Part shown: positions 1 through 64,000 of the stretch, piece by piece | Numbering within the stretch: position 1 is the first letter of the stretch | How the letters are laid out: each line of letters starts with the position of its first letter | DNA from: Opitutales bacterium | Lineage (GTDB): Bacteria > Verrucomicrobiota > Verrucomicrobiia > Opitutales > JABSRG01 | Reading direction: 5' to 3' | NCBI GenBank assembly: GCA_051117635.1 | Contig: JBNPEH010000014.1 | Location: 2,786 to 66,785 of the forward strand | DNA length: 64,000 nucleotides | Notes under the pieces: model-generated | Told to the model about the DNA's origin: nothing | The model's input: the letters and a program-made list of their open reading frames with translations, nothing else | Databases searched by the model: none | Program-made: the position numbers and the translations under genes

Positions 1-1544
1 AGTCGGATGCGGCAGTCGCCCTGCTGGCCCGGCACGGCATCTCCCGCGGGACACGCGTGCTGCTGATGGTCCGACCCGGCATGGATCTGATCCGGCTCTG
101 CTTCGCTCTGTTCAAGGCCGGGGCCGTCCCCGTGGTGATCGATCCGGGGATGGGGCTCCGGGTTTTCCGTACCTGTGTCGCCCGGACGCGTCCTGAGGCC
201 CTGATCGGGCTCCCGCTGGCTCACGCGCTGGCCGCCGTCTTCCGGATCGACTTCGCCTCGGTGCGGCACAAGGTCATGGTGCGGCCCGGACGCTTCGTCC
301 AAGCCCTGGCCCCTTTTCTTCAGGAGAGGGCTGAACCGGTTTGCGCGGCGACGGTGGAGGACGAGACGGCCGCGATTCTTTTTACCTCCGGATCGACGGG
401 AGCCCCGAAGGGCGTGGTCTACACACACGGCATGTTTTCCGCGCAGGTGGCGGCCATCCGCGACGCCTACGGCATCGAACCGGGCGAGGTGGACCTGCCG
501 ATGCTGCCTGTGTTCGCCCTTTTCAATCCCGCGCTGGGCATGACCACCATCGTGCCTGAGATGAATCCCAGCCGGCCCGCCACCGTGAATCCGGCCCGCC
601 TTGTCCAGGCCATCCAACAGAACGGGGTCACCAACAGTTTCGGCAGTCCGGTGCTTTGGGCCCGCATCGCTGCCTACTGCCGGGAGCAGGGCATCCGCTT
701 GCCGTCGCTCCGGCGGGTCCTGATGGCGGGTGCGCCGGTGCCGCCCCGGGTCCTGCGCAGGATGACCGCCCTGCTGCCGAACGGGGAAGTACACACGCCC
801 TACGGCGCGACTGAGGCCCTGCCTGTCAGCACGCTGACGGGGCGCCAGATCCTCACGGAGACCTGGGAGTGGACGGAACGGGGCGCCGGGACCTGTGTGG
901 GTCGCCCGGTGCCGGGTATTGACCTGGCCGTGATCCCGGTGGCTGACGGACCGCTGAAAGGCGGCGCGGGCGTGGAGCACCTGCCGACAGGCGCGGTCGG
1001 CGAGTTGATCGTGCGCGGCCCGGCGGTCACCCGCAGCTACGACCAGTTGCCCGCCGCAACCGCGCGCGCGAAAATCCCGGACGGGCAGGGCGGCGTCTGG
1101 CACCGGATGGGCGATCTCGGTTATCGCGACACCGGGGGGCGAGTCTGGTTCTGTGGCCGTCTGGCCGAACAGGTTTGCCTGGCTGACGGCACCCGTTTGT
1201 ACACCGACTGTTGCGAGGCGCCCTTCAACCGGCATCCGGCGGTGTTCCGAACCGCGCTGCTGGGCATCGGTCCACCCGACGATCCGGTACCCGTGCTGGC
1301 CGTCGAACCCGAACCCGGCCAGCTGCCGCGGGGCCGGGCCGGGCGGGAGGCTCTGGCCCGGGATATCCTCAAGCAGGTCGACGGGTTGCCGCAGGCCTCG
1401 ACAATCCGAAGCGTGGTGTTCGAAAAACGATTTCCCGTAGACGTCCGCCACAACGCCAAGATCCACCGGCTGGCCCTGGCCCGGAAATGGCAGCACTTCG
1501 CGCCTGCTGCTCGCCAGGGCAAGCTGACGCCCGACACCCGATGA
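1..1544 (+). CDS. AMP-dependent synthetase/ligase (fatty-acyl-AMP ligase family; OleC-like candidate), 5' end cut by window edge
   Basis: The frame is open from nt 3 (SDAAVALLARHGISRGTRVLLMVRPG), so the listed ORF 57..1544 is only the in-window part. AMP-binding signature TSGSTGAPKGVVYTH, later GELIVRGP and WHRMGDLGYRD..GRVWFCGR. The stop overlaps the next start (ATGA at 1541). Confidence 0.85.
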   Translation, partial: SDAAVALLARHGISRGTRVLLMVRPGMDLIRLCFALFKAGAVPVVIDPGMGLRVFRTCVARTRPEALIGLPLAHALAAVFRIDFASVRHKVMVRPGRFVQALAPFLQERAEPVCAATVEDETAAILFTSGSTGAPKGVVYTHGMFSAQVAAIRDAYGIEPGEVDLPMLPVFALFNPALGMTTIVPEMNPSRPATVNPARLVQAIQQNGVTNSFGSPVLWARIAAYCREQGIRLPSLRRVLMAGAPVPPRVLRRMTALLPNGEVHTPYGATEALPVSTLTGRQILTETWEWTERGAGTCVGRPVPGIDLAVIPVADGPLKGGAGVEHLPTGAVGELIVRGPAVTRSYDQLPAATARAKIPDGQGGVWHRMGDLGYRDTGGRVWFCGRLAEQVCLADGTRLYTDCCEAPFNRHPAVFRTALLGIGPPDDPVPVLAVEPEPGQLPRGRAGREALARDILKQVDGLPQASTIRSVVFEKRFPVDVRHNAKIHRLALARKWQHFAPAARQGKLTPDTR

Positions 1545-2557
1545 CCCACCCAGCCGCAGGGCAGCCCCGTTTCCTTATCACCGGAGGTGGCGGATTCATC
1601 GGTCGGGCGTTAATCCGTCGTATCCGCGCCACCTGTCCCGGGGCCGCCATCGGCATCTTCGGCCGCAGTCCGCAGCCGGACCTGGAAGCCTCGGGCGTCA
1701 CCGTCCACCGGGGGGATCTGGCCGATCCCGCCGCCGTGTCCCGGGCGGTCGCCGGGGCGGACGGCGTCTTTCATGTCGCGGCCCGCGCCGGTGTGTGGGG
1801 CCCGCGTGCGGCCTATTTTTCCGCTAACCTCGACGGTACCCGGCACGTCCTGGCGGCCTGTCGGCAGCACGGGGTCTCCCGTCTGGTGGTGACGAGTACC
1901 CCCAGCGTCGTCTTTACCGGCGAGGCCTTCCGCGGCGCAGACGAATCGCTGCCTTACGGTCGCAACTGGCTGGGACCGTATGCCGAATCCAAGGCGGCGG
2001 CGGAGGCCGAAGCGCTCGCGGCCGACCAGCCGGGCGGGCTGCGGGTCACCGCGCTGCGACCGCATCTGGTCTACGGGCCCGGCGATCCGCATATCCTGCC
2101 GCGGATCGTGGCGCGGGCCCGGGCCGGTCGGTTGCGCCGGGTGGGCGAAGGCGCCAACCGGGTGGATATTTCCTACGTGGACAACGTGGCGGAGGCCCAC
2201 TGGTGCGCGTGGCAGGCGCTGGCAGGCGGTCGGGGCGGGGGACGGCCGTTTTTTGTTTCCGACGGCGAACCGGTGGTGCTCTGGACCTGGATCAACCGGT
2301 TATTCGAAGCGGTGGGGGTGAACCCGGTGGATAAGGCGGTCAGCTTGCGAGCGGCCTACCGGATCGGTGCGGTGCTGGAAGGTGTCTGGCGCCTGGGGCT
2401 GCCGGGTGAGCCGCCCATGACGCGCTTTGTGGCGGTGGAACTGGCCAGGGATCACTGGTTCGACGGCACGGCCGCGCGGGACGTGCTGGGTTACCGCCCG
2501 CCCGTCGCCCCGGCGACCGCGCTGGCCCGGAGTGCGGCCTGGTTGCGCGGGGAATGA
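1541..2557 (+). CDS. NAD(P)-dependent epimerase/dehydratase, 3-beta-HSD family (OleD-like reductase candidate)
   Basis: Rossmann motif ITGGGGFIGRAL sits just after the ATG at 1541. The YxxxK-type segment PYAESKAAAE and the SDR-extended layout are present. The 1211 start of the listed ORF would overlap the upstream gene by 330 nt, so ATG 1541 was chosen (4-nt ATGA coupling). Confidence 0.8.
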   Translation: MTHPAAGQPRFLITGGGGFIGRALIRRIRATCPGAAIGIFGRSPQPDLEASGVTVHRGDLADPAAVSRAVAGADGVFHVAARAGVWGPRAAYFSANLDGTRHVLAACRQHGVSRLVVTSTPSVVFTGEAFRGADESLPYGRNWLGPYAESKAAAEAEALAADQPGGLRVTALRPHLVYGPGDPHILPRIVARARAGRLRRVGEGANRVDISYVDNVAEAHWCAWQALAGGRGGGRPFFVSDGEPVVLWTWINRLFEAVGVNPVDKAVSLRAAYRIGAVLEGVWRLGLPGEPPMTRFVAVELARDHWFDGTAARDVLGYRPPVAPATALARSAAWLRGE

Positions 2558-2606
2558 AAGGCCTCCGGCGGTTTGTCATCGCGGGCCGATTCATGCTCCT
2601 TCCGGT

Positions 2607-3074
2607 ATGCTCAACATGGCCGAGCCCCCGGACGGGGTCTTTATCTACCGCACCCGGACGCACTTCGACCAGCTGGATGCCCTCGATATCCTGCACCACA
2701 GTCGGTACTTCCTTTTCGCGGAACGGGCGCAGCAGGCATTCTTCGACCACGTGATGGAGGCGGAGACCTTCAACACGGAACGGTACACCGACCTTTACGC
2801 GGTCGTCCGGTCCGTGGACCTGGAGTACCTTCGCCCGATCGACGGGGTGTTCCCGTTTCATGTCGCGCTGGTGGTGGACCGGCTCCGGGAGGCGGCGCTC
2901 ACCACACGCGTCGGCTTTTTCGATGCAAGCGGCGAAACCCTCTACGCCCGCGGGCGACGCACCACCTGTCACCTGAGTCCCACCACCCATCAGCCGGCCG
3001 GCTGGAGCCCGCTCTTCCGCGAGCGCTTCGGCCACTGGGCGGAACGGGCACGGAGGGCCGATGTGTCGTTCTGA
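2607..3074 (+). CDS. Acyl-CoA thioesterase, hotdog fold (4HBT/YbgC-like)
   Basis: MLNMAEPPDGVFIYRTRTHFDQLDALDILHHSRYFLFAERAQQAFF resembles the N-terminal catalytic region of 4HBT-type thioesterases. Its size of about 155 aa fits the family. Same strand as the two upstream genes. Confidence 0.65.
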   Translation: MLNMAEPPDGVFIYRTRTHFDQLDALDILHHSRYFLFAERAQQAFFDHVMEAETFNTERYTDLYAVVRSVDLEYLRPIDGVFPFHVALVVDRLREAALTTRVGFFDASGETLYARGRRTTCHLSPTTHQPAGWSPLFRERFGHWAERARRADVSF

Positions 3075-3115
3075 ATCTCGGTTCGCTCGTTGGCGTGCCG
3101 TCCGGCGGGACAGGC

Positions 3116-3934
3116 TCAAACGGTGCGTTGGCGCAGGGCCTCGTACAGAACCAGGGCCGCACTGGTCGCGACATTCAGGGAGTCCGCCCGGCCCCGCATG
3201 GGGATAGTGATTCCGGCTAAACCGCTGCCCCGCCAGAAGGGATCGAGGCCCTCGGCCTCGCTGCCCACCACCAGCGCCGTACGCCCGGTCAGGTCGACCG
3301 CCCAGTAAGGCTGGTCTGCTTCCGGGGTGAGGATCATCATGCGGCAACCGACCGCCTCCAGCGCTGAGCGCGCCCCGGCCCGGTCCATGGATGCCACCGG
3401 AACGCGAAAGACCAGTCCCTGGCTGGAGCGGATGACCTGCGGGTTGATCAGGTCGGTCCCGGGGCCGGTGGCGAGGACGGCGGCCACCCCCGCCCCGTCG
3501 GCCGTCCGGAGCATGGCACCCAGGTTGCCTGGTTTTTCGACGCCGTCGACGACCAGCACGGTGGCCGCCCCGGACAGCTTCCGGAGGAGCCGCCGGCCGT
3601 CAGGCGGTTCCCATCGGGCCAGGCCGATGAGGCCGTCCGGGCCCTGACGACCGGTCAGCCGCTCGAAGACAGGCGCCGGACAGCGGACGGCCCGTTCCGG
3701 ATACTCCGCCGCGGCACACCACGCGTCCCAGAACGCGTGGTGGCCGTCGGAAGGGAAATGGGCCGGGCAGGCGAACACGGTCTCGATTTCCGGGGCGCCC
3801 GCCCGGGCGTGCGCCAACTCGCGCAGGCCCTCGATGAGAAACCGGCCCTCCCGATCACGCCGGCGCCGCCGGGCCAGGCGGGCCGCCGCCTGGATGCGGG
3901 GGTTCTGGCGGGACTGGATTTCCTGAAAGGGCAT
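3116..3934 (-). CDS. TrmH/SpoU family RNA 2'-O-methyltransferase
   Basis: The lower part of the 714-aa ORF, starting at MPFQEIQSRQNPRIQ (ATG at 3934). SpoU motifs VVDGVEKPGNLGAMLRTADGAGV, LVVGSEAEGL and IPMRGRADSLNVATSAALVLYE are present. Confidence 0.85.
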   Translation of the reverse strand: MPFQEIQSRQNPRIQAAARLARRRRRDREGRFLIEGLRELAHARAGAPEIETVFACPAHFPSDGHHAFWDAWCAAAEYPERAVRCPAPVFERLTGRQGPDGLIGLARWEPPDGRRLLRKLSGAATVLVVDGVEKPGNLGAMLRTADGAGVAAVLATGPGTDLINPQVIRSSQGLVFRVPVASMDRAGARSALEAVGCRMMILTPEADQPYWAVDLTGRTALVVGSEAEGLDPFWRGSGLAGITIPMRGRADSLNVATSAALVLYEALRQRTV

Positions 3935-3997
3935 GATTGAGCCGGGATAGAGCAACCCGCTTGCGCCCGCACCGTCAATCCTGCCAGTTTCCGGCCC

Positions 3998-5299
3998 ATG
4001 CCGCGCCCGCCCGCCCGTTTTCGATCCTGGCCCTTCGCCTACCACCAGGAACTGGAGCTGACCATTGCGGACCTGACCAACCTCGGCCTGGGTCTGGCTC
4101 GGGTTCCCGCCGCAGACCTGCCCGACCTTCCGTTGGGTGAGGAACCCGCCGAAGTAGCGGGAAGTGGCTGGGTGGTCATGGTGCCCTTTGCCCTCCCGGG
4201 TGAACGGGTGCGGGTGCGTGTTTTCCGGAACCAGGCCCGGTACTCGGAGGCGGATCTGCTGGCGGTGCTGGAACCGTCGCCGCAGCGGGTCGAACCGGGC
4301 TGTCCGCTCTACGGTACCTGCGGGGGCTGTCAGTATCAGCATTTCCACTACGATGGCCAGCTTGTCTGGAAGCAGCGCCAGGTGGCGGACCTGTTCGGAC
4401 GTCTGGCCGGGGTGCCGGTGGAGGTGGAGGCACCCTGTCCGTCGCCGGCTGTCTATGGCTATCGGTCGAAACTGACCCCGCATTGGCAGCGCGCGGGGGA
4501 CAGCCGCGATCCCGGGCCGATCGGTTTTTTGAAACAGGGGCAGCGCCGCGTCATCGTGGACGTGCCGCATTGCCCCATCGCCACCAATACTGTCAATGCC
4601 GCGCTGCCGGAGGCCCGCGACGCCCTCCGGAAAAAACTGGCCGGTCCCTGGAAGAAAAAACGGCCGCGCGGGGGCACGCTGTTGCTGCGTGACACGGATA
4701 CCGGGGTGGAGACCGATCCGGACGCCCTGGCGCTGGTATCGGTCGACGGCCTGCGCTTTCAGTTCAAGGCGGGAGAATTTTTCCAGAACAACCCGCACAT
4801 CCTGCCGGCCTTTGTCCGGCATGTGGTGGGGGAGGCGGCTGCTCCCGGCATCCGGTTTCTGGTCGACGCCTACTGCGGGGTGGGGCTCTTCGCGCTCTCC
4901 GGGGCGCGCCGGTTCGAACGGGTGGCCGGGGTCGAGGTGTCGGCCGCTGCGATCGAACTGGCCCGGGCCAATGCCACCATGAACGGTCTGGAAAAACAGG
5001 CCCGCTTCCTCGCCGGAGACGCGACTCGCATCTTCGAGGACATCTGCTTCGATCCGGGGGCGTCCGCGGTTGTCCTGGATCCGCCCCGGAAAGGGTGCGA
5101 TCGGGCGTTTCTCGACCAACTGGTGGCTTTCGGCCCGGCGCGGGTGGTCTACGTCAGCTGCGACCCCGCCACCCAGGCGCGGGATGTGCGGGTGTTGACG
5201 GCGGCCGGTTATCGACCGGCGCGTGTCCGGCCCTTCGACCTGTTTCCGCAAACCCGGCACATCGAGTGCGTGGCGACGCTCGTACGAAAGGACGGCTGA
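3998..5299 (+). CDS. TRAM-domain 23S rRNA (uracil-5)-methyltransferase, RlmD/RumA family
   Basis: N-terminal TRAM-like region, Fe-S cysteine cluster CPLYGTCGGCQYQH plus HCP, and a C-terminal SAM-MTase region (LVDAYCGVGLFAL, VVLDPPRKG, YVSCDPATQARD). Confidence 0.85.
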   Translation: MPRPPARFRSWPFAYHQELELTIADLTNLGLGLARVPAADLPDLPLGEEPAEVAGSGWVVMVPFALPGERVRVRVFRNQARYSEADLLAVLEPSPQRVEPGCPLYGTCGGCQYQHFHYDGQLVWKQRQVADLFGRLAGVPVEVEAPCPSPAVYGYRSKLTPHWQRAGDSRDPGPIGFLKQGQRRVIVDVPHCPIATNTVNAALPEARDALRKKLAGPWKKKRPRGGTLLLRDTDTGVETDPDALALVSVDGLRFQFKAGEFFQNNPHILPAFVRHVVGEAAAPGIRFLVDAYCGVGLFALSGARRFERVAGVEVSAAAIELARANATMNGLEKQARFLAGDATRIFEDICFDPGASAVVLDPPRKGCDRAFLDQLVAFGPARVVYVSCDPATQARDVRVLTAAGYRPARVRPFDLFPQTRHIECVATLVRKDG

Positions 5300-5300
5300 C

Positions 5301-6218
5301 TCAGGTTCCGCGGGTGACCGCGTGGTGCCAGCCCAGGAGATCGGCCGGCAGGCGGAGGCCCGCCAGCTGGCGATCCAGCGTCTCGGGCCGGTTGCGGAGT
5401 TTTCCCACCAGGGGCCGCAGGTCCAGGGTCAGGTCGGCCGGGCGCTCCGGGCCGGGGCGTTTGCCGGCTTCGACCCAGTCGCCGGGCAGGCCGAACGTTT
5501 CCAGGATGCGGCGGCCGAGGGTATACCGGTCCACCCGGTCCTTGCCCGCCCAGTGAAACAAGCCGCCCAGGTCCCGGCGTTCAGCCAGTTCGATGACGGT
5601 GTCGGCGACACCGTCCGCGCTGGCCGGTTGGCGCCATTCGTCCGTAAAAAGCACCGGCCGGTCCCCGTCCCGGATGCGCCGTAACAGGCTTTCGTGGACA
5701 CTTCGACGGCCCGACGGGCTGTTGCCCAGGATCAGGGGCAGGCGGAGGACCACCGGACCTTCGGGATGGTGTTCCAGCACCTCGCGCTCGGCCTTCAGCT
5801 TCTGGCGCCCGTAGGCGTTGACCGGCTCCGGCAGATCGGTCGGGTGGTAGGGCGGGTGGTCCCCCGCAAATACCTGGTCGCTGGACAGGTGGATGAACCG
5901 GGCTCCGAGGTGGAAACTGACCTGAGCCAGCTGACGGGGAAGCGCGACATTCAGCGCCTCCGCCCGCGCCGGATCGGTTTCGGCGGTACCCGGATGCGCG
6001 ACGGCTGCCGCGTTGATGATGGCGTCGGGCCAGGCATCCAGGGCGGGCCGTACCACGCGGCCGGGGTCCGAGAGGTCGATGGCCAGCGGCTCCCAGCCCG
6101 CCTCGGGGGTCGACGGACTGCGATGGTGCAGGGCCAGCACCGCATGGCCACGGCGGCGGGCACGCCGGCCGATCGCATGGCCGAGCAGCCCGGTGGCTCC
6201 GGTCAGGAGGATTTTCAT
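5301..6218 (-). CDS. RmlD-like NAD(P)-dependent sugar-nucleotide reductase (dTDP-4-dehydrorhamnose reductase family)
   Basis: MKILLTGATGLLGHAI Rossmann start (ATG at 6218, 13 codons inside the listed ORF), YGRQKLKAE catalytic YxxxK, and RmlD-type length. Confidence 0.75.
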   Translation of the reverse strand: MKILLTGATGLLGHAIGRRARRRGHAVLALHHRSPSTPEAGWEPLAIDLSDPGRVVRPALDAWPDAIINAAAVAHPGTAETDPARAEALNVALPRQLAQVSFHLGARFIHLSSDQVFAGDHPPYHPTDLPEPVNAYGRQKLKAEREVLEHHPEGPVVLRLPLILGNSPSGRRSVHESLLRRIRDGDRPVLFTDEWRQPASADGVADTVIELAERRDLGGLFHWAGKDRVDRYTLGRRILETFGLPGDWVEAGKRPGPERPADLTLDLRPLVGKLRNRPETLDRQLAGLRLPADLLGWHHAVTRGT

Positions 6219-6334
6219 CGGCACCGGGAGTCGGGCAGAGGGTGGGGCAAAAGGCAACCGATGAGCCGGAGTTTTGTTGCCATGGCGGGTGTTCGGCCGA
6301 CACCTTGACCTGCTCCCGGGGCGATTACCCGACC

Positions 6335-7441
6335 ATGAATTTCGAGGCGTTTGTCCATCCCCAGATCCGTGACCAGCCGGTTTACGAACCCGGTCGGCCG
6401 ATCGACTCCGTTGCCCGGGACCATGGGCTGTCTCCGGCCTCGATAGCCAAACTGGCTTCCAACGAAAATCCGCTTGGCTGCTCTCCCCGGGTGCGTGAGG
6501 CCATCCGGGACGTGCTGGAAGAGCTGCACCGTTATCCGGACGGCGGCGCCACTTTCCTGCGGGAGGCTCTCGCCGACCGGCACGGATTGAGCCCGGACCA
6601 GTTTCTGCCGGGCAACGGGTCCAACGAAGTGCTGGAGCTGGTGGCGCGCGCCTGCCTCGGCCCGGGGACCGAAGCGGTCATGGGCGCGCAGGCCTTCATC
6701 GTCTACAAGCTGGTGACGCGTCTGGTGGGGGCCAAACCGGTGGAGATCCCGATGCCCGGCTACACCCACGATCTGGATGCGATGGCCGCTGCGGTGAACG
6801 AACGGACCCGCGTGGTGTTTCTGCCCAGTCCCAACAACCCCACCGGTACGGCCAACGACCCGGATGCCATCCTGGCCTTTGCCCGGTCGCTGCCGGACCA
6901 TGTTCTGTTCGTCTTCGATGAGGCTTATGCCGAATACCTCGACGAGCCCCCCGACCTGCGTCCGCTCATTGCGGAAGGACGTCCCGTCCTGTGTACGCGC
7001 ACCTTTTCCAAAATCCACGGCCTCGCCGCGCTCCGGATCGGCTACGGTTATGCCGATGCCGGGCTGATCGGGCTGCTCAACCGGGTGCGTGAACCCTTCA
7101 ACCTCGGATCGCTGGGACAAGCTGCCGCCCGGGCCGCCATCCGGGATGCTGACTGGATAGCCCGCTGCCGGGAAGCCAACCGCGCGGGCCTGGCCGCCTT
7201 GTCCCGCGGTCTGAGCGAACTGGGCCTGGAGGTCGTGCCCAGTATGGCCAACTTCGTGCTCGTCCGTGTTCCCGATCCGCCGGGGCTTTTCCGGGATCTC
7301 CAGACGCGCGGCCTCATCGTGCGCCCGGTGGCCGGTTACGGCCTGCCCGAGCACCTGCGCATCAGCGTGGGAACGCCCGCACAAAACAAACGCCTGCTCA
7401 CGACTTTGGGTGACCTGCTCGCCCGGACCCCGACCCGATGA
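6335..7441 (+). CDS. hisC: Histidinol-phosphate aminotransferase
   Basis: LASNENPLG motif, PSPNNPTG, the RTFSKIHGLAALRIGY PLP-lysine region, and RISVGT near the C-terminus. Start taken at MNFEAF (ATG 6335). Confidence 0.9.
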   Translation: MNFEAFVHPQIRDQPVYEPGRPIDSVARDHGLSPASIAKLASNENPLGCSPRVREAIRDVLEELHRYPDGGATFLREALADRHGLSPDQFLPGNGSNEVLELVARACLGPGTEAVMGAQAFIVYKLVTRLVGAKPVEIPMPGYTHDLDAMAAAVNERTRVVFLPSPNNPTGTANDPDAILAFARSLPDHVLFVFDEAYAEYLDEPPDLRPLIAEGRPVLCTRTFSKIHGLAALRIGYGYADAGLIGLLNRVREPFNLGSLGQAAARAAIRDADWIARCREANRAGLAALSRGLSELGLEVVPSMANFVLVRVPDPPGLFRDLQTRGLIVRPVAGYGLPEHLRISVGTPAQNKRLLTTLGDLLARTPTR

Positions 7442-8742
7442 CCTGGTTTACCGATGCGCTGCCCTTTTTTGGGCTGATGCTGATCCTGCTGGCGCTCAAC
7501 GCCATCCTCGTGGCCTGCGAGATCAGCCTGGTAAAGCTCCGTTACAGCCATATGGAGGAGGCCACGCTCGAACGGCTGCGCCGTCGGCAGGTGCTTCGCC
7601 GCATGCTGGACAACGCAGACCAGACAGCGCGCCTGATCCGGTTCGGCAAGACGGGCAGCACGATCGCCATCGGCATGCTGCTGATGGCCATCATCGGCGG
7701 AGCGGTCACCCGGTTGGGGGGATCGCTGGCCGCGTGGCTGCTCGGCATGCTGGTGTTTCTGGTCGCGGTGCTCGCCCATTACCTGATCGGGGAGATCATC
7801 CCGCGCGGGTTCGCGCTGCACAACCCCATCCGTTCGCTTCGCTTCACCGGTCCGCCGGTGGCCTTGCTGGGGCTGGTGGCCTGGCCGATTATGGCGCTGA
7901 TCCGCTTCATGCGTTCCCTGGTGGAGCGGGTTTCCGGCTTCAACCTGAAGGATGACCTCAATCCGCTCGACGTGGAGGTGCAGATCCGCGCTCTGGGCGA
8001 CGATACGCCGGCCCTCCCCGCCCAGGTGAGGAAAATCATCAACCGGGCCCTGCAGATGCGGGAATTGACTGTCCACGACATTCTTTTGCCGAGGAATCAG
8101 GTCCAGTATTTCGATTACGCCGATCCGCTTCCAGAGAACCTCGAACTGGCCCGGACGACCGGCCACACCCGGTTCCCGCTGTGCGACGGGGATCTGGACC
8201 ACTGTTTCGGGATCGTCCACATCAAGGACATCTTCCGCTGCAGCGGATCGCCCGATCAGCTCGATCTCAAGAAGATCAAACGGGACATCACCCGGATGGG
8301 TGTGGATGAGCCGGTGGTGGATGCCCTGCAGAAGATGCTGCGGCTGCGGACGCACATGGCTCTGGTCATGGATGATTTCGGCGGCGTGCTGGGGGTGGTT
8401 ACCCTGGAGGCGATCCTGGAGGAGTTGGTCGGTGAAATTCAGGACGAGTTCGACCATGAGGAGTCCCAGATCATCAAAATCGGACCCGAAACTTTCCGCA
8501 TTTCCGGACTGACGCCCCTGCACGACGTGGAGGAGCGCCTTGAGATCGATCTTGATGCCGGAGACGTGTCCACTTTCGGCGGGCTGATTACCGGTACCCT
8601 GGGCCGGCTGCCCGAGGAGGGCGAACTGCTCCAGATCGGGACGCTCGCCATCACGGTCCGCCAGGTGGACGAAATGCGCGTCCAGCATGCGGACGTACGC
8701 CTGATCCCGGTCATGGAGGCCGGCGGGGACGACGCTTCCTGA
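7438..8742 (+). CDS. CNNM/HlyC/CorC family transporter (DUF21 membrane domain + CBS pair + CorC_HlyC C-terminal domain)
   Basis: Four N-terminal hydrophobic helices, a CBS-pair region (VHDILLPRNQV...GIVHIKD) and the typical LGVVTLEAILEELVGEIQDEFD motif. ATGA overlap with the hisC stop. Confidence 0.85.
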   Translation: MTWFTDALPFFGLMLILLALNAILVACEISLVKLRYSHMEEATLERLRRRQVLRRMLDNADQTARLIRFGKTGSTIAIGMLLMAIIGGAVTRLGGSLAAWLLGMLVFLVAVLAHYLIGEIIPRGFALHNPIRSLRFTGPPVALLGLVAWPIMALIRFMRSLVERVSGFNLKDDLNPLDVEVQIRALGDDTPALPAQVRKIINRALQMRELTVHDILLPRNQVQYFDYADPLPENLELARTTGHTRFPLCDGDLDHCFGIVHIKDIFRCSGSPDQLDLKKIKRDITRMGVDEPVVDALQKMLRLRTHMALVMDDFGGVLGVVTLEAILEELVGEIQDEFDHEESQIIKIGPETFRISGLTPLHDVEERLEIDLDAGDVSTFGGLITGTLGRLPEEGELLQIGTLAITVRQVDEMRVQHADVRLIPVMEAGGDDAS

Positions 8743-8783
8743 TCCGACCCGGCAACCGGACCGCCCGACAGCGACGTCTTCGC

Positions 8784-10463
8784 TCAGCTTTCGGTTGACG
8801 GCGAGCCCAGCAGGCCATCCAGCTCAATCAGGATGGATTCCCGGCCTTCGACGAAGAGGAAGCGGTCGCTGGCCAGGGTGCGGTAGGCGGTTTCGAGCAG
8901 TTCCCGGGGAGGCCGCCGCATGGTCAGGAGCGTTTCCAGCCGTTCGGCCAGCCGGTTGGTGCGGCCGATAGCCAGTTCCAACCGGATCAGTTCGGTCAGG
9001 GCGGCCTGGTTGTCGGGATTGGCCCGGATGGCGGAGGCCAGCACCCGGTGTGCCTCGTCGTAATGCTCCAGATCCTTCAGGCGACGCGAGACGGCCAACA
9101 GGGTTTCCACCCGGAGGCCGGAGTTCTGAAGAAATTCCTTGAGATAGATCTCGCCCAAATCGTTCTGGCCTGCCCCGAAGTGGGCCACCGCCCGGAGGCT
9201 GCTGAAAATGGCGCTCTTTTCCTCGAGCCAGCGCGGCTTTTCCTTGAACAGTTCTTCGGCGAAGGTGATCGCCCCGGCGTAATCGCCGGCGACGACATGC
9301 GCCTCGATCAGGAGCAGTGCGAAGGTCGAGATATCGAACTCCTTCTCCAGCGCGTGGCCGTAGAGGCGCCGGGCCAGACTGACGTCGCCGGTGTCGGCGG
9401 CAAAATTGGCCAGGAGCTGGATGGCCAGTTCGTCGTTTGAGAACTGACGGATGACATTGTCGACCTCACGTTCCTTGCGATCCTCCTGACCGGAGTAATG
9501 GTGGGCGTAGATCAGCTCGATCCGCGGACCCGGCGAGAGCGGGCTGTTGATGGCCCGGAGTACGGCATACTGCCGGGCTTTGTCGTACTCTCCCCTTTCC
9601 CGAAAGAACCGGCTGAGCTGGATGTAGATGGGCTCGGCTTCGGGGAAGCGGTCAAGGGCGTTCTCCAGTTTATCGATGGCCAGCGTTTCCTGACCACGAT
9701 CCCAGCTGATCTGCGCCGAGAGCAGTACCCCGTCTATCTTGGATTCCAGGTTATAGCGCTGCAGGAACGCTTCCGCCTCGTCGAAATTACCGCGAAAATG
9801 GTAGGCACGGGCCGCGGCGAAAGCAATCAGATGGGCCAGATCCTCGCTTTCCGGGGCCGGGGTCAGCAACCGTTCTGCCACCGCGATCACCCCGGCATCA
9901 TTCTCGTGGTTGAGCATCAGGCTGAGGAGACGCCGGATGTAGGCCGCATTGCGCTCGTTGTAATCGATCCCCTGCCTCAGAAGATCGATGGCCAGATCCG
10001 GGCGCCGGATGCCGAATTCGTAGAACTCACTGAGAATCAGGCGGCCTTCGGTGTTTTCCGGAGACCGGACCAGACCGGTCCGCAGGAGGTGAAGCGCCCC
10101 GCGGAAATCCTGCTGCTCAATGGCCGTTTTGGCCTTTTCGATAAAGTAATCCCCCATCTCCTTACGGTGGGCCTCCTGCCGGAAGGGATAGGCCAGCATG
10201 TTCACATAGCTGGCTTCGTCGTAATTCCGCTTGTACTTGAAAAACAGAAGGAGCGCGAAAGCGCCGGCCAAGTAGACGATGAGGGCGGTTCCCGCCACGA
10301 CCAACCCGATTCGACCCCAGCGTAACCGGATCCGGACTTTCTGGCTGCTGAGACGCTCCTTTTCGGCGAAACCCAGCCAAATCGCTTTCCTGCCGGTAAC
10401 GCCCGGTTCTTTGGAATCGCGGTCCGGCGGGGGGGTGCTGTTCTGGGGAGCGTCTTCGGCCAT
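8784..10463 (-). CDS. Membrane-anchored TPR-repeat protein
   Basis: One N-terminal TM helix (IGLVVAGTALIVYLAGAFALLLFF) followed by repeated TPR-like A/Y/L-rich helical units. Divergent from the polysaccharide export genes. Confidence 0.7.
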   Translation of the reverse strand: MAEDAPQNSTPPPDRDSKEPGVTGRKAIWLGFAEKERLSSQKVRIRLRWGRIGLVVAGTALIVYLAGAFALLLFFKYKRNYDEASYVNMLAYPFRQEAHRKEMGDYFIEKAKTAIEQQDFRGALHLLRTGLVRSPENTEGRLILSEFYEFGIRRPDLAIDLLRQGIDYNERNAAYIRRLLSLMLNHENDAGVIAVAERLLTPAPESEDLAHLIAFAAARAYHFRGNFDEAEAFLQRYNLESKIDGVLLSAQISWDRGQETLAIDKLENALDRFPEAEPIYIQLSRFFRERGEYDKARQYAVLRAINSPLSPGPRIELIYAHHYSGQEDRKEREVDNVIRQFSNDELAIQLLANFAADTGDVSLARRLYGHALEKEFDISTFALLLIEAHVVAGDYAGAITFAEELFKEKPRWLEEKSAIFSSLRAVAHFGAGQNDLGEIYLKEFLQNSGLRVETLLAVSRRLKDLEHYDEAHRVLASAIRANPDNQAALTELIRLELAIGRTNRLAERLETLLTMRRPPRELLETAYRTLASDRFLFVEGRESILIELDGLLGSPSTES

Positions 10464-10660
10464 AGAGAAATTCAGGAACGGGGGTTGCTGGGGTAAGCTT
10501 TCCTGTCCGCCGACAGGTAATTCGTCGAAGGGAGGTTAAAGACTTGAAGTGCTTCCTTGGCTAGCCATAAAACCTATTGCTCCTTACAGCTTATCTGTTC
10601 GTTTCGCACTGGACTTTGCATCCGCTGTGGGCGACTTTCCTCACGCAACACTCTGTTTCT

Positions 10661-11794
10661 ATGAACCGCATTACCAGCTGCATCCTCCTGGCCGTCATCA
10701 TGATCCTGCCCGCGTCCGCGGCGCCCATGGTCTCCCTGGGAGACAACGTCAACCTCTTCTTCAACGGCTCGGCCGGTCTCCGCTATGAGTCCAATGTGGC
10801 TCTGGACGAGGAAAATGAACTGGATGACTTTATCTTCCGGTTCACCCCGGGCATTGAGGTGGCCATCGGCAAGCGCGGGACCACCCCGGCCAACATCACG
10901 GTGATCTTCCGGGAGGAAATCCTGCGGTACAACGACAACGATCGCCTGGATACCGAGAAATTCTCCGCCCAGCTCAACGGCTCCTTTGACGACCCGAAAC
11001 TGAGCGGGAAGTTCGACCTCGGTTTTCGGGAACAGCAGTCCAACACGCCTGAAGCCAATATCGTCGCCGACCTCGTCGAGTCGGATGTCACGACCGCGGG
11101 AGCCTCCGTCGAGTATAATTTCAGCCCGAAACTGTCCTTCGGCGGCGGGTTTGCCTACCGGGAACTGGAATATGTGACCTTCACCCAGCTGGCCGACACC
11201 GAATCCCTCACCATTCCGCTGAACGCCTATTACGAAATTTCGCCCAAGCTTGACGCAACGGGCGGTGTCCGCTGGCGCTTCTCCGACATCGAGGGTGGGT
11301 CGGATCCGGACGACCTGTTCGTCAACGTCGGTCTGCGTGGCGATCTGGCCCCCAAGGTTACGGGTGAAATTCGCGTCGGTTTTCAGGAGCGTGAATTCAC
11401 GGCTCGCCCCATCGCCGATGAAGACGGCCTGTCGATCGAGGGGAATGCCACCTGGGCCGCCACCCCCAAAGTTCAGGTCCGCGGCCTGATTGCGCGGGAC
11501 TTCACTATTTCCGGTACCGGTGAGACCATTGAGAAAACCGACCTGCTTGCCTCCGGCAACTACGTCTACAATGAGCTGATTTCGTTTACCGGCAGCCTCG
11601 GGTACACCAATTCCGACTACAATGTCAGCGGTCGCGAGGATGATATCATCCTGTTCAGCACCGGGGTGCAGTATAAGCCGAACGACTATGTCAGCCTGAA
11701 TGCTCAATACCGTTTCTCAGACAATGATTCGTCCCGTGCCGGCAGCAGCTACACAGCCCATGTGCTACGCTTTTCTGCCGCACTCCGGTACTGA
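10661..11794 (+). CDS. Outer-membrane beta-barrel protein associated with the polysaccharide export genes
   Basis: Signal peptide MNRITSCILLAVIMILPASAAP, alternating amphipathic beta-strand pattern, and C-terminal aromatic end ...FSAALRY. Start taken at ATG 10661. Confidence 0.7.
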   Translation: MNRITSCILLAVIMILPASAAPMVSLGDNVNLFFNGSAGLRYESNVALDEENELDDFIFRFTPGIEVAIGKRGTTPANITVIFREEILRYNDNDRLDTEKFSAQLNGSFDDPKLSGKFDLGFREQQSNTPEANIVADLVESDVTTAGASVEYNFSPKLSFGGGFAYRELEYVTFTQLADTESLTIPLNAYYEISPKLDATGGVRWRFSDIEGGSDPDDLFVNVGLRGDLAPKVTGEIRVGFQEREFTARPIADEDGLSIEGNATWAATPKVQVRGLIARDFTISGTGETIEKTDLLASGNYVYNELISFTGSLGYTNSDYNVSGREDDIILFSTGVQYKPNDYVSLNAQYRFSDNDSSRAGSSYTAHVLRFSAALRY

Positions 11795-11820
11795 GGGTCA
11801 CCAAGTCTTCTTTCACCAAA

Positions 11821-11852
11821 AATTCCCCGAAACTCCATCGGGGAATTTTTGT
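11821..11852 (+). terminator. Rho-independent terminator candidate after the OMP gene
   Basis: Perfect 10-bp stem aattccccga / tcggggaatt with a 7-nt loop, followed by a T-run (ttttgt). Confidence 0.7.
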
Positions 11853-11886
11853 CTTCCCAGGCCGTCTCTTCCGTCCTGATTCGATT

Positions 11887-12495
11887 ATGCGATTCAAAGC
11901 CATTGTACCCGTTCTTTGCCTGATCCTGCCGGTCCTTTCCGGTTTCGCTCAGGATGACACCGCCGCGGCTTTCGCGGATGTTGAGGTCAGCGGAAATTAC
12001 GTGCTCCGTCCCTCGGATCGCTTGGAATTCTCTGTTTTTCAGGAGCCGGATATGGCTCAGGAGATACAGATTCAGCAGGATGGGAGCATCAATCTGCCCC
12101 TCATCGGGCGGATCGAGGTGGGCGGTATGACCCTGGCCGATGCGCGGGAGGCGATCTATGACCTCTATAACCGGGATTATCTCGTGAATCCCCAGATCCG
12201 GCTGCGCGTTATCGAGTTTGCTCCCCAGTGGGTCAAGGTTTTGGGGCAGGTGAATTCGCCCGGCAATATTCCCATCCCCCCGGACCGGGACCTCACCCTC
12301 CTGGAAGCTGTCGGGGGAGCCAAGGGCTTCACCCGGATTGCCAATATGCGAACCGTGAAGCTGAAGCGGACGACCGAGGATGGCGAGGTCATCACCATGA
12401 CCATCGACGTCGAGGAAATCCTGAACAACGAGAAGATCAAAGACATTCCGGTGAAGGACGGGGACTCCATTTTTGTTGAAGAGCGTCGCTTCTAG
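11887..12495 (+). CDS. Polysaccharide export protein, Wza-like (Poly_export + SLBB)
   Basis: Signal peptide, then YVLRPSDRLEFSVFQEPD...DGSINLPLIGRIEVGGMTLADAREAI (Poly_export motif) and VLGQVNSPG (SLBB). Confidence 0.85.
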   Translation: MRFKAIVPVLCLILPVLSGFAQDDTAAAFADVEVSGNYVLRPSDRLEFSVFQEPDMAQEIQIQQDGSINLPLIGRIEVGGMTLADAREAIYDLYNRDYLVNPQIRLRVIEFAPQWVKVLGQVNSPGNIPIPPDRDLTLLEAVGGAKGFTRIANMRTVKLKRTTEDGEVITMTIDVEEILNNEKIKDIPVKDGDSIFVEERRF

Positions 12496-12515
12496 CTACG
12501 CCGGTTTTTGTTATC

Positions 12516-14762
12516 ATGAAAAGCAATCCTTACGGAGGCCGCGAACCCGAGGGCGGTGGATACTATTACGGCTACGGATACAATCAGGGATCCTATGGCG
12601 GGGGCTACGGTGGCTACGATGCCCAGCCCCATCGGTCTCTGAAGGACTACCTGCTGATTTTCCGTGAGCGGATCTGGTACTTCATCCTGACCTTTTTCAT
12701 CATTTTTGCGGGTGCGTTGATTTACACCTTCAACAAGACCCCGGTCTACACGGCGGCCGCCATGGTTCAGGTCCTGCGCGACGATCCCAACGTCATGCCC
12801 ACCGCGGATGTTGAGATGAATGAAATCCGCTCCGCCGAGGACCTCAACACCCAGATCAATCTGCTGGAGAGTGGGGCCATCATCGAGGCGGTCGAAAAAC
12901 GGCTGGTCGGGGAGGACCGCCGGCTGTTCATGGAGCCTTACGAGGATACCATCCGGTTGAGCGGCCCTTTGTCGCCCACGGAAATCCTGGCCCGCAACCG
13001 GGCGATCATTCCGCGTCGGCTCAGCCTCAACGTCCAGGTCGCCTACAGTCACCCCTATCCGGAAATCGCCGCGAAGGTGGCGAACCTGTTCGCCGACGAA
13101 TTCATCAATTATAACCTCAATCGAAATATCGACGCGTCCATGAAAGCCGTCGAGGATCTGAACGCGCGGGCCGAGCAGCAGCGTGCCAAGGTCGAGGAGC
13201 TCGAATTGCGGCTGTCGGAATACAAGGAACGGCACAATGCCATCTCGCTGGACAAGGAGGAGGATATCGCCAGCCAGGAATTGAGTCGCCTGAACGATAT
13301 CGTCGTTCAGTCCCGGAACACCTTCGACAACGCGAAAACCCGCTGGGATTTGATCCAGTCCTATCGGGACGAAGGCCGAGACCTTTGGGAGCTCGGTTTT
13401 ATCGCTCAGAAACCCCGGGTGAGCGAACTCCTCAGCCGGGTCTCGAGTCTTAAGATTCAGATTGCTTCCCTCTCCGAACGGTACCGGGCCAAGCACCCGA
13501 CCATGATCGAAGCGCAGCGCTCGCTCAATCAGGCCGAGGCCGAACTGGCCTCAACCATTCGAAGCTCCGTCGAGGAAGTGAAGGCCGACTACAATCAGGC
13601 CGAGGCTAACTTCAATCAGGCTCTGGCCACCCTCCGCCAGAAGGAGTCCGAGTTGATCGAGCTGGGAAAAACACGGGTCGAATACAACTCAATCCTGACT
13701 GACCTTCAGGTTCAGCGAAGCTTCTATCAGGCGATCAACAACCGTCTGGCCGAGCAGGTGACTCAAGTCAATCTTGTGCAGGCTTCCGCCCGGATCATCG
13801 ACCGCGCCCAACCGCCGGTGAATCCCTCCTCACCCCGCGTGAAACTCAACCTCGCCCTCGGTTTCGTGGGTGGGATTGCTTGTGGAATCGGCATGGTATT
13901 TCTGGTCGCTTTTGTCGATGACCGCGTGAAAACCGCCTTCGACATCGAGGGCGTCGTCGGGCTTCCGCTGGTCGGAATCGTGCCGCGGCTGCGGCGCATG
14001 GATGCCTCGGAAAAAGCCAAGGTGGTTGCTTCCAACGCCGATCGCCATACGACGGAAGCCTTCCGCTCGATCCACTCCACGCTGAAGCTGAACGATGACA
14101 GCAAGAATGCCAAAGTCATCCTCACGACCAGTACTGTTCCGGGTGAAGGTAAGTCCTTCATCAGTACCAACCTGGCCCTGACCTACGCCAACCATGGCGA
14201 GAAAACGCTGTTGTTTGACGGCGACCTCCGCCTGCCCAATATCGGCAAGTCCCTGCAGATCACGAAGCCTGGCGGCCTGGTGAAGTGCCTCGAGGAAAAC
14301 GGCAATATTCAGGACCACATCACGCGCGACTTCTTCCCCAATCTGGACGTGCTTCCGGCCGGTGCGAAGGCCAAGAATCCCACCCAGATCCTCAACAGTT
14401 CCAAGTTCGAGGCCCTGCTCGATGAACTGCGGAATCAGTACGATCGGATCATTATCGACTCCCCGCCTCTGGCCGCCGTCAGCGACGGATTGACCTTCCT
14501 TCCGCTGGTCGACGGCGTCGTGTACGTCATCAAGTTTAACACCGTGAAGCGGAAGACCGCCAAGGTGAATGTCCGCAGACTCTGGGAATCCAGCACCCCG
14601 GTCTTCGGAGCCGTCTTGAACAATATCAGCGCCAGTATCTCCAGTTACTACTACAGCCACTACTATGACCGTGGCTACAAGGACTACTACGTGGCCCGGG
14701 AAGATGAAGAGGCCCAGGAACAGGAGACGGTCACCGTCCCGACCGAGACCACCAAACGCTGA
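12516..14762 (+). CDS. Polysaccharide chain-length determinant / tyrosine autokinase, Wzc/GumC-like
   Basis: Wzz-type TM-coiled-coil-TM topology. C-terminal P-loop kinase domain with Walker A TSTVPGEGKSFISTNLA, IIIDSPP (Walker B) and a tyrosine-rich tail SSYYYSHYYDRGYKDYY. Confidence 0.9.
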   Translation: MKSNPYGGREPEGGGYYYGYGYNQGSYGGGYGGYDAQPHRSLKDYLLIFRERIWYFILTFFIIFAGALIYTFNKTPVYTAAAMVQVLRDDPNVMPTADVEMNEIRSAEDLNTQINLLESGAIIEAVEKRLVGEDRRLFMEPYEDTIRLSGPLSPTEILARNRAIIPRRLSLNVQVAYSHPYPEIAAKVANLFADEFINYNLNRNIDASMKAVEDLNARAEQQRAKVEELELRLSEYKERHNAISLDKEEDIASQELSRLNDIVVQSRNTFDNAKTRWDLIQSYRDEGRDLWELGFIAQKPRVSELLSRVSSLKIQIASLSERYRAKHPTMIEAQRSLNQAEAELASTIRSSVEEVKADYNQAEANFNQALATLRQKESELIELGKTRVEYNSILTDLQVQRSFYQAINNRLAEQVTQVNLVQASARIIDRAQPPVNPSSPRVKLNLALGFVGGIACGIGMVFLVAFVDDRVKTAFDIEGVVGLPLVGIVPRLRRMDASEKAKVVASNADRHTTEAFRSIHSTLKLNDDSKNAKVILTTSTVPGEGKSFISTNLALTYANHGEKTLLFDGDLRLPNIGKSLQITKPGGLVKCLEENGNIQDHITRDFFPNLDVLPAGAKAKNPTQILNSSKFEALLDELRNQYDRIIIDSPPLAAVSDGLTFLPLVDGVVYVIKFNTVKRKTAKVNVRRLWESSTPVFGAVLNNISASISSYYYSHYYDRGYKDYYVAREDEEAQEQETVTVPTETTKR

Positions 14763-14780
14763 TTTTTTCCGCCGGGTCGC

Positions 14781-15764
14781 TCAGCTTCCGGCGGATGCCC
14801 GTTCCAGGCGCTCAAGTACAGCATCGGCCTGCCCGCCTTCAGCGAGCGGGCGCTCCACCAGGATCCGGGCAAATCCCAGGGTGTCCACCTCGTGGAGCCT
14901 GGCATAGAGGTTCCGGGCGATCTCCGGAACCGAGCCCGAGCGGGAGAGGGCAAAATCGTTTCCGGTCCGGCTGACGTCCCCGTCACGCAGGAAAATGCGG
15001 GCATCGTCTTCTTTAACGGAAAACTGCAGCAGATCGACGGAAGCCAGCACCCGCAGCGGCGTGCGAGGCTGATAGTGCCGCTTGTGCTGACCGGGGGCCA
15101 GGGCTCCGGTCCCGGTAGCGAGCACCTCTTTTCCCCGCTGCACCGGCTGATTAAGCGTTTGTTCAAGGTCCTCGCAGGTGACCGATCCGGTGCGCAAGAG
15201 GTGAAACCGATTCTCGATCCGGGCTAAAATGGTGGATTCCAGGCCTTCCCGGCAGGGACCACCGTCTACAATGTAGTCGATGCGGTCGCCCAGCATGCGG
15301 AGCACATGCTCGGCCCGGGTCGGGCTGAGGTGGGTATAAGGATTGGCGCTGGGTGCGGCCAGGGGCGAGCCCACCAGCCGGATCAAGGTGCGCATGGCCG
15401 CATGGTCCGGGCAACGGACGGCCACGGTGTTCCGGCCCGCTGTAACCGCATCCGGAATAGCTTCCCGCTTCCGCAGAATCAGGGTAAGCGGACCCGGCCA
15501 GTATTGATCAATCAGGCGTTCAGCCCAATCGGGCGGACGGGAAACCACTCTTTCCAGATCTTCGGGATCGGCGACATGGACGATCAGGGGATTTCGACTC
15601 GGTCGTCCTTTAATCCGGTAGACAGCCTCGATGGCAGTCTCATCAAAAACGGGAGCTGCCAACCCGTAAACGGTTTCCGTGGGCACGGCCACGGGTTTGC
15701 CCCGTGCCAAATGGGCGGCCGCCTTTTTCAGATCTTCGGCGTCCGTCGTGAGGACTTCGGCCAT
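14781..15764 (-). CDS. tsaC: L-threonylcarbamoyladenylate synthase (YrdC + Sua5 domains)
   Basis: N-terminal KPVAVPTETVYGLAA and NPLIVHV YrdC motifs, with a C-terminal Sua5-type extension. 327 aa. Confidence 0.85.
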   Translation of the reverse strand: MAEVLTTDAEDLKKAAAHLARGKPVAVPTETVYGLAAPVFDETAIEAVYRIKGRPSRNPLIVHVADPEDLERVVSRPPDWAERLIDQYWPGPLTLILRKREAIPDAVTAGRNTVAVRCPDHAAMRTLIRLVGSPLAAPSANPYTHLSPTRAEHVLRMLGDRIDYIVDGGPCREGLESTILARIENRFHLLRTGSVTCEDLEQTLNQPVQRGKEVLATGTGALAPGQHKRHYQPRTPLRVLASVDLLQFSVKEDDARIFLRDGDVSRTGNDFALSRSGSVPEIARNLYARLHEVDTLGFARILVERPLAEGGQADAVLERLERASAGS

Positions 15765-15795
15765 CCGAACAAGGTGGGGACCGGTGGGCCCGCGG

Positions 15796-15990
15796 TTATT
15801 TCATCAGCAGCAGGCTGCGCGCCCGCTTGATCTGAAGCGAGATGTGGCGTTGCTGTTTGGCCGTCAACCCGGTGATGCGCCGGGGCAGGATTTTCCCGGT
15901 GTCCGTGACATAACGGGCGAGGATTTCCGTATCGAGGTACGTGAAATCCAAGGGGTTGAGCGAACGCTTTTCGGTTTGTGCGTCAGACAT
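15796..15990 (-). CDS. rpsR: 30S ribosomal protein S18 (short, 64 aa)
   Basis: [46 protein letters not shown] is the S18 signature region. Confidence 0.85.
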
Positions 15991-16081
15991 GAAATTCAGA
16001 AAAGTGGGTTAGCGAAACCGAGCAGTAAGTATTTCTTTGCATAGGGACACAAGTCCAAACAATCCTCCTTCCGGCTTCCGG

Positions 16082-16157
16082 GTCCCCATAGTTCAATTGG
16101 ATAGAACGGCCCTCTCCTAAAGGGCTAATCCGGGTTCGAGTCCCGGTGGGGGCACCA
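16082..16157 (+). tRNA. tRNA-Arg (anticodon CCU), CCA encoded
   Basis: Hand-folded cloverleaf. Acceptor GTCCCCA/TGGGGGC (one G-U pair), D arm GTTC-AATTGGATA-GAAC, anticodon arm GCCCT-CTCCTAA-AGGGC (anticodon CCT), T arm CCGGG-TTCGAGT-CCCGG, discriminator A and CCA. 76 nt. Confidence 0.9.
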
Positions 16158-16174
16158 GCCCCGGCCCGTTTCGT

Positions 16175-16663
16175 TTACGCGACCGGGACCGGCCGTTCCA
16201 CCTGTTGCCGCGGGGCTCCCTGCGGGCGGGCCGCTGCCGGAAGCGCCTGCCGGAGCGTGCCGGCCCAGGTGCGGAGATAAACAACCAGGTCCTCCCGGCA
16301 GTTTCGGCGGAGGTGGCGGAAGCCCCCCGGGAGGCGTTTCAGGACTTTGGGATCGGAAAGGTATTCGAGGCGTCGGATGTCGTTGGTGTTCAGCCCGATT
16401 TCGACGAGCCGGTCGATGACACCATCGAGCGGATTGCCGGTGATCGGGCAGTAGGGGGTGTAGTGCTCGGTTTGCTCGGTCCAGTTCCCCTGCCCGCGAA
16501 GGGCCCGCTGATGGATGTCACCGGGATGGAGACGGGTCACAGTCTGGGCGAGGTGGCCGCAGTTACATCGCCCCATGTGGCTCCAGCTGTAGGCGGCACC
16601 TTGTTCCAGCCGGTCGGCCGTTTCTTCCATTGCTTCAATCAACACCGGATTGGAAATAGCCAT
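16175..16663 (-). CDS. Hypothetical protein, tightly coupled to the molybdoenzyme genes
   Basis: 162-aa ORF starting 2 nt after the stop of the upstream Moco subunit. Contains HMGRCNCGH and YCP cysteine motifs. No family recognised by eye. Confidence 0.55.
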   Translation of the reverse strand: MAISNPVLIEAMEETADRLEQGAAYSWSHMGRCNCGHLAQTVTRLHPGDIHQRALRGQGNWTEQTEHYTPYCPITGNPLDGVIDRLVEIGLNTNDIRRLEYLSDPKVLKRLPGGFRHLRRNCREDLVVYLRTWAGTLRQALPAAARPQGAPRQQVERPVPVA

Positions 16664-16664
16664 A

Positions 16665-19343
16665 TCAGTATTCTCGCGGAGATTGGCGCGGTTTCAACTC
16701 GAGGAGCGCATAGGGATCAATTTCAGCTGATTCCTCCGGGTGAAGCGCCACCCAGACACGGTCCGGGGTGAGGGGAAGCTCGGTAAACCGGTGACCCAGG
16801 GCATCCTGCAGGGCGTTGGCCAGGGCGGGCACGACGCAGTTGATGGACACTTCCCCCAGGCCGCGAGCCCCGGCCGGCCCGTAAGGGTCGTCCGTCTCGT
16901 GAAAAACGACTTCCATGTCCGGGAAATGTCCCAACTGAGGAAGTCGGTAAAAACGGAAGCCCGGATTGAGGAGCTTCCCGAAATCATCGGTCACCAGGTT
17001 TTCGGTCAACGCGTAGCCCAACCCCATCGCATTGCCCCCAACCACCTGGCCTCGGGCGGTAATCGGATTGATGATACGCCCCGCATCGATCGCCTGGACG
17101 TTTTTCAGGATGACGATCTCCCCGGTGTCCGGATCCACCGCAAGGCGCATCCCCTGCACACCGAAGCTCACCGTGACTGGTTCCGCTGAATACTCCGCCG
17201 AAGCCTCCATGGGAAAGCTGCGACCTTCCTCACGGCGCCGTTTCAGGATGGTCGCGGCCCGGCGTACCGCTTCGCCCGCATGGTAGAGCTGTGCGCTGGC
17301 GTAGGCACCCGTATCAAACGGCGTTTCATCGGTGTCGGCGGCCACGAGGGTGATACCCCGTTGAGGCAGATCCAGTACATCGGCCGCTATCTGGCACAAC
17401 GCCGTGTCGGATCCCGTCCCGATGTCCGCCGCTCCCGTCCGGATGACCGCCCGGTCGGCTCCGGGCATCGACAACGTCACCGCCGACCGGCAACTGGCCG
17501 CCGGCCCGCTGGTCAGGGCGCTCAGCGCGACGCCTTCCCCGTAACGCCAGGCGCGATGCCCTTTTGCGCGGAACCCCCGTGCTTTTTTGAGCGCCGTTTC
17601 GACGCTGCGAAAGCATTGGTCGAGCGCGTAGCTGCCGATCACGTATGGCCCGGGGAGCGCCCCGTCGACCAGAAGCGGATCCCCGTACCGAACCACGTTG
17701 TTTCGCAGGAACCTGAGGCCCGATTGGTGCGTCTTGCGGGCCAGCTCGTCGAGATGGCTCTCCACGGCGAAAACAACCTGGGTACCGCCGTAGCCGCGAA
17801 AAGCGCCCGACGGCACGTGGTTGGTATAGACGGTACGTGCCCGGAAGCGCTTGTCGCCGCATCGGTAGGGGGCCAGGGCCTCGAAAGCGCCACAATGCAG
17901 GATGTCCTGACTGTGGTTGCCATAGGCCCCGGTGTCCGCCGTGACATCGACATCCAGGGCCAACAGGTTGCCCTGATCGTCAGCGCCGGCACGTACCCGG
18001 ATGGTCATCGGGTGGCGGACGCTGGTGGCGGAAAAAACCTCCTCCCGGGAGAGCTCCCAGGCCACGGGCCGCCCGAGGTTCCAGGCCGCCAGCGCGCACA
18101 GATCCTCCGTGAATACCTCCTGTTTATTGCCGAAGCCACCGCCGACCGCGGCCTTTTTCACATGGATGGCGGATTCCGGAATACCCAGCCGCCGACTGAT
18201 GTTTCGCCGGCAGAGAAAAGGCACCTGGGTGCTCGTCAGGATATGCAGCCGGTCGTCCGCGTCGCGGGAAGCCAGGGTCACCTGCGGCTCGAGATGGGCC
18301 GTCTGGACCCGGTGTGTGCGGTAAACCGCTTCGTGGGTGACGGGGGCCCCGGCCAGAGCCGCTTCGATATCGCCGACGACCGCATGCCGCACCGCTGCAA
18401 TGTTTCGCTCCGGATCCGCGATTTGCGAGCTCTCGGATTCCCCGTGCACCGTCGGGGCGCCATCCGCCATCGCTTCCTCGGGAGTAAAGACCGGGGTCAG
18501 CGGCCGGTACTGCACATGAACGGCGCGCGCGCCGCGTTGAGCGGCTTCGCGGGTCTCGGCCACGACGAAGGCGACCCGGTCGCCGATGAAGCGAACCTTA
18601 TTGTCCAACAGGTAATGATCCAGGCAGTCGCCGACCGGATCCGGATGACAGGCGGTTGTAAAGGGGACGCGTGACACGTCCTTCCAGGTGAAGACGCGGA
18701 CCACACCGGGTATTTCCAAAGCCTCGCCATCGTCGATACTCAGGATTTCCCCGTGTGCCACGGGCGACCGGACGGCCGCCCCGAACAGGCAGTCTTCCGG
18801 GAAGAAATCGACCGTGAAGCGGGGAGCTGATTCAACGATAGCTCGGGTGTGGCGGTTGGGAACGGGCGCCCCTACGCCAGCCCGCCCGGCATCAGGGTCC
18901 GGTTCAGGCTGCCCAACCCCGGGCGCCGGTCGCAGGCGGGCCAGGGCGCCCCGGATGGCGTCGTAACCGGTACACCGGCACAGGTTGCCCTTGAACGCCT
19001 CACCCGCTTCCTTCGGGCAAGCATCAGCCTTCGCCCAATGTTCCGCCGTGGCCATGAAGCCGGCGGTGCAGTAACCGCATTGAAAGGCCTGGCACCGGGC
19101 AAAGGCATCCGGCGCGGTCTCCAACCGGTCGGGCAGGGTCAATGCCCTGCCCTCGGCGCGAAAGGCCGGTGTCACACAGGCGTGGACCGGGTGACCGTCC
19201 ATCAGGACCGTGCAGCAGCCGCAATCGCCTGTTCCGCAGCCGTATCGGGCGGCCGTCAGACCGGCGTCGCGTAAAGCCGTCAGCAGGGTCCGGGCGGGAT
19301 GGACGTCCAGCGTGACTGACTGTCCGTTAACGCTCACCGCCAT
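16665..19343 (-). CDS. Xanthine dehydrogenase/aldehyde oxidase family protein: fused [2Fe-2S] small subunit + molybdopterin-binding large subunit
   Basis: N-terminal plant-type and second 2Fe-2S cysteine motifs (GCGTGDCGCCTV; CQAFQCGYCTAGF; CRCTGY). These are followed by an aldehyde-oxidase a/b-hammerhead and Moco-binding domains (GGGFGNK, long C-terminal region). Confidence 0.85.
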   Translation of the reverse strand: MAVSVNGQSVTLDVHPARTLLTALRDAGLTAARYGCGTGDCGCCTVLMDGHPVHACVTPAFRAEGRALTLPDRLETAPDAFARCQAFQCGYCTAGFMATAEHWAKADACPKEAGEAFKGNLCRCTGYDAIRGALARLRPAPGVGQPEPDPDAGRAGVGAPVPNRHTRAIVESAPRFTVDFFPEDCLFGAAVRSPVAHGEILSIDDGEALEIPGVVRVFTWKDVSRVPFTTACHPDPVGDCLDHYLLDNKVRFIGDRVAFVVAETREAAQRGARAVHVQYRPLTPVFTPEEAMADGAPTVHGESESSQIADPERNIAAVRHAVVGDIEAALAGAPVTHEAVYRTHRVQTAHLEPQVTLASRDADDRLHILTSTQVPFLCRRNISRRLGIPESAIHVKKAAVGGGFGNKQEVFTEDLCALAAWNLGRPVAWELSREEVFSATSVRHPMTIRVRAGADDQGNLLALDVDVTADTGAYGNHSQDILHCGAFEALAPYRCGDKRFRARTVYTNHVPSGAFRGYGGTQVVFAVESHLDELARKTHQSGLRFLRNNVVRYGDPLLVDGALPGPYVIGSYALDQCFRSVETALKKARGFRAKGHRAWRYGEGVALSALTSGPAASCRSAVTLSMPGADRAVIRTGAADIGTGSDTALCQIAADVLDLPQRGITLVAADTDETPFDTGAYASAQLYHAGEAVRRAATILKRRREEGRSFPMEASAEYSAEPVTVSFGVQGMRLAVDPDTGEIVILKNVQAIDAGRIINPITARGQVVGGNAMGLGYALTENLVTDDFGKLLNPGFRFYRLPQLGHFPDMEVVFHETDDPYGPAGARGLGEVSINCVVPALANALQDALGHRFTELPLTPDRVWVALHPEESAEIDPYALLELKPRQSPREY

Positions 19344-20149
19344 GGCTGCATCACCTCCTCCGCCAGTTGACGCGACCGCGCACGCCGGTAAACCGCCGGT
19401 GAGAGCGGATCTTCAATCCAGAGATCGTCCGGAATGGCCCGATCCAGGGCGGCGACCAGCGGGGCCTTGCCGGTCGGTACTGTTTCCCACTCCAGGAGGA
19501 TCGGGGCCGCAACCGAAGCCGCTATCACCAGACGGATATTTCCCGAAGCCAGACGCGTGCTGGCGGCCAGAGCGACCGGCGGGCCGTATCCGCCATAGCC
19601 GACAGCGCGGAAGTGGACGGGAGCGTACAAGGATTCCGCCTCCAGCCGGATCGAACGCAGGAGATCGCCCTGTTTCAGACGGGTTGTCCGCTTGCCGGTC
19701 TGAAAGCCGCGGGCCGGCCAGCTAACGGTGGTTCCGTCGGGTCGCCAGACGGTGTAGGTTGCATTCAGCAGGACCATCAGGGGGGCCAGGGTCCCGATAG
19801 GCAAAGCCAGGCAGAGGTTGCCGCCCACGGTGGCGGCGTGCGTCACCTTATAGGAGGCGCTCAGGGCGCGGGTCGCCGCTTCAAAGGCGGCGCAGGCCGG
19901 CCATGCCGCCGGCCAGGCTTCCGCCAGCAGGCGACTCAAGGTGCAGGTGGCTCCGAGGGTGACCCCGGCCTCGGATCGCTCCAGATCGGGCCAACCCAGG
20001 CTGTGGAGGTCAACCAGATGCCGCACCCCCGGCTGCGCTTCGCTATACAGCCAGGTGCCCCCCGCCACGAAGCGGGTATCCCGCCGGGGAAAAGGCAGAT
20101 CCTCGCGGGTCTTCGGTCGGAGACAGCTTTCGATTTCGGGAAGGTCCAT
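19334..20149 (-). CDS. FAD-binding subunit of the xanthine dehydrogenase-family enzyme (CoxM/FAD_binding_5-like)
   Basis: FVAGGTWL and ATVGGNL motifs typical of the molybdopterin-dehydrogenase FAD-binding domain. Overlaps the downstream subunit by 10 nt. Confidence 0.8.
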   Translation of the reverse strand: MDLPEIESCLRPKTREDLPFPRRDTRFVAGGTWLYSEAQPGVRHLVDLHSLGWPDLERSEAGVTLGATCTLSRLLAEAWPAAWPACAAFEAATRALSASYKVTHAATVGGNLCLALPIGTLAPLMVLLNATYTVWRPDGTTVSWPARGFQTGKRTTRLKQGDLLRSIRLEAESLYAPVHFRAVGYGGYGPPVALAASTRLASGNIRLVIAASVAAPILLEWETVPTGKAPLVAALDRAIPDDLWIEDPLSPAVYRRARSRQLAEEVMQPWR

Positions 20150-20269
20150 TGGGCGCGCAGCCTAGCCATCCTTTATCGAGACTCAAGGCGCCGCCTGTGT
20201 GGGCTGTCCGGTCCCGGCGCTCACTTCAAATCGCCCGCACCCCTCCCAGGTATTCGTGCTGTATCGCTA

Positions 20270-20667
20270 GCCCGAACTTCTCACCAGAATCGGGAAACAG
20301 TGCGGTAAATAATACTGAACGAGGGATTTGCAGCATTTCTTCGAAATGCACGTTTGTGGTGTTGCCCTGTTTCCCGATTCTTTTCGCCCCACATGCGCGA
20401 TCTGCGGCGTGTTATGCTCGCTTCGCTCGTTGAGGTGTCGCCCTGCGGGCTCGGTAGTCGGGCTGGAAACCGCCTGGTTACGCACCTCAGTGCGCGCCCA
20501 GCCGGTTTCGCCCTCCCGCCGTCATGCCGCTCAGCGGCATTATGGCGGACACGCCGCCTTCCGCCGTCGTCCCGCTTAGCGGGACTTCCTCCTACGCCAA
20601 GGCTACGGCGGACATGATGGCGGACAGGGGCAGCTCATCACATCTGGGCTTCATGAGAAGTCCGGGC
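20270..20667. repeat. Copy A of a ~400-bp hairpin-rich repeat with terminal inverted repeats (MITE-like or structured RNA)
   Basis: Ends gcccgaacttctca (20270-20283) and tgagaagtccgggc (20654-20667) are inverted. The interior aligns along its whole length with 62740-63142, by eye roughly 85-90 percent identical. No conserved reading frame. Confidence 0.75.
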
Positions 20668-20835
20668 CAGGGCAGGGGATGGCCCCGGGGCAGAAGCGGT
20701 TCGCCTGGTCGGTTGCCTGTGCGAATGGGCGATCTGCGCCACTAGAGCATTGCCAAACCGGGAGGCGTAAGGCCTTGTGGCCGCCGCAGCGGGTCTGCAA
20801 AGTGGCTGCCATTCCCATTTGGGCTCAACTGATTC

Positions 20836-23800
20836 ATGGCCTTTCCAACCGCTTCATCCGAAACGCTCAGTCTGGAGAAGAAACGCCGGCTGTTCCGGCT
20901 GATGTTGACCAGTCGCCAGGGCGACCTGCGGGAGCAACGGCTGCTCCGGCAGGGCCAGGGCTGGTTTCATATCGCCGGGATGGGTCATGAGGGCATGGCC
21001 GTTCTCGGTGCGCTCCTCCGCGAGTCGGATTACGCCTTTCCCTATTATCGGGATCGGGCGCTGGCTCTGGCCAAAGGCATCACCACCGAGGATTTTGCGC
21101 GCGCATTCCTGGCCAAGCGCACCAGTTCCAGCGGGGGTCGGCAATTGACCGGCCACTTTTCCAGCCACATGCATCGGATTTTCAGCCACGCCTCACCCGT
21201 CGGGGCCCATGCCCTGCCCGCTGTCGGCTTTGGCTGGGGCATTCAATTGGACGGGCGGGACGACGTCGTTCTGTTGAGCCTCGGTGAGGCGGCCACCCGG
21301 CAGGGTGAATTCTACGAAGCGGTCTGTTTTGCCCAGGAGCACCGGCTGCCGGTCATCTTTGTCGTCGAGGACAACGGCCTGGCCATTTCCACCCATACCG
21401 AGGCCGGCACGCCGCGGACCCTCCAGCTGTTGGGCAACGACCGGTGGGTGGACGTGGACGGCCTCGATGTGGACGCGCTCCAGGCAGCCGGAAGTCGGGC
21501 GATTGAACGAGCGCGCGGCGGCGAGGGCCCGGGATACCTGTGGGTCCGCACCGCCCGGTTGCACAATCACAGCAGCACCGACGACCAGCGGCTTTATTTG
21601 ACCGAGCAGGAACAGGCTGCGTTGGAGGACCGCGATCCTGTCGCCCGTCTCCGTTCCGATCTCCTGGCTGCGGGTGAGGTGGATCGGGAGACCCTCGAGG
21701 CGGAGGAGGCCGACATCGCTGCGGAAATCCGTTCCATCTACGAACAGGTCGCCAGGGAAGAAGATCCGAAGGCGGAGGAACTCGTCCTGCACCTGGAAGG
21801 AGCGGCCCCCGAGCGAACCGGTCAGGAGGATGGTCCCGAGCTGCCCGATCCCTGCCGACTGGTGGACGCGGTCAATCTGACTTTCCGGCATGCGCTCGAA
21901 TCCCGTGAGGACGTCGTCTTCTTTGGCGAAGACATCGAGGACCCGAAGGGTGGGGTGTTCAACCTGACTAAGGGGCTCTCGTCCGATTTCCCCAAACGGG
22001 TGGTCAATGCGCCTGTCGCTGAGGCGACAATCTGCGGACTGGCCGTGGGTCTCGCCGCTTACGGTAAACGGCCCGTTTTCGAGCTTCAGTTCGTGGACTT
22101 CATCCACCCGGGCTGGAACCAGCTTTTCAACAACATGGCCAACCTCCGCTGGCGCACCTTCGGGGACTGGCGGTGCCCGGCCATTCTCTATGCCCCCTGC
22201 GGCGCCTACCTGCCGGGCGGAGCCATCTGGCACAGCCAGTCCGGAGAAAGTGCGCTGGCTCAGATTCCGGGCCTGCGGGTGCGGATGCCTTCCCGCCCGC
22301 ACGAGGCTCGCGAGGCCTTTCAGGAAGCTCTGGCCAGTGACGATCCGACCATCGTTCTCCTCCCCAAGCACCAGTTCTGGACCCGCCAGGCCGCGACACC
22401 GTCCGGGCGATCCGCCGGTATCCTGAGGGCGGTGCGTCGCCATACCGGCAACAGCCTGACGGTCGTCTCCTGGGGTAATCCGCTGGAGATCATCGATCAG
22501 GTCCTGGCCGACCGGGAGGACCTCTCCGGCGCCTTGGATGTCTATGACCTGGTTTCCCTCGCTCCCTGGGACCGCGAAACCGTGGCCGACTCGGTTCGCC
22601 GGACGGGCCGCCTGCTGGTTGTGCAGGAGGACACGCCGGCCTGCTCGATCGGTCAGCGGATCATCGCCGAACTGACCGGCGACCGCGCGGTGTTTGCCGC
22701 CCTGGTCGCCCCGCCGCGCCTGATCGCACGAGCCCCTGTTCCGATCGGCTTCAATCCCATTTACGAGTACGCCGCGCTCCCCGACCGTCCGGGTATCCAG
22801 GCTGCTGTCGACGCGTTGCTAGCCTGGTCGACCCCCGCTACCAACCGCCCGGTGGTTCCCCCCGCTTCCGCCGCTTCCGCCCCATCATCCCTGCCCATGA
22901 CTGATCAACCGCCGTCGCCGGCCGCCTCTTCCGGTCGCAAACAGATTAAGGTGCCCATCCTCGGCGAGGGTATTCGTGAAGCCCGGCTGGTCGCCTTGCT
23001 GAAGGAACCCGGCGAAGCCGTGGAGCCGGATGAAGCGGTTTGCGAAATCGAGACCGACAAGGCGGTCTTCCCCGTGGAAAGTCCCTGCGCGGGCACCTGG
23101 GAGGTCTGGGCCGTGGACGAGGGGGCCACCGTCAGCGTCGGGGATACCCTCGGTTCCCTTGTCCCGGATGATCCCGAACTGGCCGACGCCGAGCGTCCGT
23201 CTTCTTCCACGGCGGGGGTTGCGTCTGAGGATTCGGAGGGGGAGGGGGACGCCAACGAGGTGGCCCTGCGGCAGGCGCCCGGGCTCCCGGAAGGCGTTCT
23301 CCGGCAACTGCCCGGAATCGTGCCCGCGACCATCACCATTCAAGCTGCCTGGTCTGCCATCAAGGAAGCGCGCCGTGCGGCGAAGGAAGAGGCCGGTTCC
23401 ACCGGTGAAGCCCCGAGCCCCTCGCTGATGGTCGCCTGGTCAGTCACCCGGGCGATGCGCCAGCACCCTGTCTTTGCCTCGATCGTCAAGGGCCGGCAAC
23501 TCCTCTTCGATCCCGACGGCTTCGACCTCGGGGTGGCGGTCGCCCTGGATAACGACGCCCTGGAAACAGCCGCCGTCCGCAAAGCCGGTACCCTGGACTG
23601 GCCCCGGTTCCAGGAGGCCTACCGGGCTGCCGTCCGTGCGGTCCGGGCCGGCGAGGTAGCGTCCAAAGCCCGCGTTTCCCTGCAGCTTTCGTCTCTGGGC
23701 ACCTTTCCCGTCATTCATGCCGTTCCCATCGTCGTGCCTCCGGCCGTGGCGACCCTCTTTGTCGGTAATGCCCGGCTGAGGCCGCGTGAATCGAACGACG

Positions 23801-23961
23801 GTGTGCTGCATGAACCCGTGGTCGACCTCGTCCTGACCTTTGACCACCGCTGGGTTAACGGGGTGGGTGCCGCCGCTTTCCTCAACGATATCCGGCGGCG
23901 GATGGAGGAATTCGATCTCCAACATCCGGAGAAGGAACCCTCCGACAGCGGCCGGGCATGA
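20836..23961 (+). CDS. 2-oxoacid dehydrogenase E1alpha-E1beta-lipoyl-E2 fusion protein (single 1041-aa polypeptide)
   Basis: - aa 1 to ~330: E1 alpha TPP-binding region (SLGEAATRQGEFYEAVCFAQEHRLPVIFVVEDNGLAIS).
- aa ~345-680: E1 beta (VVFFGEDIEDPKGGVFNLTKGL, VVNAPVAEATICGLAVGLA).
- aa ~700-775: lipoyl domain with the CEIETDKAVFPVESP lipoyl-lysine motif.
- aa ~800-1041: acyltransferase catalytic domain with LTFDHRWVNGVGAAAFL. Confidence 0.85.
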   Translation: MAFPTASSETLSLEKKRRLFRLMLTSRQGDLREQRLLRQGQGWFHIAGMGHEGMAVLGALLRESDYAFPYYRDRALALAKGITTEDFARAFLAKRTSSSGGRQLTGHFSSHMHRIFSHASPVGAHALPAVGFGWGIQLDGRDDVVLLSLGEAATRQGEFYEAVCFAQEHRLPVIFVVEDNGLAISTHTEAGTPRTLQLLGNDRWVDVDGLDVDALQAAGSRAIERARGGEGPGYLWVRTARLHNHSSTDDQRLYLTEQEQAALEDRDPVARLRSDLLAAGEVDRETLEAEEADIAAEIRSIYEQVAREEDPKAEELVLHLEGAAPERTGQEDGPELPDPCRLVDAVNLTFRHALESREDVVFFGEDIEDPKGGVFNLTKGLSSDFPKRVVNAPVAEATICGLAVGLAAYGKRPVFELQFVDFIHPGWNQLFNNMANLRWRTFGDWRCPAILYAPCGAYLPGGAIWHSQSGESALAQIPGLRVRMPSRPHEAREAFQEALASDDPTIVLLPKHQFWTRQAATPSGRSAGILRAVRRHTGNSLTVVSWGNPLEIIDQVLADREDLSGALDVYDLVSLAPWDRETVADSVRRTGRLLVVQEDTPACSIGQRIIAELTGDRAVFAALVAPPRLIARAPVPIGFNPIYEYAALPDRPGIQAAVDALLAWSTPATNRPVVPPASAASAPSSLPMTDQPPSPAASSGRKQIKVPILGEGIREARLVALLKEPGEAVEPDEAVCEIETDKAVFPVESPCAGTWEVWAVDEGATVSVGDTLGSLVPDDPELADAERPSSSTAGVASEDSEGEGDANEVALRQAPGLPEGVLRQLPGIVPATITIQAAWSAIKEARRAAKEEAGSTGEAPSPSLMVAWSVTRAMRQHPVFASIVKGRQLLFDPDGFDLGVAVALDNDALETAAVRKAGTLDWPRFQEAYRAAVRAVRAGEVASKARVSLQLSSLGTFPVIHAVPIVVPPAVATLFVGNARLRPRESNDGVLHEPVVDLVLTFDHRWVNGVGAAAFLNDIRRRMEEFDLQHPEKEPSDSGRA

Positions 23962-24084
23962 ACCCGGCCATTTGATTTTACCCGGCCGGGGAACGGTATT
24001 CAGCTCGGCTTCGCGGTACGGATTATACCGATTTCAGCAAAGCGGTCCTGACCGTCAGCCATCCAGCCGCTGCGGCAAGAGGCT

Positions 24085-24678
24085 TCAGGCCCGCGCCGGG
24101 CTTTGTTGACCGACGGCCAGGAGCCAGGAAGCCGCCTGGATTTTGGCCGGTCGCCGCCGATGGCTCTGATCATCCGCCGTCACCGGGGCCAGAGGAAACG
24201 GCACCGGTGTCGGCGCGGGTCCGCTGATTTCCGGGCAGGCTGCCCGGAAGGTTTGCGAGTCCACCCAGCCGATATCCGCCCAGCGGCGGGCAGACGCCTC
24301 GAACTGGCGCCGCGCTTCCGGCGCCACCAGGTTCAGGGGTTCGTGCGTGGCCAGGTAGGAAAGCCCGGCATTGCTTAACAGCGCGGTCAGGATGATGCGG
24401 AAGCCGAACAGCGCGGAGCTGCCATCCGTGACGACGATGGAAAGACGCTCCTGCGTGAAGTTGGAAAAATGCCGGTGCAGGTGGTGGCGCGTGCCCGTCG
24501 AGTCGATGCCGTCGAGATAATGTTCCCCTACCCGGACACCGTCTCCGGATGCCGATCCGTCGGTGTTGGCCCACGTCACGGTCCCGTGGATGCCGATCGA
24601 GTAGATCGCGACCGACGCGGTGCGGTGTTGAGTGTGGCGTTTCGTCCTGACCATGCCTACAAGCTCAAGGCTCGGCAC
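24085..24678 (-). CDS. Hypothetical protein
   Basis: 197-aa ORF (alternative start MVRTK at 24654), divergent from the response regulator gene. No recognisable motif. Confidence 0.45.
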   Translation of the reverse strand: MPSLELVGMVRTKRHTQHRTASVAIYSIGIHGTVTWANTDGSASGDGVRVGEHYLDGIDSTGTRHHLHRHFSNFTQERLSIVVTDGSSALFGFRIILTALLSNAGLSYLATHEPLNLVAPEARRQFEASARRWADIGWVDSQTFRAACPEISGPAPTPVPFPLAPVTADDQSHRRRPAKIQAASWLLAVGQQSPARA

Positions 24679-24734
24679 AGGCTTGCCAAAATTTCGTTTT
24701 ACAAAAAATTTGGTAATGATACCGGCTTAGGCAC

Positions 24735-25418
24735 GTGGCTACCCCTCAACAAACCGCTGTCGTTGTCGAGGATGAGCGCCTTTTCCGCTGTGTCCTGGAA
24801 AACGTCCTCAGCAATGAGCTCGGCCTGACCGTATACAGCGCTGCCGACGGCGACACGGCGCTGACGCTTTGCCGGGAGCATCAGCCCGACCTCGTCGTCC
24901 TCGACCTCGGCATTCCGGCCCGCAACGGTCTGGCCGTTGCCGAGATTTTGCTGAAGGAACGTCCCCGGCTCCGCATCATCGCCGTGAGCAGCCGTTCGGA
25001 CACCTATACGATGTACTGGGTGAATAAATTCGGCCTGCGCGGTTTCGTGGACAAGCGGGCTGAGACGCCGGAGAACCTCGAGCAGGCTTTCCGGCAGGTC
25101 CTGCGGGGGGAAACCTATTACTCGGATGTCGTCAGGACCCGGCACGACCTGCTGGTTCGCGATGATTATGCCTTCAGCAAAATTCTCAGCGAGCGGGAAC
25201 AGGAACTCCTTCACTATTTCGGGCTGGGTATGTCCAACGAGGAAGTGGCGGAATTCGCCCGGATCGGCGAAAAGACTGCCCAGACCCACCGCTACAACAT
25301 CATGCGGAAACTGAAGCTGCACAGCACGCCCGAGCTGCTCCGCTATGCCACCCAAAACGGCTTCGACCTCTACGACCCGCGGGATCGGGTGGAGCCGGAG
25401 GGCTCACACGGCGGGTGA
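24735..25418 (+). CDS. Response regulator, NarL/FixJ (LuxR HTH) family
   Basis: Receiver domain (VVVEDERL..., DLVVLDLGIP phospho-Asp region) plus C-terminal LuxR HTH (LSEREQELLHYFGLGMSNEEVAEFARIGEKTAQTHRYNIMRKL). GTG start. Confidence 0.85.
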   Translation: MATPQQTAVVVEDERLFRCVLENVLSNELGLTVYSAADGDTALTLCREHQPDLVVLDLGIPARNGLAVAEILLKERPRLRIIAVSSRSDTYTMYWVNKFGLRGFVDKRAETPENLEQAFRQVLRGETYYSDVVRTRHDLLVRDDYAFSKILSEREQELLHYFGLGMSNEEVAEFARIGEKTAQTHRYNIMRKLKLHSTPELLRYATQNGFDLYDPRDRVEPEGSHGG

Positions 25419-28400
25419 ATCGGCCTTCAGCCCTTGCTCCAGTTTCTCCAGCGCACGTGACAATCGGAGGATTTCCCCGTCGGTTTCCACCCATGCCTCC
25501 CGTTCCGGAAACTGGCCCGATCGCAACCGGTCCTCAATGGGTCTCAGGATGTTGGATACATTGGAAAAGCCCACCAGGTCGCACTTGCCGGCAATGTGGT
25601 GCACCGCCCGGGCTGCCGCCTTCGGGTCTTCGCCGGTCAGGGCCGCCCGGGCCTGAGCCCACCCGTTGCGAATATCACGCCGCAGGGTCCGGACCGCCTC
25701 CAGGCGGGCTGTCGGGTCGTCCTTGCGATAGAACAGGTAGTCGGTTCGCAGCGGCGGGTCGTCGGCGGCCGGGGCGGCGGCGTCGCTCTCGGAAGTCGGG
25801 ATTGCTGTCTCACTCATGGATTGGGTCGACCGGCCGAATGCCTTCGTCAGGCCACTCAAGACACCACGGAGGTGGTCGGGGTCCACCGGTTTGCTGATAA
25901 ACCCGTCCATTCCCGCGTCCAGGCAGGCCTTCCGGCTTTGTTCGGTGGCATAGGCGGTCACCGCGAAGATCGGTACCGAGCGCAGGGTTTTGATGCGGCG
26001 GGCGAATTCGGGTCCCTCGCCGTCGGGCAGGCTGAAGTCCAGTAGCACCGCGTCGAATCGATCCTGGCGAAACACCCTCAGCCCGTTTTCGCCGTCCCCG
26101 GCGACCTGGGAGGTGCATCCGCACGCCTCCAGCATCTCCGCAATCACCTGCCGGTTGTAGACGTCGTCCTCGATGACCAGGACATGCAGGTCCAGCGGTT
26201 CGGACGATGCGAGGGGCAGGGCAACCCCGCCCGCCGGCTCGGAGACCTGCCCGCCCTCCTCCGCCTGAACGGGGGAGCTGTCCGTTTCCGAAAGCGTCAG
26301 TTCGAAACTGAAGCAGGTGCCCTGACCCGGTTGCGAGTCCACTTTCAGGGAACCGCCCAGACTCAGGGTGAGGGCGCGTGCGATGGATAGCCCCAGGCCG
26401 CTGCCGCCGCCCGGCATCAGTCGCCGCCCGGAGGAACCCTGCGCATAGGGCTCGAATATCCGGGCGCGCTCCTCTTTGGGAATGCCGAGCCCCGTGTCTT
26501 CGATGCTGAAGCGGGCGGTCAGCCGGCCCGGTCGGGAGCCGCCCCGGGTCTCGCAATGGACCCGGATGCCCCCGGTTTCCGTAAATTTGATGCCATTGGA
26601 AACCAGGTTGGCCAGGACATCGAGCAGGATCTGTCGGTCGACCAGAACGGGCGCTTCGGCGCCCTTGTAGTCGATCTTCAAATACAGCCCTTTGGCCTCT
26701 ACCTGATAGGCGAAGAGACTCTCCAGGGTGGTCAGGACCGACTCCAGCGCGACCGGTTCGGGGTTGGGGACCACTTTGCCGGATTCGATTTTGGAGAAGT
26801 TGAGCACGTCGTCGATATGACCCTTGAGGTATTGGCCGCAGGCCAGGATGCGCTCCAGAGAGGGCCTCAGTTCCGGGTGCTCCGCCCGTTTCAGCAGCAG
26901 TTGGCTGGTGCCGATGATGCCGTTGAGCGGGTTGCGAATGTCGTGGCTCATGCGTGCGACAAAGGCCGACTTCGCCTTGCTCGCGCGGTTCAGGTTTTCA
27001 TTGGCCTTGATCAGTTCGAGCGTCCGGGAACGGACTGATTCCTCCAGGATGGCGTTGATCTTGCGCAGGCGGCGAGTCCGCCAGTGGCCCAGGGCCAGCA
27101 GACCGATTACCGCGACGAAGGCATACCCGGTGTAGGCTCCCCAGGTGCGGTACCAGGGTGGGGCGATGCTGAAGCGCAGTTCGGCCGGCGGGGAAAGCTG
27201 GCCGGCCAGATCCCGTTGACGTACCTCGAAGACGTAGTCTCCCTCGCGCAGGTTCGTGAAATCGCGGTAGGTTTGTCGGTTCCAGTTGGACCAGTCCGAT
27301 TCGAATCCCCGCAACCGGGTCTGGAACTCCACGTGGCCGCCCAGATGGAATTGCGGCGCTGCGAATGCGAAGCGAAGGTCGTTGAAGGCGAAGGGCAGTT
27401 GCTCCAGTGCCTCGCCCGTCAGCGGCAGGGAGGCCCGTTGGCCGGGAGCATCCGGGTCGCGGTGCGCCAGCCGGCGCAGCAGGGGAGGCTCCGGTTGTTC
27501 GGGCTCCGCAGGCGGCTCGACTGTAGTCCGGATTAATCCCGTGCTGGCATTGAGCCAGAGGGTGTCTTCTTCGGCAACCAGACTCCACACCTTGCCGCCG
27601 AACGATCCGGGCAGGGTGCGCAGGGTGCCGACCTCGATGGGATCGTCCGGAAGCGCACCGCGAAGCCACAATAATCGGGCCCGTTGCCTGTCCTCGGCCA
27701 GATGGTAAACAAAGGCTTCATGGCCACCCGGGGCTGATCCCAGGACCGAGTTCTGCGCATTTATCCCGGGTGAAAGGATCCGCTCCCGCCGGCCAGGATT
27801 GTGCGGATCGTGGATTTCAAAAAGACCCGCCTCGTCCAGCACCAACAGCCGTTGGTTGATTTTTGCGAACTGCGGGGGATTGCGTCGGTTCGGCAGCGAG
27901 CCCTCACCGCTGAGACGCGTCGTCACGAACCGATAGCCCGTCCCGGAAGGGTGGATACCCACGCGGTATACGCCGTTGTTGACTCCGGTCAGAAGCAGTT
28001 GGCCGTCCGCCAGCTCGACGAATGAGGAAATCGGCCCGGGAATATCTTCAAGCACCCCGCCCGGGACCCAACCCGAAGCCTCCCGCAGATAGTGGCGGGC
28101 GCCGGTGTTGCTGCCGGTAAACAACAAATCATCGTAGGTTTTTGATGGATACACAGTGAACACCTGCCCGGCGTCCCCGTCGATGGTGGTCAGTCTCCCG
28201 CCGTCCCAGGCCAGCAATCCCGCCTGGGAGCCAATCAGCAGCGGTCCTCCCCGGGGCGTGGCCAAATCAAAAGCAGGTCTGCTGAGGCCGGGTACCTGCC
28301 GGAACCGGGGGACCAGAGAATCAGCTGCCCGATCCAGGCGATAGATGTTGTTGCCCGCCGCGACATGAAGGTTGTTGTCGTACCGCGCGGCTGCCAGAAC

Positions 28401-29534
28401 CGGGGTCTCCGCCAAGCCCAGGCGCTCGTCGAGACGATAGGCGTTGAGGTCGAGAGCCACCCGGGTCAGTCCGTTCTGGCCGGCCACCCACAAGCCCTGA
28501 TCCCTGTCGAGGAGCGTGTTGTTGGCCCGATCATCCGTCAGCCCCTGCCCCCCCTTCAACTGATAGCTGAGACGCCCGTCGGCCTCGATGACCAGGACAC
28601 CCGCCTTGAACGTGGGTAAGGCCAGTCGTCCCCCGGGCAATGGCTCGACGGCCATCAGCAGGGCATCAACCAGCGTATCATCGCCTTCGGTCGAAAAGCG
28701 CCGCCATGCGGAGCTGTCTCTCAGGTACAGACCGTTTCTGAGTGTTCCAATCATGGTTATACCGTCCTCCCGATCCATCCGAATACCCACGATCACATTG
28801 CCGGGAAGCGCCTCTGCGGCAAAGCGTCTATCCCATCGGTCCCCCAGGAAGCGATAAAGGCCGTCACCGGCTACGCTGAGAAACGAGATGTTGCCTGACC
28901 GAACGGGTGAAATTCTGGATGCCGCCTCAAACCGGGTCAGGGAGAAGGCCGTTCCATCCCAGCGGTAGACGGTCTGGTTGCCGAAAAAGAGGGTTTGCCC
29001 GAGGTCTGCGTGATGATGCACCGCCCAGATCGGCTCGATCGGCAAATCCCCGTCCTCCAGATGGTCGAGCAGGCTGGTGTACCGGTAATCCCCCTCGGGC
29101 GTGGCCGCAAAGTAACCCATTTCATCAAGAGCCCCAATCCAGATGCGCCCGCCGGGTCCGCTGTCGATACCCCGCACGTTCGTCGCCCCGCCCGGATCGT
29201 GCTGGGTCCAGTGCTGACCGTCGAACCGAACCACCGCCTGGTTGCCGACCCAGATCTGGCCCTGCGCATCCTGGTGGACCACGAAGTTTTCCCATTCGGA
29301 GCTGAAGGCTTCCGCTCCGAACTGCTCGGTCATGGGTAGGCCCGCTTCACCGTTCAGGATGCACCGGGACAGCCCCCAGATCAGCAGCAGCGCGACCCGG
29401 CGGCCATCCGACCTGAGTCCCCTGCCGTTAGCACGAACCCGGTCCCCTTGCCTTCGGGAAAAACGCATCCACCGCATTCCTTCCGTCCGGCCCCGAACGC
29501 CCAGACCTGTTTTTACTAAAATTTTTGTAAACAT
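25404..29534 (-). CDS. Hybrid sensor histidine kinase with periplasmic beta-propeller/Y_Y_Y sensor, HisKA-HATPase, receiver and HPt domains
   Basis: - Repeated propeller-type units and a Y_Y_Y-like segment (FQTRLRGFESDWSNW...GDYVFEVRQRD).
- TM helix, H-box SHDIRNPLNGIIG, and G-boxes (DTGLGI, GGSGLGLSI).
- Receiver (VLVIEDD...AVLLDFSLPDGEG) and HPt (HHIAGKCDLVGF).
- The true start may be the internal MRWMRF/MRF (29477/29468).
- The 3' end overlaps the regulator gene by 15 nt (convergent). Confidence 0.85.
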   Translation of the reverse strand: MFTKILVKTGLGVRGRTEGMRWMRFSRRQGDRVRANGRGLRSDGRRVALLLIWGLSRCILNGEAGLPMTEQFGAEAFSSEWENFVVHQDAQGQIWVGNQAVVRFDGQHWTQHDPGGATNVRGIDSGPGGRIWIGALDEMGYFAATPEGDYRYTSLLDHLEDGDLPIEPIWAVHHHADLGQTLFFGNQTVYRWDGTAFSLTRFEAASRISPVRSGNISFLSVAGDGLYRFLGDRWDRRFAAEALPGNVIVGIRMDREDGITMIGTLRNGLYLRDSSAWRRFSTEGDDTLVDALLMAVEPLPGGRLALPTFKAGVLVIEADGRLSYQLKGGQGLTDDRANNTLLDRDQGLWVAGQNGLTRVALDLNAYRLDERLGLAETPVLAAARYDNNLHVAAGNNIYRLDRAADSLVPRFRQVPGLSRPAFDLATPRGGPLLIGSQAGLLAWDGGRLTTIDGDAGQVFTVYPSKTYDDLLFTGSNTGARHYLREASGWVPGGVLEDIPGPISSFVELADGQLLLTGVNNGVYRVGIHPSGTGYRFVTTRLSGEGSLPNRRNPPQFAKINQRLLVLDEAGLFEIHDPHNPGRRERILSPGINAQNSVLGSAPGGHEAFVYHLAEDRQRARLLWLRGALPDDPIEVGTLRTLPGSFGGKVWSLVAEEDTLWLNASTGLIRTTVEPPAEPEQPEPPLLRRLAHRDPDAPGQRASLPLTGEALEQLPFAFNDLRFAFAAPQFHLGGHVEFQTRLRGFESDWSNWNRQTYRDFTNLREGDYVFEVRQRDLAGQLSPPAELRFSIAPPWYRTWGAYTGYAFVAVIGLLALGHWRTRRLRKINAILEESVRSRTLELIKANENLNRASKAKSAFVARMSHDIRNPLNGIIGTSQLLLKRAEHPELRPSLERILACGQYLKGHIDDVLNFSKIESGKVVPNPEPVALESVLTTLESLFAYQVEAKGLYLKIDYKGAEAPVLVDRQILLDVLANLVSNGIKFTETGGIRVHCETRGGSRPGRLTARFSIEDTGLGIPKEERARIFEPYAQGSSGRRLMPGGGSGLGLSIARALTLSLGGSLKVDSQPGQGTCFSFELTLSETDSSPVQAEEGGQVSEPAGGVALPLASSEPLDLHVLVIEDDVYNRQVIAEMLEACGCTSQVAGDGENGLRVFRQDRFDAVLLDFSLPDGEGPEFARRIKTLRSVPIFAVTAYATEQSRKACLDAGMDGFISKPVDPDHLRGVLSGLTKAFGRSTQSMSETAIPTSESDAAAPAADDPPLRTDYLFYRKDDPTARLEAVRTLRRDIRNGWAQARAALTGEDPKAAARAVHHIAGKCDLVGFSNVSNILRPIEDRLRSGQFPEREAWVETDGEILRLSRALEKLEQGLKADSPAV

Positions 29535-29578
29535 CGCTGTGGAGGTTCGCTTCTGCCTCCCCCCTTCATGATGGCGCT

Positions 29579-29803
29579 ATGACACACACTAAATCCATCC
29601 GTTACACCATCCTTGGCGTTCTCGCCACTCTCTTCCTCACGCTGGGTCTGACCAAAGCCGCCGCTGCCGTCGACCCCCTCACGGACAGCGACGCCGTCGT
29701 TTCACCGACTGATGCAGACCTGACCCCCGAGACCCGCGACGAATACTTCCGGGCTTCCGCCAACATCGCCTCCAACTGCTACTATTCCAAGGAAACTGCC
29801 TGA
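29579..29803 (+). CDS. 74-aa small protein with Sec-type signal peptide; candidate precursor/partner of the downstream YcaO
   Basis: The N-terminus has the n/h/c layout MTHTKSIRY-TILGVLATLFLTLGL-TKAAAA|VDP, followed by a D/T/P-rich middle and the C-terminal ...FRASANIASNCYYSKETA. The stop lies 10 nt before the YcaO start. Confidence 0.6.
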   Translation: MTHTKSIRYTILGVLATLFLTLGLTKAAAAVDPLTDSDAVVSPTDADLTPETRDEYFRASANIASNCYYSKETA

Positions 29804-29813
29804 GCCTCCGTTC

Positions 29814-30725
29814 ATGATTTCCCTCGCACCATTCAAATATCGTCGGGTCACTTCGGATACCGGGGGCCCGATCGATCGAATCGCCTACCGCGATATCGAA
29901 ATCTTCGGGAAGCCGGCCGTCCAGGCCACGGCCTTCCTCAAGCCCGGCCTGAACTCGTTTCCGTGGGATAAGCAGCTCTACGGAAATGCAGACGGCACCG
30001 GGACCCACCTGTCCGCCCAGATTGCCCGCTACATGGCTGTTTCCGAGTCGATGGAGCGCTGGGCCTTCTACGAAAGCCACTGGTCCGACCGGGCTTCCAC
30101 TTACGGGTTCGACGTCGACCCCACCACCAACGGCATGTCGGCCTACCCGGGCGTCCTCGCCCGCCAGGCCCGCAAAAAGGCCCGCATGGAGGCCATCGAG
30201 CGGCATGCGGTGACTAACTGGTGGGAAGGCCTGCTGCCCATTCAGCACTTCAACACCGGGCTCGCCGGCGTTTACGGATTTGAGATCAAACATGCCTTCG
30301 GCAATGCCGCTGTAGTCGTGCTCTGGCACGAGTTCGAGATCCAGGGCCGGGTTCACTACGCCTACGGCTTCGCGTCGGATGAAAACCGCTCCGGCGCCGT
30401 CTGGAAAGCGACCATCGAACTGGATCGCAACATTCACGTGTTGCGCAACTTCCACCAGGCCGACGGATCCGCCAACCTCGACCAGTACACCCGCCTCAAT
30501 GATTTCACGGAGCGGCGGGCCGTCTTCTTCGGCAGCCAGGAAGGCTTTGAGCTCTTCCAGGACCGGATGATGCAGCAACCGACCGGAAGCCCGGTCGAGC
30601 CGGAGGTCCTGTACGACGGCGAAATCACCGGGCCGTGGAGTAACTTCGCCACGGTCTGGCGGGTCGCTTTCAAACCCGCCTCCCAGGCCTATCTCGATCC
30701 CAACGAGATGTACTTTATTTTTTGA
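29814..30725 (+). CDS. Minimal stand-alone YcaO-domain protein (303 aa)
   Basis: Three YcaO-like blocks are present: GNADGTGTHLSAQIARYMAVSESMERW, TTNGMSAYPGVLARQARKKARMEAIERHAVTNWW and YGFASDENRSGAVWKATIELDRN. As I recall them, the corresponding E. coli YcaO blocks are TNGKGATKKAALASALGEYFER, SNGMSAGNTRNEARVQGLSEVFER and FGAHPDFGVALERTVTEL. No signal peptide and no extra domains. Confidence 0.75.
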   Translation: MISLAPFKYRRVTSDTGGPIDRIAYRDIEIFGKPAVQATAFLKPGLNSFPWDKQLYGNADGTGTHLSAQIARYMAVSESMERWAFYESHWSDRASTYGFDVDPTTNGMSAYPGVLARQARKKARMEAIERHAVTNWWEGLLPIQHFNTGLAGVYGFEIKHAFGNAAVVVLWHEFEIQGRVHYAYGFASDENRSGAVWKATIELDRNIHVLRNFHQADGSANLDQYTRLNDFTERRAVFFGSQEGFELFQDRMMQQPTGSPVEPEVLYDGEITGPWSNFATVWRVAFKPASQAYLDPNEMYFIF

Positions 30726-30759
30726 CACCAAGGAAGGCACGTCGAGATAACCATGTAAT

Positions 30760-30794
30760 GGGCCGCCCGATTATTTAGGGCGGCCCTTTTTTTT
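30760..30794 (+). terminator. Rho-independent terminator of the peptide-YcaO cassette
   Basis: 9-bp GC stem gggccgccc / gggcggccc with a 9-nt loop, followed by 8 T. Confidence 0.8.
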
Positions 30795-30883
30795 CCGGGG
30801 GGGGTACTCGCCGTACCGCGCTGCTTCAGCGAGCGGGCGTGACGGGTGCATGGGAGCGTGTTTTGAAGAGGGGAAGCTCCTGA

Positions 30884-31036
30884 AAGTGGCAGCCCCTTGA
30901 AAAGGAAACCGTTCAGGATGCTGAACGGGGCCGTCACCAGGCCGATGCCGACGCCCAGGGCACTGATCGCCAAAAGGCTGAAACCGGGGGTTTGGGTCAG
31001 GGTCCGGAGGGCAAAGCGTAAATCTTGTAGGGTGAT
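30884..31036 (-). pseudogene. Remnant of the N-terminus of a third ADOP/MacB-like permease gene
   Basis: The minus-strand frame reads ITLQDLRFALRTLTQTPGFSLLAISALGVGIGLVTAPFSILNGFLFKGLPL. This is the canonical N-terminal helix of this permease family (compare HDLRFALRLIRKTPWFSGLAVITLALGIG in the gene at 33567..35993). Similarity ends after about 50 aa, and the frame runs into the convergent terminator. Confidence 0.6.
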
Positions 31037-31052
31037 CAGGAATACATTGGAA

Positions 31053-33488
31053 TCAGCCGAGCCGGAGTGCCTGGCTCGGTTCGATACGGGCGGCCCTTCG
31101 TGCCGGTTGCCAGCCCGCTGCCAGACCCACCAGCGTCAGGAATAGCGCCACCAGGATGAAAAGAACGGGATTGGTGGGAGAAACACCTGTCAGGACGGGG
31201 CGCAAGGCCAGCCCGAGCCCGAGCGCGAGGAGGACGCCAAGGCTCAGCCCGATCGAAATCTGGGTACCCACCAGTCGCAGGACATGATTGCGGATGGACC
31301 CGCCATCGGCGCCGAGGGACATGCGAATCCCGATTTCATGGCGCCGGGCTTCCACCGTGTGCCGGACGACCGTATACAGGCCCAGGCCGGCCAACAGCGT
31401 GGCCACGATGCCGAAGACCGAAAAGACCTGACCGAGGACCCGGTGGAGGGCGAGCTGTTCGCTGAGGATGGCGGCCAGCGGCTCCAGCGGCGGCACGGGC
31501 AGGTCTGATCCCAAACCGGCAAAAACGCGCTGCAGGGGGCCGGCCAGATCGGCGGCCTCGCCGGGGTTTTTCGGACGTAGGAGGAGATGCAGGCTGCCGC
31601 TGGCGCCCTGGCTGTAGTTGAGGTAAAGCCCGGCCGCATTGTCGAGGGTGCCGAGGCCCTGCATGCCCAGATCGGGGACAATGCCGATGATCCGGATCCA
31701 GGGCGTTGTTTCCCATCCCGGTTCCCCGCTGTGTGCCTTCAGGCGATGCCCCACCACCGGGTCCACGCCCTCGGCGATGAGGCGGCGGGCCAGGCTGTCG
31801 TTGATGACGGCGAGGGGCTCCCCAATGGCGCGGTCCTGTGGTCGGAAGGTCCTGCCCCGGAGCGGCCGCACATCGAAAGCCTCGAAGAAGCCGGACGACA
31901 CCCAGGCCGCCCGACAAAAGGGAAAGTGGTCCTGGGCTGGATATGTGCGCCCTTCCACGGCGAAGTAGGTAAAACCGCTGCCGGTACCGGGCGGGTGGGT
32001 CGTCAGGGCTGCCCGTTCTATCGCCGGCTCCCGGTTCAGGCCGTCCAACAGCGCGAAAAGAACCCGAAGCCGGGCGGCCCGGCCGGGCAGGCCCGTTTCC
32101 TCAAGGGGCAGTCGGGCGGTGAGCACCCGCTCTTTCAAAAAAACCGATTCCCGCTCTTGAATCCGGATGAACGAGCTGACCATGAGGACCGCCCCGAGAA
32201 TGAGGGCGAAAGCGAGGGCGAACTGGGTCACCACCAGCCAGCGGCTGACTCTCCCGAGCCCGGCGGCCGCGACGTTGGGTGCATTCTCCTTGATGAGGGG
32301 GCCCACCTCCAGACGCGACAAACGCCAGGCGGGCAGGGAGCCGGCTGCCAGTGCCGTCAGGACGGTGATCAGGCAGATGAAGGCGACGACCCGCCCGTCC
32401 AGCTCGAAGACGAGCCAGAAGGGAACGGACCCGGACTGGCGGATGGCCCAGTTGATCAGGTCGATTCCCCACAGGCTGATGCAGAGCCCGGCGGCGGTTC
32501 CGAGGAAGGAGAGGACCAGACTGCCCGTCATGACCTGGGCGACGAGGTGCCATCGCCGGGCGCCGCTCGCAAGCCGTATCGCAAAGGAGCGGACCTGGCC
32601 GGCGGACCGGGCCACCATCAGATTGGCTACGTTGGCGCAGGCGATGCCGAGGACCAGAAGCACCGCCAGAAAGAGGACCAGCGCGGTTTGCTGCAGCGGG
32701 CCTTCGGTGTATTCCTGGTTGAACAACTTGAGCACCGGTACGACGCCCTGGTTGTAGAGGGGCCGTTGACGCTGAAGATCGGACCCGATGGCGGCCAAGG
32801 CCACGCGTGCGGTATCCAGGCTGATGCCGGCCTTCAATCGACCGACGACCTGAAGGTTGCCCCAGCGGGTCGGCTCAGGGTTGTCGGCTTGCAGGGTCAG
32901 GGGCGTCCAAAGGTCCGCATCGGACGGAAAGCCGAAGCCGGGGGGCATGACGCCCGTCACGCGGACAGGTTCCCCGTTCAGCAGAATCCCGGTACCCGGG
33001 GCCTGGGGGGTCCGTTGCAGGATCTCCACCCAGACGCGGTGGCTGATTAGGACGCCGGGTGCTGCATCGCCTCCCGGCTCGAACGCGTCCCCAAAGGCCG
33101 GCTCTACCTCGAGAAGCCGGATGGTGTGAGGTTCGATCGGCACGCCGGTCAGGCTGACGGGAGCGCTGTTTCCGACCTGTAGCAGCATGGTCCGGCCGGG
33201 CAGGTACGCGGCGAGGTCCTCGAAGACGGCATTGCCGGCCCGCCAGTCCCGGTAGTCCGCCTCCGTTACGCCCAGTCCGCGATAACCGAGGGTTTCATTG
33301 TCTACTTCGAGATGAATCAACCGGTGGCTGTCCGGATAGGGCAGCGTCTTGAAATAAACCGCGTTGACGACCGAAGCCAGCGTGATGACCAGGCTGATCC
33401 CGATTCCGAGCACCAGCGTGGCAAGCAGGGTAAACCCCGGGCTGGCCCGCAGTTGGCGAATACTGATCGTGAGGAAATGGCGCCACAT
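31053..33488 (-). CDS. ADOP-family (duplicated MacB/FtsX-like) ABC transporter permease
   Basis: 811 aa. N-terminal IRQLRASPGFTLLATLVLGIGISL helix, two MacB-type periplasmic domains and two FtsX 4-helix modules (ACANVANLMVAR..., IGIRMSLGAD...). Confidence 0.85.
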   Translation of the reverse strand: MWRHFLTISIRQLRASPGFTLLATLVLGIGISLVITLASVVNAVYFKTLPYPDSHRLIHLEVDNETLGYRGLGVTEADYRDWRAGNAVFEDLAAYLPGRTMLLQVGNSAPVSLTGVPIEPHTIRLLEVEPAFGDAFEPGGDAAPGVLISHRVWVEILQRTPQAPGTGILLNGEPVRVTGVMPPGFGFPSDADLWTPLTLQADNPEPTRWGNLQVVGRLKAGISLDTARVALAAIGSDLQRQRPLYNQGVVPVLKLFNQEYTEGPLQQTALVLFLAVLLVLGIACANVANLMVARSAGQVRSFAIRLASGARRWHLVAQVMTGSLVLSFLGTAAGLCISLWGIDLINWAIRQSGSVPFWLVFELDGRVVAFICLITVLTALAAGSLPAWRLSRLEVGPLIKENAPNVAAAGLGRVSRWLVVTQFALAFALILGAVLMVSSFIRIQERESVFLKERVLTARLPLEETGLPGRAARLRVLFALLDGLNREPAIERAALTTHPPGTGSGFTYFAVEGRTYPAQDHFPFCRAAWVSSGFFEAFDVRPLRGRTFRPQDRAIGEPLAVINDSLARRLIAEGVDPVVGHRLKAHSGEPGWETTPWIRIIGIVPDLGMQGLGTLDNAAGLYLNYSQGASGSLHLLLRPKNPGEAADLAGPLQRVFAGLGSDLPVPPLEPLAAILSEQLALHRVLGQVFSVFGIVATLLAGLGLYTVVRHTVEARRHEIGIRMSLGADGGSIRNHVLRLVGTQISIGLSLGVLLALGLGLALRPVLTGVSPTNPVLFILVALFLTLVGLAAGWQPARRAARIEPSQALRLG

Positions 33489-33566
33489 GCTTACGATCGA
33501 CCCCGTTAGCCGGAAGTTCTCACCGGAATCGGAAAAAAGGGGAGTAGGCCTCTACCTCGAAGCGGC

Positions 33567-35993
33567 TTATTCATAGCGCAATGCCTGCAGGGGATGAATC
33601 TCACGCGAGGCGCGCCGGGCCGGCAGCAGGCAGGCGGCCAGCGCGCTCAGGCTCAGCAGGACAAGGACTCCCCCGAAGATCGCACTGTCGAAGACCGGGC
33701 CGATCAGGACGGGGCTCAGGACGCGGGTGGCGTGGGCCAGTCCTACGGCGAGGATCAGGCCGAGGGCCAGGCCGATTGCGACCTGGCCCAGTCCATGCCG
33801 GATAATCATGGCGAAAATGGTGGGACTGTCCGCCCCCAGCGCGAGCCGGATACCGATTTCCTGCCGGCGCAGGTTCACAGTATGGGCCATCAGCCCGTAC
33901 AGGCCGACGGAGGCCAGAAACAACGCGATGCCGCCGATCGTCAGGAGGAAGACCCCCGCGACTTCGAGGCCTTCGAAGACCTGGCGGATGCTTTCCCGTG
34001 GAGTCATGGCGAAATAAAGCGGGAGGTCCGGGTCCACCGCGCGGATACACCGGCGGAAAACCGGAAGGAGCGCGTCCGGGGTTCCGGAAGCGCTGAGCGC
34101 CGTCAGGGTGGCGAACCGTTTGGGCTGCTGGGCAAAGGGGATCAACAAGCCGCCCACCGGACCGGACTCCACCTCGGATAGGTCGCCCGCGAAGGCGGGA
34201 CCGCACAATCCGACGATCGCTGCGTCTACCCGTCCCTGTTCGCCCTGCTGGATGTTCAGATACCGGCCCAGGGGGTCTTCCCCGGGAAACAGCTCCTCGG
34301 CCAGGATCCGGTCGATGATCACGACTTTCCGACTATTCCTATCATCGTTTTTGTTAAAACGCCGGCCAGCCAATATGGGAATCTTGAATACGTCCGGAAA
34401 TCCGGGACTGACGGCGTCGTACCGGACGCTCGTCGGGTTCACGGGGGCTTCGGCTGCGGGGCTCGTACGCGGCGTCACATCCATCCAGCCGGATTCGAGC
34501 GCCCGAAACCGGGTCGTGAGGGCGGCGGCGGCCACCTCAGGCTGGCGGGTCACCTGCTTCAGCAACCGGTCGGCGAAGGTATTGATGTCGGCATCCGTCG
34601 GATAGGCTCCCTCAAAGAGCCCGAATCGAGCGGTCAGGACGTCATCCGTTTCAAAGGGCATGCGCTGGTTCATCAGGTCCCGAAGGTGGGTGACCATGAG
34701 GCCGGCAAGGATGAGGAGGGCGCAAGATACGGCGATCTGGAGAATGACCAGCCAGCGGCTGAGACGGCCCAGGTAGAGTCCGGAACTGGTCCGGCTGTCA
34801 TCCTTCAGAACGGCCAGTACCTCGATGCGCGAGGCACGCAGAGCCGGCAGGATCCCGGCGCAGAGCGCGGCCAGGATTGAGATGAGGACGGAGAGGCCGA
34901 AGGCGGCCGGGCTGTAATTGAAATCGATCCAGTAGGGTAGACCCAGGGCATGGAACCTTTCCTCCACCCCATCGAGTTCCCACATCTGATGGATGACTCC
35001 CAGGACCAGCCCGAGTACACTCAGGATAAGGCTTTCGAGGAGGACGCCACTGACAATCCTGCGCCGGGAAGCCCCCAGAGCCACCCGGATGCCCAATTCG
35101 CGCACCCGGGCAGAACTGCGGGCCAGCATCAGGTTGGCGACATTGGCGCAGGCGATGAAGAGAACCGCCATCGCCACCACCATGAGCGTCAGGTTGACGG
35201 TGAAGAAATCGTCGGGAAGCTGGTCGAAATTGACGCCTGACAAGACGATTCGCGGGGGTTCCTCCGGCGGGCCGTCCTCGGCTTTCCGGTGGGCGACCGC
35301 CAGCCGGGTCAAAGCCTCCTCCGCGACTCCGGTCGCGATGCCAGGCCGGACAGCCCCCACCAGATTCACCATCCTGACAGCATCCCTGGGTTGAAGGGCC
35401 AACCAGGCTTCCTCCTTCACGGGAAAGGCGAAGGAATCCGGGAGCACCCCCACGATGGTTCCCGCGTTGCCGTTGATTCTGTGCGGACGCCCGAGAACGA
35501 GGGGATCGCTTTGAAAGTCCCGGGCGAAGACCGCCTGGGTGATCAGCAGCGCCTTGGGAGCGTCCGGCTCGAAGTCCCCGGGTTGAAAAAGGCGACCGTG
35601 AACCGGCTTTACATCGAGGAGGTCGATAACCCCTTCGGTCATGAAGGTACCCTGGTAGCGGCGCGGTGTCCGCCCGTCGCTCACGTTGATCGTGCCGACG
35701 AAGTAGCCGCCAAGGGCGGTCATTACCGACTGTCGGGCCTGGATGTATTGGAAATCCTGATACTTCAGTGGCCGCCCGTAGCCGGATTTTTCATCATCGG
35801 CATGGAAACCCTGATATATGGGCCGGCCGTCGCCGGTTTCCAGGCCGCCGGACGTCAGGTTCAGGAGGATGACCAGATTTCCCGAGACCGTGCCGATGCC
35901 CAGGGCAAGCGTGATGACAGCCAGACCGGAGAACCAGGGGGTCTTCCGGATCAGGCGCAGGGCGAAGCGAAGGTCGTGCCAGAGGGATGGCAT
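33567..35993 (-). CDS. ADOP-family (duplicated MacB/FtsX-like) ABC transporter permease
   Basis: 808 aa paralog of the previous gene with the same architecture (LWHDLRFALRLIRKTPWFSG..., ACANVANLMLAR, IGIRLALGAD). Confidence 0.85.
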   Translation of the reverse strand: MPSLWHDLRFALRLIRKTPWFSGLAVITLALGIGTVSGNLVILLNLTSGGLETGDGRPIYQGFHADDEKSGYGRPLKYQDFQYIQARQSVMTALGGYFVGTINVSDGRTPRRYQGTFMTEGVIDLLDVKPVHGRLFQPGDFEPDAPKALLITQAVFARDFQSDPLVLGRPHRINGNAGTIVGVLPDSFAFPVKEEAWLALQPRDAVRMVNLVGAVRPGIATGVAEEALTRLAVAHRKAEDGPPEEPPRIVLSGVNFDQLPDDFFTVNLTLMVVAMAVLFIACANVANLMLARSSARVRELGIRVALGASRRRIVSGVLLESLILSVLGLVLGVIHQMWELDGVEERFHALGLPYWIDFNYSPAAFGLSVLISILAALCAGILPALRASRIEVLAVLKDDSRTSSGLYLGRLSRWLVILQIAVSCALLILAGLMVTHLRDLMNQRMPFETDDVLTARFGLFEGAYPTDADINTFADRLLKQVTRQPEVAAAALTTRFRALESGWMDVTPRTSPAAEAPVNPTSVRYDAVSPGFPDVFKIPILAGRRFNKNDDRNSRKVVIIDRILAEELFPGEDPLGRYLNIQQGEQGRVDAAIVGLCGPAFAGDLSEVESGPVGGLLIPFAQQPKRFATLTALSASGTPDALLPVFRRCIRAVDPDLPLYFAMTPRESIRQVFEGLEVAGVFLLTIGGIALFLASVGLYGLMAHTVNLRRQEIGIRLALGADSPTIFAMIIRHGLGQVAIGLALGLILAVGLAHATRVLSPVLIGPVFDSAIFGGVLVLLSLSALAACLLPARRASREIHPLQALRYE

Positions 35994-36152
35994 CAGGTTG
36001 TTTCCGGCGTAACATCATGGGCCGGGTTCAGGCGCTGTATCCGCACCGGGACGAGGCCCGGAGGACGGGCCGGCGACCGCTGGCTGAAACGGATCTCGCG
36101 GAGATTCATGGTGAGCAGGCGTATCTGACTTTCAGATACACCCGAAGGTGCG

Positions 36153-36857
36153 TCAGGCGGTGACCGGTTGCTGTTCGTCCACGATCTTGCCGTCGAGGAT
36201 GTGAATGACGCGTTTGGCGTGATGGGCGTAGCGGTCGTCGTGCGTCACCATGCAGATGGTGACGCCCTCGGCGTTGAGTTGCTCCAGCAACTGCATGACG
36301 GTTTCCCCGTTCTTCGAGTCCAGGTTGCCGGTGGGTTCGTCGGCCAAAAGGATCTTCGGCTCGCCGGCCAGAGCCCGCGCAACGGCCACGCGCTGTTGCT
36401 GCCCGCCCGAGAGCTGGCTGGGCAAGTGGCTCTTGCGGTGGCTCATCAGCACCTTGTCGAGCGCTGCGATCACCTTGTCCTTGCGCTTGGCCGGTTTCAT
36501 ACCCCGGTAAATGAGCGGGAGCTCGACGTTTTCGTAGACGGTGAGGTCGCCGATCAGGTTGAAGCTTTGGAAAATAAAGCCGATCTCGCGATTGCGGATG
36601 CGCGCCCGGTCCTCGCGGGACAGGTTGGCGACCGGGTGCCGGTCGAGCAGGTACTGGCCGTCGGTGGGCGAATCGAGCAGCCCGAGGATGCTGAGCAGGG
36701 TGGACTTTCCGCAGCCGGAGGGACCGGCGATGGAGACGAATTCGCCCCGTTCGATGTTGAGGTGGATGCCCGACAGGGCGTGGGTTTCGATTTCGTCCGT
36801 CAGGAACACCTTGGTGATGCCGTCAAGGACGATGAGGGGCAGGTCGGCTTGGCTCAT
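36153..36857 (-). CDS. ABC transporter ATP-binding protein, MacB/LolD-type
   Basis: Walker [11 protein letters not shown]-loop, signature [15 protein letters not shown], Walker [13 protein letters not shown], and an H-loop. Confidence 0.9.
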
Positions 36858-36884
36858 GCGCGCGGTTGGGTTGTGGGTGAGGTA

Positions 36885-37881
36885 TCAGTTGACTTCGATC
36901 CGGTCGTGGGAATCGTGTTCAGTTGTATCTGAAATAATGATACGATCGCCGGCATTGAGGCCGCGCACGATCTCAATCGTGTTGGCCGACGTGCGACCGA
37001 AGGTCACCGGTGTGCGGACCGCGAGATTCCCGGCCGGCTCGAGGCGAAAGACGCTGACCGTCCGGTTTTCGCGGGCGAAGCTGTGGCGACCCACGTAGAG
37101 CACGTCCCGCAGGTTCTCCAGCTCGCTGGTGCCCTCGACGGGCAGGTCGGGTCGGGCGCCTTTCGGGAGGTCGCCGATGCTGAGGTTTTCCACCTGTTCG
37201 GGGAGGAGGCGGGCGCGATTGCGGGTTTGGCGGGTGTCGGCTTGCTGTGCCTGGATCCGGGGCTCGCCGGACCATTCGGGGAAAGCCACGCGCTGCCGCT
37301 CGATGGCATACTGCGTTTCGGCTGTTTCGGCGCGGATCACGGAGGTGCGGTCATCGCGGTCCGAGAGCAGGCCCTCGTCGTACAGATCCTTGTTCACTTC
37401 AGCGGTGAGCCGGGCGAGCTTGCAGTCGCTTTCGACGCGGGCGAGGTTGCTCCATAGCTGGAGGAGGTTGCTCTCAAGCTGCACCTTGAGGCGGATGAGC
37501 TGAGCCTCGGCGGCATCGAGGGCGAACCGGGCATTCTGCGCCTCCTGTTCGAGTTGGGGATTGCTGAGCTCAATGGATCACATCCTCGGCGGTCACGAAG
37601 GAGCCAGGTAGGCGGTGCACCTGCTCCACCGTGCCGGCGGTTTCGGCGGTCAGGAACCGGATCTCCTCCGGGACGAGGGAGCCGATCCCGCGCACCTGGC
37701 GGACCATTTGTCCGCGCTGGACCTGATCGATCCAGACGGCCGAACCTTCGACGCGCTGAGGGGCGGGCTCGAGGAGGCTGACGCCGACGGTGATGCCGGC
37801 CAGGCCGATCAGGACGACGAGGACAACGATGATCTGGCGGATGCGCTTTTTTCGGGCGACATCCTGGCGAACGATATCCAT
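36885..37881 (-). pseudogene. HlyD/MacA-like periplasmic adaptor, split by a frameshift
   Basis: ORF 37570..37881 encodes the TM anchor and first lipoyl half (…FVTAEDVIH*). The +1 frame continues IELSNPQLEQEAQNARFALDAAEAQL... into ORF 36885..37484 (coiled coil, beta-barrel, C-terminus). Removing one base near 37575 restores DVIIELSNPQLE. Confidence 0.7.
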
Positions 37882-38068
37882 GGGGGAGGGAGGTTGGGAT
37901 GGAACGGGCTCCCGTCCCTTCCCGCCGGAAGGGGGCTAACGTCTCTGGTTCAAAGGGAGTCGATAAGCTATTAGACGGTAAGGATGAGGGGACTGTCTTC
38001 GAGCCTGGAAGTGAGATCGAAAAGGAATGGCAATGCCATGGCGGTGGATTCGAAAGCAGACCAGGACC

Positions 38069-38332
38069 TCAGGCGACCTGACGTTTCGGGCTTTCCGAAC
38101 GGGGAGCCTGCGAGAACGGCTCCGGGGAGGCGGGCAGTTGGTGGAGACGAATCTGCATTTCGCGGCTGACCCGGTAGCTCTGGAGGCCGACTTCGAAGCA
38201 CCCGTAGAGAGCGAAGAGGCTCATGGCGGTGACCAGGTCGGTTTCCACCAGGCGAAGCTGGCTCAGCAGGGTGAGGAGACCAAGACCGGTCAGGATGGTG
38301 AGGGAGCAGGCGGTGTGAATCAGGCGTTTCAT
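38069..38332 (-). CDS. Small hydrophobic protein (possible first gene of the efflux operon)
   Basis: 87-aa ORF with two hydrophobic segments (ACSLTILTGLGLLTLL; AMSLFALYGCFEVGL). No homology recognised. The overlapping 136-aa alternative ORF is R/P/S-rich and looks non-coding. Confidence 0.35.
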   Translation of the reverse strand: MKRLIHTACSLTILTGLGLLTLLSQLRLVETDLVTAMSLFALYGCFEVGLQSYRVSREMQIRLHQLPASPEPFSQAPRSESPKRQVA

Positions 38333-38363
38333 CGGGAATGTTTTGGATTAGATGCCTCTCCCT

Positions 38364-38381
38364 GAGAATTACCCGTGCCAA
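38364..38381 (-). promoter_or_regulatory. Weak sigma-54 (-24/-12) promoter candidate
   Basis: The minus strand reads TTGGCACGGGTAATTCTC about 48 nt upstream of the ATG at 38332. The -24 TGGCAC is perfect, but the -12 element is degenerate (TTCT instead of TTGC). An NtrC-type activator is encoded just upstream. Confidence 0.3.
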
Positions 38382-38410
38382 CCCCTTGCTTGGTTCCTTA
38401 ACCAGTTGTT

Positions 38411-38423
38411 AATCAAACTGTTA
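38411..38423 (+). promoter_or_regulatory. IHF-consensus-like site inside an AT-rich patch
   Basis: AATCAAACTGTTA fits WATCAANNNNTTR. It lies in the only strongly AT-rich stretch of this intergenic region (38400-38450), about 30 nt upstream of the TGGCAC element. Confidence 0.3.
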
Positions 38424-38531
38424 AAATTTAAAAAATTTCGTATTCTCAACTGAGGCCGGTGAGCCCGTAGCAGTGGCGGGACGCCGGTAATCCCATAAGT
38501 GGAACGGCCATTTACCGGGTTGCGGAAACGC

Positions 38532-39902
38532 TCATCCGGTCCGGGCGGGAAGGCGCAGGGTGGCGCGGGCGCCGGGCCGGTCTTCGCGATTCACCAGTTC
38601 AAGACTGCCTTCGTGCGCCTCCGCGATCTGCCGGGAAAGGGTCAGGCCGATGCCGCTCCCCCCCGGTTTGGTGGAAAAGAACGGCACGAACAGGTTGTCC
38701 GGATTGGCGATGCCGGGCCCCTCGTCCTCGATATCCAGCCGGATCCGGGCCCCTTCCTGCGTCCAGCGAACGCGGACATGGCCGCCGGTCGGGCCGGCCG
38801 CTTCGCACGCGTTTTTGAGCAGGTTGATGAGTAGTTGCTCCAACTGCCCCTCGTCCGCGAAAAGAGCGACGGTCGGGCCCCCGTCCACTTGAACCGGGTA
38901 CGGATCCCCCGGCTGAAGCGCGGAAATGCGCCGCACCAGCCCGCTCAGGTCCACGGATTGCTTTTGGGGCGGCGGGAGGCGCGCGATGCTGGCATAGGCC
39001 TCAATAAAACGGGCGAGCGACTGGGTCCGCTCCTCGATCACGGTCAGGCCGTTGGTCAGATCTTCCCGCCAGTCAAGTGGCAGTTCCTCGCGCTTGAGGA
39101 TGCCCCGCATGCTCCCCGCGATGGATTTCATCGGGGCGAGGGAATTGTTGATTTCGTGACCCATCACCCGGATGAGGCGTTTCCAGGCCTGGCGTTCCTC
39201 GTCGCGGAGTCGGCGCGACAAGTCGGTCACCATCAGCAGAGTCTGGGGCTCGCCATGGGCGCGAAAGGTCCCGGTTCGCCAACCCCAGCGCCCGGCCCGG
39301 CCCGGTAGCTGCACCTCACCCGCGAAGGCCGGATCGAGCATCCGGCCGATGGCCTCGGGCAAGGCGGATACCGGCTTTCCGATGAGTTGACCGGCCTCCG
39401 CCCCGAGCAGGGTTTCGGCCGCCGGGTTGACCAACTGAAGCACCGCCTGACTGTCGAAGGTCATCACGCCGACGTCGATTTCTTCCACCACCTGGCGGAG
39501 CAGGAGATTGGCCTCGACCACGCCGAGGCGGTTTTCCCGGAGGGTGGCGGTGAGTTCCCCGATCTCCAGCATGATCTGCCCCAGCGGATCCTCGGGATCC
39601 GCGTCGCGGGGTTTCAACGAATAGTCGCCCTCACGCAGGGCGCTGAGCATGTTGGATGCAGCCTGCATCGGCCGGAATACCGCCTCCATCAGTGCGACAT
39701 GGAAGAACAGCCAGCCGGCCCCCACAAAGACCAGTACCGTGATGACGGCCTTGCCGGAAAAGTCCCCAAACAGCAGGAAGAGTCCGGTGGCGAGCAATCC
39801 GGGCAGGGCGGTCAACCAGGCCAGGCGCCGGACCGTCCGGTAATGGTTGAACGGGCCTTTGCAGCGGCTGCGGTCGGGCTCGAGCGGAAGGCGGGGGGGC
39901 AC
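38532..39902 (-). CDS. Sensor histidine kinase (NtrB-like, two TM + PAS-like + HisKA + HATPase)
   Basis: H-box MGHEINNSLAPM, N-box LINLLKNACEA, and G-boxes DEGPGI and GGSGIGLTLS. Confidence 0.85.
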   Translation of the reverse strand: MPPRLPLEPDRSRCKGPFNHYRTVRRLAWLTALPGLLATGLFLLFGDFSGKAVITVLVFVGAGWLFFHVALMEAVFRPMQAASNMLSALREGDYSLKPRDADPEDPLGQIMLEIGELTATLRENRLGVVEANLLLRQVVEEIDVGVMTFDSQAVLQLVNPAAETLLGAEAGQLIGKPVSALPEAIGRMLDPAFAGEVQLPGRAGRWGWRTGTFRAHGEPQTLLMVTDLSRRLRDEERQAWKRLIRVMGHEINNSLAPMKSIAGSMRGILKREELPLDWREDLTNGLTVIEERTQSLARFIEAYASIARLPPPQKQSVDLSGLVRRISALQPGDPYPVQVDGGPTVALFADEGQLEQLLINLLKNACEAAGPTGGHVRVRWTQEGARIRLDIEDEGPGIANPDNLFVPFFSTKPGGSGIGLTLSRQIAEAHEGSLELVNREDRPGARATLRLPARTG

Positions 39903-39913
39903 GCGAGGTCCGG

Positions 39914-41290
<1,377 letters not shown>

Positions 41291-41411
41291 GGGGGAAACC
41301 CGGTTCAAACGTCCGGGTCTGTGTTTTGTCACCAGCCGGCGCCGGGTGACAAGCCTCTGCATGCTGCCTCCGTCCCCTGTCCCGCCGGGCTTCCCTGCGG
41401 AAACCCGCCGC

Positions 41412-42476
41412 TCAGGGCCGGCGACCGGGCGGCGTTTCGGCGTAAGTCTCCCAGCCGGCCAAGAGCGCGTCGATGACCGGCCGGCCGACCCGATAGGCGT
41501 TTTCCAGCGCCGGAAGGAAGGCCGAATACCCGCCCTTCTTTTCGCCGCTCAGCGATTCGGCTGCGGTGATGCCCGGATACTGCATGGTGAAATTGCTGAC
41601 CGTCCTCAACACCAGGAGTCGGCTGACATCCGCACGCCCGGCCCGGGTCAGCCGATCGAGCGCCCAATACGTGCCGGTGTCCTCCATGGCACTCGTCTTG
41701 AATTCGCCAGCGCCGCCTGTCCAGTAGTCCGTCCAGTCGTTGGCCCAGGTATTGAGCCGCGCGCCGTGCCAAAAGGTCATCGCCGCCAGCTGATCGCCCC
41801 GGGTGACGAAGGGCGGGCGTTGCGCGGTCGGAAATCCGGTGTACCGGGCACGCAGGGCGGCTGAATCGGGATTGTCCATTAAAGGGACGTCCTTCGTCAG
41901 CTCGTACGCCCAGCTGACCAGCTCCGGATCGAGGCGAAAGACTGCTCCTTCGTTGTCCTCGGGCCGGGGCTGGGCGTAGGGCTCGCTGCGACGCAGCGGG
42001 ATGTAACCGGTTGGCCAGTCAGCGGGCATTTCCCGGGCGTCGATCTGATGGCTGATATCCCCGTCCACCAGCCACTCCGCCCAGCCGGCCGAAGCGAGCG
42101 AAATGTCTTCCGGATCGCCGCCCGCGATGCCCGCCACGAGCCAGTAGGCCCGGCTCAGGTCAAAGCGGCGATCCATGCCCAGGCCCATGATCGAACTGGC
42201 CGATCGGGCGGTGCCGATCCCGGTGACGATCCCGAGGACGCCGGTCTCGGGGTTGTATCGCAGGTCCCGATTACCCTGAGGGAAGGGCAGGGCCTCCGGC
42301 AACGGCAGCCGCTCTACCCAGTATTGAAATTCGGCCGGCCGGTCGCCGGTATCCGCCCCGATTTCAAACATGGCCACGACGACCACGCGCACCGGCAGCG
42401 GCTTATCCCCGGCGGCGGTCAGGTCCGGGGCGATGAAGGAGCAGATCGCCAAAAATAAAAAAGGCGTGCGTGTCAT
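41412..42476 (-). CDS. Purine nucleoside permease (NUP) family protein, secreted
   Basis: Signal peptide MTRTPFLFLAICSFIAP, then VVVVAMFEIGADTGDRPAEFQYWVE... and GIAGGDP, typical of the NUP family as I recall it. Start at ATG 42476; the upstream 90 codons of the listed ORF look non-coding. Confidence 0.7.
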   Translation of the reverse strand: MTRTPFLFLAICSFIAPDLTAAGDKPLPVRVVVVAMFEIGADTGDRPAEFQYWVERLPLPEALPFPQGNRDLRYNPETGVLGIVTGIGTARSASSIMGLGMDRRFDLSRAYWLVAGIAGGDPEDISLASAGWAEWLVDGDISHQIDAREMPADWPTGYIPLRRSEPYAQPRPEDNEGAVFRLDPELVSWAYELTKDVPLMDNPDSAALRARYTGFPTAQRPPFVTRGDQLAAMTFWHGARLNTWANDWTDYWTGGAGEFKTSAMEDTGTYWALDRLTRAGRADVSRLLVLRTVSNFTMQYPGITAAESLSGEKKGGYSAFLPALENAYRVGRPVIDALLAGWETYAETPPGRRP

Positions 42477-42935
42477 GAGGGAATGAATGATTGAAACACG
42501 GGGAGTGGTTGTTTCCGAGCCGCATCGTTCATGCCAGTCCAGTGGATTCACAGGGGGCAGCGACTCTGTTCCAATCGGGTTAAAGGAGGAGCGCTTCGAG
42601 GGCGGAAGACATTTTTTTCTTGGAAAAGGAAATAGGACGGGCCTACTTCGAGGCTCTTCTGATGGCCTTTCTATCCAGCATGCCCAAGACGATTCGTCCC
42701 AAGCCGCTGTGTTTTGTTGTGTCGGCGCCGGTTTCTCCGGAACCCCCACACAAGCGGAAAGGTCTATTCCCTCGTGTGTGCCCCCTTGTCCTGGCCTGGT
42801 CTTCGGATCAGGCTTTTTCGTGGACGGTTATGCATCGGCCCGCGGGTTCCAGCGCCTGAATAATCCCTGGGAGCTGGCCGGATGTGGTATGCTTTCCGCT
42901 CAGTTGATTTCATCAAAACTCAGACTTACCGCCTC

Positions 42936-43718
42936 ATGATTGCACAAGCCAAATTGCGCGCCTTCCTGCTGAGCCTACTCGGCTGCTTCACCGCCTCCAC
43001 GGCCCTGGCCCAGGTCCCCGAAGACGATCTGGACATGGCCCGGGAAGCCCTGTCCGAGTGGGTCGAGACCAAAAAACTCATTTCCGAGGAACGAAACACC
43101 TGGAAAACCGAAAAAGAGATCATCAAGGATACCATCGCCACCCTCGAGGAGGAGGTGGAGACGCTGGATGCCCAGATCGAAGAAGCCGAAGAGGAGGCCT
43201 CCAGCAATCGATCCGCCCGCGAAGAACTCAACCTCGAGCTCGAGGAGCTGCGCGCCATCACCGGCAACTTTGAACCGGTCATCGCCGAGTTGGAGAAAGA
43301 GCTGGTCGCGTTGCTTCCCTACCTCCCCGAACCGCTGCTGGATTCCATGACCCGGTTGACCGACCAGTTGCCCATAGACGGCAAACCCTCCCGCCACAGC
43401 ATCAATCAGCGTGCCGTCTTCGTGATGGGCGTCCTTCAGAAGATCAATGACTTCAACAGCGGGGTGAATGTCTATCAGCAGCTGATCGAGCTGCCCGGCC
43501 AAAATGCCCGTGAGTTTTCCGTGATTTATCCCGGCCTGGCCGCCGCCTACTTCGTCGATGAAACGGAAACGGCCGCCGGCCGTGGGCGCCCGACCGCCGA
43601 CGGTTGGGTCTGGGAGCAGGATAATTCCATTATCCCTCAGGTTCACGATGCGGTTCAAATCCGGGAAAAGCAGATGCTGGCCCGCTTTGTCGATCTTCCC
43701 ATCACCATTGAAGACTGA
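42936..43718 (+). CDS. DUF3450-like coiled-coil periplasmic protein (TtpB-like, TonB2-system accessory)
   Basis: Signal peptide MIAQAKLRAFLLSLLGCFTASTALA and a long coiled coil. Its position directly upstream of a large MotA/TolQ/ExbB protein matches TonB2-type clusters. Confidence 0.65.
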   Translation: MIAQAKLRAFLLSLLGCFTASTALAQVPEDDLDMAREALSEWVETKKLISEERNTWKTEKEIIKDTIATLEEEVETLDAQIEEAEEEASSNRSAREELNLELEELRAITGNFEPVIAELEKELVALLPYLPEPLLDSMTRLTDQLPIDGKPSRHSINQRAVFVMGVLQKINDFNSGVNVYQQLIELPGQNAREFSVIYPGLAAAYFVDETETAAGRGRPTADGWVWEQDNSIIPQVHDAVQIREKQMLARFVDLPITIED

Positions 43719-43763
43719 TCCCGCCGCTCCTCACTCATTCAGGCTAACCGACCGAATCTTCCC

Positions 43764-45143
43764 ATGAAACGCTACCTTTTCCCGATCCTCGCCGTTCTGG
43801 CCACACTGCTCCCAGCCGGCGCACAAAGCATTGCCTCCGCCAAGAACCAGGTGGATGCCGAACTCAAGGCCGCCCTCGATGAGTTGGCCGGATTGCGGGC
43901 CGAAATCCGTGAAGAAAAGATCCCTCTCGCCAAACGCCTCAATGAAGTCGAGGCGGAAGCCCAGACCAAACGCCGCCAGGTCGAGCGTGCGCTCCGGGCC
44001 AAAGACAGCAGCACCCGGTCGCTCATTGATCTCCAGAACGAGATTGAGGCCGTCGAGGAGAGCATCACCTTCATGAACAATCAGTTGAATGACTTCGCCC
44101 GCAAATTTCAGGCGACCATCAATATTGCTGAAAAGCAGCTTTACGAAGAAGAGATCGATGCGGTTATTGAAAACATTGAAGACTCTGAGATGTCCGATGA
44201 GGAGAAGTTCGAGAAGCAGTTCGGATTGGTTTCGACTGCACTCGAGCGCGTCGAAGACGTCCTCAGCGGCAAAACCTTTACCGGCAAGGCTATCGTTCCC
44301 GGTGGGACCGAAAAGACTGGTACCCTGATCCTCTTCGGTCCGAGCAGTTATTTCGCCTCCTCCGAAAGCCCCGTCGCCGGCATTATTGACCCGAAGCAGC
44401 CCCTGCGACCGCGCGTCCTCGTCCTCGGCGAAAATGAAGCCGGAATCCGTGCCGTAGCCGAAGAAGGTACCGGCTCCCTGCCCTTCGATCCGACGCTGAA
44501 CGACGCCTTCGAACTCGAAGTCAACGAGACCACCCTCTGGGACGAAATCAAGGCCGGTGGTGTCTGGATCTGGCCGATCATCGTCTTTTTCGTCCTCTCC
44601 ATCCTGACCGCCATCTTCAAGTTCTTTGAAATCTACGCGGTTAAAACACCCAGTGATAACGTGCTGCAGCAGGTCCTGACTTACATCAACGACGGCCAGA
44701 AGGATGAGGCTATGAAGTATGTGAAAAAGGTGCCCGGGCCGTTCGGCCGGCTCCTTCAGGACGCCGTGGCTTATTCCGGTGAAGACAAGGAACTGATCGA
44801 GGAAGTGCTCTACGAGCGCATGCTTGAAACCCAGCCTACGCTGGAGCGTCTCCTTCCCTTTATCGCCGTGACGGCCGCGACTGCTCCGCTGCTCGGACTG
44901 CTCGGCACCGTGACCGGTATGATCAACACCTTCCAGCAAATCACCCTGTTCGGTACGTCGGACGCCAGTAAACTGGCCGGCGGTATTTCGGAGGCTTTGG
45001 TCACCACGAAATTCGGCCTGATCGCCGCCATTCCCGCACTGATCCTTCACGCGCTCCTTTCCCGCAAGGCACAGGGCGTTCTGGCCGCCATGGAGAAATT
45101 CTCCGCCGGCTTCGTGAACGGCCTCAGCACCGCGAAAAAATAA
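43764..45143 (+). CDS. MotA/TolQ/ExbB proton-channel family protein with long N-terminal periplasmic coiled-coil domain (TtpC-like)
   Basis: Signal peptide, about 260 aa of coiled coil, then three TM helices with the ExbB core APLLGLLGTVTGMINTF...ALVTTKFGLIAAIPA. Confidence 0.8.
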   Translation: MKRYLFPILAVLATLLPAGAQSIASAKNQVDAELKAALDELAGLRAEIREEKIPLAKRLNEVEAEAQTKRRQVERALRAKDSSTRSLIDLQNEIEAVEESITFMNNQLNDFARKFQATINIAEKQLYEEEIDAVIENIEDSEMSDEEKFEKQFGLVSTALERVEDVLSGKTFTGKAIVPGGTEKTGTLILFGPSSYFASSESPVAGIIDPKQPLRPRVLVLGENEAGIRAVAEEGTGSLPFDPTLNDAFELEVNETTLWDEIKAGGVWIWPIIVFFVLSILTAIFKFFEIYAVKTPSDNVLQQVLTYINDGQKDEAMKYVKKVPGPFGRLLQDAVAYSGEDKELIEEVLYERMLETQPTLERLLPFIAVTAATAPLLGLLGTVTGMINTFQQITLFGTSDASKLAGGISEALVTTKFGLIAAIPALILHALLSRKAQGVLAAMEKFSAGFVNGLSTAKK

Positions 45144-45174
45144 CCCGACAGCCGCCAGGACCGCGAAAGTCGCC

Positions 45175-45777
45175 ATGGATTTCTTTCTCGAAAACGTCTG
45201 GCCGCTGTGGGCGGCCGGTGGGGTGCTGATGGTGCCCCTCAGCCTGTTGGCAGCCTTCATCTACTACACGGCCTTTCAGCTCTACTTCCATTTCAACAAG
45301 GGAAATTACCTGCGGGTGGATTTCTCCACGCTGGACAAATGGGTGAAGGAGCCGAAACAGGCCAAAGGTGAGATCGGCGAGATCGTCAACTACACCCAGG
45401 CCGACCTGAGCGGGATGCCGGACCTGCGCAACCGGTTCGCCGAAGTGCGCAGCGTCTACCTGCCGCCCGTCGACCGTCGGATTATGTTCCTCTCTGTGCT
45501 TGTTTCGGTGGCCCCGCTGATGGGCTTGCTTGGGACCGTCATGGGCATGCTTGCCACGTTCGAAGGCCTGACCAAGAATATCGGCCGTACCATCGACCTG
45601 ATCGCCGCGGGCATCTCCGAGGCACTCATCACTACCCAGACCGGGCTGATTATCGCGATCCCCGGTTACGTCATGATCTACATGGTCATGCGAAAGCGGA
45701 ATAAAATGGAAACCGTCCTTCACCGTCTGGAGAGCATGACCATGCAACGCTACAGCACCCTCTTCGGGAAATCCTGA
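45175..45777 (+). CDS. exbB: ExbB (MotA/TolQ/ExbB proton channel)
   Basis: 200 aa with the core APLMGLLGTVMGMLATF...EALITTQTGLIIAIP. Confidence 0.85.
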   Translation: MDFFLENVWPLWAAGGVLMVPLSLLAAFIYYTAFQLYFHFNKGNYLRVDFSTLDKWVKEPKQAKGEIGEIVNYTQADLSGMPDLRNRFAEVRSVYLPPVDRRIMFLSVLVSVAPLMGLLGTVMGMLATFEGLTKNIGRTIDLIAAGISEALITTQTGLIIAIPGYVMIYMVMRKRNKMETVLHRLESMTMQRYSTLFGKS

Positions 45778-45779
45778 CC

Positions 45780-46184
45780 ATGGCCAAAAAACGCAGATCC
45801 CTGACCTCTTCCGGCGGCATGAGTGAGATCAACATCTCGCCGCTGATCGACATGGTCTTTATCCTGCTGATCTTTTTCATTGTAGCCGCTGTCTTTGTCG
45901 AAGAGCCGGGCGTCGAAGTGAATCGCGTCTTCACGGTCTCCGGTGACAGCCTGGAAAAGAATGCCATCCTGTTCGCGATTACCAACGACAACGAGGTTGT
46001 CTACGGGGGCGAAAATGTCGGTGTCCTCTCGGTGCGTCCGATTGTGGATCGGCTCAAGGCTACAAAGGACATGCCGGTCATCCTCCAGGTCGATGAAGGC
46101 AGTGACGCCTCGGTCGTCGTCCGTGTCATCGATGAGGCCAAGATCGCCGGCGCGGCCACTTTCATCGCCACCGAGAAACCCTGA
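45780..46184 (+). CDS. exbD: ExbD/TolR biopolymer transport protein
   Basis: INISPLIDMVFILLIFFIV TM motif, 134 aa. Confidence 0.85.
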   Translation: MAKKRRSLTSSGGMSEINISPLIDMVFILLIFFIVAAVFVEEPGVEVNRVFTVSGDSLEKNAILFAITNDNEVVYGGENVGVLSVRPIVDRLKATKDMPVILQVDEGSDASVVVRVIDEAKIAGAATFIATEKP

Positions 46185-46215
46185 ACGTCTTTAGCTGTCC
46201 TAACACGTTACCGTT

Positions 46216-46611
46216 GTGAAGAAATCCCTCCGCAAAGCCGAGAAGTCTGAAGAAATCAACATGTCGCCGTTGATCGACATGGTGTTCATCCTGTTGATCT
46301 TCTTCATCGTCACGACCGTGTTCATCGACGAGCGCGGGTTTGAATCCGCTCAGCCTGACGATGCTTCGGAAACCGACAGCGAGGAGGAGCCGATCATCCT
46401 GCACGTTACCAAGAGCCGCAAAGTGTTGTTGAACGGCCAGGAAATCGGATTTGCCGGTGTTCAGCGCGAGGTCCGCAACCGGATCCAGGGAGAACCCGAG
46501 CCAGTCATCCTCCAGGTGGACCAGGGTACGGTTTCCGCCGATGCCCTCCGTGTTTACGATGAGGCGCTGTTGGCCGGCGCGCTGGCGGTCACGATGCAAC
46601 AGGCCAATTGA
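46216..46611 (+). CDS. exbD: ExbD/TolR biopolymer transport protein (second copy, GTG start)
   Basis: EINMSPLIDMVFILLIFFIV parallels the upstream paralog, 131 aa. Confidence 0.8.
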   Translation: MKKSLRKAEKSEEINMSPLIDMVFILLIFFIVTTVFIDERGFESAQPDDASETDSEEEPIILHVTKSRKVLLNGQEIGFAGVQREVRNRIQGEPEPVILQVDQGTVSADALRVYDEALLAGALAVTMQQAN

Positions 46612-46651
46612 ACCCCATACTGAAATTCAACCCGTTTAACCGTTACCGATC

Positions 46652-47314
46652 ATGAGCCAGCCCGTTTACCGCTCCGGCCTCGACAGAAAGAAATCCCCCA
46701 GTCCCGTCATCGGAATGCTGGTGATGGTCGCCTTTATCTTCTTCCTGCTGCCCTTCACGCAGTTGCTGGAAAGCTTTACGGACGACACGAAAGTCCGGGA
46801 AACCGGTCCTCCGCCGCCTCCGCCGCCGGAGATCCCGCCGGAAGAAGAGCCTCCACCTCCCGAGGAGGAAGAGCCGCCCCCCCCGCCGGAAATGCAGGAA
46901 CCGCCGCCGCCGGTCAGCCTGACCGATCTGCAGGTCAGCCTGAGTGTCGGTCCGGGCGGGTTTGGCAGCAGTTTCGGGCTGGCCAATTTCGAAACCCGGC
47001 CGAATACCGTCGATGAGATGGTCTTCGAGTTGAAGGATCTGGACCGGGTGCCCAAAGCCATCAAACGCGGCGCCCTCAATTACCCCTTCGAGCTCAAGCG
47101 CGAGCGGATCGAGGGCAGCGTCAAGTTGCTTGTTCTGATCAACGAGGAGGGCGAGGTCCGCGTGCTCGATGTCGTCGAATCCACCCACCGGGCCTTTGAA
47201 AAACCAGCCATCGAGGCGGCGGAGGATTCGCTCTTCGAATCTCCGCGCAAGAACGGCGAGAAGGTTAAAGTGAAATTCTTCCTCCCGATCCGCTTCTCGC
47301 TCAGCAATCTCTAA
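46652..47314 (+). CDS. tonB: TonB energy transducer
   Basis: N-terminal TM anchor, Pro/Glu-rich spacer PPPPPPPEIPPEEEPPPPEEEEPPPPPEMQEPPPP, and a C-terminal TonB domain (YPFELKRERIEGSVKLLVLINEEGEV). Confidence 0.85.
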   Translation: MSQPVYRSGLDRKKSPSPVIGMLVMVAFIFFLLPFTQLLESFTDDTKVRETGPPPPPPPEIPPEEEPPPPEEEEPPPPPEMQEPPPPVSLTDLQVSLSVGPGGFGSSFGLANFETRPNTVDEMVFELKDLDRVPKAIKRGALNYPFELKRERIEGSVKLLVLINEEGEVRVLDVVESTHRAFEKPAIEAAEDSLFESPRKNGEKVKVKFFLPIRFSLSNL

Positions 47315-47339
47315 TCACTGCTATCATCCTTTTATTGTT

Positions 47340-48710
47340 ATGAAGAAAATCGCCGTCCTTCTCTCCATCTTAGCCGGTCTGTCGGGTGCTTACGGCCAGG
47401 GCATCGACTGGCAGCTTACCCGGGAATACTGGAACAGCCAGGAGTTCGTGGACCAGTTCATGGGCACCTACGGGGTTAACAGTGAAATCGAGCCCAAGAT
47501 CAATTCCGAGGAGGCCGAGCTTTTCAAGCAGGTGGTCCCCCTGGTCAAAACCAATATCGACCAGGCCATCCAGTTGATGACCGATTACATGGCGGGCGCC
47601 GAAGAGGCTTCGGCCGCCCTCGATTTCACGTTGGGGAACCTTTATTTTCAGAAGGGTGACCTGCAGCGTGCCGTCCGCGCCTACAACGAGGCGCTTCGCA
47701 AATTCCCCAACTTTCTCCGGGTCTACAAAAATCTCGGGTTCCTGAACGTCCAGCGTGGCAATTATCAGGAAGCTATTCCCAACCTCGTCAAAGTGATCTC
47801 GCTGGGCGAAGGCGGGGGTGATCTGTATGGCGTCCTCGGTTTCTGCTACCTGTCGACCGGCAAGCCGGCCTCCGCCGAAAATGCTTACCGGCAGGCCCTT
47901 CTGCTGGAACCGGAAAAGCAGGACTGGAAGAACGGCCTCATCCGCTCGCTCATGGAGCAGCGTGAATTTGCCGAGGTCATTGGCCTGTTGGAAGAAGCCA
48001 TCATCGCAAAGCCCGGCAGCCGTGAGCTCTGGCTCTACCAGGCCAATGCCTTCCTCGAAGTCGAGGATTTCGAAAAGGCTATCGCCAACCTGGTCATGGC
48101 AAACAAAATCGGGCTTTCCACCGCCCGGAGCATGATGCTGCTGGGCGACCTCCTCATGCAGGAGAACCTCGCTGAGGAAGCCCTCGAAGCCTACAAGGTT
48201 TCCCTTGCCAAGGGTGGCAATATGCAAAATCAGCAATTTATCCGCGCCGCCACCGTGCTGGTTAACCAGGGTAATTTCGCCGAGGGCCTCGAGTACCTCG
48301 AGGAAATCGAGAAAGCGCGCGGCGAGGAACTGACGGACAAGCAGCGTATGACTGTGCTGAATACGCGCTCCGAAATCTATCTGGCCACCGGTCGGCAGGA
48401 TGAAGCGGCCGAGACGCTGGAAACAATCATTGCCGAGGATCCGGCCAATGGCCAGGCCCTGCTCCTGCTCGCCGAGTACTACAGCAACCAGGGTGACATC
48501 GAGCAGGCTGTGTTTTTCTACGAGCGTGCCCAGAATCTGCGCGATTACGAGGTCAAGGCTCTCGTCGATCACGCCCGGCTCATGGTCCAGGAAAAGAATT
48601 TCGAAAAGGCGGTCGAGCTGCTGCGTCGCGCGCAGCTCATCGAGCCCCGTGACAACGTCGAACGCTACCTCGAAGCCGTCGAAAAGGCGCTCGAAACCCA
48701 GCGCCGCTGA
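47340..48710 (+). CDS. Secreted TPR-repeat protein (TtpD-like, last gene of the TonB cluster)
   Basis: Signal peptide MKKIAVLLSILAGLSGAYG, followed by more than 8 TPR units (e.g. LGNLYFQKGDLQRAVRAYNEALRKFPNF). Confidence 0.8.
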   Translation: MKKIAVLLSILAGLSGAYGQGIDWQLTREYWNSQEFVDQFMGTYGVNSEIEPKINSEEAELFKQVVPLVKTNIDQAIQLMTDYMAGAEEASAALDFTLGNLYFQKGDLQRAVRAYNEALRKFPNFLRVYKNLGFLNVQRGNYQEAIPNLVKVISLGEGGGDLYGVLGFCYLSTGKPASAENAYRQALLLEPEKQDWKNGLIRSLMEQREFAEVIGLLEEAIIAKPGSRELWLYQANAFLEVEDFEKAIANLVMANKIGLSTARSMMLLGDLLMQENLAEEALEAYKVSLAKGGNMQNQQFIRAATVLVNQGNFAEGLEYLEEIEKARGEELTDKQRMTVLNTRSEIYLATGRQDEAAETLETIIAEDPANGQALLLLAEYYSNQGDIEQAVFFYERAQNLRDYEVKALVDHARLMVQEKNFEKAVELLRRAQLIEPRDNVERYLEAVEKALETQRR

Positions 48711-48737
48711 GGTCGCGACAACCTTCGCTTTTTACTC

Positions 48738-48768
48738 AACCGGCCTCCTGCGGGAGGCCGGTTTTTTT
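48738..48768 (+). terminator. Rho-independent terminator after the TPR gene
   Basis: Stem ccggcctcc / ggaggccgg with loop tgcg, followed by 7 T. Confidence 0.8.
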
Positions 48769-48777
48769 GTCCGCGCG

Positions 48778-48861
48778 CTACCGACACCCGGTGAGCGACC
48801 CGTCGTCAGAAGGTAATGATGGCCTGCGGGAGGGCCGCCGTCCCCGGCGGCCGCCATGGGG
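48778..48861. repeat. 84-bp direct repeat, copy 1
   Basis: ctaccgacacccggtgagcgacccgtcgtcagaaggtaatgatggcctgcgggagggccgccgtccccggcggccgccatggggg is nearly identical to 48963-49046. It contains the hairpin ggccgcc-gtcccc-ggcggcc. Confidence 0.85.
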
Positions 48862-48962
48862 GCAGGGAAATCCCGCATGCCGAAAACGGCGCGGTACGCA
48901 GGCTGGAATTGCCTCGCCTGGAATTGCCTCGCGCGGCGGTCGGGGCGACCGCCCTCCCGGAG

Positions 48963-49046
48963 TATCGACACCCGGTGGGCGACCCGTCGTCAGAAGGTAA
49001 TGATGGCCTGCGGGAGGGCCGCCGTCCCCGGCGGCCGCCATGGGGG
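48963..49046. repeat. 84-bp direct repeat, copy 2
   Basis: tatcgacacccggtgggcgacccgtcgtcagaaggtaatgatggcctgcgggagggccgccgtccccggcggccgccatggggg. The spacer between the copies carries a tandem 15-mer, ctggaattgcctcgc x2 (48903-48932). Confidence 0.85.
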
Positions 49047-49161
49047 ATCCGATGGTCACTCAGCCGCCATTGTGTACCTTTGGAAGGATTTCAAAAAAAA
49101 GCCGGGGCTCCCGAAGGAGCCCCGGCTGACAAAGGAACCAGATTTCGAGCGGTGCCCCGGC

Positions 49162-51783
49162 TCAGAACTTATAGGTGAACTGGGCGCGGTAGTTCCGCTC
49201 GGGGGCTTTGGTCAACAGGGTGTTGGCCCCGAACTCCGGATCGGCTCCGAGGAAGTAATCTTCGTCGGTCAGATTCTCCACCCCGAGCAGGACCTCGAAC
49301 TTGTCCGTTTCGTAGAATACGTTGAGGCTGGCGATAGTGGAGGAGGGCAGGAGGATGGTCCGGTCGTAGTTGTGCCAGTATTCATCCCGCCAGACGAAAC
49401 CACCGGTGACCCCGAGGCCGTCGATACCCAGGTCACGGGCCACCGCATAGAGCTTGAAGGTGGTTTCTGGGAAGCCCGGTGACTCCAGCTCAGGATTCGC
49501 CGAGGGCGTTCCCCCTTCGGGCGTGAATCCACCAAAGGGCTCGGTAAACTGGCTCATCAGAATACCTCCGTTCAGGGCGACTCCAATCTCGGGGTCGTTG
49601 GCGCCGGTCGGGTCGGTCAGCCCGAAGGGCATCGTCCGGAAGCCAAGCCCGTCGATTTTCCGGGTTTCACTGTCGGTGAAGGCGGCGATCAGGGTCAGGT
49701 TGTCGGTCGCCTGCCAGGTCACCTCGACTTCGACGCCTTCCGATTCGAACTGCTCTGAGGTGGCGTCGCGATCATTGAACGAGGATTGCTCCCACTCATA
49801 GTAGGCCGCGGAAATGAAGAGGTTGATCTCGGGGATGGAGGCCTTGAAGCCGCCTTCATAGAGTTCCCCGGTACCCAGGTTGCCGGCGTTGAGGATTGGC
49901 CCCCCCTGCAGGGCCGCCAGGGTGGTGGATTCCTGAGCGACCCCGTAAAGGCTGAACCGTTCGTTGATGATGAAAACCGGGTTGATGGCCCAGCTGATTT
50001 CATCGTCGCTGAAGGAAGTATCCGGGCCGAACACATCCGTCGGCCCCTCGGGGATACCGACATCCACGTCGAAGGTGTCCCAGCGCAGGCTACCCATCAC
50101 GTTGAAGGATTCACCCACTTTCAGGTTGCCGACCGCAAAACCGCCGTAGGTCCATGTTTCGGAAGTGACGGCATGACCGCCGGGGCCCCCGGCGCCGAAG
50201 CCGCCGCCCCAGAAGTTGTTTCCGGTCGCGGGGTCGACCTGACCCCCGGCCAGGATGACCGAGTTGGCGGAGATTTCCTCGCGCGTGATGTCGCGGCGGG
50301 CGAAGGGCTCGGTCCAGAAATCCTGCAGCTGGGTCGCATCGACCAGACGGGCCTGAAGGCCGTAGGTGAGGTCGAGCTGCGCTCCCCCGAGGTTGAACCG
50401 CTGGTTCACCGACACTTTATTGTCGAGGACGAACTGCTCACTCTGGAAGCCGTAGCCGTAGGAGGACAGCTTGTCGGTATCGATGTACTCGGAGAAGAAG
50501 TTGTAGGTCAGCCCCAGGTCTTCACTGAAGCTGTGGTCCAGTTCCCCGAAAAAGAGAAAGTCCTCCGAATCGGCAAAGTCGCTGGGATCCGCAAGGACTG
50601 TGCTCCCTTCGATGTCTTCAGTGAATACCGTTCCCCCCGCTTCAAAGTACTCGGGAGTGTAGACGAATCCGCTGGTCGTCTTCGCCATGTCCGCCGGCAG
50701 ACCGGCGTAGACGGCTTCCTGGTTGGCGGAATCGGACATGTCGACGAGCAGATCGCGCTGGGCGGCTGAGATTTGTCCGGAGGAAACGGCGCCCGAGATG
50801 ACGTCGGACGGCACCACCAGGGAGCGGAACAGCGCGCGCTGGTTGGCATCGTTGAAGAGAAAGCCGAAGGTCGTGCCGTCGATGAAGCCCCGGTCGGCCA
50901 CGCCTCCCTTGCTGGTGCGGACGAGGCTGAGTGGTTCGCCGATGACGTATTCGCCATTGTCGACAAGGTTCTGCGTGGGGCGGTTCCAGCCGGCGTTTTC
51001 ATTGGAATTGTAGATATAATATTCGGCGGCAATGAAGACTTTGGTTTTCTCCGAGAGCTTGAACTTGGCCGAACCGTAGATGGAGGTGAAGTCGTTGCCG
51101 ACGTTGTCGTAATAGCTTTCCGCCAGCTGGTTCGTGATCGAGAACCGGTAGGCGCTCGGCACTTCACCGATCAGCATCGATCCGCCGACATCGAGCTTGG
51201 TCTTGTATTTGTCCCAGCTGCCGACCTCGAACTCGACCGAACCGCCGAAGTCTTCGTCGAAGAACGGTTGTTTCGGCAGCATGTTCACGTAGCCGCCCAC
51301 GTGCGAGGGGATGAGGTGGGCGGGAGCCGGTCCCTTGACGATTTCCAGCGCTTCCATGGCGCCGAAGGAGGTCGGCATTTCGTTGCGCTGGTAGGCCCGC
51401 AGCATACCGTTGTAGTAGATGCCGCCTTTCCAGCCGCGGATAGTCGGCGTTCCCGGAACGCCGTAGAAGTTGATGGTTTCGGTGCCGGCGCCGATTTTCG
51501 ACAGGTCGTGGAAGTCCTCGATGTTGAACTGGTCGAGCGCTTCCGGCGTGAGAACGGTGACCGAACGCGGGACTTCCAGGAGGGTCATGTTGTCGAAGAA
51601 GGCACCGCTGACCACCTGTTCGTTGGGGTTGAGGGTGTCCGAGTACAGAACGCTCGTTTCCTCCGCGATGAAGGTTTCGAGTTCCAGGATGGAATCATCC
51701 GATTGGCCGTTTGCCGACATGGCGATCGCCAGGCCGGCCAGGGCGGCAACCCTGATAGGTTTGTTGGTGCTGTTCATGGTCAT
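49162..51783 (-). CDS. TonB-dependent outer-membrane receptor
   Basis: Signal peptide MTMNSTNKPIRVAALAGLAIAMSANG (ATG 51783), a plug-domain region (VTVLTPEALDQ..., IEALEIVKGPA), a long beta-barrel and the terminal ...YRAQFTYKF. Confidence 0.85.
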   Translation of the reverse strand: MTMNSTNKPIRVAALAGLAIAMSANGQSDDSILELETFIAEETSVLYSDTLNPNEQVVSGAFFDNMTLLEVPRSVTVLTPEALDQFNIEDFHDLSKIGAGTETINFYGVPGTPTIRGWKGGIYYNGMLRAYQRNEMPTSFGAMEALEIVKGPAPAHLIPSHVGGYVNMLPKQPFFDEDFGGSVEFEVGSWDKYKTKLDVGGSMLIGEVPSAYRFSITNQLAESYYDNVGNDFTSIYGSAKFKLSEKTKVFIAAEYYIYNSNENAGWNRPTQNLVDNGEYVIGEPLSLVRTSKGGVADRGFIDGTTFGFLFNDANQRALFRSLVVPSDVISGAVSSGQISAAQRDLLVDMSDSANQEAVYAGLPADMAKTTSGFVYTPEYFEAGGTVFTEDIEGSTVLADPSDFADSEDFLFFGELDHSFSEDLGLTYNFFSEYIDTDKLSSYGYGFQSEQFVLDNKVSVNQRFNLGGAQLDLTYGLQARLVDATQLQDFWTEPFARRDITREEISANSVILAGGQVDPATGNNFWGGGFGAGGPGGHAVTSETWTYGGFAVGNLKVGESFNVMGSLRWDTFDVDVGIPEGPTDVFGPDTSFSDDEISWAINPVFIINERFSLYGVAQESTTLAALQGGPILNAGNLGTGELYEGGFKASIPEINLFISAAYYEWEQSSFNDRDATSEQFESEGVEVEVTWQATDNLTLIAAFTDSETRKIDGLGFRTMPFGLTDPTGANDPEIGVALNGGILMSQFTEPFGGFTPEGGTPSANPELESPGFPETTFKLYAVARDLGIDGLGVTGGFVWRDEYWHNYDRTILLPSSTIASLNVFYETDKFEVLLGVENLTDEDYFLGADPEFGANTLLTKAPERNYRAQFTYKF

Positions 51784-51985
51784 CGTTGTAAACGATTGGT
51801 TGGAGTGACTGGTGAATGCCCCGTTCAGGCAGGAAGTGGCAGTCCTGGTCCCCTCAACAAAAGCAATCACCGTGCCACCGGCCTGGAATCCGTCTAATGG
51901 AGGGGCGGGCCGTTGACACCCGGCAGCCCGGAAAGCCAGGCTGCGCGGCACGTTTCCGGCTGAACCCCGTGCGAACCAGGCCGTT

Positions 51986-52924
51986 ATGAACCATCACCAG
52001 ATCGACAAATCCATTATCTACAACCGCTGGGATAACAGCTACCCGGCCCGCCTGACGATCGAGCCGGGGGACCGGGTCACGCTCGACATGAATGACGCTT
52101 CGGACGGTCAGGTGGAGCCGGGTATGACGGGAGAAGCCTTTTCCCGGATCGATACGACGCGGATCCATGCGCTGACCGGCCCCGTTGCCGTGGCCGGCGC
52201 CGAACCGGGGGATCGCCTGGTGGTCACCATTCTCGAATACCGGCACCAGGGGTGGGCCTGGACCAGCATCATTCCGGGGCTAGGCCTGCTCGACGACGCC
52301 TTCGACAAACATTTCCTTCATCACTGGGAATTGGGCGAAACGCAGACGACGTCGATGCCCGGCGTGACCCTCGACCTCGCGCCCTTCTGCGGAATCATCG
52401 GCGTTCAGCGCGAAGAACCCGGGGAATTCCGCACGCGGCCGCCCGGCCCCTGGGGGGGGAACATGGATGTTCGCCACCTCACCGCCGGGGCGACCCTGCA
52501 CCTGCCGGTTTTTGTGGAAGGCGCGGGTCTCTGTGCCGGGGACTGCCATGCCGCTCAGGGAGACGGCGAGGTTTCGATCAACGGCATGGAGGCGCCGATG
52601 TCGGTCACCTTCGAGGTCGACCTGGTAAAGGGCTCACCGCTGGCCGGACCCTACATCGAAACCACCGGACCGCTGCTGCCGCCCCGTTACGCGGAGCGGC
52701 CCTTTCACATCTTTGTGGAATCGGACGAAGCTCCGCGTGAGGCCTGCCGCCGGGTGGTCCGCCGCGCGATGGGCTACCTGGAGCAACGGATCGGGCTGAG
52801 TCCCCAGCAGGCTTACGTTCTCTGCAGCGTGGTGCTGGACCTGAAGGTCAGCCAGCTGGTCAACGTGCCGATGACCACGATTTCCGGCTACCTGCCCGAG
52901 GCGATCTTCAACGAGCCGGCCTGA
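51986..52924 (+). CDS. Acetamidase/formamidase family amidohydrolase
   Basis: LTGPVAVAGAEPGD, GGNMD and GDCHAAQGDGEV motifs of the FmdA/AmdA family. Confidence 0.8.
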   Translation: MNHHQIDKSIIYNRWDNSYPARLTIEPGDRVTLDMNDASDGQVEPGMTGEAFSRIDTTRIHALTGPVAVAGAEPGDRLVVTILEYRHQGWAWTSIIPGLGLLDDAFDKHFLHHWELGETQTTSMPGVTLDLAPFCGIIGVQREEPGEFRTRPPGPWGGNMDVRHLTAGATLHLPVFVEGAGLCAGDCHAAQGDGEVSINGMEAPMSVTFEVDLVKGSPLAGPYIETTGPLLPPRYAERPFHIFVESDEAPREACRRVVRRAMGYLEQRIGLSPQQAYVLCSVVLDLKVSQLVNVPMTTISGYLPEAIFNEPA

Positions 52925-53035
52925 TTGATTCAACGATCCGAGGCCCGGGTTGAGCCGGGTAAGGCTATCGGAAACAGCCGGTTGCAACCGCTTCAGCCGG
53001 TGTCCGGGACGCCGGCCGGCTGCCGGGGCTATGAT

Positions 53036-54091
53036 TCAGTTGGCCGCGGTTTCGAGCGGGGCATCGGGTTGAATGGCCTCCGGGAGGACGGAGAACTCGA
53101 CGATTCGGTCAACCGGGATCTGTTTGTCGATCAACCCGATGGTATTCAACTGGTCGACTTGTCGGGCGATACGCTCGGGTTTGATTTTGCCGATCGCTTC
53201 GCCCTTTTCCGGATAACCGGCGACAAGCTTTTTCTCGACCATGGCGTTGATTGCGTAACGGACGAAGTCGGGCTCCATCTTCGGATTGATGGAGATGATT
53301 GTCTGGTTTGCCTCGGAATCCGGGGACGACTCCAGGTAATCGGTCCATCCGCGAATGCTGGCGGCCACGAATTGATGCGCGACTTCCGGATTCTCCTCCA
53401 GGAATTCGGTGGAAGAAAAGACAACGCGGTAGGGATCGAATCCGCTTTCCGAGATAAGGATGGTTTTCACATCCACGCCGTTTTTCTCGGCATAATAGGG
53501 CTCGTTGGTCACAAAGCACTGCTGGATGAATTCCGGATCGGCGAGGAAGCGCTCCATCCCGTAATCGAGCGGCACGATGTTCAGAGTGTAGTCGTACTTC
53601 AGCTCCATCATCTTGATGAAGTTGGAGCCCGGAGCGACCATGACACTGGCGCCGGCCAATTCGGCCAGGTTGTCGACCGGATTGTCCTCATGCAGCAGCA
53701 GCGCCTGCGGATCGTGCTGCATCAAGGCCATGGCGATTTTCACCGGGCGGTCGCGATAGATATTGTAAATGACGTCGTCGCTGCGACCGAGCGCGAATTG
53801 GGCCCGGCCGATCAGGATCGATTCCATCGCCAGCGCATTCGGTCCGCCTTGCCGGATGGTCACATCCAGGCCGGCCTCCTCATAATAGCCCTCGGCGAGC
53901 GCGTGGTAGAAGCCCCCGTGCTCGGGTTGGGCATACCAGTCGGTCTGCAGGACGATCGGAACAAGACCGTCAGTGGCTTCATCCTCATCGGAACCGCCGC
54001 CGCCGCCGCAACCGGTGACGACGATCAGAGCGGCCGTCAGACCGGCCAGACGAAGAAAAGGTTTCCGTGTGTTTCGCAAGCGACGGATCAT
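53036..54091 (-). CDS. ABC transporter substrate-binding lipoprotein, NMT1/THI5-like (NitT/TauT family)
   Basis: Lipobox LIVVTGC after MIRRLRNTRKPFLRLAGL (ATG 54091), then LQTDWYAQPEHGGFYHALAEGYYEEAGLDV, typical of NMT1-like binding proteins. The upstream 244 codons of the listed 596-aa ORF overlap the permease gene out of frame. Confidence 0.8.
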   Translation of the reverse strand: MIRRLRNTRKPFLRLAGLTAALIVVTGCGGGGGSDEDEATDGLVPIVLQTDWYAQPEHGGFYHALAEGYYEEAGLDVTIRQGGPNALAMESILIGRAQFALGRSDDVIYNIYRDRPVKIAMALMQHDPQALLLHEDNPVDNLAELAGASVMVAPGSNFIKMMELKYDYTLNIVPLDYGMERFLADPEFIQQCFVTNEPYYAEKNGVDVKTILISESGFDPYRVVFSSTEFLEENPEVAHQFVAASIRGWTDYLESSPDSEANQTIISINPKMEPDFVRYAINAMVEKKLVAGYPEKGEAIGKIKPERIARQVDQLNTIGLIDKQIPVDRIVEFSVLPEAIQPDAPLETAAN

Positions 54092-54105
54092 GGTGAAAGG
54101 AGGGA

Positions 54106-54882
54106 TCAGGATTCCGGTTTGGCGGTGGATTCGTGCCAGTTTTTCAAAAGATAGTAGTGGAGCGTATTGACGGCGGCCACGAAGACAAACCCGAGAAGGC
54201 AGGCCAGCAGGGCCAGCGCAAAGATGGCGGGGGTTTCGCTGCGTGCGCGGTAAGTCAGGACCAGGAAGCCCAGGCCCGCCTTGGCGCTGTTGCCCAGCAG
54301 AAAGTCGCCGGTGATTGCGCCGATCGGCGCCAGCGTGCCCGCGATCTTTACGCCGGTCAGGAAGTACGGCAGCGCGTAGGGAATGCGCAGCAAGGTGATC
54401 TCCTGCACCTTGGTCGCGCCGCCCATCTTGAACAGGTCGATCATGCCCTTGTCGGTGGAAATCAGGCCGAGGGTGGTGTTGGCCACCACGGGAAAAAAGC
54501 TGATCAGGAAGGTAATGGCCGTGATGCTGTTCAGCCCGTACCCGAGCCACAGACCCATGATCGGTGTCATGACCACGATCGGCGTCATCTGCAGGATCAG
54601 GATGTGCGGGTAGATGGCCGCCTTGATGTAACGGTTGGAGGCGAGGATGAAGGCGATGACGAAACCACCGGTGACGGCAGCCAGGAAGCCGATGATGGCG
54701 GCCTGAAAGGTGCGGCCCCCGCCCACCATCAGTTCCTCCCGTTTGAGCCACAGTTCCTGCAGGATGACGTGCGGCGGAGGGGCGACGAAGGGGGAAATGA
54801 CTTCCAGCGCAAGCAGGGTGTACCACAGGATGATCCCGATGATGCCCAGGGTGAGCGGAAGGATCCAGTCGAGGTGCTTCAT
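54106..54882 (-). CDS. ABC transporter permease (NitT/TauT family)
   Basis: 258 aa with six hydrophobic helices and the binding-protein-dependent transport EAA-type loop region (GGATKVQEITLLRIPYALPY). Confidence 0.8.
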   Translation of the reverse strand: MKHLDWILPLTLGIIGIILWYTLLALEVISPFVAPPPHVILQELWLKREELMVGGGRTFQAAIIGFLAAVTGGFVIAFILASNRYIKAAIYPHILILQMTPIVVMTPIMGLWLGYGLNSITAITFLISFFPVVANTTLGLISTDKGMIDLFKMGGATKVQEITLLRIPYALPYFLTGVKIAGTLAPIGAITGDFLLGNSAKAGLGFLVLTYRARSETPAIFALALLACLLGFVFVAAVNTLHYYLLKNWHESTAKPES

Positions 54883-54908
54883 GGGGGGAGGGTTTCGGAC
54901 CGCCGGTT

Positions 54909-55685
54909 TCAGTGGGCGCGCTCTTCCACGCTGCGCAGGGATTGGGAGACGTCCTTTACCAGGGAGAGGTATTCCATCGACTCGCGCAATTCGGCCGTCC
55001 GCGGAAAGGGGAAATCCACCGGCACGACCTCGTGGATGCGCCCGGGGTTCGCGCTCAGGACGATGATGCGGGTGGACAGAAACACCGCCTCCGAGACGGA
55101 GTGGGTGACAAAAAAACCGGTCCAGTTGTCACGGGCTCGGATTTCCAGCAGGTCTTCGTTGAGCTGGTCGCGCGTCATTTCGTCGAGCGCGCCAAAGGGC
55201 TCGTCCAGCAGCATGACCTTCGGGGAAAGACTGAGCGCCCGGGCGATGGAGGTACGCATTTTCATGCCCCCCGACAGCTGCCGGGGATAGGCGTGCTGGA
55301 CGTGTTTGAGCTTTACCAGACCGAGGAGGTCCTCCGCGATTCTGGCGCGCTTCTCCCTGGGTTCGCCCCGCAGCCGGAGCAGCATCTCGATGTTTTTCTG
55401 GACGGTGAGCCAGGGCAGCAGCGTCGCCTCCTGAAAGACGAAGGCCATTTCCTCGCGCGCGTTCTCGGGCGTCATCCCGTCGATAACAATGCTGCCCTCG
55501 GTGATCGGGGTAAGGCCGGCGATCAGTTTCAACAGCGTCGACTTGCCGCAGCCGCTGGGCCCGATGAGCGCGATGAATTCGCCCTTGGCGACATCCAGGT
55601 TGATCTGGTCCAGCACGAGGTCGCCGCCGCCGTAGCTTTTGTCGACGCCCTGGAACTGGACCACGGGAGGAGAGGAAGTCGCCAT
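54909..55685 (-). CDS. ABC transporter ATP-binding protein (NitT/TauT family)
   Basis: Walker [10 protein letters not shown], signature LSGGMKMRTSIARAL, and Walker B VMLLDEPFGALD. Confidence 0.9.
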   Translation of the reverse strand: MATSSPPVVQFQGVDKSYGGGDLVLDQINLDVAKGEFIALIGPSGCGKSTLLKLIAGLTPITEGSIVIDGMTPENAREEMAFVFQEATLLPWLTVQKNIEMLLRLRGEPREKRARIAEDLLGLVKLKHVQHAYPRQLSGGMKMRTSIARALSLSPKVMLLDEPFGALDEMTRDQLNEDLLEIRARDNWTGFFVTHSVSEAVFLSTRIIVLSANPGRIHEVVPVDFPFPRTAELRESMEYLSLVKDVSQSLRSVEERAH

Positions 55686-55722
55686 TGGAAGGGAAATACA
55701 GCTGGTTGGCCGGACCGGTCGG

Positions 55723-57444
55723 TCAGACCCCTGCGGGCAGAATCGGCAGGTGGAGGCAGGAAGGTCGTTGGGCGTCGTGGTAAATCACTTGCAGCGCGCG
55801 TTGAAACTGCTCCGGACCTTCCACGGCCAGCGCGGATGTTCCGGTGTTCGGGTTACGGGCAAGCAAAGGATATGCCGAACTCGCCACGTCGAGCCGCAGT
55901 TGATCCCCCGTTTCCAGGCAGAACGCGATCGGGTCCAGCGCGATTTCCAGCCGGACGGAGCCCCCGGGTCCGGGTGAACCCTGCCGCAGGGGGGCCGCCC
56001 CCAGGGTGAGAAACCGGGCCTTGCCGGCCGGCGTCACGTGGGTCAACCGGACCACGAAGTCGGTGTCCGGCGCGGTACTCGCCACGAACAGCGTGCAGCT
56101 GGGCCGACCCGCCATGCTGACGCGGCTCAGGCCCGGTTCCGCCGTGTAGACAAGCAGATTGTTGCCCTGCTGCATGGCCGCCTGGTCGAAGGGACCGAAG
56201 CCGGTGGCACCGCCGTGATTCCCGCCCGGGGCGACCACCGGCACCTCCGGATCGTAGTTGAACAGGTCTTCCGGGCCGGTGGCTGCCTCGGGGTCGAGCC
56301 GTCCGTCTCCGAAGCGGCTGTTGGCGCGACCCCGGGAGGCCAGGTAAACGGTGCGGGTTTCGGCCTCCGGCGGGGGCCAGACCGTGCTCGTCACCCAGCG
56401 GTTTTCGCCCAGCGAGAAATAGCGGGCGCCGGTCACCGGACCGAGGGCGGGGTCGGGCGGCCGCTCCTTCAGGTGCCGGTCCATGAAAGCGACCAGCAGG
56501 GCGTCCGTGTCCAGCCGGGCGGCCGTGCTGAAATCGCCCGGCCCGACCCGGTTTCCCCAGGGGATATGCACCCAGGGTCCGGCCACCAGGAGCTGATCCC
56601 TGGCGGCCCTCGTTTCGCGCATCGCGGTGTAGCCGTCGACGGTGCCGCGGGCGTAAAAATCGTACCAGCCTCCGATGTGATACATGGGCAGGGCCAGGTC
56701 GTTCACCCGGCGCAACAGGTCGAACGCCGCCCAGTAGCCGTCCTTGTCGGGATGGGTCAGCCAGTCCCGCGCGTAGGCGGGTAGGGCTTCATCCTGAAAT
56801 TCGGCGATCCGGTTGAGCGGGAAACGTCGGTTCAGCGTGCCCGGGCTGCCCCAGCTGGCCTCGAGGGCTCGGTAGGCCTCCCTGGCTCCGGCCCGCCGTG
56901 CGTCCTCGCGCAACATCTGGTTGCCCCAGCTGGTGGTGGTGGCCAGCTGCAGAATGCCGCTTCGGTAAAACCAGCCCGAATACAGGTCGAAGGCGGTCAT
57001 GTGCGGGGCGAGCGCCCTCAGCGGCTCCGGTTTCCGGAGCGCCGCCAGCAGCTGCGTCGAGCCCTGATAGGAAAACCCGTACATGCCGACGCGACCGTTG
57101 CTCTTCGGCAGGCCGGCCGCCCAGTGGACGGTTGCCTCCCCGTCCGCTTCCTCGTTGCGAAAGGCATAAAAGGCGCCGTCGGATCCGCCCCGGCCCCGCA
57201 CGTCCTGGATGACCACGATATATCCCTGGCGGGCGAAGTAGGTCGGGTGCGCGTAGACGACGGTGGAAGCGATGTCGCGGCCGTAGGGCTGGCGCATCAG
57301 CAGGACGGGGTAGGCCCCCGGGGCGGACGGGGTATAAACGTCGGCCGCCAGACGGCAGCCGTCCGGCAGCTCGAGCATGACGCCCGATTCGAAATCGACG
57401 CCATGAAAGGGCGGTTGGTCGAAGCCGCGGCCTATGTGGGACAT
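55723..57444 (-). CDS. CocE/NonD family alpha/beta hydrolase (X-Pro dipeptidyl-peptidase S15-like)
   Basis: LPDGCRLAADVYTPSAPGAYPVLLMRQPYGR start, nucleophile region GMYGFSYQG, and a C-terminal jelly-roll domain of CocE/NonD length (573 aa). Confidence 0.8.
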   Translation of the reverse strand: MSHIGRGFDQPPFHGVDFESGVMLELPDGCRLAADVYTPSAPGAYPVLLMRQPYGRDIASTVVYAHPTYFARQGYIVVIQDVRGRGGSDGAFYAFRNEEADGEATVHWAAGLPKSNGRVGMYGFSYQGSTQLLAALRKPEPLRALAPHMTAFDLYSGWFYRSGILQLATTTSWGNQMLREDARRAGAREAYRALEASWGSPGTLNRRFPLNRIAEFQDEALPAYARDWLTHPDKDGYWAAFDLLRRVNDLALPMYHIGGWYDFYARGTVDGYTAMRETRAARDQLLVAGPWVHIPWGNRVGPGDFSTAARLDTDALLVAFMDRHLKERPPDPALGPVTGARYFSLGENRWVTSTVWPPPEAETRTVYLASRGRANSRFGDGRLDPEAATGPEDLFNYDPEVPVVAPGGNHGGATGFGPFDQAAMQQGNNLLVYTAEPGLSRVSMAGRPSCTLFVASTAPDTDFVVRLTHVTPAGKARFLTLGAAPLRQGSPGPGGSVRLEIALDPIAFCLETGDQLRLDVASSAYPLLARNPNTGTSALAVEGPEQFQRALQVIYHDAQRPSCLHLPILPAGV

Positions 57445-57499
57445 AAGGGGTCAGGCTAAGCGGGACCCGTGCCTGCTTTCCAAGGAAAAGTCGGCTTGT

Positions 57500-58936
57500 T
57501 CAATGCCGGGCTCCGGAAGCGGCATCCCGACCCTCGAACGGGTTGAACGCATAGGTAGCCATTTTGCCCGGGTTGAGGATACCCCGTGGATCGTTTTCCG
57601 CCTTGAGTTCGCGTTTTTCCTCGATGTCCGGATGGGCGCCCCCTTCCTCCAGCTTGTAGGTGTGCGGATTGGCGACGTTGACGCCCAGCTCGTGGCAGGT
57701 GTTCATGATTTCGTTCATCCGTTCCTCGGAGACCCACTTGATGATCGGCAGGGCGCCGACCTGAACCTTGAGCTCATCCATGCGCATCTTAGCATTGCCC
57801 TTGGTCCATTCCAGGTGCCAGAGGATCTCGTCTCCGAATCTGTCCTTGAGGGTCTTCATCTGGTCGCGGAAGTCCACTGGGTCGAAACCGAGCTGCTGGT
57901 ACGTGATGGAGGGATCGACCCCCAGCGCGTGAAGCGTCGTGTGGTTCCAGGTGTAGTCGGTGATGTAAGGCGGTTGCGGGGGATTGCTCCACGGCTGGCT
58001 GTAGGTGCAGGTCATGCCGGCCTGTTTACCGCGGGCCTTCGCCGCTTCCTCCTGTTCCCGGGCAACCAGCAGGAAGACGGCGGCGCAACCCTCGGGCAGG
58101 TATTCCCTGATCGGCACAAAGTAGTCCGGCACCCCGTTTTCGAAACCGGTGACCAGCCGTTTGGGCAGGTTGTCATCCCGGGCGATGGCATCGCCAAATT
58201 CGAGCGCGGTTTCCCAGTCATCCGCCGTGAAGATCATCTGCTGCATCGGGACGGCCTTCCCGAGACGCATCTCGATGCCGACCATGATGCCGGTGGTGCC
58301 GTAGGTGTGCAGCGCCTTGACCGCCTCCCGTTCATGGAAAGTCACCAGTCGCGGCTCCGCCTCGACCGTCAGCAGGGTGACGCTCTTGACGTTGTCGCCC
58401 GTATTGATGCCGCCATGGGTAATGGAACCGATGCCGCCCGATCCACCGCAGAGAAAGCCGCCTATGGACGCCTTGATCCAGGTCGAGGGCAGACAGCGCA
58501 TTTCCAGACCGACGGGATTGGCCAGTTTCTCGATCTTGCTGAGCTTGGCGCCCGGCTCGGCCCTGACCACACCCTCATCCTCGAGAATCTCCGCGTTGTC
58601 CATGCGTGAAAGGTCGATGAGGAGGCCTTTGTACAGGGGGATCATCTGGCCGTAGTTGCCGGTGCCGCTGCCGCGCAGGCTCACCGGCAGGCCTTCCCGA
58701 TGGGCGATCTTCACCACTGCCTTGAGGTCGGCGACCGACCGGGGACGAACCGCGACCGCCGCCGACTTGTTTTCGAGCTTCGGCTTCAGGATCGGTGAAT
58801 ACCAGTAGTAGTCTTTCGACAGTTTGTTCAGGCTTCGCTCGTCGGTCTTCACGCCGGTTTCGCCCAGTATTTCCTGGAGCTCGGCAATGACCGCATCAGA
58901 GGCGTCGGTGGTGTAGGGGGCTTTGGCTTCCGGCAT
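57500..58936 (-). CDS. FAD-linked oxidase (FAD_binding_4 / GlcD-like)
   Basis: PVSLRGSGTGNYGQ FAD-binding motif, a PCMH-type fold pattern, 478 aa. Confidence 0.75.
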   Translation of the reverse strand: MPEAKAPYTTDASDAVIAELQEILGETGVKTDERSLNKLSKDYYWYSPILKPKLENKSAAVAVRPRSVADLKAVVKIAHREGLPVSLRGSGTGNYGQMIPLYKGLLIDLSRMDNAEILEDEGVVRAEPGAKLSKIEKLANPVGLEMRCLPSTWIKASIGGFLCGGSGGIGSITHGGINTGDNVKSVTLLTVEAEPRLVTFHEREAVKALHTYGTTGIMVGIEMRLGKAVPMQQMIFTADDWETALEFGDAIARDDNLPKRLVTGFENGVPDYFVPIREYLPEGCAAVFLLVAREQEEAAKARGKQAGMTCTYSQPWSNPPQPPYITDYTWNHTTLHALGVDPSITYQQLGFDPVDFRDQMKTLKDRFGDEILWHLEWTKGNAKMRMDELKVQVGALPIIKWVSEERMNEIMNTCHELGVNVANPHTYKLEEGGAHPDIEEKRELKAENDPRGILNPGKMATYAFNPFEGRDAASGARH

Positions 58937-59187
58937 GGTTCCATCATTAAGCAGTGAACGTACCTAATCGCGAATGGCTGGCCGGGTTTTGTCTCCGTTC
59001 CCCTGCCTCAAGCGCGCCCTGACCGCGGCGGTCCGGTGCCGCCCGACAGCCTGGACGGCCGGCGCGCCGCCACCGCTTCGATCGAGGAACTCCCGGTGAA
59101 CCGGGCCGTTCGCGAGGGGCCGTCCGCGCTGGCAGGCTTGCTGCTGAATGCTGGCCCTGAACCTGTCCGATCCTTACCCTCCTTTTT

Positions 59188-60006
59188 ATGATACGCATCG
59201 AACAAGAAGACGGCTGGACCCTGATCCGGCATCAGGACCACGCCATCGTGGCCGGCGAATTTGCGCGCCATTGGAACAACCGGCGATTTGGCGCTCCGGA
59301 GCCTTTCGAGCCCGTGCGCCTCGCCGTGGCTTGCCATGATGACAGCTGGGCCGAGCCCGACAGCCAGCCCGGCCTTTATTCAGACGGCACCCCGAGCGCC
59401 TTCTCCGAAGACCTGGTCGGGACCTACGATGCCTTCGAAAACATCGACCTGCCCGCCTACCTCGCCGTCCGCAAGGAGGCCACTGAAGCGGCCGCCCGCC
59501 AGAATCCCTATGCGGCGATCATTGTCTCCATGCACACGGTCAATCTGCTGACCGAGCAGGCGGACCTCGACAGCCTGACGGAGGAGCAGAAGCCGGTGCA
59601 CGCCGCCTTCATCGAGGGACAGCTCCAGCGACAGGCGGAACTGGCCGCGATATGCAAACAGGATCCCGCCCTCGAACCCTATGCCGATCAGGCCCACTTC
59701 CAGCGCGCTTTCGAATTCCTGCAGGCCTGCGACAGCCTCAGCCTCATGTGCTGCACCGCCTTCAGCAAGCCGACCGCGCTCCGGCATACGCATCCGGACA
59801 GCAGCGGCGAGCGGGTGGAGATCCAGGTCCTGCCGCAAGGCGGAGGGACCTTCCGGTTGTCCCCCTCGCCCTTCGATGAACCGGAGCTGACCGTTTCCAT
59901 CCCCTGCCGGTTCGTGAAGGGCAAAGCCTTTTCCTCGGATGCGGATCTCCGCGAGCGCTACCACGCCGCCGAGCCGTCGGCCCTCGACTGCGTGATCACC
60001 GCCTGA
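59188..60006 (+). CDS. Conserved hypothetical protein (DUF3891-like)
   Basis: The N-terminus MIRIEQEDGWTLIRHQDHAIVAGEFARHW resembles the DUF3891 family start as I recall it. Clear coding periodicity. The stop lies 12 nt before the next gene. Confidence 0.6.
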   Translation: MIRIEQEDGWTLIRHQDHAIVAGEFARHWNNRRFGAPEPFEPVRLAVACHDDSWAEPDSQPGLYSDGTPSAFSEDLVGTYDAFENIDLPAYLAVRKEATEAAARQNPYAAIIVSMHTVNLLTEQADLDSLTEEQKPVHAAFIEGQLQRQAELAAICKQDPALEPYADQAHFQRAFEFLQACDSLSLMCCTAFSKPTALRHTHPDSSGERVEIQVLPQGGGTFRLSPSPFDEPELTVSIPCRFVKGKAFSSDADLRERYHAAEPSALDCVITA

Positions 60007-60018
60007 TTGGTTCCGGTT

Positions 60019-61035
60019 ATGACCCGATTGTTCCTTCTTTCCCTGACCGGGCTGACGCTCGCCTTCGCTGGCTGCGGTTCCGAACCGGCGGCAGAAACCT
60101 CGACCGCGCAACCGGATGCCGCCACCCGTTCGGAAGCAGACCTTCAGCCGGTCCTGATGCAGCTCGACTGGATCCACAACGCTCAGTTCGCGGGCATTTA
60201 TCAGGCGGTCGAGCAGGGTTTCTACGCCGACGCCGGATTCGCGGTGGAAATCCGCACCGCGCCGAAAAGCCGGTCGGTGGTGGAAAGTGTCGCCGACTAC
60301 GACGGCCTCGCGATTGGCAGCTCGGAGAGTAACGTCCTCCTGGTGGCCCGGGCTGAGGGTCAGCCTGTCGTGGCGTTGGCCACCATGTTTCAGGACAGTC
60401 CGATGGGGTGGGCCTATCTCGAGGAATCGGGAATCGAGGGTGTGGAAGACTTTGCAGGCAAAACCATCGGCATCCACGCCGACGGGGAGAAGGTCATCGA
60501 CATCGCCCTGGCGGCCAACGGCCTGACGCGGAACAACCTCACCTTCGAGAAAGTCGGCTGGGACCCCGTCATCGTGGCCAAGGGCGAGGTCGACCTGATG
60601 CAGGTCTACGTCATCGACGAGTTTGTGAAATTGCAGCTCATGACCGACGGCGGGGCCGGGATCGTCATGGCCAAAGACAACGGCTACCTCGCCTATTCCC
60701 AGGTCATGTTTGCGATGGAAGACGATGTGGCTGCCTACCCGGCCGCGATCGCCGCCTTCCTGAAGGCGACGCAACAGGGCTGGGAATACGCCGCCGCCCA
60801 CCAGGCGGAGACCGTCGACCTGATCATCAGCGAATACAATCCTGAGTTGGATCCCGCCTATCAACGGGCCTCCCTTGCCGAGGTCATCAACCTGGTGAAA
60901 CCCGACGGTCGCACTGCCCTCGCTCCCATGGATCCCGAAAAATGGGCCGCCAGCATGGCCCTTTTTCAGGAACACGGCATCATCGAAGACCCCGTTGACC
61001 TCCAGAAGCTGCTGAATTTCAGCCTGAACCCGTGA
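60019..61035 (+). CDS. ABC transporter substrate-binding lipoprotein, NMT1/THI5-like (orphan second copy)
   Basis: Lipobox LTLAFAGC, then LMQLDWIHNAQFAGIYQAVEQGFYADAGFAV, parallel to the binding protein at 53036..54091. Confidence 0.8.
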   Translation: MTRLFLLSLTGLTLAFAGCGSEPAAETSTAQPDAATRSEADLQPVLMQLDWIHNAQFAGIYQAVEQGFYADAGFAVEIRTAPKSRSVVESVADYDGLAIGSSESNVLLVARAEGQPVVALATMFQDSPMGWAYLEESGIEGVEDFAGKTIGIHADGEKVIDIALAANGLTRNNLTFEKVGWDPVIVAKGEVDLMQVYVIDEFVKLQLMTDGGAGIVMAKDNGYLAYSQVMFAMEDDVAAYPAAIAAFLKATQQGWEYAAAHQAETVDLIISEYNPELDPAYQRASLAEVINLVKPDGRTALAPMDPEKWAASMALFQEHGIIEDPVDLQKLLNFSLNP

Positions 61036-61118
61036 GGGGAATGATCATAGTCCGTCTCGCCGGTCTGGCAGGGCCGGCGCTTGTGCTGCGCCGCCTTTGC
61101 GCTGGCATGCGCCGTTGA

Positions 61119-62522
61119 ATGCACGATGCAGCGGTCCGCCCGTTATTCTTCACCGTCCCCATGGCCCTTTTCCAAAATGCGTCGGTTCCGGTCGCCTGTC
61201 TGCCGCCGGATTTCCCCCGGCCCGACGGGTTCGACCCCCAGCTCGATCCCAGTGTCCGCGTGGATTTCCGGACCGATGCCGAGCGCATCCGCGAGGTCTT
61301 CCCGGCCGGCCGGACCGGTCCGGCCGAAGGCGAAACCGCCCACGACCTGGCAGGCACCCAGTGCTGGCCAGGCCTTCTCGATGTCCATGTCCACCTCGAC
61401 AAGGCCCATTCCTGGGACCGCGCGCCCAACCGCCGCGGCGAGTTCTGGGATGCCATCTACCTGCTGCGTCGCGACAAAGACAACTGGACCGCCGATGATG
61501 TCCGGCGCCGCGCGCAGTTTTCGCTCGAATCAGCCTGGGCGCACGGGTCGACCGCCGTTCGGACCCACATCGATGTCGGCATGGATTTCGGGGAGAGCAG
61601 TCTGGCCGTGATGGCCGAACTCCGCGCCGCCTGGGACGGTCGGATCTCCCTCCAGACGGTGACCCTTTCCGGCCTCGAAGACTTTGCCCGGGGAGCGGGG
61701 GAGGCCATCGCCGCCAAGGCCAGGGCCCATGGCGTGACGGCTCTGGGTGTCATGCCCATCACCAATCCCGATTTGCCCGGGCAGTGGGACCGCTTCCTGG
61801 CCATCGCCCGGGATCACGGGCTGGGGGTCGACTGTCATGTCGACGAAAACGGCGATCCCGGGGCGCGTTGCCTCGACGCGCTGGCGGAGTCGGTCCTGCG
61901 CACCGGGTTCGACCTCCCCGTTGCCAGTGGCCACAATTGCAGCCTGGCCGTGCAACCGCCGGACCGGCAGCGCGAAACCCTCGCCAAGGTCAGGGACGCC
62001 GGGATCGACATCATTTCCCTGCCGCTCTGCAACCTCTACCTGCAGGACCGGCGACGCGAATCGACTGCCGGCGTGCAGGCCGGTCCGGACACCGAACCCG
62101 ATTTCGACGCTCCGCTCGGACCGCCGGAAACCCCGCGTTGGCGGGGCATCACCCTGCTGCACGAGTTCATGGAAGCCGGGGTAACGACCGCCGTGGCCAG
62201 CGACAACGTGCGCGACGCCTTTTATGCCTATGGCGATCTCGACGCCTTCGAGGTCTGGCTCTTTACCCACCGGCTGGCCCACCTGGACCTCAATCTCGCC
62301 CGTTCTCCCGAAACCGTGACCACCGCCCCGGCCCGTATCATGGGCCTGGATACGGATCATGGGGTCATTGGCCCCGGTGCCCGGGCCGACCTTATCGTAT
62401 TTCCCGGTCGCCGGACACTCAGCCACCTCCTCAGCCGGCCCTGGGAGCCGCGCCGCCTGATCCGCGGCGAGGGCTTTCGCGAGCCCGAGCTGCCCGACTA
62501 CGACCGCGTGGCGCCGGGCTGA
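61119..62522 (+). CDS. Cytosine deaminase-like metal-dependent amidohydrolase (CodA/AtzC-type)
   Basis: LLDVHVHLDK metal-binding HxH motif, VRTHIDV, VDCHVDE, ASGHNCSL and ASDNVRDAFY blocks, collinear with E. coli CodA as I recall it. The start is uncertain (61119 or MALFQ at 61161). Confidence 0.8.
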   Translation: MHDAAVRPLFFTVPMALFQNASVPVACLPPDFPRPDGFDPQLDPSVRVDFRTDAERIREVFPAGRTGPAEGETAHDLAGTQCWPGLLDVHVHLDKAHSWDRAPNRRGEFWDAIYLLRRDKDNWTADDVRRRAQFSLESAWAHGSTAVRTHIDVGMDFGESSLAVMAELRAAWDGRISLQTVTLSGLEDFARGAGEAIAAKARAHGVTALGVMPITNPDLPGQWDRFLAIARDHGLGVDCHVDENGDPGARCLDALAESVLRTGFDLPVASGHNCSLAVQPPDRQRETLAKVRDAGIDIISLPLCNLYLQDRRRESTAGVQAGPDTEPDFDAPLGPPETPRWRGITLLHEFMEAGVTTAVASDNVRDAFYAYGDLDAFEVWLFTHRLAHLDLNLARSPETVTTAPARIMGLDTDHGVIGPGARADLIVFPGRRTLSHLLSRPWEPRRLIRGEGFREPELPDYDRVAPG

Positions 62523-62537
62523 CGCGTGGCAGGTGGC

Positions 62538-62746
62538 CTAAGGCGTGTTCGAAAAGTCTTCTTGGAGTCGCGAACGCCGGCCGACCTGTCCGTCATAGCC
62601 ATTTGAGCGCCGGCGGAAGAGCCGGCGTCTCCATGGAGTGGCGGGCTCTACCCCGTCCGCCGAAGCTTTTTGCGTAGGAGGAGGCCCGCCAAACGCGAAA
62701 AAGCCGTCCTTTTTCCGCTTATCTCGACTTTTCAAACACGCCTTAA
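62538..62746. repeat. 209-bp unit bounded by 21-bp inverted repeats, sharing an end motif with repeat copy B
   Basis: ctaaggcgtgttcgaaaagtc (62538-62558) versus gacttttcaaacacgccttaa (62726-62746), 19/21 complementary. The interior contains ccgccgaagctttttgcgtaggaggaggcccg, an inverted relative of the cgggacttcctcctacgccaaggctacggcgg core of the 400-bp repeat. Confidence 0.65.
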
Positions 62747-63142
62747 CCCGAATTCCTCACCAGAACCGGAAAAAATGGCAGTAAATAGTTGGAAGTAAGG
62801 GATTTCCAGCATTTCTTCGAAGTGCACGTTCGGGGTAATCCCATCTTTTCCGATTCTTTTCGCCCACAGGCGCGATCTGCGGCGTGTTATTCTTGCTGCG
62901 CTCGTTGAGGTGTCGCCCTGCGGGCTCGGCAGTCGGGCTGGAAACCGCCTGGTTGCGCACGCCAGTGCGCGCCCAACCGCTTTCGCCCTCCCGCCGTCAC
63001 CCTCCGGGTTATGGCGGACACGCCGCCTTCCGCCGTCGTCCCGCCTGGCGGGACTTCCTCCTACGCCAAGGCTACGGCGGACATGATGGCGGACAGGTGC
63101 AGCTCATCCCATCTGGGCTTCATGAGAAATCCGGGTTAAGGC
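62740..63142. repeat. Copy B of the ~400-bp hairpin-rich repeat with terminal inverted repeats
   Basis: The 20-bp ends gccttaacccgaattcctca (62740-62759) and tgagaaatccgggttaaggc (63123-63142) are 18/20 inverted. The interior is collinear with 20270-20667. Confidence 0.75.
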
Positions 63143-63231
63143 AGCCGGGGGGTCTCCGAACCCGGTGTCCATTGGCCGTGCCCGCCTCCCTGCACTTGCA
63201 ATGCGGGCCTTGCTGCGAAAGGCTGCGCACC

Positions 63232-64000
63232 ATGCGCGTATCCCTGCTTTCGGATGAAAAACGACCCGGCTTGCTGAAGCGGCTGCAGGGCATGGGCCTG
63301 CGCGTGCAGATGGATCCACCGGAAAAGATCCAGACCCTGAGCAAGGAGAGCACGGATCTGGTTTACTTTGTTCCCTTTTCGCTGACCGAAACGGAAGACT
63401 GGTTCGAACACCGGGTCAGCCTGGCTCGGGCCAGCCGCTATTATGTCGTCTTTGGCGACAACCTGAGCACCGCCCGAATCATGGATGCGGCGCGCGATGG
63501 CGCGCATGATGTCGTCGATGAGCGGGATGACGACCAACGCATTGCGAGCGCTCTCGACCAGGCGGCCAACGCACAGGACCTCTGGTGGCAACTGTACGGG
63601 GGAAAGGGTGAGATTTCGGAAGAAAAACTGGTCGGGCGGAGCCCGGCCATGCGTGCCTTGCGTGAATCGGTCCAGCGCATCGGCCCGACTGAAGCGACGG
63701 TATTGATCATGGGTGAGAGCGGCACCGGCAAGGAACGCGTGGCCGAAGCGGTTCAACTGGCTTACGGTCGGGGACCGCTGGTTACCGTGAACTGCGCCGC
63801 AATTCCCTCCGAGCTGATGGAGGCGGAGTTGTTTGGCGTCGAGAAAGGGGCCTACACCGGCGCGCACAAGACCAAGTCCGGCCTGGTTGAGGAGGCGACC
63901 GATGGGATCCTGTTTCTCGACGAGATCGGCGAGATGGATATCAGCCTCCAGCCGAAGCTGCTCCGTTTCCTGGAAACAAAGATCGCCCGTCGCGTCGGGT
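63232..64000 (+). CDS. Sigma-54-dependent transcriptional activator with atypical N-terminal receiver-like domain, 3' end beyond the window
   Basis: Absent from the ORF track because no stop is reached. My own translation from ATG 63232 reads MRVSLLSDEKRPGLLKRLQGMGL... then LVGRSPAMRALRESVQRIGPTEATVLIMGESGTGKERVAEAV, NCAAIPSELMEAELFGVEKGAYTGA and ILFLDEIGEM, which are the AAA+ sigma-54 interaction motifs. Confidence 0.85.
   Translation, partial: MRVSLLSDEKRPGLLKRLQGMGLRVQMDPPEKIQTLSKESTDLVYFVPFSLTETEDWFEHRVSLARASRYYVVFGDNLSTARIMDAARDGAHDVVDERDDDQRIASALDQAANAQDLWWQLYGGKGEISEEKLVGRSPAMRALRESVQRIGPTEATVLIMGESGTGKERVAEAVQLAYGRGPLVTVNCAAIPSELMEAELFGVEKGAYTGAHKTKSGLVEEATDGILFLDEIGEMDISLQPKLLRFLETKIARRVG

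Follow-up and report, generated by a model that had tools for sequence, protein, structure and literature searches.

Intergenic repeats rich in hairpins from an uncultured Opitutales lineage: a putative MITE-like family, two of whose copies carry a nested REP-type module

Two closely similar intergenic sequences of about 400 nt occur in a 64-kb stretch of genomic DNA from an Opitutales bacterium (the whole stretch is hereafter called the window), and they raise the question of whether such a repeat is a mobile element, the gene of a structured RNA, or something of both. A first-pass annotation had suggested either a structured RNA or a MITE/PATE-like element, and these remain the leading readings, although its description had to be corrected in several respects; among others, the unit proper measures ca. 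295 nt, and wobble pairs indicate the complement of the strand described. Copy A (positions 20267 to 20670, 404 nt) and copy B (62743 to 63139, 397 nt) are given here as full elements including a nested module, and on the minus strand, which is the predicted folding strand, whereas the earlier description followed the plus strand of copy A. The claim that the two are collinear and lie on the same strand was borne out by the alignment, with 87.8% identity over 401 nt (20268-20666 against 62744-63135 by blastn) and 53 substitutions between them. Divergence is uneven, a repeat finder giving 78% identity in the first 122 nt (the 5′ third) and 93 to 94% in the remainder.

Both copies are intergenic and upstream of plus-strand genes, as had been annotated. 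Copy A stands 165 nt before the gene starting at 20836, with a minus-strand operon of the xanthine-dehydrogenase type on one side and, on the plus strand, a fused E1/E2 2-oxoacid dehydrogenase on the other, while copy B stands 91 nt before a sigma-54 activator (plus strand, start at 63232) and follows an amidohydrolase, also on the plus strand. Read on the minus strand, copy A lies 118 nt upstream of the minus-strand operon, and copy B runs into the 3′ end of a convergent gene. No transposase was seen near the copies among the proteins scanned in the window, the neighbors being ordinary metabolic and regulatory genes. The host belongs to a poorly sampled, uncultured lineage of Verrucomicrobiota (Opitutales); for the 1,041-aa fused dehydrogenase downstream of copy A, the next relative is just 52% identical.

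A search for further copies, which the first-pass annotation had proposed, yielded one more full copy and one relic. Copy C (295 nt) lies on a 560-bp ENA metagenome contig (L127:173-467) and was found via P0121, a 60-aa spurious ORF matched at E=1e-18 when a profile of the frame +1 translation was compared with 1.84 billion protein representatives; a concatenated six-frame protein query had returned nothing, and the clean single-frame profile then matched P0121. It is 85.6% identical to A and 81.3% to B. Its similarity to both starts and stops at identical termini, and its flanks match nothing in the window; likewise, the homology of copy A with B and C is bounded by its limits, with unrelated sequence outside. 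Copy X (33504 to 33546, minus strand; nhmmer with a profile of A and B, model positions 1-43, E=4e-5) is a truncated relic of the left (plus-strand) end alone, of which it retains the terminal repeat plus the left stem arm of domain I (see below). It is ca. 80% identical to B and begins at the terminal base at which A, B, and C also begin. Another candidate fragment, at 3072-3113, was marginal (E=0.06). The sample therefore amounts to 3.5 copies, A, B, and C being full and X truncated, and judging from these alignments the element is a discrete unit, with full copies in at least three unrelated contexts and one relic.

Wider searches gave no additional members. A 20-mer from the most conserved block, GACTTCCTCCTACGCCAAGG, detected no copy of the element in 185,579 species genomes, its matches being a short motif in a Bdellovibrionota MAG and one chance match in coding sequence. 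A metagenome scan with CTACGCCAAGGCNNCGGCGGACA gave no further full-length element among the matches listed, which were instances of a widespread hairpin treated below. Neither viral-contig scans with three element-specific patterns nor blastn against plasmids and phages produced a match.

The position of the two window copies, 91 to 165 nt upstream of a plus-strand gene and in the same orientation, is what a cis-regulatory 5′ leader (riboswitch-like) of those genes would show. However, the genes that follow are unrelated (fused E1/E2 2-oxoacid dehydrogenase and sigma-54 activator), the relic has the same orientation as A and B but sits in a 78-nt gap with minus-strand genes on both sides, no Rfam family was matched, and the wobble pairs favor the opposite strand. 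Variation among copies in their orientation toward neighboring genes, which would speak against a leader, is already partly apparent. A leader of this kind is, in our judgment, very improbable.

Copy C also revealed that A and B are composite. A stretch of 108 nt in A (20521 to 20628) and 103 nt in B (62996 to 63098), both described on the plus strand, is missing from copy C, in which homology to A resumes at 20629, immediately past it. By this comparison the element proper is ca. 295 nt long, and A and B carry an extra, REP-type module.

The limits of the unit are marked by inverted ends, which the first reading had reported and which we found in both copies as CCCGRAYTTCTCA, at 20271-20283/20654-20666 in A and 62747-62759/63123-63135 in B. 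Complementarity runs 4 bp further outward (CTAG/CCAG in A, TTAA/TTAA in B), and altogether the termini of A, B, and C are complementary over 14 to 18 bp with one to three mismatches, the homology among copies ending there. The terminus has the consensus GCCCGRAY.TCTCA and abuts a TA within a palindromic YTAR site. This TA abuts five of the six observable ends (left and right in B and C, left in A), the right end of copy A reading CA; relic X is preceded by TTA at its left end. The reconstructed targets are TTAA for B, TTAA for C, and CTAG for A.

These flanks partly answer the matter of target-site duplications that the earlier annotation had brought up. A duplicated TA in a palindromic target would suit ERIC- or Correia-type MITEs or elements of the IS630/Tc1 type, for which a TA target duplication is characteristic, but the TA is itself palindromic and extends the inverted repeat, and it can equally be read as part of a terminal stem. 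An IS5-like direct duplication of the 4-bp YTAR target was refuted by copy C, whose left end carries TTAG and whose right end carries CTAA. The 4-bp flank may belong to the target and not to the element, in which case the apparent covariation there could simply mirror differing TA-containing target sites. Within the 64-kb window, no further termini of this type were present beyond chance, and no parent IS with such termini was seen. Concern that the copies might be fragments of a known IS or gene was not substantiated, as they matched no known IS, gene, or Rfam family. A resemblance of the right end to the conserved GAGGAAAGUCCGGGC of RNase P RNA was treated as chance, being without Rfam support.

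The original statement that the copies encode no transposase and share no reading frame also held. Stops occur in all six frames, synonymous changes make up about a quarter of the differing codons in each of them, and protein coding was rejected because no frame has an excess of synonymous differences. The profile searches in frame +1 yielded the spurious ORF P0121 and no other protein. The multicopy intergenic occurrence, the suitable size, and the end-to-end pairing would nonetheless be compatible with a type I toxin-antitoxin locus (hok/ldr-like), in which a folded mRNA of ca. 400 nt with paired 5′ and 3′ ends encodes a small toxic peptide; hok mRNAs resemble the element in size and in the pairing of their ends, and a minus-strand frame (VHFEEML...) stays open in each of the three full copies. 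This frame, however, lacks a Shine-Dalgarno sequence, is hydrophilic rather than hydrophobic, has changed mostly at non-synonymous sites, and ends at differing points outside the element. A hok-like toxin ORF was rejected on the first three of these grounds, and a toxin-antitoxin locus as a whole appears extremely improbable.

If not a protein, the selected feature could be a fold. When the structure of a single copy was predicted and the 53 substitutions of the other copy were mapped onto it, 7 to 8 pairs were compensated against ca. 1 expected, a value reached by none of 5,000 random relocations of the same substitutions, and 10 to 15 pairs were broken against 22 to 25 expected; this holds with either copy as reference and on either strand. 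In a consensus structure of A and B, nine pairs had changed on both sides, compared with none or one when the 3′ partners were slid by one to three columns, two of these nine compensated pairs lying in the 4-bp flank that may be target sequence and two others deriving from a hairpin aligned across an indel, in the nested module that has no counterpart in C. The curated structure of all three copies has standard pairs in 97.2% of its cells and again nine double-changed pairs against none or one in the slid controls, counts that rest on three sequences and a hand-curated structure and stand below R-scape-grade statistics. In these models, the fold is kept by compensatory changes.

The covariation asserted in the first-pass annotation thus exceeds its controls, although part of the material on which it was built belongs elsewhere. 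The helices that it listed are all present, but in gcatttc-ttc-gaaatgc, said to vary in the loop, the loop is constant and copy B has instead a G.T in the stem, and the atgccgc/accc and tcccgc-NNN-gcggga hairpins lie within the nested module. Since this module is missing from copy C, they are uninformative about the element's own fold.

Some observations run counter to selection on pairing. In copy C, two pairs have changed on both sides without restoring complementarity (T-A to C.C and C-G to A.A), and paired positions are not depleted in substitutions, of which 33 to 38 of the 53 fall there. In addition, the compensated pairs cluster in the arms of inverted repeats, namely the termini, the subterminal helix, and a single long hairpin stem. 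All this would suit palindromic DNA that is selfish or neutral and has no role as RNA, in which complementarity arises by template switching between the arms of quasi-palindromes, or in which the ends derive from different masters co-evolving with a transposase.

The distribution of wobble pairs speaks against such an origin. The minus strand has G.U wobbles at 12 sites and the plus strand at 2 (binomial p=0.013; 10 and 2 with helix-end pairs dropped), a count that depends on our own curated structure. Correction of one arm by the other predicts perfect complements and no strand bias, and the one-sided wobble therefore argues against an origin of the complementarity that is purely double stranded or by arm-to-arm copying. 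Neutral palindromic DNA would also leave unexplained the center of the element, whose conservation exceeds that of the arms three-fold whichever two copies are compared, and we regard this reading as quite improbable. The consensus energies point in the same direction as the wobble count, with -173 kcal/mol for the minus and -151 for the plus strand in the two-copy structure and -132 and -123, respectively, with three copies. The evidence for the minus strand as the folding strand is suggestive rather than decisive; with the bias on that side, the placement of A and B upstream of plus-strand genes is probably incidental.

The structure of the ca. 295-nt core was curated by hand as 84 pairs on the minus strand, with the three copies aligned and the module removed. 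As modeled, it is a three-way junction with long-range helices and not a simple foldback. Its outermost helix, P1, is the terminal inverted repeat (in copy A, left arm 20267 to 20284 with right arm 20653 to 20670). Of its 18 pairs, 3 have changed on both sides, 2 have changed on one side to a wobble, and 1 is broken, in C only; should the 4-bp flank belong to the target, two of these three compensated P1 pairs would not count as covariation. Inside P1 follows domain I (20286 to 20381, minus strand), a 96-nt hairpin domain that interrupts the left end, with an 18-pair stem and an AT-rich interior that encloses a small hairpin at 20333-20349. In its distal stem, each of the three full copies has complementary sequences of its own, with four pairs changed on both sides.

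The subterminal long-range helix P2 joins 20386 to 20405 with 20630 to 20649 (left and right arms as read on the plus strand; folding on the minus strand). Its 16 pairs are standard in all three copies on the minus strand despite changes from T-A to G-C in B and from C-G to T-A and C.A to T-A in C, and it turns up again when copy C is folded by itself to minimum energy. The strongest helices, P2 and the distal stem of domain I, emerged clearly only with the third copy. Between the arms of P2 lie the conserved center, or core a (20406 to 20459), whose predicted structure is one short hairpin at 20440-20450, and P5 (20460 to 20513, minus strand), a long imperfect hairpin of 21 pairs formed by GGGCTGGAAACCG...CGGTTTCGCCC with the tip cgcac-NNNN-gtgcg. 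In P5, 95% of the cells are paired, the loop varies (CTCA, GCCA, or TTGA), and one closing pair is lost in C. A further helix predicted for A and B, P3 (GGCGGCGTGT with ACACGCCGCC), was discarded as not conserved, its 3′ arm falling within the module that C does not have. Fold z-scores ranged from -5.5 to -8 across the folds tested; copy A reached ca. -8 (-8.0 and -7.5 on its two strands, against shuffled sequences).

Conservation along the element does not follow its ends. Across the three pairwise comparisons, identity ranges from 75 to 90% in the termini, 67 to 84% in domain I, and 85 to 96% in the center, the center being better conserved than termini and domain I in all three. Core a, which is 54 nt long and has little predicted structure, stands at 93% identity in each of the three comparisons. 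Such a profile is unlike that of dead copies decaying uniformly and unlike the result of selection on the termini through transposase recognition alone.

This conserved center is the main argument for a function of the center itself, and also for an alternative in which the repeat is a multicopy gene for a stand-alone structured noncoding RNA of ca. 300 nt, transcribed from the minus strand, the copies being selected paralogues. P1 would be the closing stem, P2 would surround the conserved center and P5, and domain I would be a peripheral hairpin domain. The constancy of core a, peripheral helices that vary yet stay paired, loops that vary freely, the asymmetric wobble, the more stable fold of the minus strand, and the appearance of P2 in the independent fold of copy C would all be at home in an RNA gene. 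Against it, neither a sigma-70-like promoter nor an intrinsic terminator was detected at the element ends on either strand, although classic terminators are used elsewhere in this genome, and the minus strand of B heads into the 3′ end of a convergent gene. (A sigma-54 promoter suspected in copy B had, on inspection, the wrong spacing.) The truncated relic, the nested insertion, and the TA-flanked inverted termini are typical of mobile DNA, and the strand count leans on the curated structure.

No relative was found in the databases searched either. An Rfam scan, suggested by the earlier annotation, matched no family to the element: a tRNA elsewhere in the window was the sole match at the gathering threshold, and the matches at E<10 were implausible (e.g., a human lncRNA and a miRNA). 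The exact 20-mer in the species genomes and BLAST against plasmids and phages were equally negative. The element shares with large structured noncoding RNAs (OLE, GOLLD, ROOL, raiA, HEARO/omega RNA) a length of ca. 300 nt, covarying helices, and a conserved core, but it differs from them in having no Rfam match (gathering threshold or E<10), no associated protein gene, and transposon-like ends. An RNA gene is thus an alternative to be taken seriously, if unlikely.

Alternatively, the ca. 295-nt unit might be a previously undescribed large structured RNA gene, with a three-way junction and a conserved core and on the minus strand, that is itself mobile, its fold being selected because the single-stranded form (RNA or one DNA strand) would be a propagation intermediate or a recognition substrate. 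This is a speculative proposal that we consider decidedly unlikely; if true, it would make the element a bacterial analogue of a structured non-autonomous element mobilized as a retroelement or as single-stranded DNA, and not a passive DDE-type MITE.

With moderate confidence, we favor instead a new MITE-like family of hairpin-rich intergenic repeats in which a single-stranded fold is under selection, the bacterial MITE class being taken to include ERIC, Correia, and BOX elements. Shared limits with unrelated flanks, inverted termini, TA at five of six ends, and the absence of coding support the MITE part of this reading; termini and domain I less conserved than the center, the opposite of what transposase recognition alone predicts, and a fold more complex than a simple foldback stand against it. 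By analogy, from which all of the mechanism is drawn, the unit would be, or have been, copied to new TA sites by an end-recognizing transposase supplied in trans. The selected feature would be the fold of one single strand, most likely an RNA produced by read-through of neighboring genes, in which it might, as ERIC, Correia, and REP elements do, influence the stability, processing, or termination of the transcript. The REP-type module would represent a second small palindromic element, independent of the larger unit and inserted later.

Among known repeats, the modular build recalls pneumococcal BOX elements and the BIMEs of E. coli, in which end modules can pair and internal hairpin modules vary between copies, comparable to the internal hairpin module present in A and B and not in C. 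There is no sequence relation, however, and the modules here are nested insertions and not variable tandem boxB or REP units. Bacterial MITEs have terminal inverted repeats, no transposase, and long stem-loops, and reach up to ca. 400 bp, ERIC-type elements being TA-flanked (PMC3184786). The element agrees with the ERIC and Correia (NEMIS) MITEs in being non-autonomous and intergenic, without a transposase, with terminal inverted repeats, TA at both ends, and a strong stem-loop potential, those MITEs being often co-transcribed with their neighbors (PMC3184786). Its size (295 to 404 nt) lies within the MITE range, up to ca. 400 to 435 bp (PMC3184786). In contrast to ERIC and Correia elements, its fold is a branched three-way junction and not one long foldback, its termini are less conserved than its center, the repeat at its flanks is an ambiguous TA, and 3.5 copies were examined.

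Small repeats of Verrucomicrobiota are known mainly as the REPs of Opitutus terrae. Should the MITE-like reading be correct, a well-delimited family would be added to this phylum, together with a clean example of nesting, a REP-type module within a larger repeat. The better conservation of the center than of the ends and the one-sided wobble both suggest selection on a single-stranded fold of one strand.

The nested module deserves description in its own right. It is a series of small GC-rich hairpins, two of them each preceded by CCGCCGTC and followed by the widespread hairpin already mentioned. In copy A, CCGCCGTC precedes ATGCCGC-TCA-GCGGCAT (20520-20539) and GTCCCGC-TTA-GCGGGAC (20565-20584), and the arrangement is the same in B. 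These hairpins are GC-rich palindromic units of the 20- to 40-bp kind with an unpaired CGTC tag. Published CGTC families have a stem of 8 to 9 bp starting with A-T pairs, a loop of 4 to 5 nt, and a CCA tail (PMC3733652), whereas the module stems have 7 bp (4 bp in the first hairpin of B), with loops of 3 nt and no CCA tail. Membership in a published CGTC family was rejected on this mismatch of stem, loop, and tail, and because of it we use the name REP-type for the module.

The likeness to REP elements (GTAG- and CGTC-tagged; PMC3733652) is confined to the module and comprises GC-rich hairpins of 17 to 33 nt, the CGTC preceding two of them, and alternative complementary stems between copies. 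For REPs, nested palindromic units and insertions inside genes are on record, most abundantly from Opitutus terrae (PMC3733652); as REPs do, especially those of that species, the widespread hairpin occurs both between genes and in frame within them (PMC3733652). It differs from REPs in having GTA/GTA in an internal loop and no terminal GTAG tag. In the 64-kb window, units of the module are not abundant, being found inside the element and at one further site (see below), and no RAYT was present among the window proteins scanned.

The core of the widespread hairpin is the 23-mer CTACGCCAAGGCTACGGCGGACA (20592 to 20614 in A and 63061-63083 in B, plus strand). With any two bases at its center, it recurs verbatim in at least 120 metagenome contigs and four viral contigs, in host DNA whose G+C content spans 33% to 67%, and the remainder of the element is in none of the contigs listed. 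Roughly half of the listed instances fall inside crude ORFs, in all three frames. The six cases checked inside intact genes were in a leucyl-tRNA synthetase, a type I restriction S subunit, an amidohydrolase, an ankyrin-repeat protein kinase, an FtsJ-like methyltransferase, and a rhamnosidase. By analogy, REP and RPE palindromic units are described as behaving in this way. The hairpin sequence, searched as a string in the literature, gave no match, and Rfam applied to 20 loci carrying the hairpin returned only a tRNA. The possibility that the hairpin caps a longer stem formed by its flanks was rejected, the flanks being no different from shuffled ones. A sequence kept verbatim over such a range of G+C content, and inside intact genes, merits a separate study.

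Apart from the copies in the element, the window contains one separate relative of the widespread hairpin (62654 to 62701, minus strand; nhmmer E=8e-4, model positions 303-350), located 40 nt to the left of copy B and 3′ of the gene at 61119-62522, where it overlaps a terminator-like site.

The hairpin core nested in the REP-type module of copies A and B of the inverted-repeat-bounded element is a 23-mer, CTACGCCAAGGCnnCGGCGGACA, located at positions 20592 to 20614 and 63061 to 63083 of the window and at loci L001 and L003 to L126 on metagenome and viral contigs. Its extended consensus reads tCCGC-CTACGCCAAGGCT[A/T]CGGCGGACA-rG, in which the hairpin TCCGCC/GGCGGA has a symmetric TAC/TAC internal loop (GUA/GUA), and tandem expansions of the two halves were found at some loci (L025, L037, L093, and L118).

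Verbatim copies of this 23-mer were present in at least 120 metagenome contigs and four viral contigs, and the G+C content of the surrounding host DNA ranged from 33 to 67%. For a REP-like unit, the same sequence over such a broad range of base composition seems unusual. The intergenic sites frequently lie 20 to 40 nt past the end of a co-oriented gene. The 23-mer also appeared within intact genes, in all three frames, among them those for LeuRS, HsdS, an amidohydrolase, a protein kinase, an FtsJ-like methyltransferase, and a rhamnosidase. The Rfam search with the hairpin matched no family, and a literature search for its sequence as a text string gave no match.

A diverged relative of the hairpin (CCTCCTACGCAAAAAGCTTCGGCGGAC) was located on the minus strand at 62654 to 62701, where it overlaps a terminator-like site. 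It follows the stop codon of an amidohydrolase gene in the window by 130 nt and precedes copy B by 40 nt. Two other short stretches resemble parts of the element itself. The first, of 34 to 42 nt (3072 to 3113), lies in a 41-nt gap between two convergent genes and is ca. 79% identical to the conserved center of the element (model positions 147 to 188 of the nhmmer profile); the match is marginal (E = 0.06), and the stretch may be another relic of the element or a chance likeness. The second, TTCCTCACCAG, lies at L127:128-140, ca. 35 nt to the left of the third full copy (copy C), and equals 11 nt of the left terminus of copy B; here too, it may be a leftover of another copy or a coincidence.

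The right end of copy A with its flank (20654 to 20700, GAGAAGTCCGGGCCAGGGCAGGGG) resembles GAGGAAAGUCCGGGCUCCAUAGGGCAGGG, a conserved sequence in the RNase P RNA of bacteria. Since none of the RNase P models scored at an E value of <10, the likeness is probably due to chance in GC-rich DNA.

The window contains other direct repeats. Two 84-nt repeats (48779 to 48862 and 48963 to 49046), 98% identical and 184 nt apart, sit in an intergenic region of ca. 450 nt between a plus-strand gene and a TonB-dependent receptor gene, with classic intrinsic terminators at both edges (48737 to 48768 on the plus strand and 49098 to 49128 on the minus strand). Rfam gave no match here; a related 32-mer was found at 26090 to 26121. 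A 93-nt direct repeat (45825 to 45917 and 46252 to 46344, 76% identical) was judged, by the translated motif EINISPLIDMVFILLIFF, to represent two neighboring paralogous genes, putatively ExbD/TolR-like.

Positions 20836 to 23961 encode a single protein of 1,041 amino acids that joins the E1 alpha, E1 beta, lipoyl, and E2 catalytic domains of a 2-oxoacid dehydrogenase. Among the matches listed, this five-domain fusion was common to all 120 homologues, whose names, where given, indicate Opitutales and relatives.

Follow-up and report, generated by a model that had tools for sequence, protein, structure and literature searches.

A putative single-chain E1-E2 2-oxoacid dehydrogenase without a docking domain in Verrucomicrobiota

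Background

2-oxoacid dehydrogenase complexes are the textbook example of a non-covalent multienzyme assembly, in which an E2 core recruits E1 and E3 via a small docking domain. To our knowledge, the only studied exception to non-covalent assembly is actinobacterial OdhA, and even that enzyme relies on lipoyl domains supplied by a different complex. A gene in the DNA of an Opitutales bacterium (contig JBNPEH010000014.1) raises the question of whether E1, a lipoyl arm and E2 can occur naturally as one working polypeptide. The whole stretch of DNA that was analysed, referred to here as the window, spans 64,000 nucleotides. The original prediction for this locus held that E1alpha, E1beta, a lipoyl domain and an E2 acyltransferase domain share one uninterrupted chain that lacks a peripheral subunit-binding domain (PSBD), and it named HMM domain mapping, frame continuity at the domain junctions and a phylogenetic survey as means of checking this.

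Results

E1alpha and E1beta, a lipoyl arm and E2 in one protein without a docking domain are the product of a real gene. The gene occupies positions 20836..23961 of the plus strand (ORF scan and Pfam), from an ATG at 20836 to a TGA stop codon at 23959-23961, and translates as a single open frame of 1041 aa with zero internal stops; all features described below lie on the same strand. An NCBI entry that is 100% identical to the protein carries the title ‘MAG: thiamine pyrophosphate-dependent enzyme [Opitutales bacterium]’. HMM mapping recovered the five predicted modules, E1_dh, Transket_pyr, Transketolase_C, Biotin_lipoyl and 2-oxoacid_dh, within this one uninterrupted frame and left E3_binding unmatched. 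An AF2 model of the protein was of moderate confidence (mean pLDDT 70), and its top Foldseek match was OdhA.

The E1alpha module (20896..21774; Pfam E1_dh aa 21-313, 2.6e-44) contains an HSS(T/A)DD loop and the ThDP/Mg motif G150-E151-A152 ... D179-N180, which aligns to GDG...NN of 1um9_A, the T. thermophilus branched-chain 2-oxo acid dehydrogenase E1alpha that is also its best PDB match (150 bits). The motif residues are invariant in an alignment of 41 homologues, and the Glu for Asp substitution in this motif also occurs in human BCKDH E1alpha. The E1beta module (21865..22773) comprises Transket_pyr (aa 344-512, 4.3e-28) and Transketolase_C (aa 532-646, 1.7e-14) and includes the ThDP-activating Glu396 (NAPVAE), which is invariant in the family. 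PDB E1beta matches to this module reach 4e-48, and Foldseek matched it to chains 1um9_B, 1w85_B, 1qs0_B and 1dtw_B. Both halves of a heterotetrameric-type E1 are thus present, namely E1_dh with its ThDP/Mg motif and the Pyr and C-terminal E1beta domains with their activating Glu; unlike in the standard enzyme, they are fused in one frame and are not separate polypeptides.

E1beta leads at its C-terminus into an Ala/Pro/Ser-rich linker (linker 1; 22822..22938, aa about 663-701), behind which comes the lipoyl domain (22939..23154; Pfam Biotin_lipoyl aa 702-773, 1.7e-14). The latter matches the solved lipoyl domains 1lab, 1pmr and 1ghj, and its predicted lipoyl-lysine is K742 in ETDKA (aa 739-743, nt 23050-23064), of which E739, T740, D741, K742 and A743 are all invariant in the 41 homologues. 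A second linker (linker 2; 23161..23268, aa about 776-811), acidic and of low complexity, lies at the usual place of a PSBD. Neither linker is conserved across the family, and both are disordered in the AF2 model (pLDDT<50 at 666-698 and 784-829). The E2 acyltransferase catalytic domain follows at 23269..23916 (aa about 812-1027), its start being placed near residue 812 by family alignment compared with a Pfam 2-oxoacid_dh edge at 828 (aa 828-1027, 1.1e-27). Two features expected of an E2 are therefore found, a lipoyl domain with its lysine in the (E/D)(T/S)DKA turn and a CAT-like domain with DHRxx(D/N)G and Ser. The usual family C-terminus is ...IERFDL(V), beyond which the window protein carries a hydrophilic, variable tail of 12-13 aa (QHPEKEPSDSGRA; 23920..23958). 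A terminator-like GC hairpin with a T-rich tail overlaps the stop codon (23950..23979; consensus scan only) and is consistent with a monocistronic gene.

The E2 motifs align residue by residue with solved E2 cores, which places the catalytic residues at Ser952/953 (LSSLG) and at His1004 and Asn1008 in DHRWVNG (aa 1003-1009, nt 23842-23862), with the catalytic Ser about 52 residues upstream of the His. S952/S953, H1004 and N1008 are invariant in more than 40 diverged sequences, distant members of the family included. The invariance of this set and of the nearby E2 motifs argues for a working CoA acyltransferase. The Asn had been singled out as a departure from the usual Asp of DHRxxDG. It is indeed present and family-invariant, but it is not unusual: the part of PMC8421416 that cites Hendle et al. 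(1995) gives a His610/Asn614 pair for A. vinelandii E2p. The catalytic domain of that enzyme (1eaa; mutants 1dpb, 1dpc and 1dpd) likewise has DHRxxNG, with Asn four residues past the catalytic His, and a catalytic Ser. Because Asn is native in this well-studied, active E2p, Asn1008 is no anomaly.

The absence of a PSBD held up under sensitive searching. E3_binding (PF02817) gave zero matches at E<=1 for the whole protein or at E<=10 for residues 689-1041, and the lipoyl-to-catalytic linker of the family consists of only about 25-40 variable residues, modelled as disordered. The known docking site for both E1 and E3 is therefore missing. Nor is an E3 gene adjacent, as had also been predicted: the E3 motif GGxCxNxGC is absent from every frame of the 64-kb window, no Pyr_redox family match was obtained among the 40 window ORFs scanned, and none of 80 related loci has an E3 gene within ±6 kb. 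Lipoylation genes were likewise found neither in the window nor in the 80 related flanks.

The fusion is conserved across Verrucomicrobia. The same single-frame layout of five Pfam domains occurs in more than 120 protein clusters (90% identity) from independent sources, including complete isolate genomes of Coraliomargarita and Lentimonas; the isolate genome CP138858.1 (5.38 Mb), which is finished, is among the sources. Relatives of the lipoyl+E2 part are encoded in no fewer than 575 GTDB species genomes, most of them from Opitutales and Chthoniobacterales, and the best 80 of these relatives belong to Opitutales, Chthoniobacterales and other Verrucomicrobiae. At about 70 of these 80 loci the gene is a single ORF of at least 1000 aa, which amounts to all loci with enough upstream DNA bar two: L043, where a stop codon in frame separates E1alpha from E1beta, and L080, with a frameshift. 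These two breaks, the origin of the window in a MAG, and the existence of unfused relatives whose E1alpha-beta and E2 genes are 0-2 nt apart might suggest that separate adjacent E1alpha, E1beta and E2 genes were merged by frameshift or stop errors in sequencing or assembly. Against such an artefact stand the continuous frame in the clusters, CP138858.1 and Lentimonas assemblies among them, the intact frame at about 70 independently assembled species loci, and linkers that differ in length and sequence among relatives and stay in frame throughout. Conservation of the frame on this scale effectively refutes the artefact, to which we give practically no credence, and supports continuity across the domain junctions. 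The fusion layout is deposited in databases; we came across no published account of this layout.

E1s of about 660 aa in which alpha and beta are fused occur commonly among the relatives. The closest unfused relatives of the E1 part, P0128 (locus L087) and P0132 (locus L088), are 42-45% identical to it and are followed, after a stop codon and a gap of 0-2 nt, by a separate gene for a small E2. They share with the fusion a related E1, annotated ‘2-oxoisovalerate dehydrogenase E1 component’, and the lipoyl+catalytic order of E2, and they differ in that the window family has an in-frame Ala/Pro/Ser linker at the junction. Because the small E2 gene lies so close behind E1alpha-beta in these relatives, the fusion most likely arose by read-through from a bkdA-like (E1 alpha-beta) gene into a neighboring gene for a small E2, in which case linker 1 would be the former intergenic junction and the fusion would most likely be ancestral to a large part of Verrucomicrobiota. 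A degenerate PSBD-like stretch remains in the E2 of L087. The E2 of L088 has a 34-aa linker only, with no room for a PSBD, and its E1 is a separate protein. The suggestion that covalent attachment of E1 makes a PSBD redundant is thus plausible, but it cannot fully explain the loss, since this two-gene E2 lacks the domain as well. Sister proteins carry the E1alpha-beta-lipoyl module fused to KAS III in place of E2, or with ACP or KR-ACP added, which indicates that the module is used with acyl acceptors besides CoA.

Discussion

The window protein shares its catalytic modules and motifs, the lipoyl-then-catalytic order of E2 and flexible Ala/Pro-rich linkers with canonical branched-chain and Gram-positive-type PDH complexes (T. 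thermophilus 1um9, P. putida 1qs0/2bp7, G. stearothermophilus 1w85/1b5s). In those complexes E1alpha, E1beta and E2 are three polypeptides and E2 is built as lipoyl-PSBD-catalytic, whereas the fusion is one chain with no PSBD. Since E1 protomer, lipoyl domain and E2 lie on one chain, their ratio is fixed at 1:1, as originally proposed. After the last long helix, the family C-terminus consists of F-D-L-(V) only, without the actinobacterial 3-residue insertion, and the inter-trimer ‘knob’ segment lacks 2-3 residues relative to the E2p of E. coli and of A. vinelandii, so that assembly into a canonical core of 24 or 60 subunits is not assured. A. vinelandii E2p, by contrast, is an E2 that stands alone; it carries three lipoyl domains and a PSBD and forms a cubic 24-mer via a longer C-terminal 3-10 helix.

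Actinobacterial OdhA/KGD (8p5t, 8p5r, 2xt6) also joins E1 and an E2 acyltransferase domain on one polypeptide. It is confined to Actinobacteria and has an N-terminal E2o, a homodimeric single-chain E1o made of 2-oxogl_dehyd_N and OxoGdeHyase_C, and no lipoyl domain, lipoyl groups being borrowed from E2p. We considered and rejected an identity of the fusion with OdhA/KGD, given the reversed order, the alpha/beta E1 and the presence of a lipoyl domain; PRK12270 matches the E2 part only, at 31 bits compared with a cut-off of 878. Beside OdhA, the closest precedent is the ‘LB-PS-E2-E1’ full fusion of Thermoleophilia, which Bruch et al. (bioRxiv 10.1101/2020.07.24.212647) described on bioinformatic grounds and proposed to work without lipoyl domains in trans. 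It too places lipoyl, E2 catalytic and E1 parts on one chain; unlike the Verrucomicrobial fusion, it has an E3-binding domain, two lipoyl domains, E2 first and a 2-oxoglutarate-type E1, and only three genomes were seen to carry it, compared with the at least 575 species genomes holding relatives of the Verrucomicrobial lipoyl+E2 part.

Taken jointly, a putative functional single-chain E1-E2 module, acting as a lipoate-dependent 2-oxoacid dehydrogenase, of read-through origin and with likely branched-chain substrates, appears to us a probable explanation of these observations. Its reaction cycle is modelled on that of the canonical complexes. The N-terminal 660 residues would form an E1 of the heterotetrameric (alpha2beta2) type with alpha and beta fused, and two chains would have to pair to give two ThDP sites. 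E1 would decarboxylate a 2-oxoacid and reductively acylate lipoyl-lysine K742, the lipoyl domain being tethered to E1 by the flexible linker of ~40 Ala/Pro/Ser-rich residues. Through the second flexible linker, the same lipoyl domain would bring its acyl group to the CAT-like acyltransferase domain at the C-terminus, which should trimerise and pass the group to CoA via Ser952/953 and His1004. The dihydrolipoyl group would then be reoxidised by an E3 (lipoamide dehydrogenase) encoded elsewhere. With no PSBD, this E3 may act without stable docking, in the way that the glycine cleavage L-protein acts on its H-protein, or it may use some other contact.

The substrates of this putative enzyme would most likely be branched-chain 2-oxoacids, converted to isobutyryl-, isovaleryl- and 2-methylbutyryl-CoA for catabolism and/or as branched fatty-acid primers. 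The acids on which BCKDH (EC 1.2.4.4 / 2.3.1.168) characteristically acts are 2-oxoisovalerate, 2-oxoisocaproate and 2-oxo-3-methylvalerate. We infer this from two features that point to a branched-chain substrate, the Thermus-like E1alpha and leucine-catabolism neighbors at some Chthoniobacterales loci; the JGI name for the family is ‘2-oxoisovalerate dehydrogenase E1 component’. The same chemistry could instead serve pyruvate, as in PDH, or acetoin/2,3-butanedione. The best NCBIfam matches are indeed PDH E1alpha/E1beta and succinyl- or acetyl-transferase E2 models, and the protein also matches Gram-positive-type PDH E1 (1w85) and archaeal E1 (1ik6) strongly. All NCBIfam equivalogs score far below cut-off (e.g., PDH_E1_alph_x at 184 compared with 411), so that no curated model assigns a substrate class. 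In Opitutales the gene is monocistronic amid unrelated genes, and its context therefore gives no substrate clue there; leucine-catabolism neighbors were absent around the window gene and in the Opitutales loci examined. At 11-16 of the 80 loci, in Chthoniobacterales and unclassified Verrucomicrobiae, genes for enoyl-CoA hydratase, an HMG-CoA lyase-like protein and acyl-CoA carboxyltransferase lie within 1-4 kb, on mixed strands and with HMG-CoA lyase and carboxyltransferase matches below curated cut-offs. These neighbors, minority though they are, weigh against pyruvate or acetoin, as does the much greater proximity of E1alpha to the Thermus branched-chain E1 (150 bits) than to PDH and other E1s (about 95 bits); the KAS III fusions of the related E1alpha-beta-lipoyl module would also fit short branched acyl primers. 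We regard pyruvate or acetoin as the less likely substrate.

A non-canonical role, independent of E3 or outside a classical three-component complex, in which the lipoyl acyl group passes to another acceptor or the E2 domain is mainly structural, would accord with the absence of a PSBD, the lack of E3 genes near the 80 loci, the KAS III, ACP and KR-ACP sister proteins and the shortened ‘knob’. We judge it improbable. The Ser, His, Asn and surrounding motifs of E2 have stayed invariant over more than 40 diverged sequences, and catalytic turnover of lipoate always needs a dihydrolipoyl oxidant; it is common for an E3 gene to be unlinked and to serve more than one complex (E. coli lpd, glycine cleavage L-protein). 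For the preferred reading, a lipoate-dependent dehydrogenase served by a distant E3, OdhA offers a structural precedent: its 800-kDa hexamer, a homo-oligomer, accommodates E1 dimers together with E2 trimers (PMC10415282), which shows by analogy that both interfaces can form when E1 and E2 share a chain. A bolder and more tentative picture, which we hold to be possible though doubtful as a whole, is that of a self-sufficient, PSBD-less machine. Its obligate E1-dimer and E2-trimer interfaces and short ‘knob’ would lead to a non-canonical assembly, either a D3 hexamer resembling OdhA or a cage in which E1 dimers form the cross-links, and free, undocked E3 would reoxidise the lipoyl arm. The family would then be one branch of a wider, undescribed ‘E1alpha-beta + lipoyl’ acyl-delivery family with fused acceptors: E2 (CoA), KAS III (direct fatty-acid/polyketide priming), ACP and KR-ACP.

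Conclusions

A widespread natural chain of E1, swinging arm and E2 without a docking domain is a minimal, genetically simple system. It allows one to ask how much architecture substrate channelling needs, how E3 finds its substrate without a PSBD, and how dimer and trimer interfaces on one chain are satisfied. Generic names such as ‘thiamine pyrophosphate-dependent enzyme’ and ‘E1 component’ would be corrected in hundreds of Verrucomicrobial genomes; such names hide the E2 function, and metabolic reconstruction could therefore count the complex as incomplete by mistake. A branched-chain substrate would make the fusion relevant to the catabolism of amino acids and to the synthesis of iso/anteiso fatty acids in abundant polysaccharide degraders of marine and soil habitats.

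Results

The open reading frame at 20836-23961 on the plus strand runs from an ATG through 1041 codons with zero internal stops, and Pfam places five domains along it in order: E1_dh (aa 21-313; E 2.6e-44), Transket_pyr (aa 344-512; E 4.3e-28), Transketolase_C (aa 532-646; E 1.7e-14), Biotin_lipoyl (aa 702-773; E 1.7e-14) and 2-oxoacid_dh (aa 828-1027; E 1.1e-27). The original prediction that E1alpha, E1beta, lipoyl and E2 modules of a 2-oxoacid dehydrogenase are joined in one chain is thus borne out, with the lipoyl and E2 modules both detected by HMM, and the motifs on which it relied lie where it had put them (ETDKA at aa 739-743 and DHRWVNG at aa 1003-1009). NCBIfam gave sub-threshold matches only, to pyruvate dehydrogenase (PDH) E1alpha, to E1beta and to several E2 equivalogs, all far below cut-off, and no curated NCBIfam model names the fusion protein or its substrate. 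The protein extends 12-13 residues past the usual family end (...FDL) in a hydrophilic, non-conserved C-terminal tail (23920 onward). A terminator-like GC hairpin at 23950-23969, within an element reaching 23979, overlaps the stop codon, and the gene looks monocistronic.

A 100% identical NCBI protein is annotated as 'MAG: thiamine pyrophosphate-dependent enzyme [Opitutales bacterium]', and each of the next 119 clusters (49-52% identity, 990-1070 aa) has the same five Pfam domains. Coraliomargarita (sinensis, parva, algicola and sp. W4R53) and Lentimonas isolates are among these clusters, and on both the finished C. algicola chromosome and Lentimonas contigs a single called gene has all five domains. 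Distribution was scanned in one genome per GTDB species with an alignment of the lipoyl and E2 part of the protein, relatives of which occur in at least 575 species genomes. The best 80 of these at least 575 comprise about 39 of Opitutales type (Puniceicoccaceae, Coraliomargaritaceae, Lentimonas, Thalassobacterium and Oceanipulchritudo), 18 Chthoniobacterales or 'Spartobacteria', 20 unclassified Verrucomicrobiae or Verrucomicrobiota, one Akkermansiaceae MAG and two odd bins. The latter are MAGs labelled Polaribacter sp. (locus L030) and Burkholderiaceae (L084); both carry a fusion of the Verrucomicrobial type, at 42-47% identity to the query, and their contigs are most likely mis-binned rather than products of horizontal transfer. 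In large Verrucomicrobial clades, the fusion is the rule and not a rarity.

At every locus with sufficient sequence upstream, apart from L043 and L080, the lipoyl and E2 motifs lie about 1000 residues into one stop-free frame. The L043 gene (3787-6966) has one in-frame stop exactly between its E1alpha and E1beta parts, and a frameshift breaks the fusion at L080 (3774-7044). Both breaks are probably assembly errors or pseudogenes, and the L043 stop could be a genuine secondary split. The domain junctions are free of frameshifts: the same frame is present in about 70 independent loci and in complete isolate genomes, and frameshift or mis-assembly was rejected as the source of the long chain on the strength of this conservation. 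Linker length and sequence vary between lineages and the reading frame is kept throughout, which is the hallmark of selection on a fused protein.

The E1 half is of the alpha2beta2 type. Its best solved relatives are those of Pyrobaculum (1ik6), Thermus (1um9), the P. putida branched-chain 2-oxoacid dehydrogenase (BCKDH; 1qs0/2bp7), G. stearothermophilus PDH (1w85) and human BCKDH (1dtw). The ThDP/Mg motif, G150-E151-A152 ... D179-N180, aligns with GDG...NN; Glu in place of Asp in this motif also occurs in human BCKDH. The E1 motifs FPYYRD, GRQ and HSSxDD and Glu396 of E1beta are invariant across 41 homologues, as is E739-T-D-K742-A, which contains the predicted lipoyl-lysine, K742. The lipoyl domain matches the solved lipoyl domains 1lab, 1pmr and 1ghj. 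Around the predicted lipoyl-lysine, ETDKA is replaced by ETAKA in two lineages of marine Opitutia (L006, fusion ORF at ~3871-6954; L009, ~3889-6933).

In the family alignment, the E2 domain begins around residue 812, at GLPEGVLRQLPGIVPATI, a segment equivalent to the N-terminal arm of canonical E2 cores. It aligns to solved cores, among them the A. vinelandii E2p structures 1eaa and 1dpb-d, over the catalytic Ser (LSSLG, S952/S953) and His1004. The Asn of DHRxxNG, which had been regarded as a departure from the usual Asp, is kept by even the most distant family members and proved to be no anomaly, because A. vinelandii E2p carries the same His/Asn pair: going by the citation in PMC8421416, His610 and Asn614 of that enzyme are the topic of Hendle et al. 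1995. An AF2 model of the fusion protein is of moderate confidence (mean pLDDT 70); compared with the PDB by Foldseek, it comes closest to C. glutamicum OdhA, with alpha2beta2 E1beta chains ranking next.

Linker 1 (~663-701) is rich in Ala, Pro and Ser and linker 2 (~776-811) is acidic; neither is conserved in the family, and both were modelled at pLDDT<50 (666-698 and 784-829). As had been noticed at the outset, there is no peripheral-subunit-binding domain (PSBD; Pfam E3_binding, PF02817) between the lipoyl and catalytic domains. Pfam returned zero E3_binding matches at E<=1 for the whole protein and at E<=10 for the C-terminal 353 residues alone, and a regular expression for the signature PxxR...G(T/S)GxxGR(I/V) found none in 150 representative homologues. 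Both methods also miss degenerate PSBD-like stretches that are visible by eye in the E2 of locus L087 and in the homologue P0129, so the case for absence rests mainly on the linker, which is unconserved by eye and, at a lipoyl-to-catalytic spacing of about 25 residues in most family members, is too short for a PSBD plus its own linkers. A hidden PSBD was rejected on these grounds.

Relatives were sought in an exhaustive HMMER search over 1.84 billion cluster representatives, among which fused E1alpha-beta proteins are common. The top matches are full five-domain proteins (P0121-P0127, 41-51% identity), followed by E1alpha-beta-only proteins of ~660 aa (P0128, P0130 and P0132, 42-46% identity). 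The P0128 gene is followed after 2 nt by a gene for a 394-aa small E2, and that of P0132 after 0 nt by one for a 343-aa E2; both E2s carry Biotin_lipoyl and 2-oxoacid_dh only. Because the nearest unfused relatives precede a small E2 gene by 0-2 nt, the Verrucomicrobial fusion would most simply have arisen by read-through of such an E1alpha-beta/E2 gene pair. More distant five-domain proteins from metagenomes (P0134, P0139 and P0144; ~35% identity, with DHRPFNG or DHRILNG) may be independent fusions.

The unfused relatives also bear on the proposal that the PSBD became redundant once E1 was covalently attached. The E2 of locus L088, whose E1 is made as a separate protein, has a 34-residue inter-domain linker without a PSBD; the E2 of L087 has a 98-residue linker containing a stretch, APRTRKFLIDQNILELAKDIPASGRKLSIADVEAFL, that is PSBD-like by eye and unscored by Pfam. 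Fusion alone therefore does not account for the PSBD having decayed or been lost; of the proposal, the absence of the domain stands, and its explanation by covalent attachment is plausible but cannot be a complete one. At L088 (4181-9048), genes for a LuxR-type regulator (Autoind_bind+GerE) and a LuxI-type autoinducer synthase immediately precede the 671-aa E1alpha-beta gene and the 343-aa E2 gene, whose products might provide acyl-homoserine-lactone synthesis with an unusual acyl-CoA, possibly a branched one.

In 35 of 43 long representatives scanned, the E1alpha-beta-lipoyl module is joined to a KAS III/FabH-like domain (PF08545+PF08541) instead of E2. These proteins are ~1090-1170 aa long (e.g. 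P0145, P0146, P0148 and P0164 in our alignment A4 of KAS III-type relatives; genomic locus L086, 587-4015). P0146 is WP_218080544.1 of Anthocerotibacter panamensis, an isolate cyanobacterium, and its sole annotation is 'beta-ketoacyl-ACP synthase 3'. From this domain order, an acyl group derived from a 2-oxoacid may pass directly from lipoate to the condensing enzyme, bypassing CoA. Further acyl-acceptor combinations on the same module are P0163 (1942 aa), a PKS-like protein with E1alpha-beta, lipoyl, KAS III, KR and ACP, and P0129 (1227 aa), in which E1alpha-beta and lipoyl domains are followed by the PSBD-like stretch, an E2 catalytic domain and an ACP (PP-binding). No description of KAS III-type or ACP-bearing fusions of this module was found in the full-text literature searched.

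Upstream of the fusion gene, beyond a 686-bp intergenic region, two divergent minus-strand genes (16665-19343 and 19334-20149) encode a molybdoenzyme of the xanthine-dehydrogenase/CO-dehydrogenase family, with an 892-aa fused 2Fe-2S and MoCo-binding subunit and a 271-aa FAD-binding subunit; no functional link between these genes and the fusion gene was found. Downstream lie two small ORFs without a Pfam match and then a hybrid histidine kinase identified by Pfam (25404-29534, minus strand). The remaining window is ordinary chromosome, with exopolysaccharide genes, transporters, TonB/receptor genes, peptidases and amidases. The only match at the Rfam gathering threshold in the 64 kb is a tRNA-Arg (anticodon CCT; 16082-16157, plus strand), with no riboswitch or other RNA element upstream of the fusion gene at that threshold. 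The reported lack of an adjacent gene for E3 (lipoamide dehydrogenase) was confirmed: Pfam detected no Pyr_redox-type E3 or lipoate-metabolism family among 40 window ORFs, the motif GGxCxNxGC occurs zero times in six frames of the 64 kb, and a motif scan of 80 loci found no E3-motif ORF within 6 kb of the fusion.

The gene is likewise isolated in Coraliomargarita and Lentimonas, where sensor kinases and a BLUF protein flank it. All-against-all clustering of 661 neighbouring ORFs revealed no conserved operon partner, no neighbour family occurring in more than 18 of the 80 loci. In 11-16 of the 80, from Chthoniobacterales and unclassified Verrucomicrobiae, a set of three genes on mixed strands lies 1-4 kb downstream (e.g. 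L082, L081, L062, L041 and L071, ~7000-11200), encoding a crotonase/enoyl-CoA hydratase, an HMG-CoA-lyase-like protein (NF004283, 208 bits, below the cut-off of 246) and an acyl-CoA carboxyltransferase. The set recalls the distal steps of leucine catabolism, and upstream in these example loci are genes for aspartate kinase and threonine synthase. The leucine-catabolism-like synteny is absent from Opitutales and from the window.

Discussion

The conserved residues argue for normal 2-oxoacid dehydrogenase chemistry in the fusion protein. An E1 dimer would decarboxylate the 2-oxoacid in a ThDP-dependent manner, lipoyl-K742 on the tethered domain would be reductively acylated, the trimeric E2 active site would pass the acyl group to CoA, and the lipoyl group would be reoxidised by an E3 encoded elsewhere. 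Without a PSBD, E3 would have no known docking site when acting on the lipoyl domain. In the glycine cleavage system, E3 reoxidises the lipoyl protein without stable docking.

Since each chain has one dimerising and one trimerising module, the smallest closed assembly would be a hexamer. Such an arrangement is known from the actinobacterial E2o-E1o fusion OdhA/KGD, an 800-kDa homohexamer in which two E2o trimers are bridged by three E1o dimers (PMC10415282). Because the modules are joined flexibly, by ~150 residues of linkers plus lipoyl domain, tethered E1 dimers around a canonical 24- or 60-mer core are equally possible. Past the last long helix, the family has only F-D-L-(V); the E. coli and A. 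vinelandii E2p 'knob' helix is 2-3 residues longer. The family is also without the Phe-containing insertion of 3 residues to which actinobacterial E2p owes its trimeric state.

As substrates we favour branched-chain 2-oxoacids, on evidence that is not decisive: the strong Thermus E1 match, the name '2-oxoisovalerate dehydrogenase E1 component' given in JGI/KEGG style, the leucine-pathway genes near the fusion at a subset of the loci and the frequency with which the sister E1alpha-beta-lipoyl module is fused to KAS III would all fit such a role. The sub-threshold NCBIfam matches to PDH E1alpha and E1beta models make a PDH or acetoin-dehydrogenase role possible, whereas E1alpha alone scores 150 bits against the Thermus branched-chain E1alpha and ~95 against anything else.

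Domain fusion between partners in a pathway is common, and E1-E2 fusion has precedent. OdhA/KGD is a studied example that lacks a lipoyl domain, whereas the Verrucomicrobial protein has one. Bruch et al. (bioRxiv 10.1101/2020.07.24.212647) listed, from Pfam architectures alone, an 'LB-PS-E2-E1' full fusion in three Thermoleophilia, which they described as 'never reported before'. Unlike both, the Verrucomicrobial protein has E1 first and of the alpha/beta type, and combines one lipoyl domain with no PSBD; it also differs from known fusions in being clade-wide and in having unfused nearest relatives that reveal how it would have arisen. No description of an E1alpha-beta-lipoyl-E2 fusion was found in the full-text literature searched, outside which most subscription journals lie, and a prior report is possible; the sequences are already public, but annotated generically. 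A widespread single chain of E1, lipoyl arm and E2 that lacks a PSBD is a useful natural minimal system for complex assembly and E3 recruitment.

Follow-up and report, generated by a model that had tools for sequence, protein, structure and literature searches.

A minimal YcaO-fold enzyme and its putative precursor peptide lie in a conserved module with a hybrid sensor kinase and a LuxR/NarL-type regulator in Verrucomicrobia

To our knowledge, signalling by modified peptides through membrane kinases is textbook material in Gram-positive bacteria and almost unknown in Gram-negative phyla, and we know of YcaO enzymes in antibiotic synthesis and protein modification but not in signalling. The agr (AgrD/AgrB/AgrC/AgrA) and nisin (NisA/NisRK) systems are Gram-positive modules that bring together a precursor, a maturation enzyme, a kinase and a regulator. 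Among the YcaO enzymes, BotC/BotCD, AmdY, the methanogen YcaO of the McrA glycine and E. coli YcaO are partner independent. E. coli YcaO thioamidates the ribosomal protein uL16, and its E202A variant is dead (PMC13063428). The bufferins are periplasmic RiPP metallophores that are modified by MNIO enzymes in the cytoplasm before export by Sec (PMC11626156). We compare these systems with a locus in a stretch of 64,000 nucleotides from an Opitutales bacterium, termed the window below.

The window contains one copy of a four-gene module, comprising a response regulator, a hybrid sensor kinase, a precursor peptide and a minimal YcaO. The peptide ORF (29579-29803, plus strand, 74 aa) is followed after 10 nt by the ORF of the YcaO-fold enzyme (29814-30725, plus strand, 303 aa), just as a preliminary description of this DNA had stated. 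That description had also recognized the large hybrid sensor histidine kinase encoded divergently on the minus strand (25404-29534, 1376 aa in longest-ORF coordinates). The gene for a LuxR/NarL-type response regulator with REC and GerE helix-turn-helix domains (24735-25418, plus strand, 227 aa) is convergent with the kinase gene and overlaps its 3′ end. The peptide and the enzyme had been taken for a self-contained two-gene cassette. This does not hold: the pair belongs to a larger conserved module, of which it makes up one half. The divergent kinase is adjacent in 63 of the 63 loci that have enough upstream DNA, and a homolog of the regulator is at the same position in 57 loci. An unbiased survey of the flanks of 85 loci found the kinase, the regulator and a second kinase to be the only conserved neighbours. 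Precursor, putative maturation enzyme, kinase and regulator are found as a single conserved unit.

The AlphaFold model of the enzyme has a pLDDT of 92 and a pTM of 0.90. All nine Foldseek matches with E ≤ 0.001 (9/9) are YcaO enzymes, among them 6CI7/6CIB, 6PE3/6PEU and LynD (4V1V), with a probability of 1.00 and TM scores of about 0.5. The top structural matches, 6CI7/6CIB and 6PE3/6PEU, are thioamide-forming YcaOs of methanogens, with a margin over LynD so small that this is a weak indicator. Sequence models see much less of the enzyme. Pfam PF02624 aligns with residues 99-147 only and scores 25.4 bits against a cut-off of 25.7, so that the enzyme is likely to be overlooked by cut-off-based genome mining. 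The profile search proposed in the preliminary description leaves the window enzyme just short of the cut-off, and 36/36 members of its family match PF02624 at E ≤ 0.01 (best 3e-9). NCBIfam SagD TIGR03604 gives 13 bits against a cut-off of 219, and a search of PDB sequences with the enzyme and the family profile returned no YcaO, the sole match being McbD at E = 0.3. The link to YcaO is consequently made by fold comparison and Pfam only. On the evidence of the predicted structure, the enzyme has the YcaO fold and belongs to a compact, very divergent subfamily of about 295 aa that is barely seen by curated models. The earlier reading of a bare YcaO domain is borne out in this way by the fold and by retention of the residues of the ATP/Mg2+ site, and the sequence blocks quoted in its support (SESMERW, TNGMSA...RMEAIERHAVTNWW and ATIELDRN) are all present in the 303-aa protein.

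The predicted ligands of ATP and Mg2+ are E78, E81, R82, E126, E129, R130, K198 and E202. In 146 representatives obtained by clustering at 50%, the five active-site glutamates and their partner arginines are conserved at ≥96%, and all glutamates at ≥97%. Alignment with E. coli YcaO using hhalign places E126/E129/R130 on E199/E202/R203, and K198/E202 on R286/E290, while by inspection of the motif E78-x-x-E81-R82 resembles the ExxER sequence E75-x-x-E78-R79. The ATP/Mg2+ residues of E. coli YcaO reported by Dunbar et al. in 2014 are said to be E75, E78, E199, E202, R203, R286 and E290.

The enzyme shares its fold, the ATP/Mg2+ glutamates and arginines and the lack of a nearby RRE partner with the partner-independent YcaOs. 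It differs from them in other respects. The family measures about 295-303 aa, whereas the archaeal chains matched by Foldseek have 360-385 aa and E. coli YcaO has 586 aa; the family ends in an aromatic [YF]F-x-[FW] consensus instead of PxPxP, its substrates would have Sec-type leaders, and it is always found with a sensor kinase. The window enzyme terminates in ...DPNEMYFIF with no Pro-rich PxPxP tail, an absence that had already been pointed out. The SagD-type TOMM cyclodehydratases that form azolines are characterized by a match to TIGR03604, by an E1-like/Ocin-ThiF partner, often with an FMN dehydrogenase, and by PxPxP, none of which is found here. The thioamide-forming YcaOs are the nearest structural relatives by a small margin, and no gene for TfuA or a sulfur carrier is conserved with the enzyme. 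Since M. kandleri and M. jannaschii presumably also do without TfuA, its absence does not exclude thioamide chemistry.

The preliminary description had reported no partner gene near the pair, and over the flanks of 85 loci this proved to be general. There was no conserved E1-like/Ocin-ThiF partner, TfuA, sulfur carrier, dehydrogenase, protease or exporter, no RRE-type leader-binding partner nearby, and no MNIO (DUF692) with a DUF2063 partner among the conserved flanking genes. The enzyme itself lacks a signal peptide and is presumed on that basis to be cytoplasmic.

The Sec-signal-like leader of the window peptide extends over residues 1 to ~30. It has an n-region with K5 and R8, and an h-region from I11 to L24 that includes an invariant G23, followed by TKA-AAA and by a conserved D32-P33 motif (nucleotides 29672-29677). 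Beyond this lies a variable core of about residues 35-74, in which the single cysteine, Cys67 (29777-29779), is 7 residues from the C-terminus. The same pattern is found throughout the family, with a Sec-signal-like leader that closes with AA-x-x-x-DP and a variable core behind it. In the leader alignment (A2) M1 and G23 are invariant, and A28 and D32 nearly so. A phmmer search of the ORFs of related loci with the window peptide found nothing, and the precursors of those loci were collected by position and then by leader profile. The window peptide scores 37.4 bits with a leave-one-out leader profile, compared with 4.1 bits at most in 178 composition-matched shuffles, which shows that the 74-aa ORF is not a chance ORF. 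It is the sole match in the whole 64-kb window, and there are almost no matches elsewhere in the flanks of the related loci. The peptide family is uncatalogued, having no counterpart in Pfam or NCBIfam and no description in the literature searched.

In 85 of 89 sources, a small ORF bearing the leader immediately precedes the enzyme gene in the same orientation. The core behind the leader is variable and usually has a cysteine about 7 residues from its end. Together with tandem repeated cores in four loci (L031, from the cultured Horticoccus sp. 23ND18S-11, L049, L087 and L047), the conserved leader, variable core and adjacency uphold the original view of a RiPP-like pair of precursor and enzyme, and the small peptide is probably the substrate of the YcaO. 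One clade has two precursor genes in tandem.

The enzyme might instead act elsewhere, on the kinase, the SBP or a housekeeping protein, or be a non-catalytic scaffold, with the small ORF encoding an unrelated secreted peptide that is merely co-transcribed. YcaOs that modify whole proteins exist (uL16 and McrA), the nearest structures are methanogen YcaOs of the McrA type, and the missing RRE-type partner would be in keeping with such a role. We consider this very improbable all the same, because the adjacency of peptide and enzyme persists across two phyla at about 30% identity of the enzyme while all the other neighbours change, and because the leader/core pattern and the repeated cores are typical of enzyme substrates. 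The strong constraint on the catalytic residues makes a purely scaffolding role unlikely.

The Sec signal and its cleavage were judged by heuristics (n-region charge, h-region length and the -3/-1 rule). By these the precursors have a Sec signal peptide across the family, with an n-region charge of +1 to +3 and an h-region of about 16 residues in 92 precursors. The Sec-type N-terminus of the preliminary description is therefore a family property, and has a precedent in the bufferins (PMC11626156). Export of the peptide by Sec is likely on these features. A small-x-small cleavage context is present in 69/92 precursors. The 23/92 that lack it, an h-region of ~16-19 residues that could serve as an anchor, and the tight synteny with the kinase would suit a membrane-anchored modulator, in which an uncleaved signal anchor displays the modified C-terminus in the periplasm and tunes the kinase as MgrB does PhoQ; such a peptide would have no need to cross the outer membrane, as a signal acting between cells would. 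We regard this as improbable, given that most members have a canonical A-x-A-type site right before the DP motif, that tandem repeated cores suggest the release of several products, and that the divergent (type II) loci described below encode a binding protein for a soluble ligand.

Cysteine is ten-fold commoner in the cores than in the leaders, and the last cysteine is typically close to the end of the precursor, at a median distance of 7 residues. Of the 85 type I sources, 82 have a core cysteine, the window with its Cys67 among them, and C-x2-4-C pairs occur in 47/92 cores. An Opitutales clade that seemed to have no cysteine was considered as an argument against a cysteine target and rejected, because a second precursor just upstream does contain one. 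The objection stands for the type II loci, where most of the cores, like the 'B' precursors, have no cysteine. Judged from these sequences, a plain conversion of cysteine to thiazoline is hard to reconcile with the divergent branch and its Cys-free cores. No one chemistry covers all clades, and cysteine may not be the modified site. The azoline, thioamide or amidine products put forward in the preliminary description would be candidates. Modification of cores such as ...NCYYSKETA, or of Cys-free Gly/Asn-rich cores, could be new for the YcaO superfamily.

The window kinase has an N-terminal hydrophobic segment, a periplasmic sensor of ~750 aa that spans residues ~66-800, and a transmembrane segment, followed by HisKA, HATPase_c, REC and Hpt domains. 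The sensor ends in a Y_Y_Y domain; the Pfam matches are Y_Y_Y 731-790, HisKA 854-919, HATPase_c 966-1081, REC 1118-1224 and Hpt 1281-1367. Translation probably begins at the ATG at 29477 (M20), as the longest ORF would have the candidate operator within its opening codons. Sensor-domain homology to the window kinase is found in 53/63 loci, or 55/63 if L003/L004, whose ORF calls extend too far, are counted. The regulator matches Response_reg (1.1e-18) and GerE (5.6e-14). The sensor region matches only the periplasmic sensors of the Bacteroides hybrid two-component systems 4A2L, 3V9F and 3OTT, which are of similar size and where Y_Y_Y is the matching part. Those systems have a fused AraC output and a polysaccharide-utilization locus; here there are REC and Hpt domains, a separate LuxR-type regulator and a peptide/YcaO neighbour.

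The divergent promoter region of the window contains a 16-bp palindrome of NarL-like 7-2-7 geometry (29514-29529, no strand), TACTAAA-AT-TTTTGTA, 65 nt upstream of the start codon of the peptide. The exact window form, TTAC-N8-14-GTAA, was discarded as a general motif since it occurs in only 8/84 loci, and was replaced by TAC-N10-GTA following a k-mer scan. The 70 unique upstream regions include 34 with TAC-N10-GTA; shuffles give a mean of 2.9 and a maximum of 7, gene-body controls give 0/70, and the enrichment over chance is 12-fold. Its positions cluster at -63 to -65 and at -84 to -87. The largest clade has TACCGGA-AT-TCCGGTA, and additional copies phased by 20 bp occur in three loci (two in L020, and three each in L009 and L061). 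The strict form is missing in half of the upstream regions, which have clade-specific variants only; judged by eye, these other clades have related palindromes of about equal length in the same upstream region. The palindrome at 29514-29529 and TACCGGAATTCCGGTA are candidate targets of a regulator, and use of the 7-2-7 palindrome by the LuxR/NarL-type regulator is slightly more likely than not.

We propose the following sequence of events. The 74-aa precursor would be made in the cytoplasm, where the partner-independent, ATP-dependent YcaO would modify its C-terminal core by activation of a backbone amide. In the window the likeliest target would be at or beside Cys67, for example to give a thiazoline, and the chemistry may vary by clade. 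The leader would double as the Sec signal, and the modified peptide would be exported and probably cut near TKA|AAA, giving a mature peptide in the periplasm or outside the cell with an N-terminus close to the conserved DP motif. The kinase would recognize the peptide as a ligand with its large periplasmic beta-propeller/Y_Y_Y sensor, and phosphate would travel by way of the kinase's REC and Hpt domains to the LuxR/NarL-type regulator. By binding the 7-2-7 palindrome at -65, this regulator would then control the operon of peptide and enzyme, and probably also the promoter of the kinase gene, in a feedback loop. We place this reading as a whole, that a Sec-exported, YcaO-modified peptide is sensed by a cognate kinase in a feedback loop, somewhat short of an even chance, and sensing of the peptide by the kinase is itself a tentative proposal, likewise somewhat short of even.

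Comparison with the agr and nisin circuits is instructive. As in those, there is a compact set of precursor, putative maturase, kinase and regulator with divergent promoters and a candidate regulator site upstream, and a variable peptide that has a cysteine near its C-terminus and an N-terminal membrane-targeting leader. There is no homology, however. AgrB is replaced by a YcaO, the polytopic HPK10 kinase by a HisKA hybrid with a giant periplasmic sensor and the LytTR regulator by one of LuxR/NarL type, and the hosts are diderm instead of Gram-positive; in the present case we infer the signalling. By analogy, the module at most works like an agr-type circuit and is not a member of that class.

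Peptide, enzyme and sensor kinase occur together in hundreds of Verrucomicrobia genomes, among them those of Lacunisphaera and Oleiharenicola isolates, and in divergent relatives whose only named members are Bdellovibrionota. A plasmid search gave zero matches. In the divergent, type II branch, of which L094 is an example, peptide and enzyme are retained, as is a divergent membrane kinase, which was seen in seven loci; an exported, periplasmic lipoprotein of the SBP_bac_5 oligopeptide-binding type comes in addition. In either architecture the peptide is hence accompanied by an extracytoplasmic binding module, be it the giant sensor kinase or the SBP_bac_5 lipoprotein. The type II loci showed no response regulator next to them. 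At L153 there is one genuine regulator at ~411-1025; two other ORFs taken as regulators there were ruled out by BLAST. The joint inheritance of peptide, YcaO and sensor kinase may reflect a Gram-negative system of signalling by modified peptides that has not yet been described. It might be a diderm peptide-pheromone system of quorum-sensing type, with the minimal YcaO in place of AgrB-like maturases and Sec in place of a dedicated exporter, and with the signal read in the periplasm. The reader would be the giant beta-propeller hybrid kinase in the case of Opitutales, and a small kinase together with an OppA-like lipoprotein in the branch with the named Bdellovibrionota. We consider this proposal less likely than not. 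If it were true, the variable cores, the tandem paralogous units and the clade-specific operators would be separate 'pherotype' channels.

We have also considered a RiPP under two-component control that has another job, as a periplasmic metal-binding peptide or an antimicrobial, with a kinase that senses a glycan, a metal or envelope stress and not the peptide. This we judge to be unlikely. The C-x2-4-C pairs and the periplasmic targeting recall the bufferin metallophores, the sensor class is known for glycan sensing in Bacteroides and not for peptides, and the operator and regulator would be no less suited to plain transcriptional control. Metallophores, too, are bound by SBP_bac_5 proteins, for example MbnE (methanobactin) and NikA. 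However, the flanks show no conserved gene for a transporter, an immunity protein, a TonB receptor or an ABC permease, and the type II cores are mostly without cysteine. On one contig the whole kinase/peptide/enzyme unit has been duplicated in tandem, and the two peptides differ while the sensor domains no longer align. Such pairing of distinct peptides with distinct sensors is simpler if sensor and peptide are matched, as is the exchange of the sensor apparatus between phyla while peptide and enzyme remain constant. The bufferins resemble the present system in having Sec-exported precursors with cysteine in the cores (PMC11626156). They differ in using MNIO and DUF2063 in place of a YcaO and in having longer precursors, and neither DoxX nor sigma/anti-sigma genes are found here; moreover, the present module is tied to a sensor kinase, and most of its type II cores have no cysteine.

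Should the signalling interpretation be correct, the YcaO superfamily would gain a new clade of very small enzymes that need no partner, and the ribosomal peptides a new class exported by Sec. The beta-propeller hybrid kinases form a large family, mostly of orphans, and one of them would have a candidate ligand. Verrucomicrobia, which abound in soil, freshwater and gut, would have a channel for communication or self-sensing, as would, probably, predatory Bdellovibrionota. Read more cautiously, as a RiPP under the control of a kinase, the pair is still a compact two-gene biosynthetic system, present in at least 334 species-level genomes.

The kinase/peptide/enzyme arrangement is ancestral in all the relatives sampled. 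The sample is mainly from one order, Opitutales, and so the synteny may in part reflect vertical inheritance; the variable downstream genes and the cross-phylum branch argue against purely vertical inheritance. The deletion/insertion scar at which the pair had been thought to sit finds no support, either in this ancestral arrangement or in the GC content, which is 0.57-0.63 in the cassette and 0.60-0.68 in the flanks. Two MacB/FtsX permease genes lie downstream in the window and are not among the families conserved across related loci.

The peptide/enzyme operon is closed by an intrinsic terminator (30760-30794, plus strand), which had been correctly identified as strong. It comprises, in order, GGGCCGCCC, a 9-nt loop, GGGCGGCCC and U8, with a 9-bp G+C stem at 30760-30786 and the U8 tract at 30787-30794. 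A consensus terminator scan gave no match at this position only because the loop is 9 nt in length. The RNA folds with a free energy of -22.8 kcal/mol, corresponding to z = -2.29 relative to shuffled sequences.

The 74-aa peptide ORF (29579-29803, forward strand) is followed after 10 nt by that of the 303-aa YcaO-like enzyme (29814-30725, forward strand), and the pair is closed by a strong terminator at 30760-30794, comprising a 9-bp G+C stem, a 9-nt loop and a U8 tract (fold -22.8 kcal/mol, z = -2.3). The consensus terminator scan missed this solely because of the loop length. Upstream of the peptide gene, on the opposite strand, lies the hybrid kinase (25404-29534; 1376 aa as the longest ORF), and beyond it a 227-aa regulator with REC and GerE domains (24735-25418). 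The two ORFs, the terminator and the quoted blocks of enzyme sequence are all as given in the preliminary description, but the deletion/insertion scar proposed there is unsupported, the GC content giving no sign of an insertion. A database protein identical to the enzyme, from an Opitutales MAG, is annotated as a hypothetical protein.

The Pfam YcaO model scores 25.4 bits against the enzyme, just below the cut-off of 25.7, and aligns residues 99-147 alone; NCBIfam gives a SagD match of just 13 bits (cut-off 219). Neither the single protein nor the family profile found a YcaO when searched against the sequences of all PDB chains. The question was settled by comparison of folds. The AlphaFold model, based on 36 homologs, is a confident one (pLDDT 92, pTM 0.90), and all nine of its PDB matches at E ≤ 0.001 are YcaO enzymes (those of M. 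kandleri and M. jannaschii, and the LynD heterocyclase), with TM about 0.5. The earlier assignment to YcaO thus stands on the fold, the profile falling marginally short.

At 90% identity the enzyme family has more than 325 clusters; at 50% identity there are 319 with E ≤ 1e-30 and 712 with E ≤ 1e-3, almost all of them full length at 290-310 aa. In 146 representatives S77, E78, E81, R82, W83, G107, P112, E126, E129, R130, W136, W137, E202, R205, R235, G273, W275, W282 and R283 are at least 96% conserved, and the C-terminus is [YF]F-x-[FW]. There is no PxPxP tail, in agreement with the preliminary description, and no signal peptide. Alignment with hhalign places E126/E129/R130 on E199/E202/R203 of E. 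coli YcaO and K198/E202 on R286/E290, residue 198 being Arg in most of the family; the motif E78-x-x-E81-R82 corresponds to E75-x-x-E78-R79. These E. coli residues were reportedly identified by Dunbar et al. in 2014 as ATP/Mg2+ ligands. E202A is a published inactive variant of E. coli YcaO (PMC13063428). From its sequence and model, then, the enzyme is a trimmed YcaO that looks catalytically competent.

Judged by position, a small ORF lies just upstream of the enzyme gene in almost every related locus. The aligned peptides begin with Met and an n-region containing Lys/Arg, followed by about 16 uncharged residues, one of them an invariant Gly, a small-x-small site and A-A-(D/E)-x-(L/F)-D-P. The resemblance to a Sec signal noted earlier for the 74-aa peptide extends across the family. 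A profile of this leader matches 85 of 89 sources, nearly always in an ORF that immediately precedes the enzyme gene in the same orientation; in the window it matches the 29579-29803 ORF alone. When made without the window peptide it still scores that peptide at 37.4 bits, compared with at most 4.1 for shuffled sequences. The conserved small ORF that had been anticipated is thus present, but its C-terminal part is variable rather than conserved. The family has no match in Pfam or NCBIfam. A leader that resembles a Sec signal is uncommon for a RiPP precursor, but bufferins provide a documented precedent (PMC11626156). A membrane-anchored modulator like MgrB is another way to read a small protein with such an N-terminus; we give this smaller weight.

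Cysteine makes up 5.7% of core residues but 0.56% of leader residues in 92 unique precursors, 77 of which have a core Cys; counted per locus, one or more precursors with Cys are encoded in 82 of 85 sources. The median distance of the last Cys from the C-terminus is seven residues, and Cys67 of the 74-residue window peptide is likewise seven from the end. Five related loci encode precursors with repeated core units (L049 6697-6987, L031 6764-6988, L087 6704-6955, L047 6809-6979 and L080 6598-6978), such as DGGNGNTACAIY, present four times in L049, and APDCSTYCD, present twice in L031, with APSSNCVAPCFIL and DGDDEPFPDRS each occurring twice among the five. The leaders of the L047 and L080 precursors are atypical and were missed by the profile. 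The repeats suggest that one precursor gives rise to several mature peptides. In one clade the precursor genes are paired in tandem, 'A' ending in ...P-x-C-(I/V)(I/V)-x-x and 'B' being Gly-rich and Cys-free. We note that another locus (L027) has, at 7919-8134 and downstream of its YcaO-like gene, a second small ORF with a leader (MKNILIFILGLLSTFLLSIGLSDAAARLDPVSHDKDLQSFL), and that neither precursor there has Cys.

RiPP precursors are typically recognized by just this combination: a leader that is conserved, a core that varies, repetition of the core and strict adjacency to the gene of a modifying enzyme. On this evidence the 74-aa peptide is likely to be the substrate of the enzyme, its leader probably doubling as a Sec signal with modification preceding export; action of the enzyme on another protein is given smaller weight. 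When every ORF of 130 aa or more in 85 loci was clustered without bias, the enzyme was found in 85, the kinase in 63 (the number with enough upstream sequence), the LuxR-type regulator in 57 and a downstream PAS hybrid kinase in 38. No other gene was conserved in this survey, and in particular no partner protein, dehydrogenase, protease, TfuA or exporter, extending what had been claimed for the window.

The pair is divergent from a hybrid kinase of about 1200-1330 aa wherever the upstream DNA is long enough to show it, and the LuxR-type regulator lies beyond this kinase in related loci. The divergence noted before is thus general, but the two-gene cassette is better regarded as part of a unit conserved with kinase and regulator. 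The window kinase has a periplasmic region of about 750 aa ending in Y_Y_Y, followed by HisKA, HATPase_c, REC and Hpt domains, and its sensor region matches solely Bacteroides hybrid two-component periplasmic sensors. Of the kinases adjacent to the pair in 63 loci, 53 are homologous to the window kinase in the sensor domain itself, or 55 if L003 and L004, where the kinase ORF was called too long, are included; the remaining clades have the same architecture with a diverged sensor. The cytoplasmic PAS hybrid kinase, with one or two REC domains, is encoded directly downstream of the YcaO-like gene (L001 7077-9353, REC-PAS-PAS-HisKA-HATPase_c; L017 8138-9895, PAS-HisKA-HATPase_c-REC; L005 6929-9232; and about 35 others). 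It may be a further phosphorelay component. In the window its place is taken by the terminator, followed by convergent permease genes.

The divergent intergenic region contains a 16-bp palindrome, TACTAAA-AT-TTTTGTA (29514-29529), 65 nt before the peptide start; in the largest clade the sequence at this distance is TACCGGA-AT-TCCGGTA. Of 70 unique upstream regions, 34 contain TAC-N10-GTA, grouped at -63 to -65 or -84 to -87, compared with 2.9 (maximum 7) in shuffled sequences and 0/70 in gene-body controls. Other clades have related AT-centred palindromes of roughly equal length in the same region, e.g. CACCTGCATTTAGGTG. NarL-family sites are 7-2-7 inverted repeats of TAC-type heptamers, so this candidate operator fits the adjacent GerE-type regulator, which would be the protein that binds it. 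Extra copies are present in three loci (two in L020, three each in L009 and L061); these copies of the TACCGGAAnTCCGGTA palindrome are exactly 20 bp, or two helical turns, apart, at about -312 to -272 in L009 and -290 to -250 in L061 relative to the YcaO start. Such phasing suggests that in some species several dimers of the regulator bind cooperatively. The longest kinase ORF starts at 29534, 5 nt from the candidate operator, and contains it; the real start is therefore probably a downstream ATG, at 29477 (M20, MRWMRF...) or 29468, before the hydrophobic segment RRVALLLIWGLSRCIL.

Scanning of genomes gave relatives in 334 species representatives; the 80 best are all of the Opitutales lineage, among them a Horticoccus strain in culture. 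Many representative clusters are just 33-37% identical to these, and the few named proteins retrieved by their profile are from Bdellovibrionota (Pseudobdellovibrio, Bacteriovoracaceae and strain FG-1). In this type II branch the order is a small ORF, a gene for a protein of the oligopeptide/dipeptide-binding family SBP_bac_5, and the enzyme gene, which overlaps or adjoins the stop codon of the SBP gene. The SBP gene directly precedes the enzyme gene in at least 19 loci, its product has a lipoprotein signal in three of four inspected, and a small ORF with a signal peptide precedes it in 11 of 11 with enough sequence. Six of ten type II peptides score above 10 bits with a leader profile made from type I alone (e.g. 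L094, ...FLSLGLVKIAGKLDPLARKS...), and their cores are Gly/Asn-rich and mostly Cys-free. A small membrane kinase is divergent in seven of the sampled loci, with no adjoining response regulator in the four inspected (L091-L094); in L091 a CHASE2-guanylate cyclase gene (7937-10315, reverse strand) is convergent on the YcaO-like gene. Comparison of the two architectures leaves as constant parts the peptide and enzyme, plus a membrane kinase wherever sequence sufficed, and the extracytoplasmic binding module is exchangeable. The 78-kb contig Ga0265323_10000030 (L153, 1-10876, and L112) carries two kinase/peptide/YcaO units in tandem. Their enzymes are 46% identical, their kinases align in the catalytic cores alone and their peptides differ, with one precursor in one unit and two in the other; one LuxR-type regulator was detected (about 411-1025 in L153).

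The persistent coupling of the pair to a periplasm-sensing kinase across phyla would be best explained if the exported peptide were what the kinase detects, and the same direction is indicated both by the different sensor apparatus of the two branches and by the duplication as a block. The YcaO would modify the precursor before export, using the leader as Sec signal, and feedback would run through the LuxR-type regulator. We regard this complete loop as quite possible, though short of probable. Somewhat less likely is the alternative in which the RiPP serves a different purpose, for example in binding metal or as an antimicrobial, and the two-component system does no more than control its production. 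The proposed loop shares its circuit logic with agr and nisin, but its parts are unrelated to theirs. We found no description of the minimal-YcaO family in the literature searched (YcaO with Verrucomicrobia/Opitutales, signal peptides, histidine kinases, stand-alone enzymes and quorum sensing), and confirmation of peptide sensing would have substantial upside; partner-independent YcaOs, Sec-exported RiPPs and kinase-coupled RiPPs each have precedent.

Conversion of Cys to thiazoline is the obvious guess for the chemistry of the window peptide. Thioamide, amidine or something new are live options, given the Cys-free cores and the fact that the closest structural neighbours are glycine-thioamidating YcaOs.

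The convergent permease genes of the window (31053-33488 and 33567-35993, both reverse strand) encode consecutive proteins of about 810 aa, each with FtsX permease domains and a periplasmic core domain of the MacB-like kind; no gene for an ATPase was seen between the two, and they are not among the families conserved across related loci. Elsewhere in the window a 1041-aa ORF (20836-23961, forward strand) appears by eye to fuse the E1 alpha and beta parts of a 2-oxoacid dehydrogenase to a lipoyl domain and an E2 catalytic domain.
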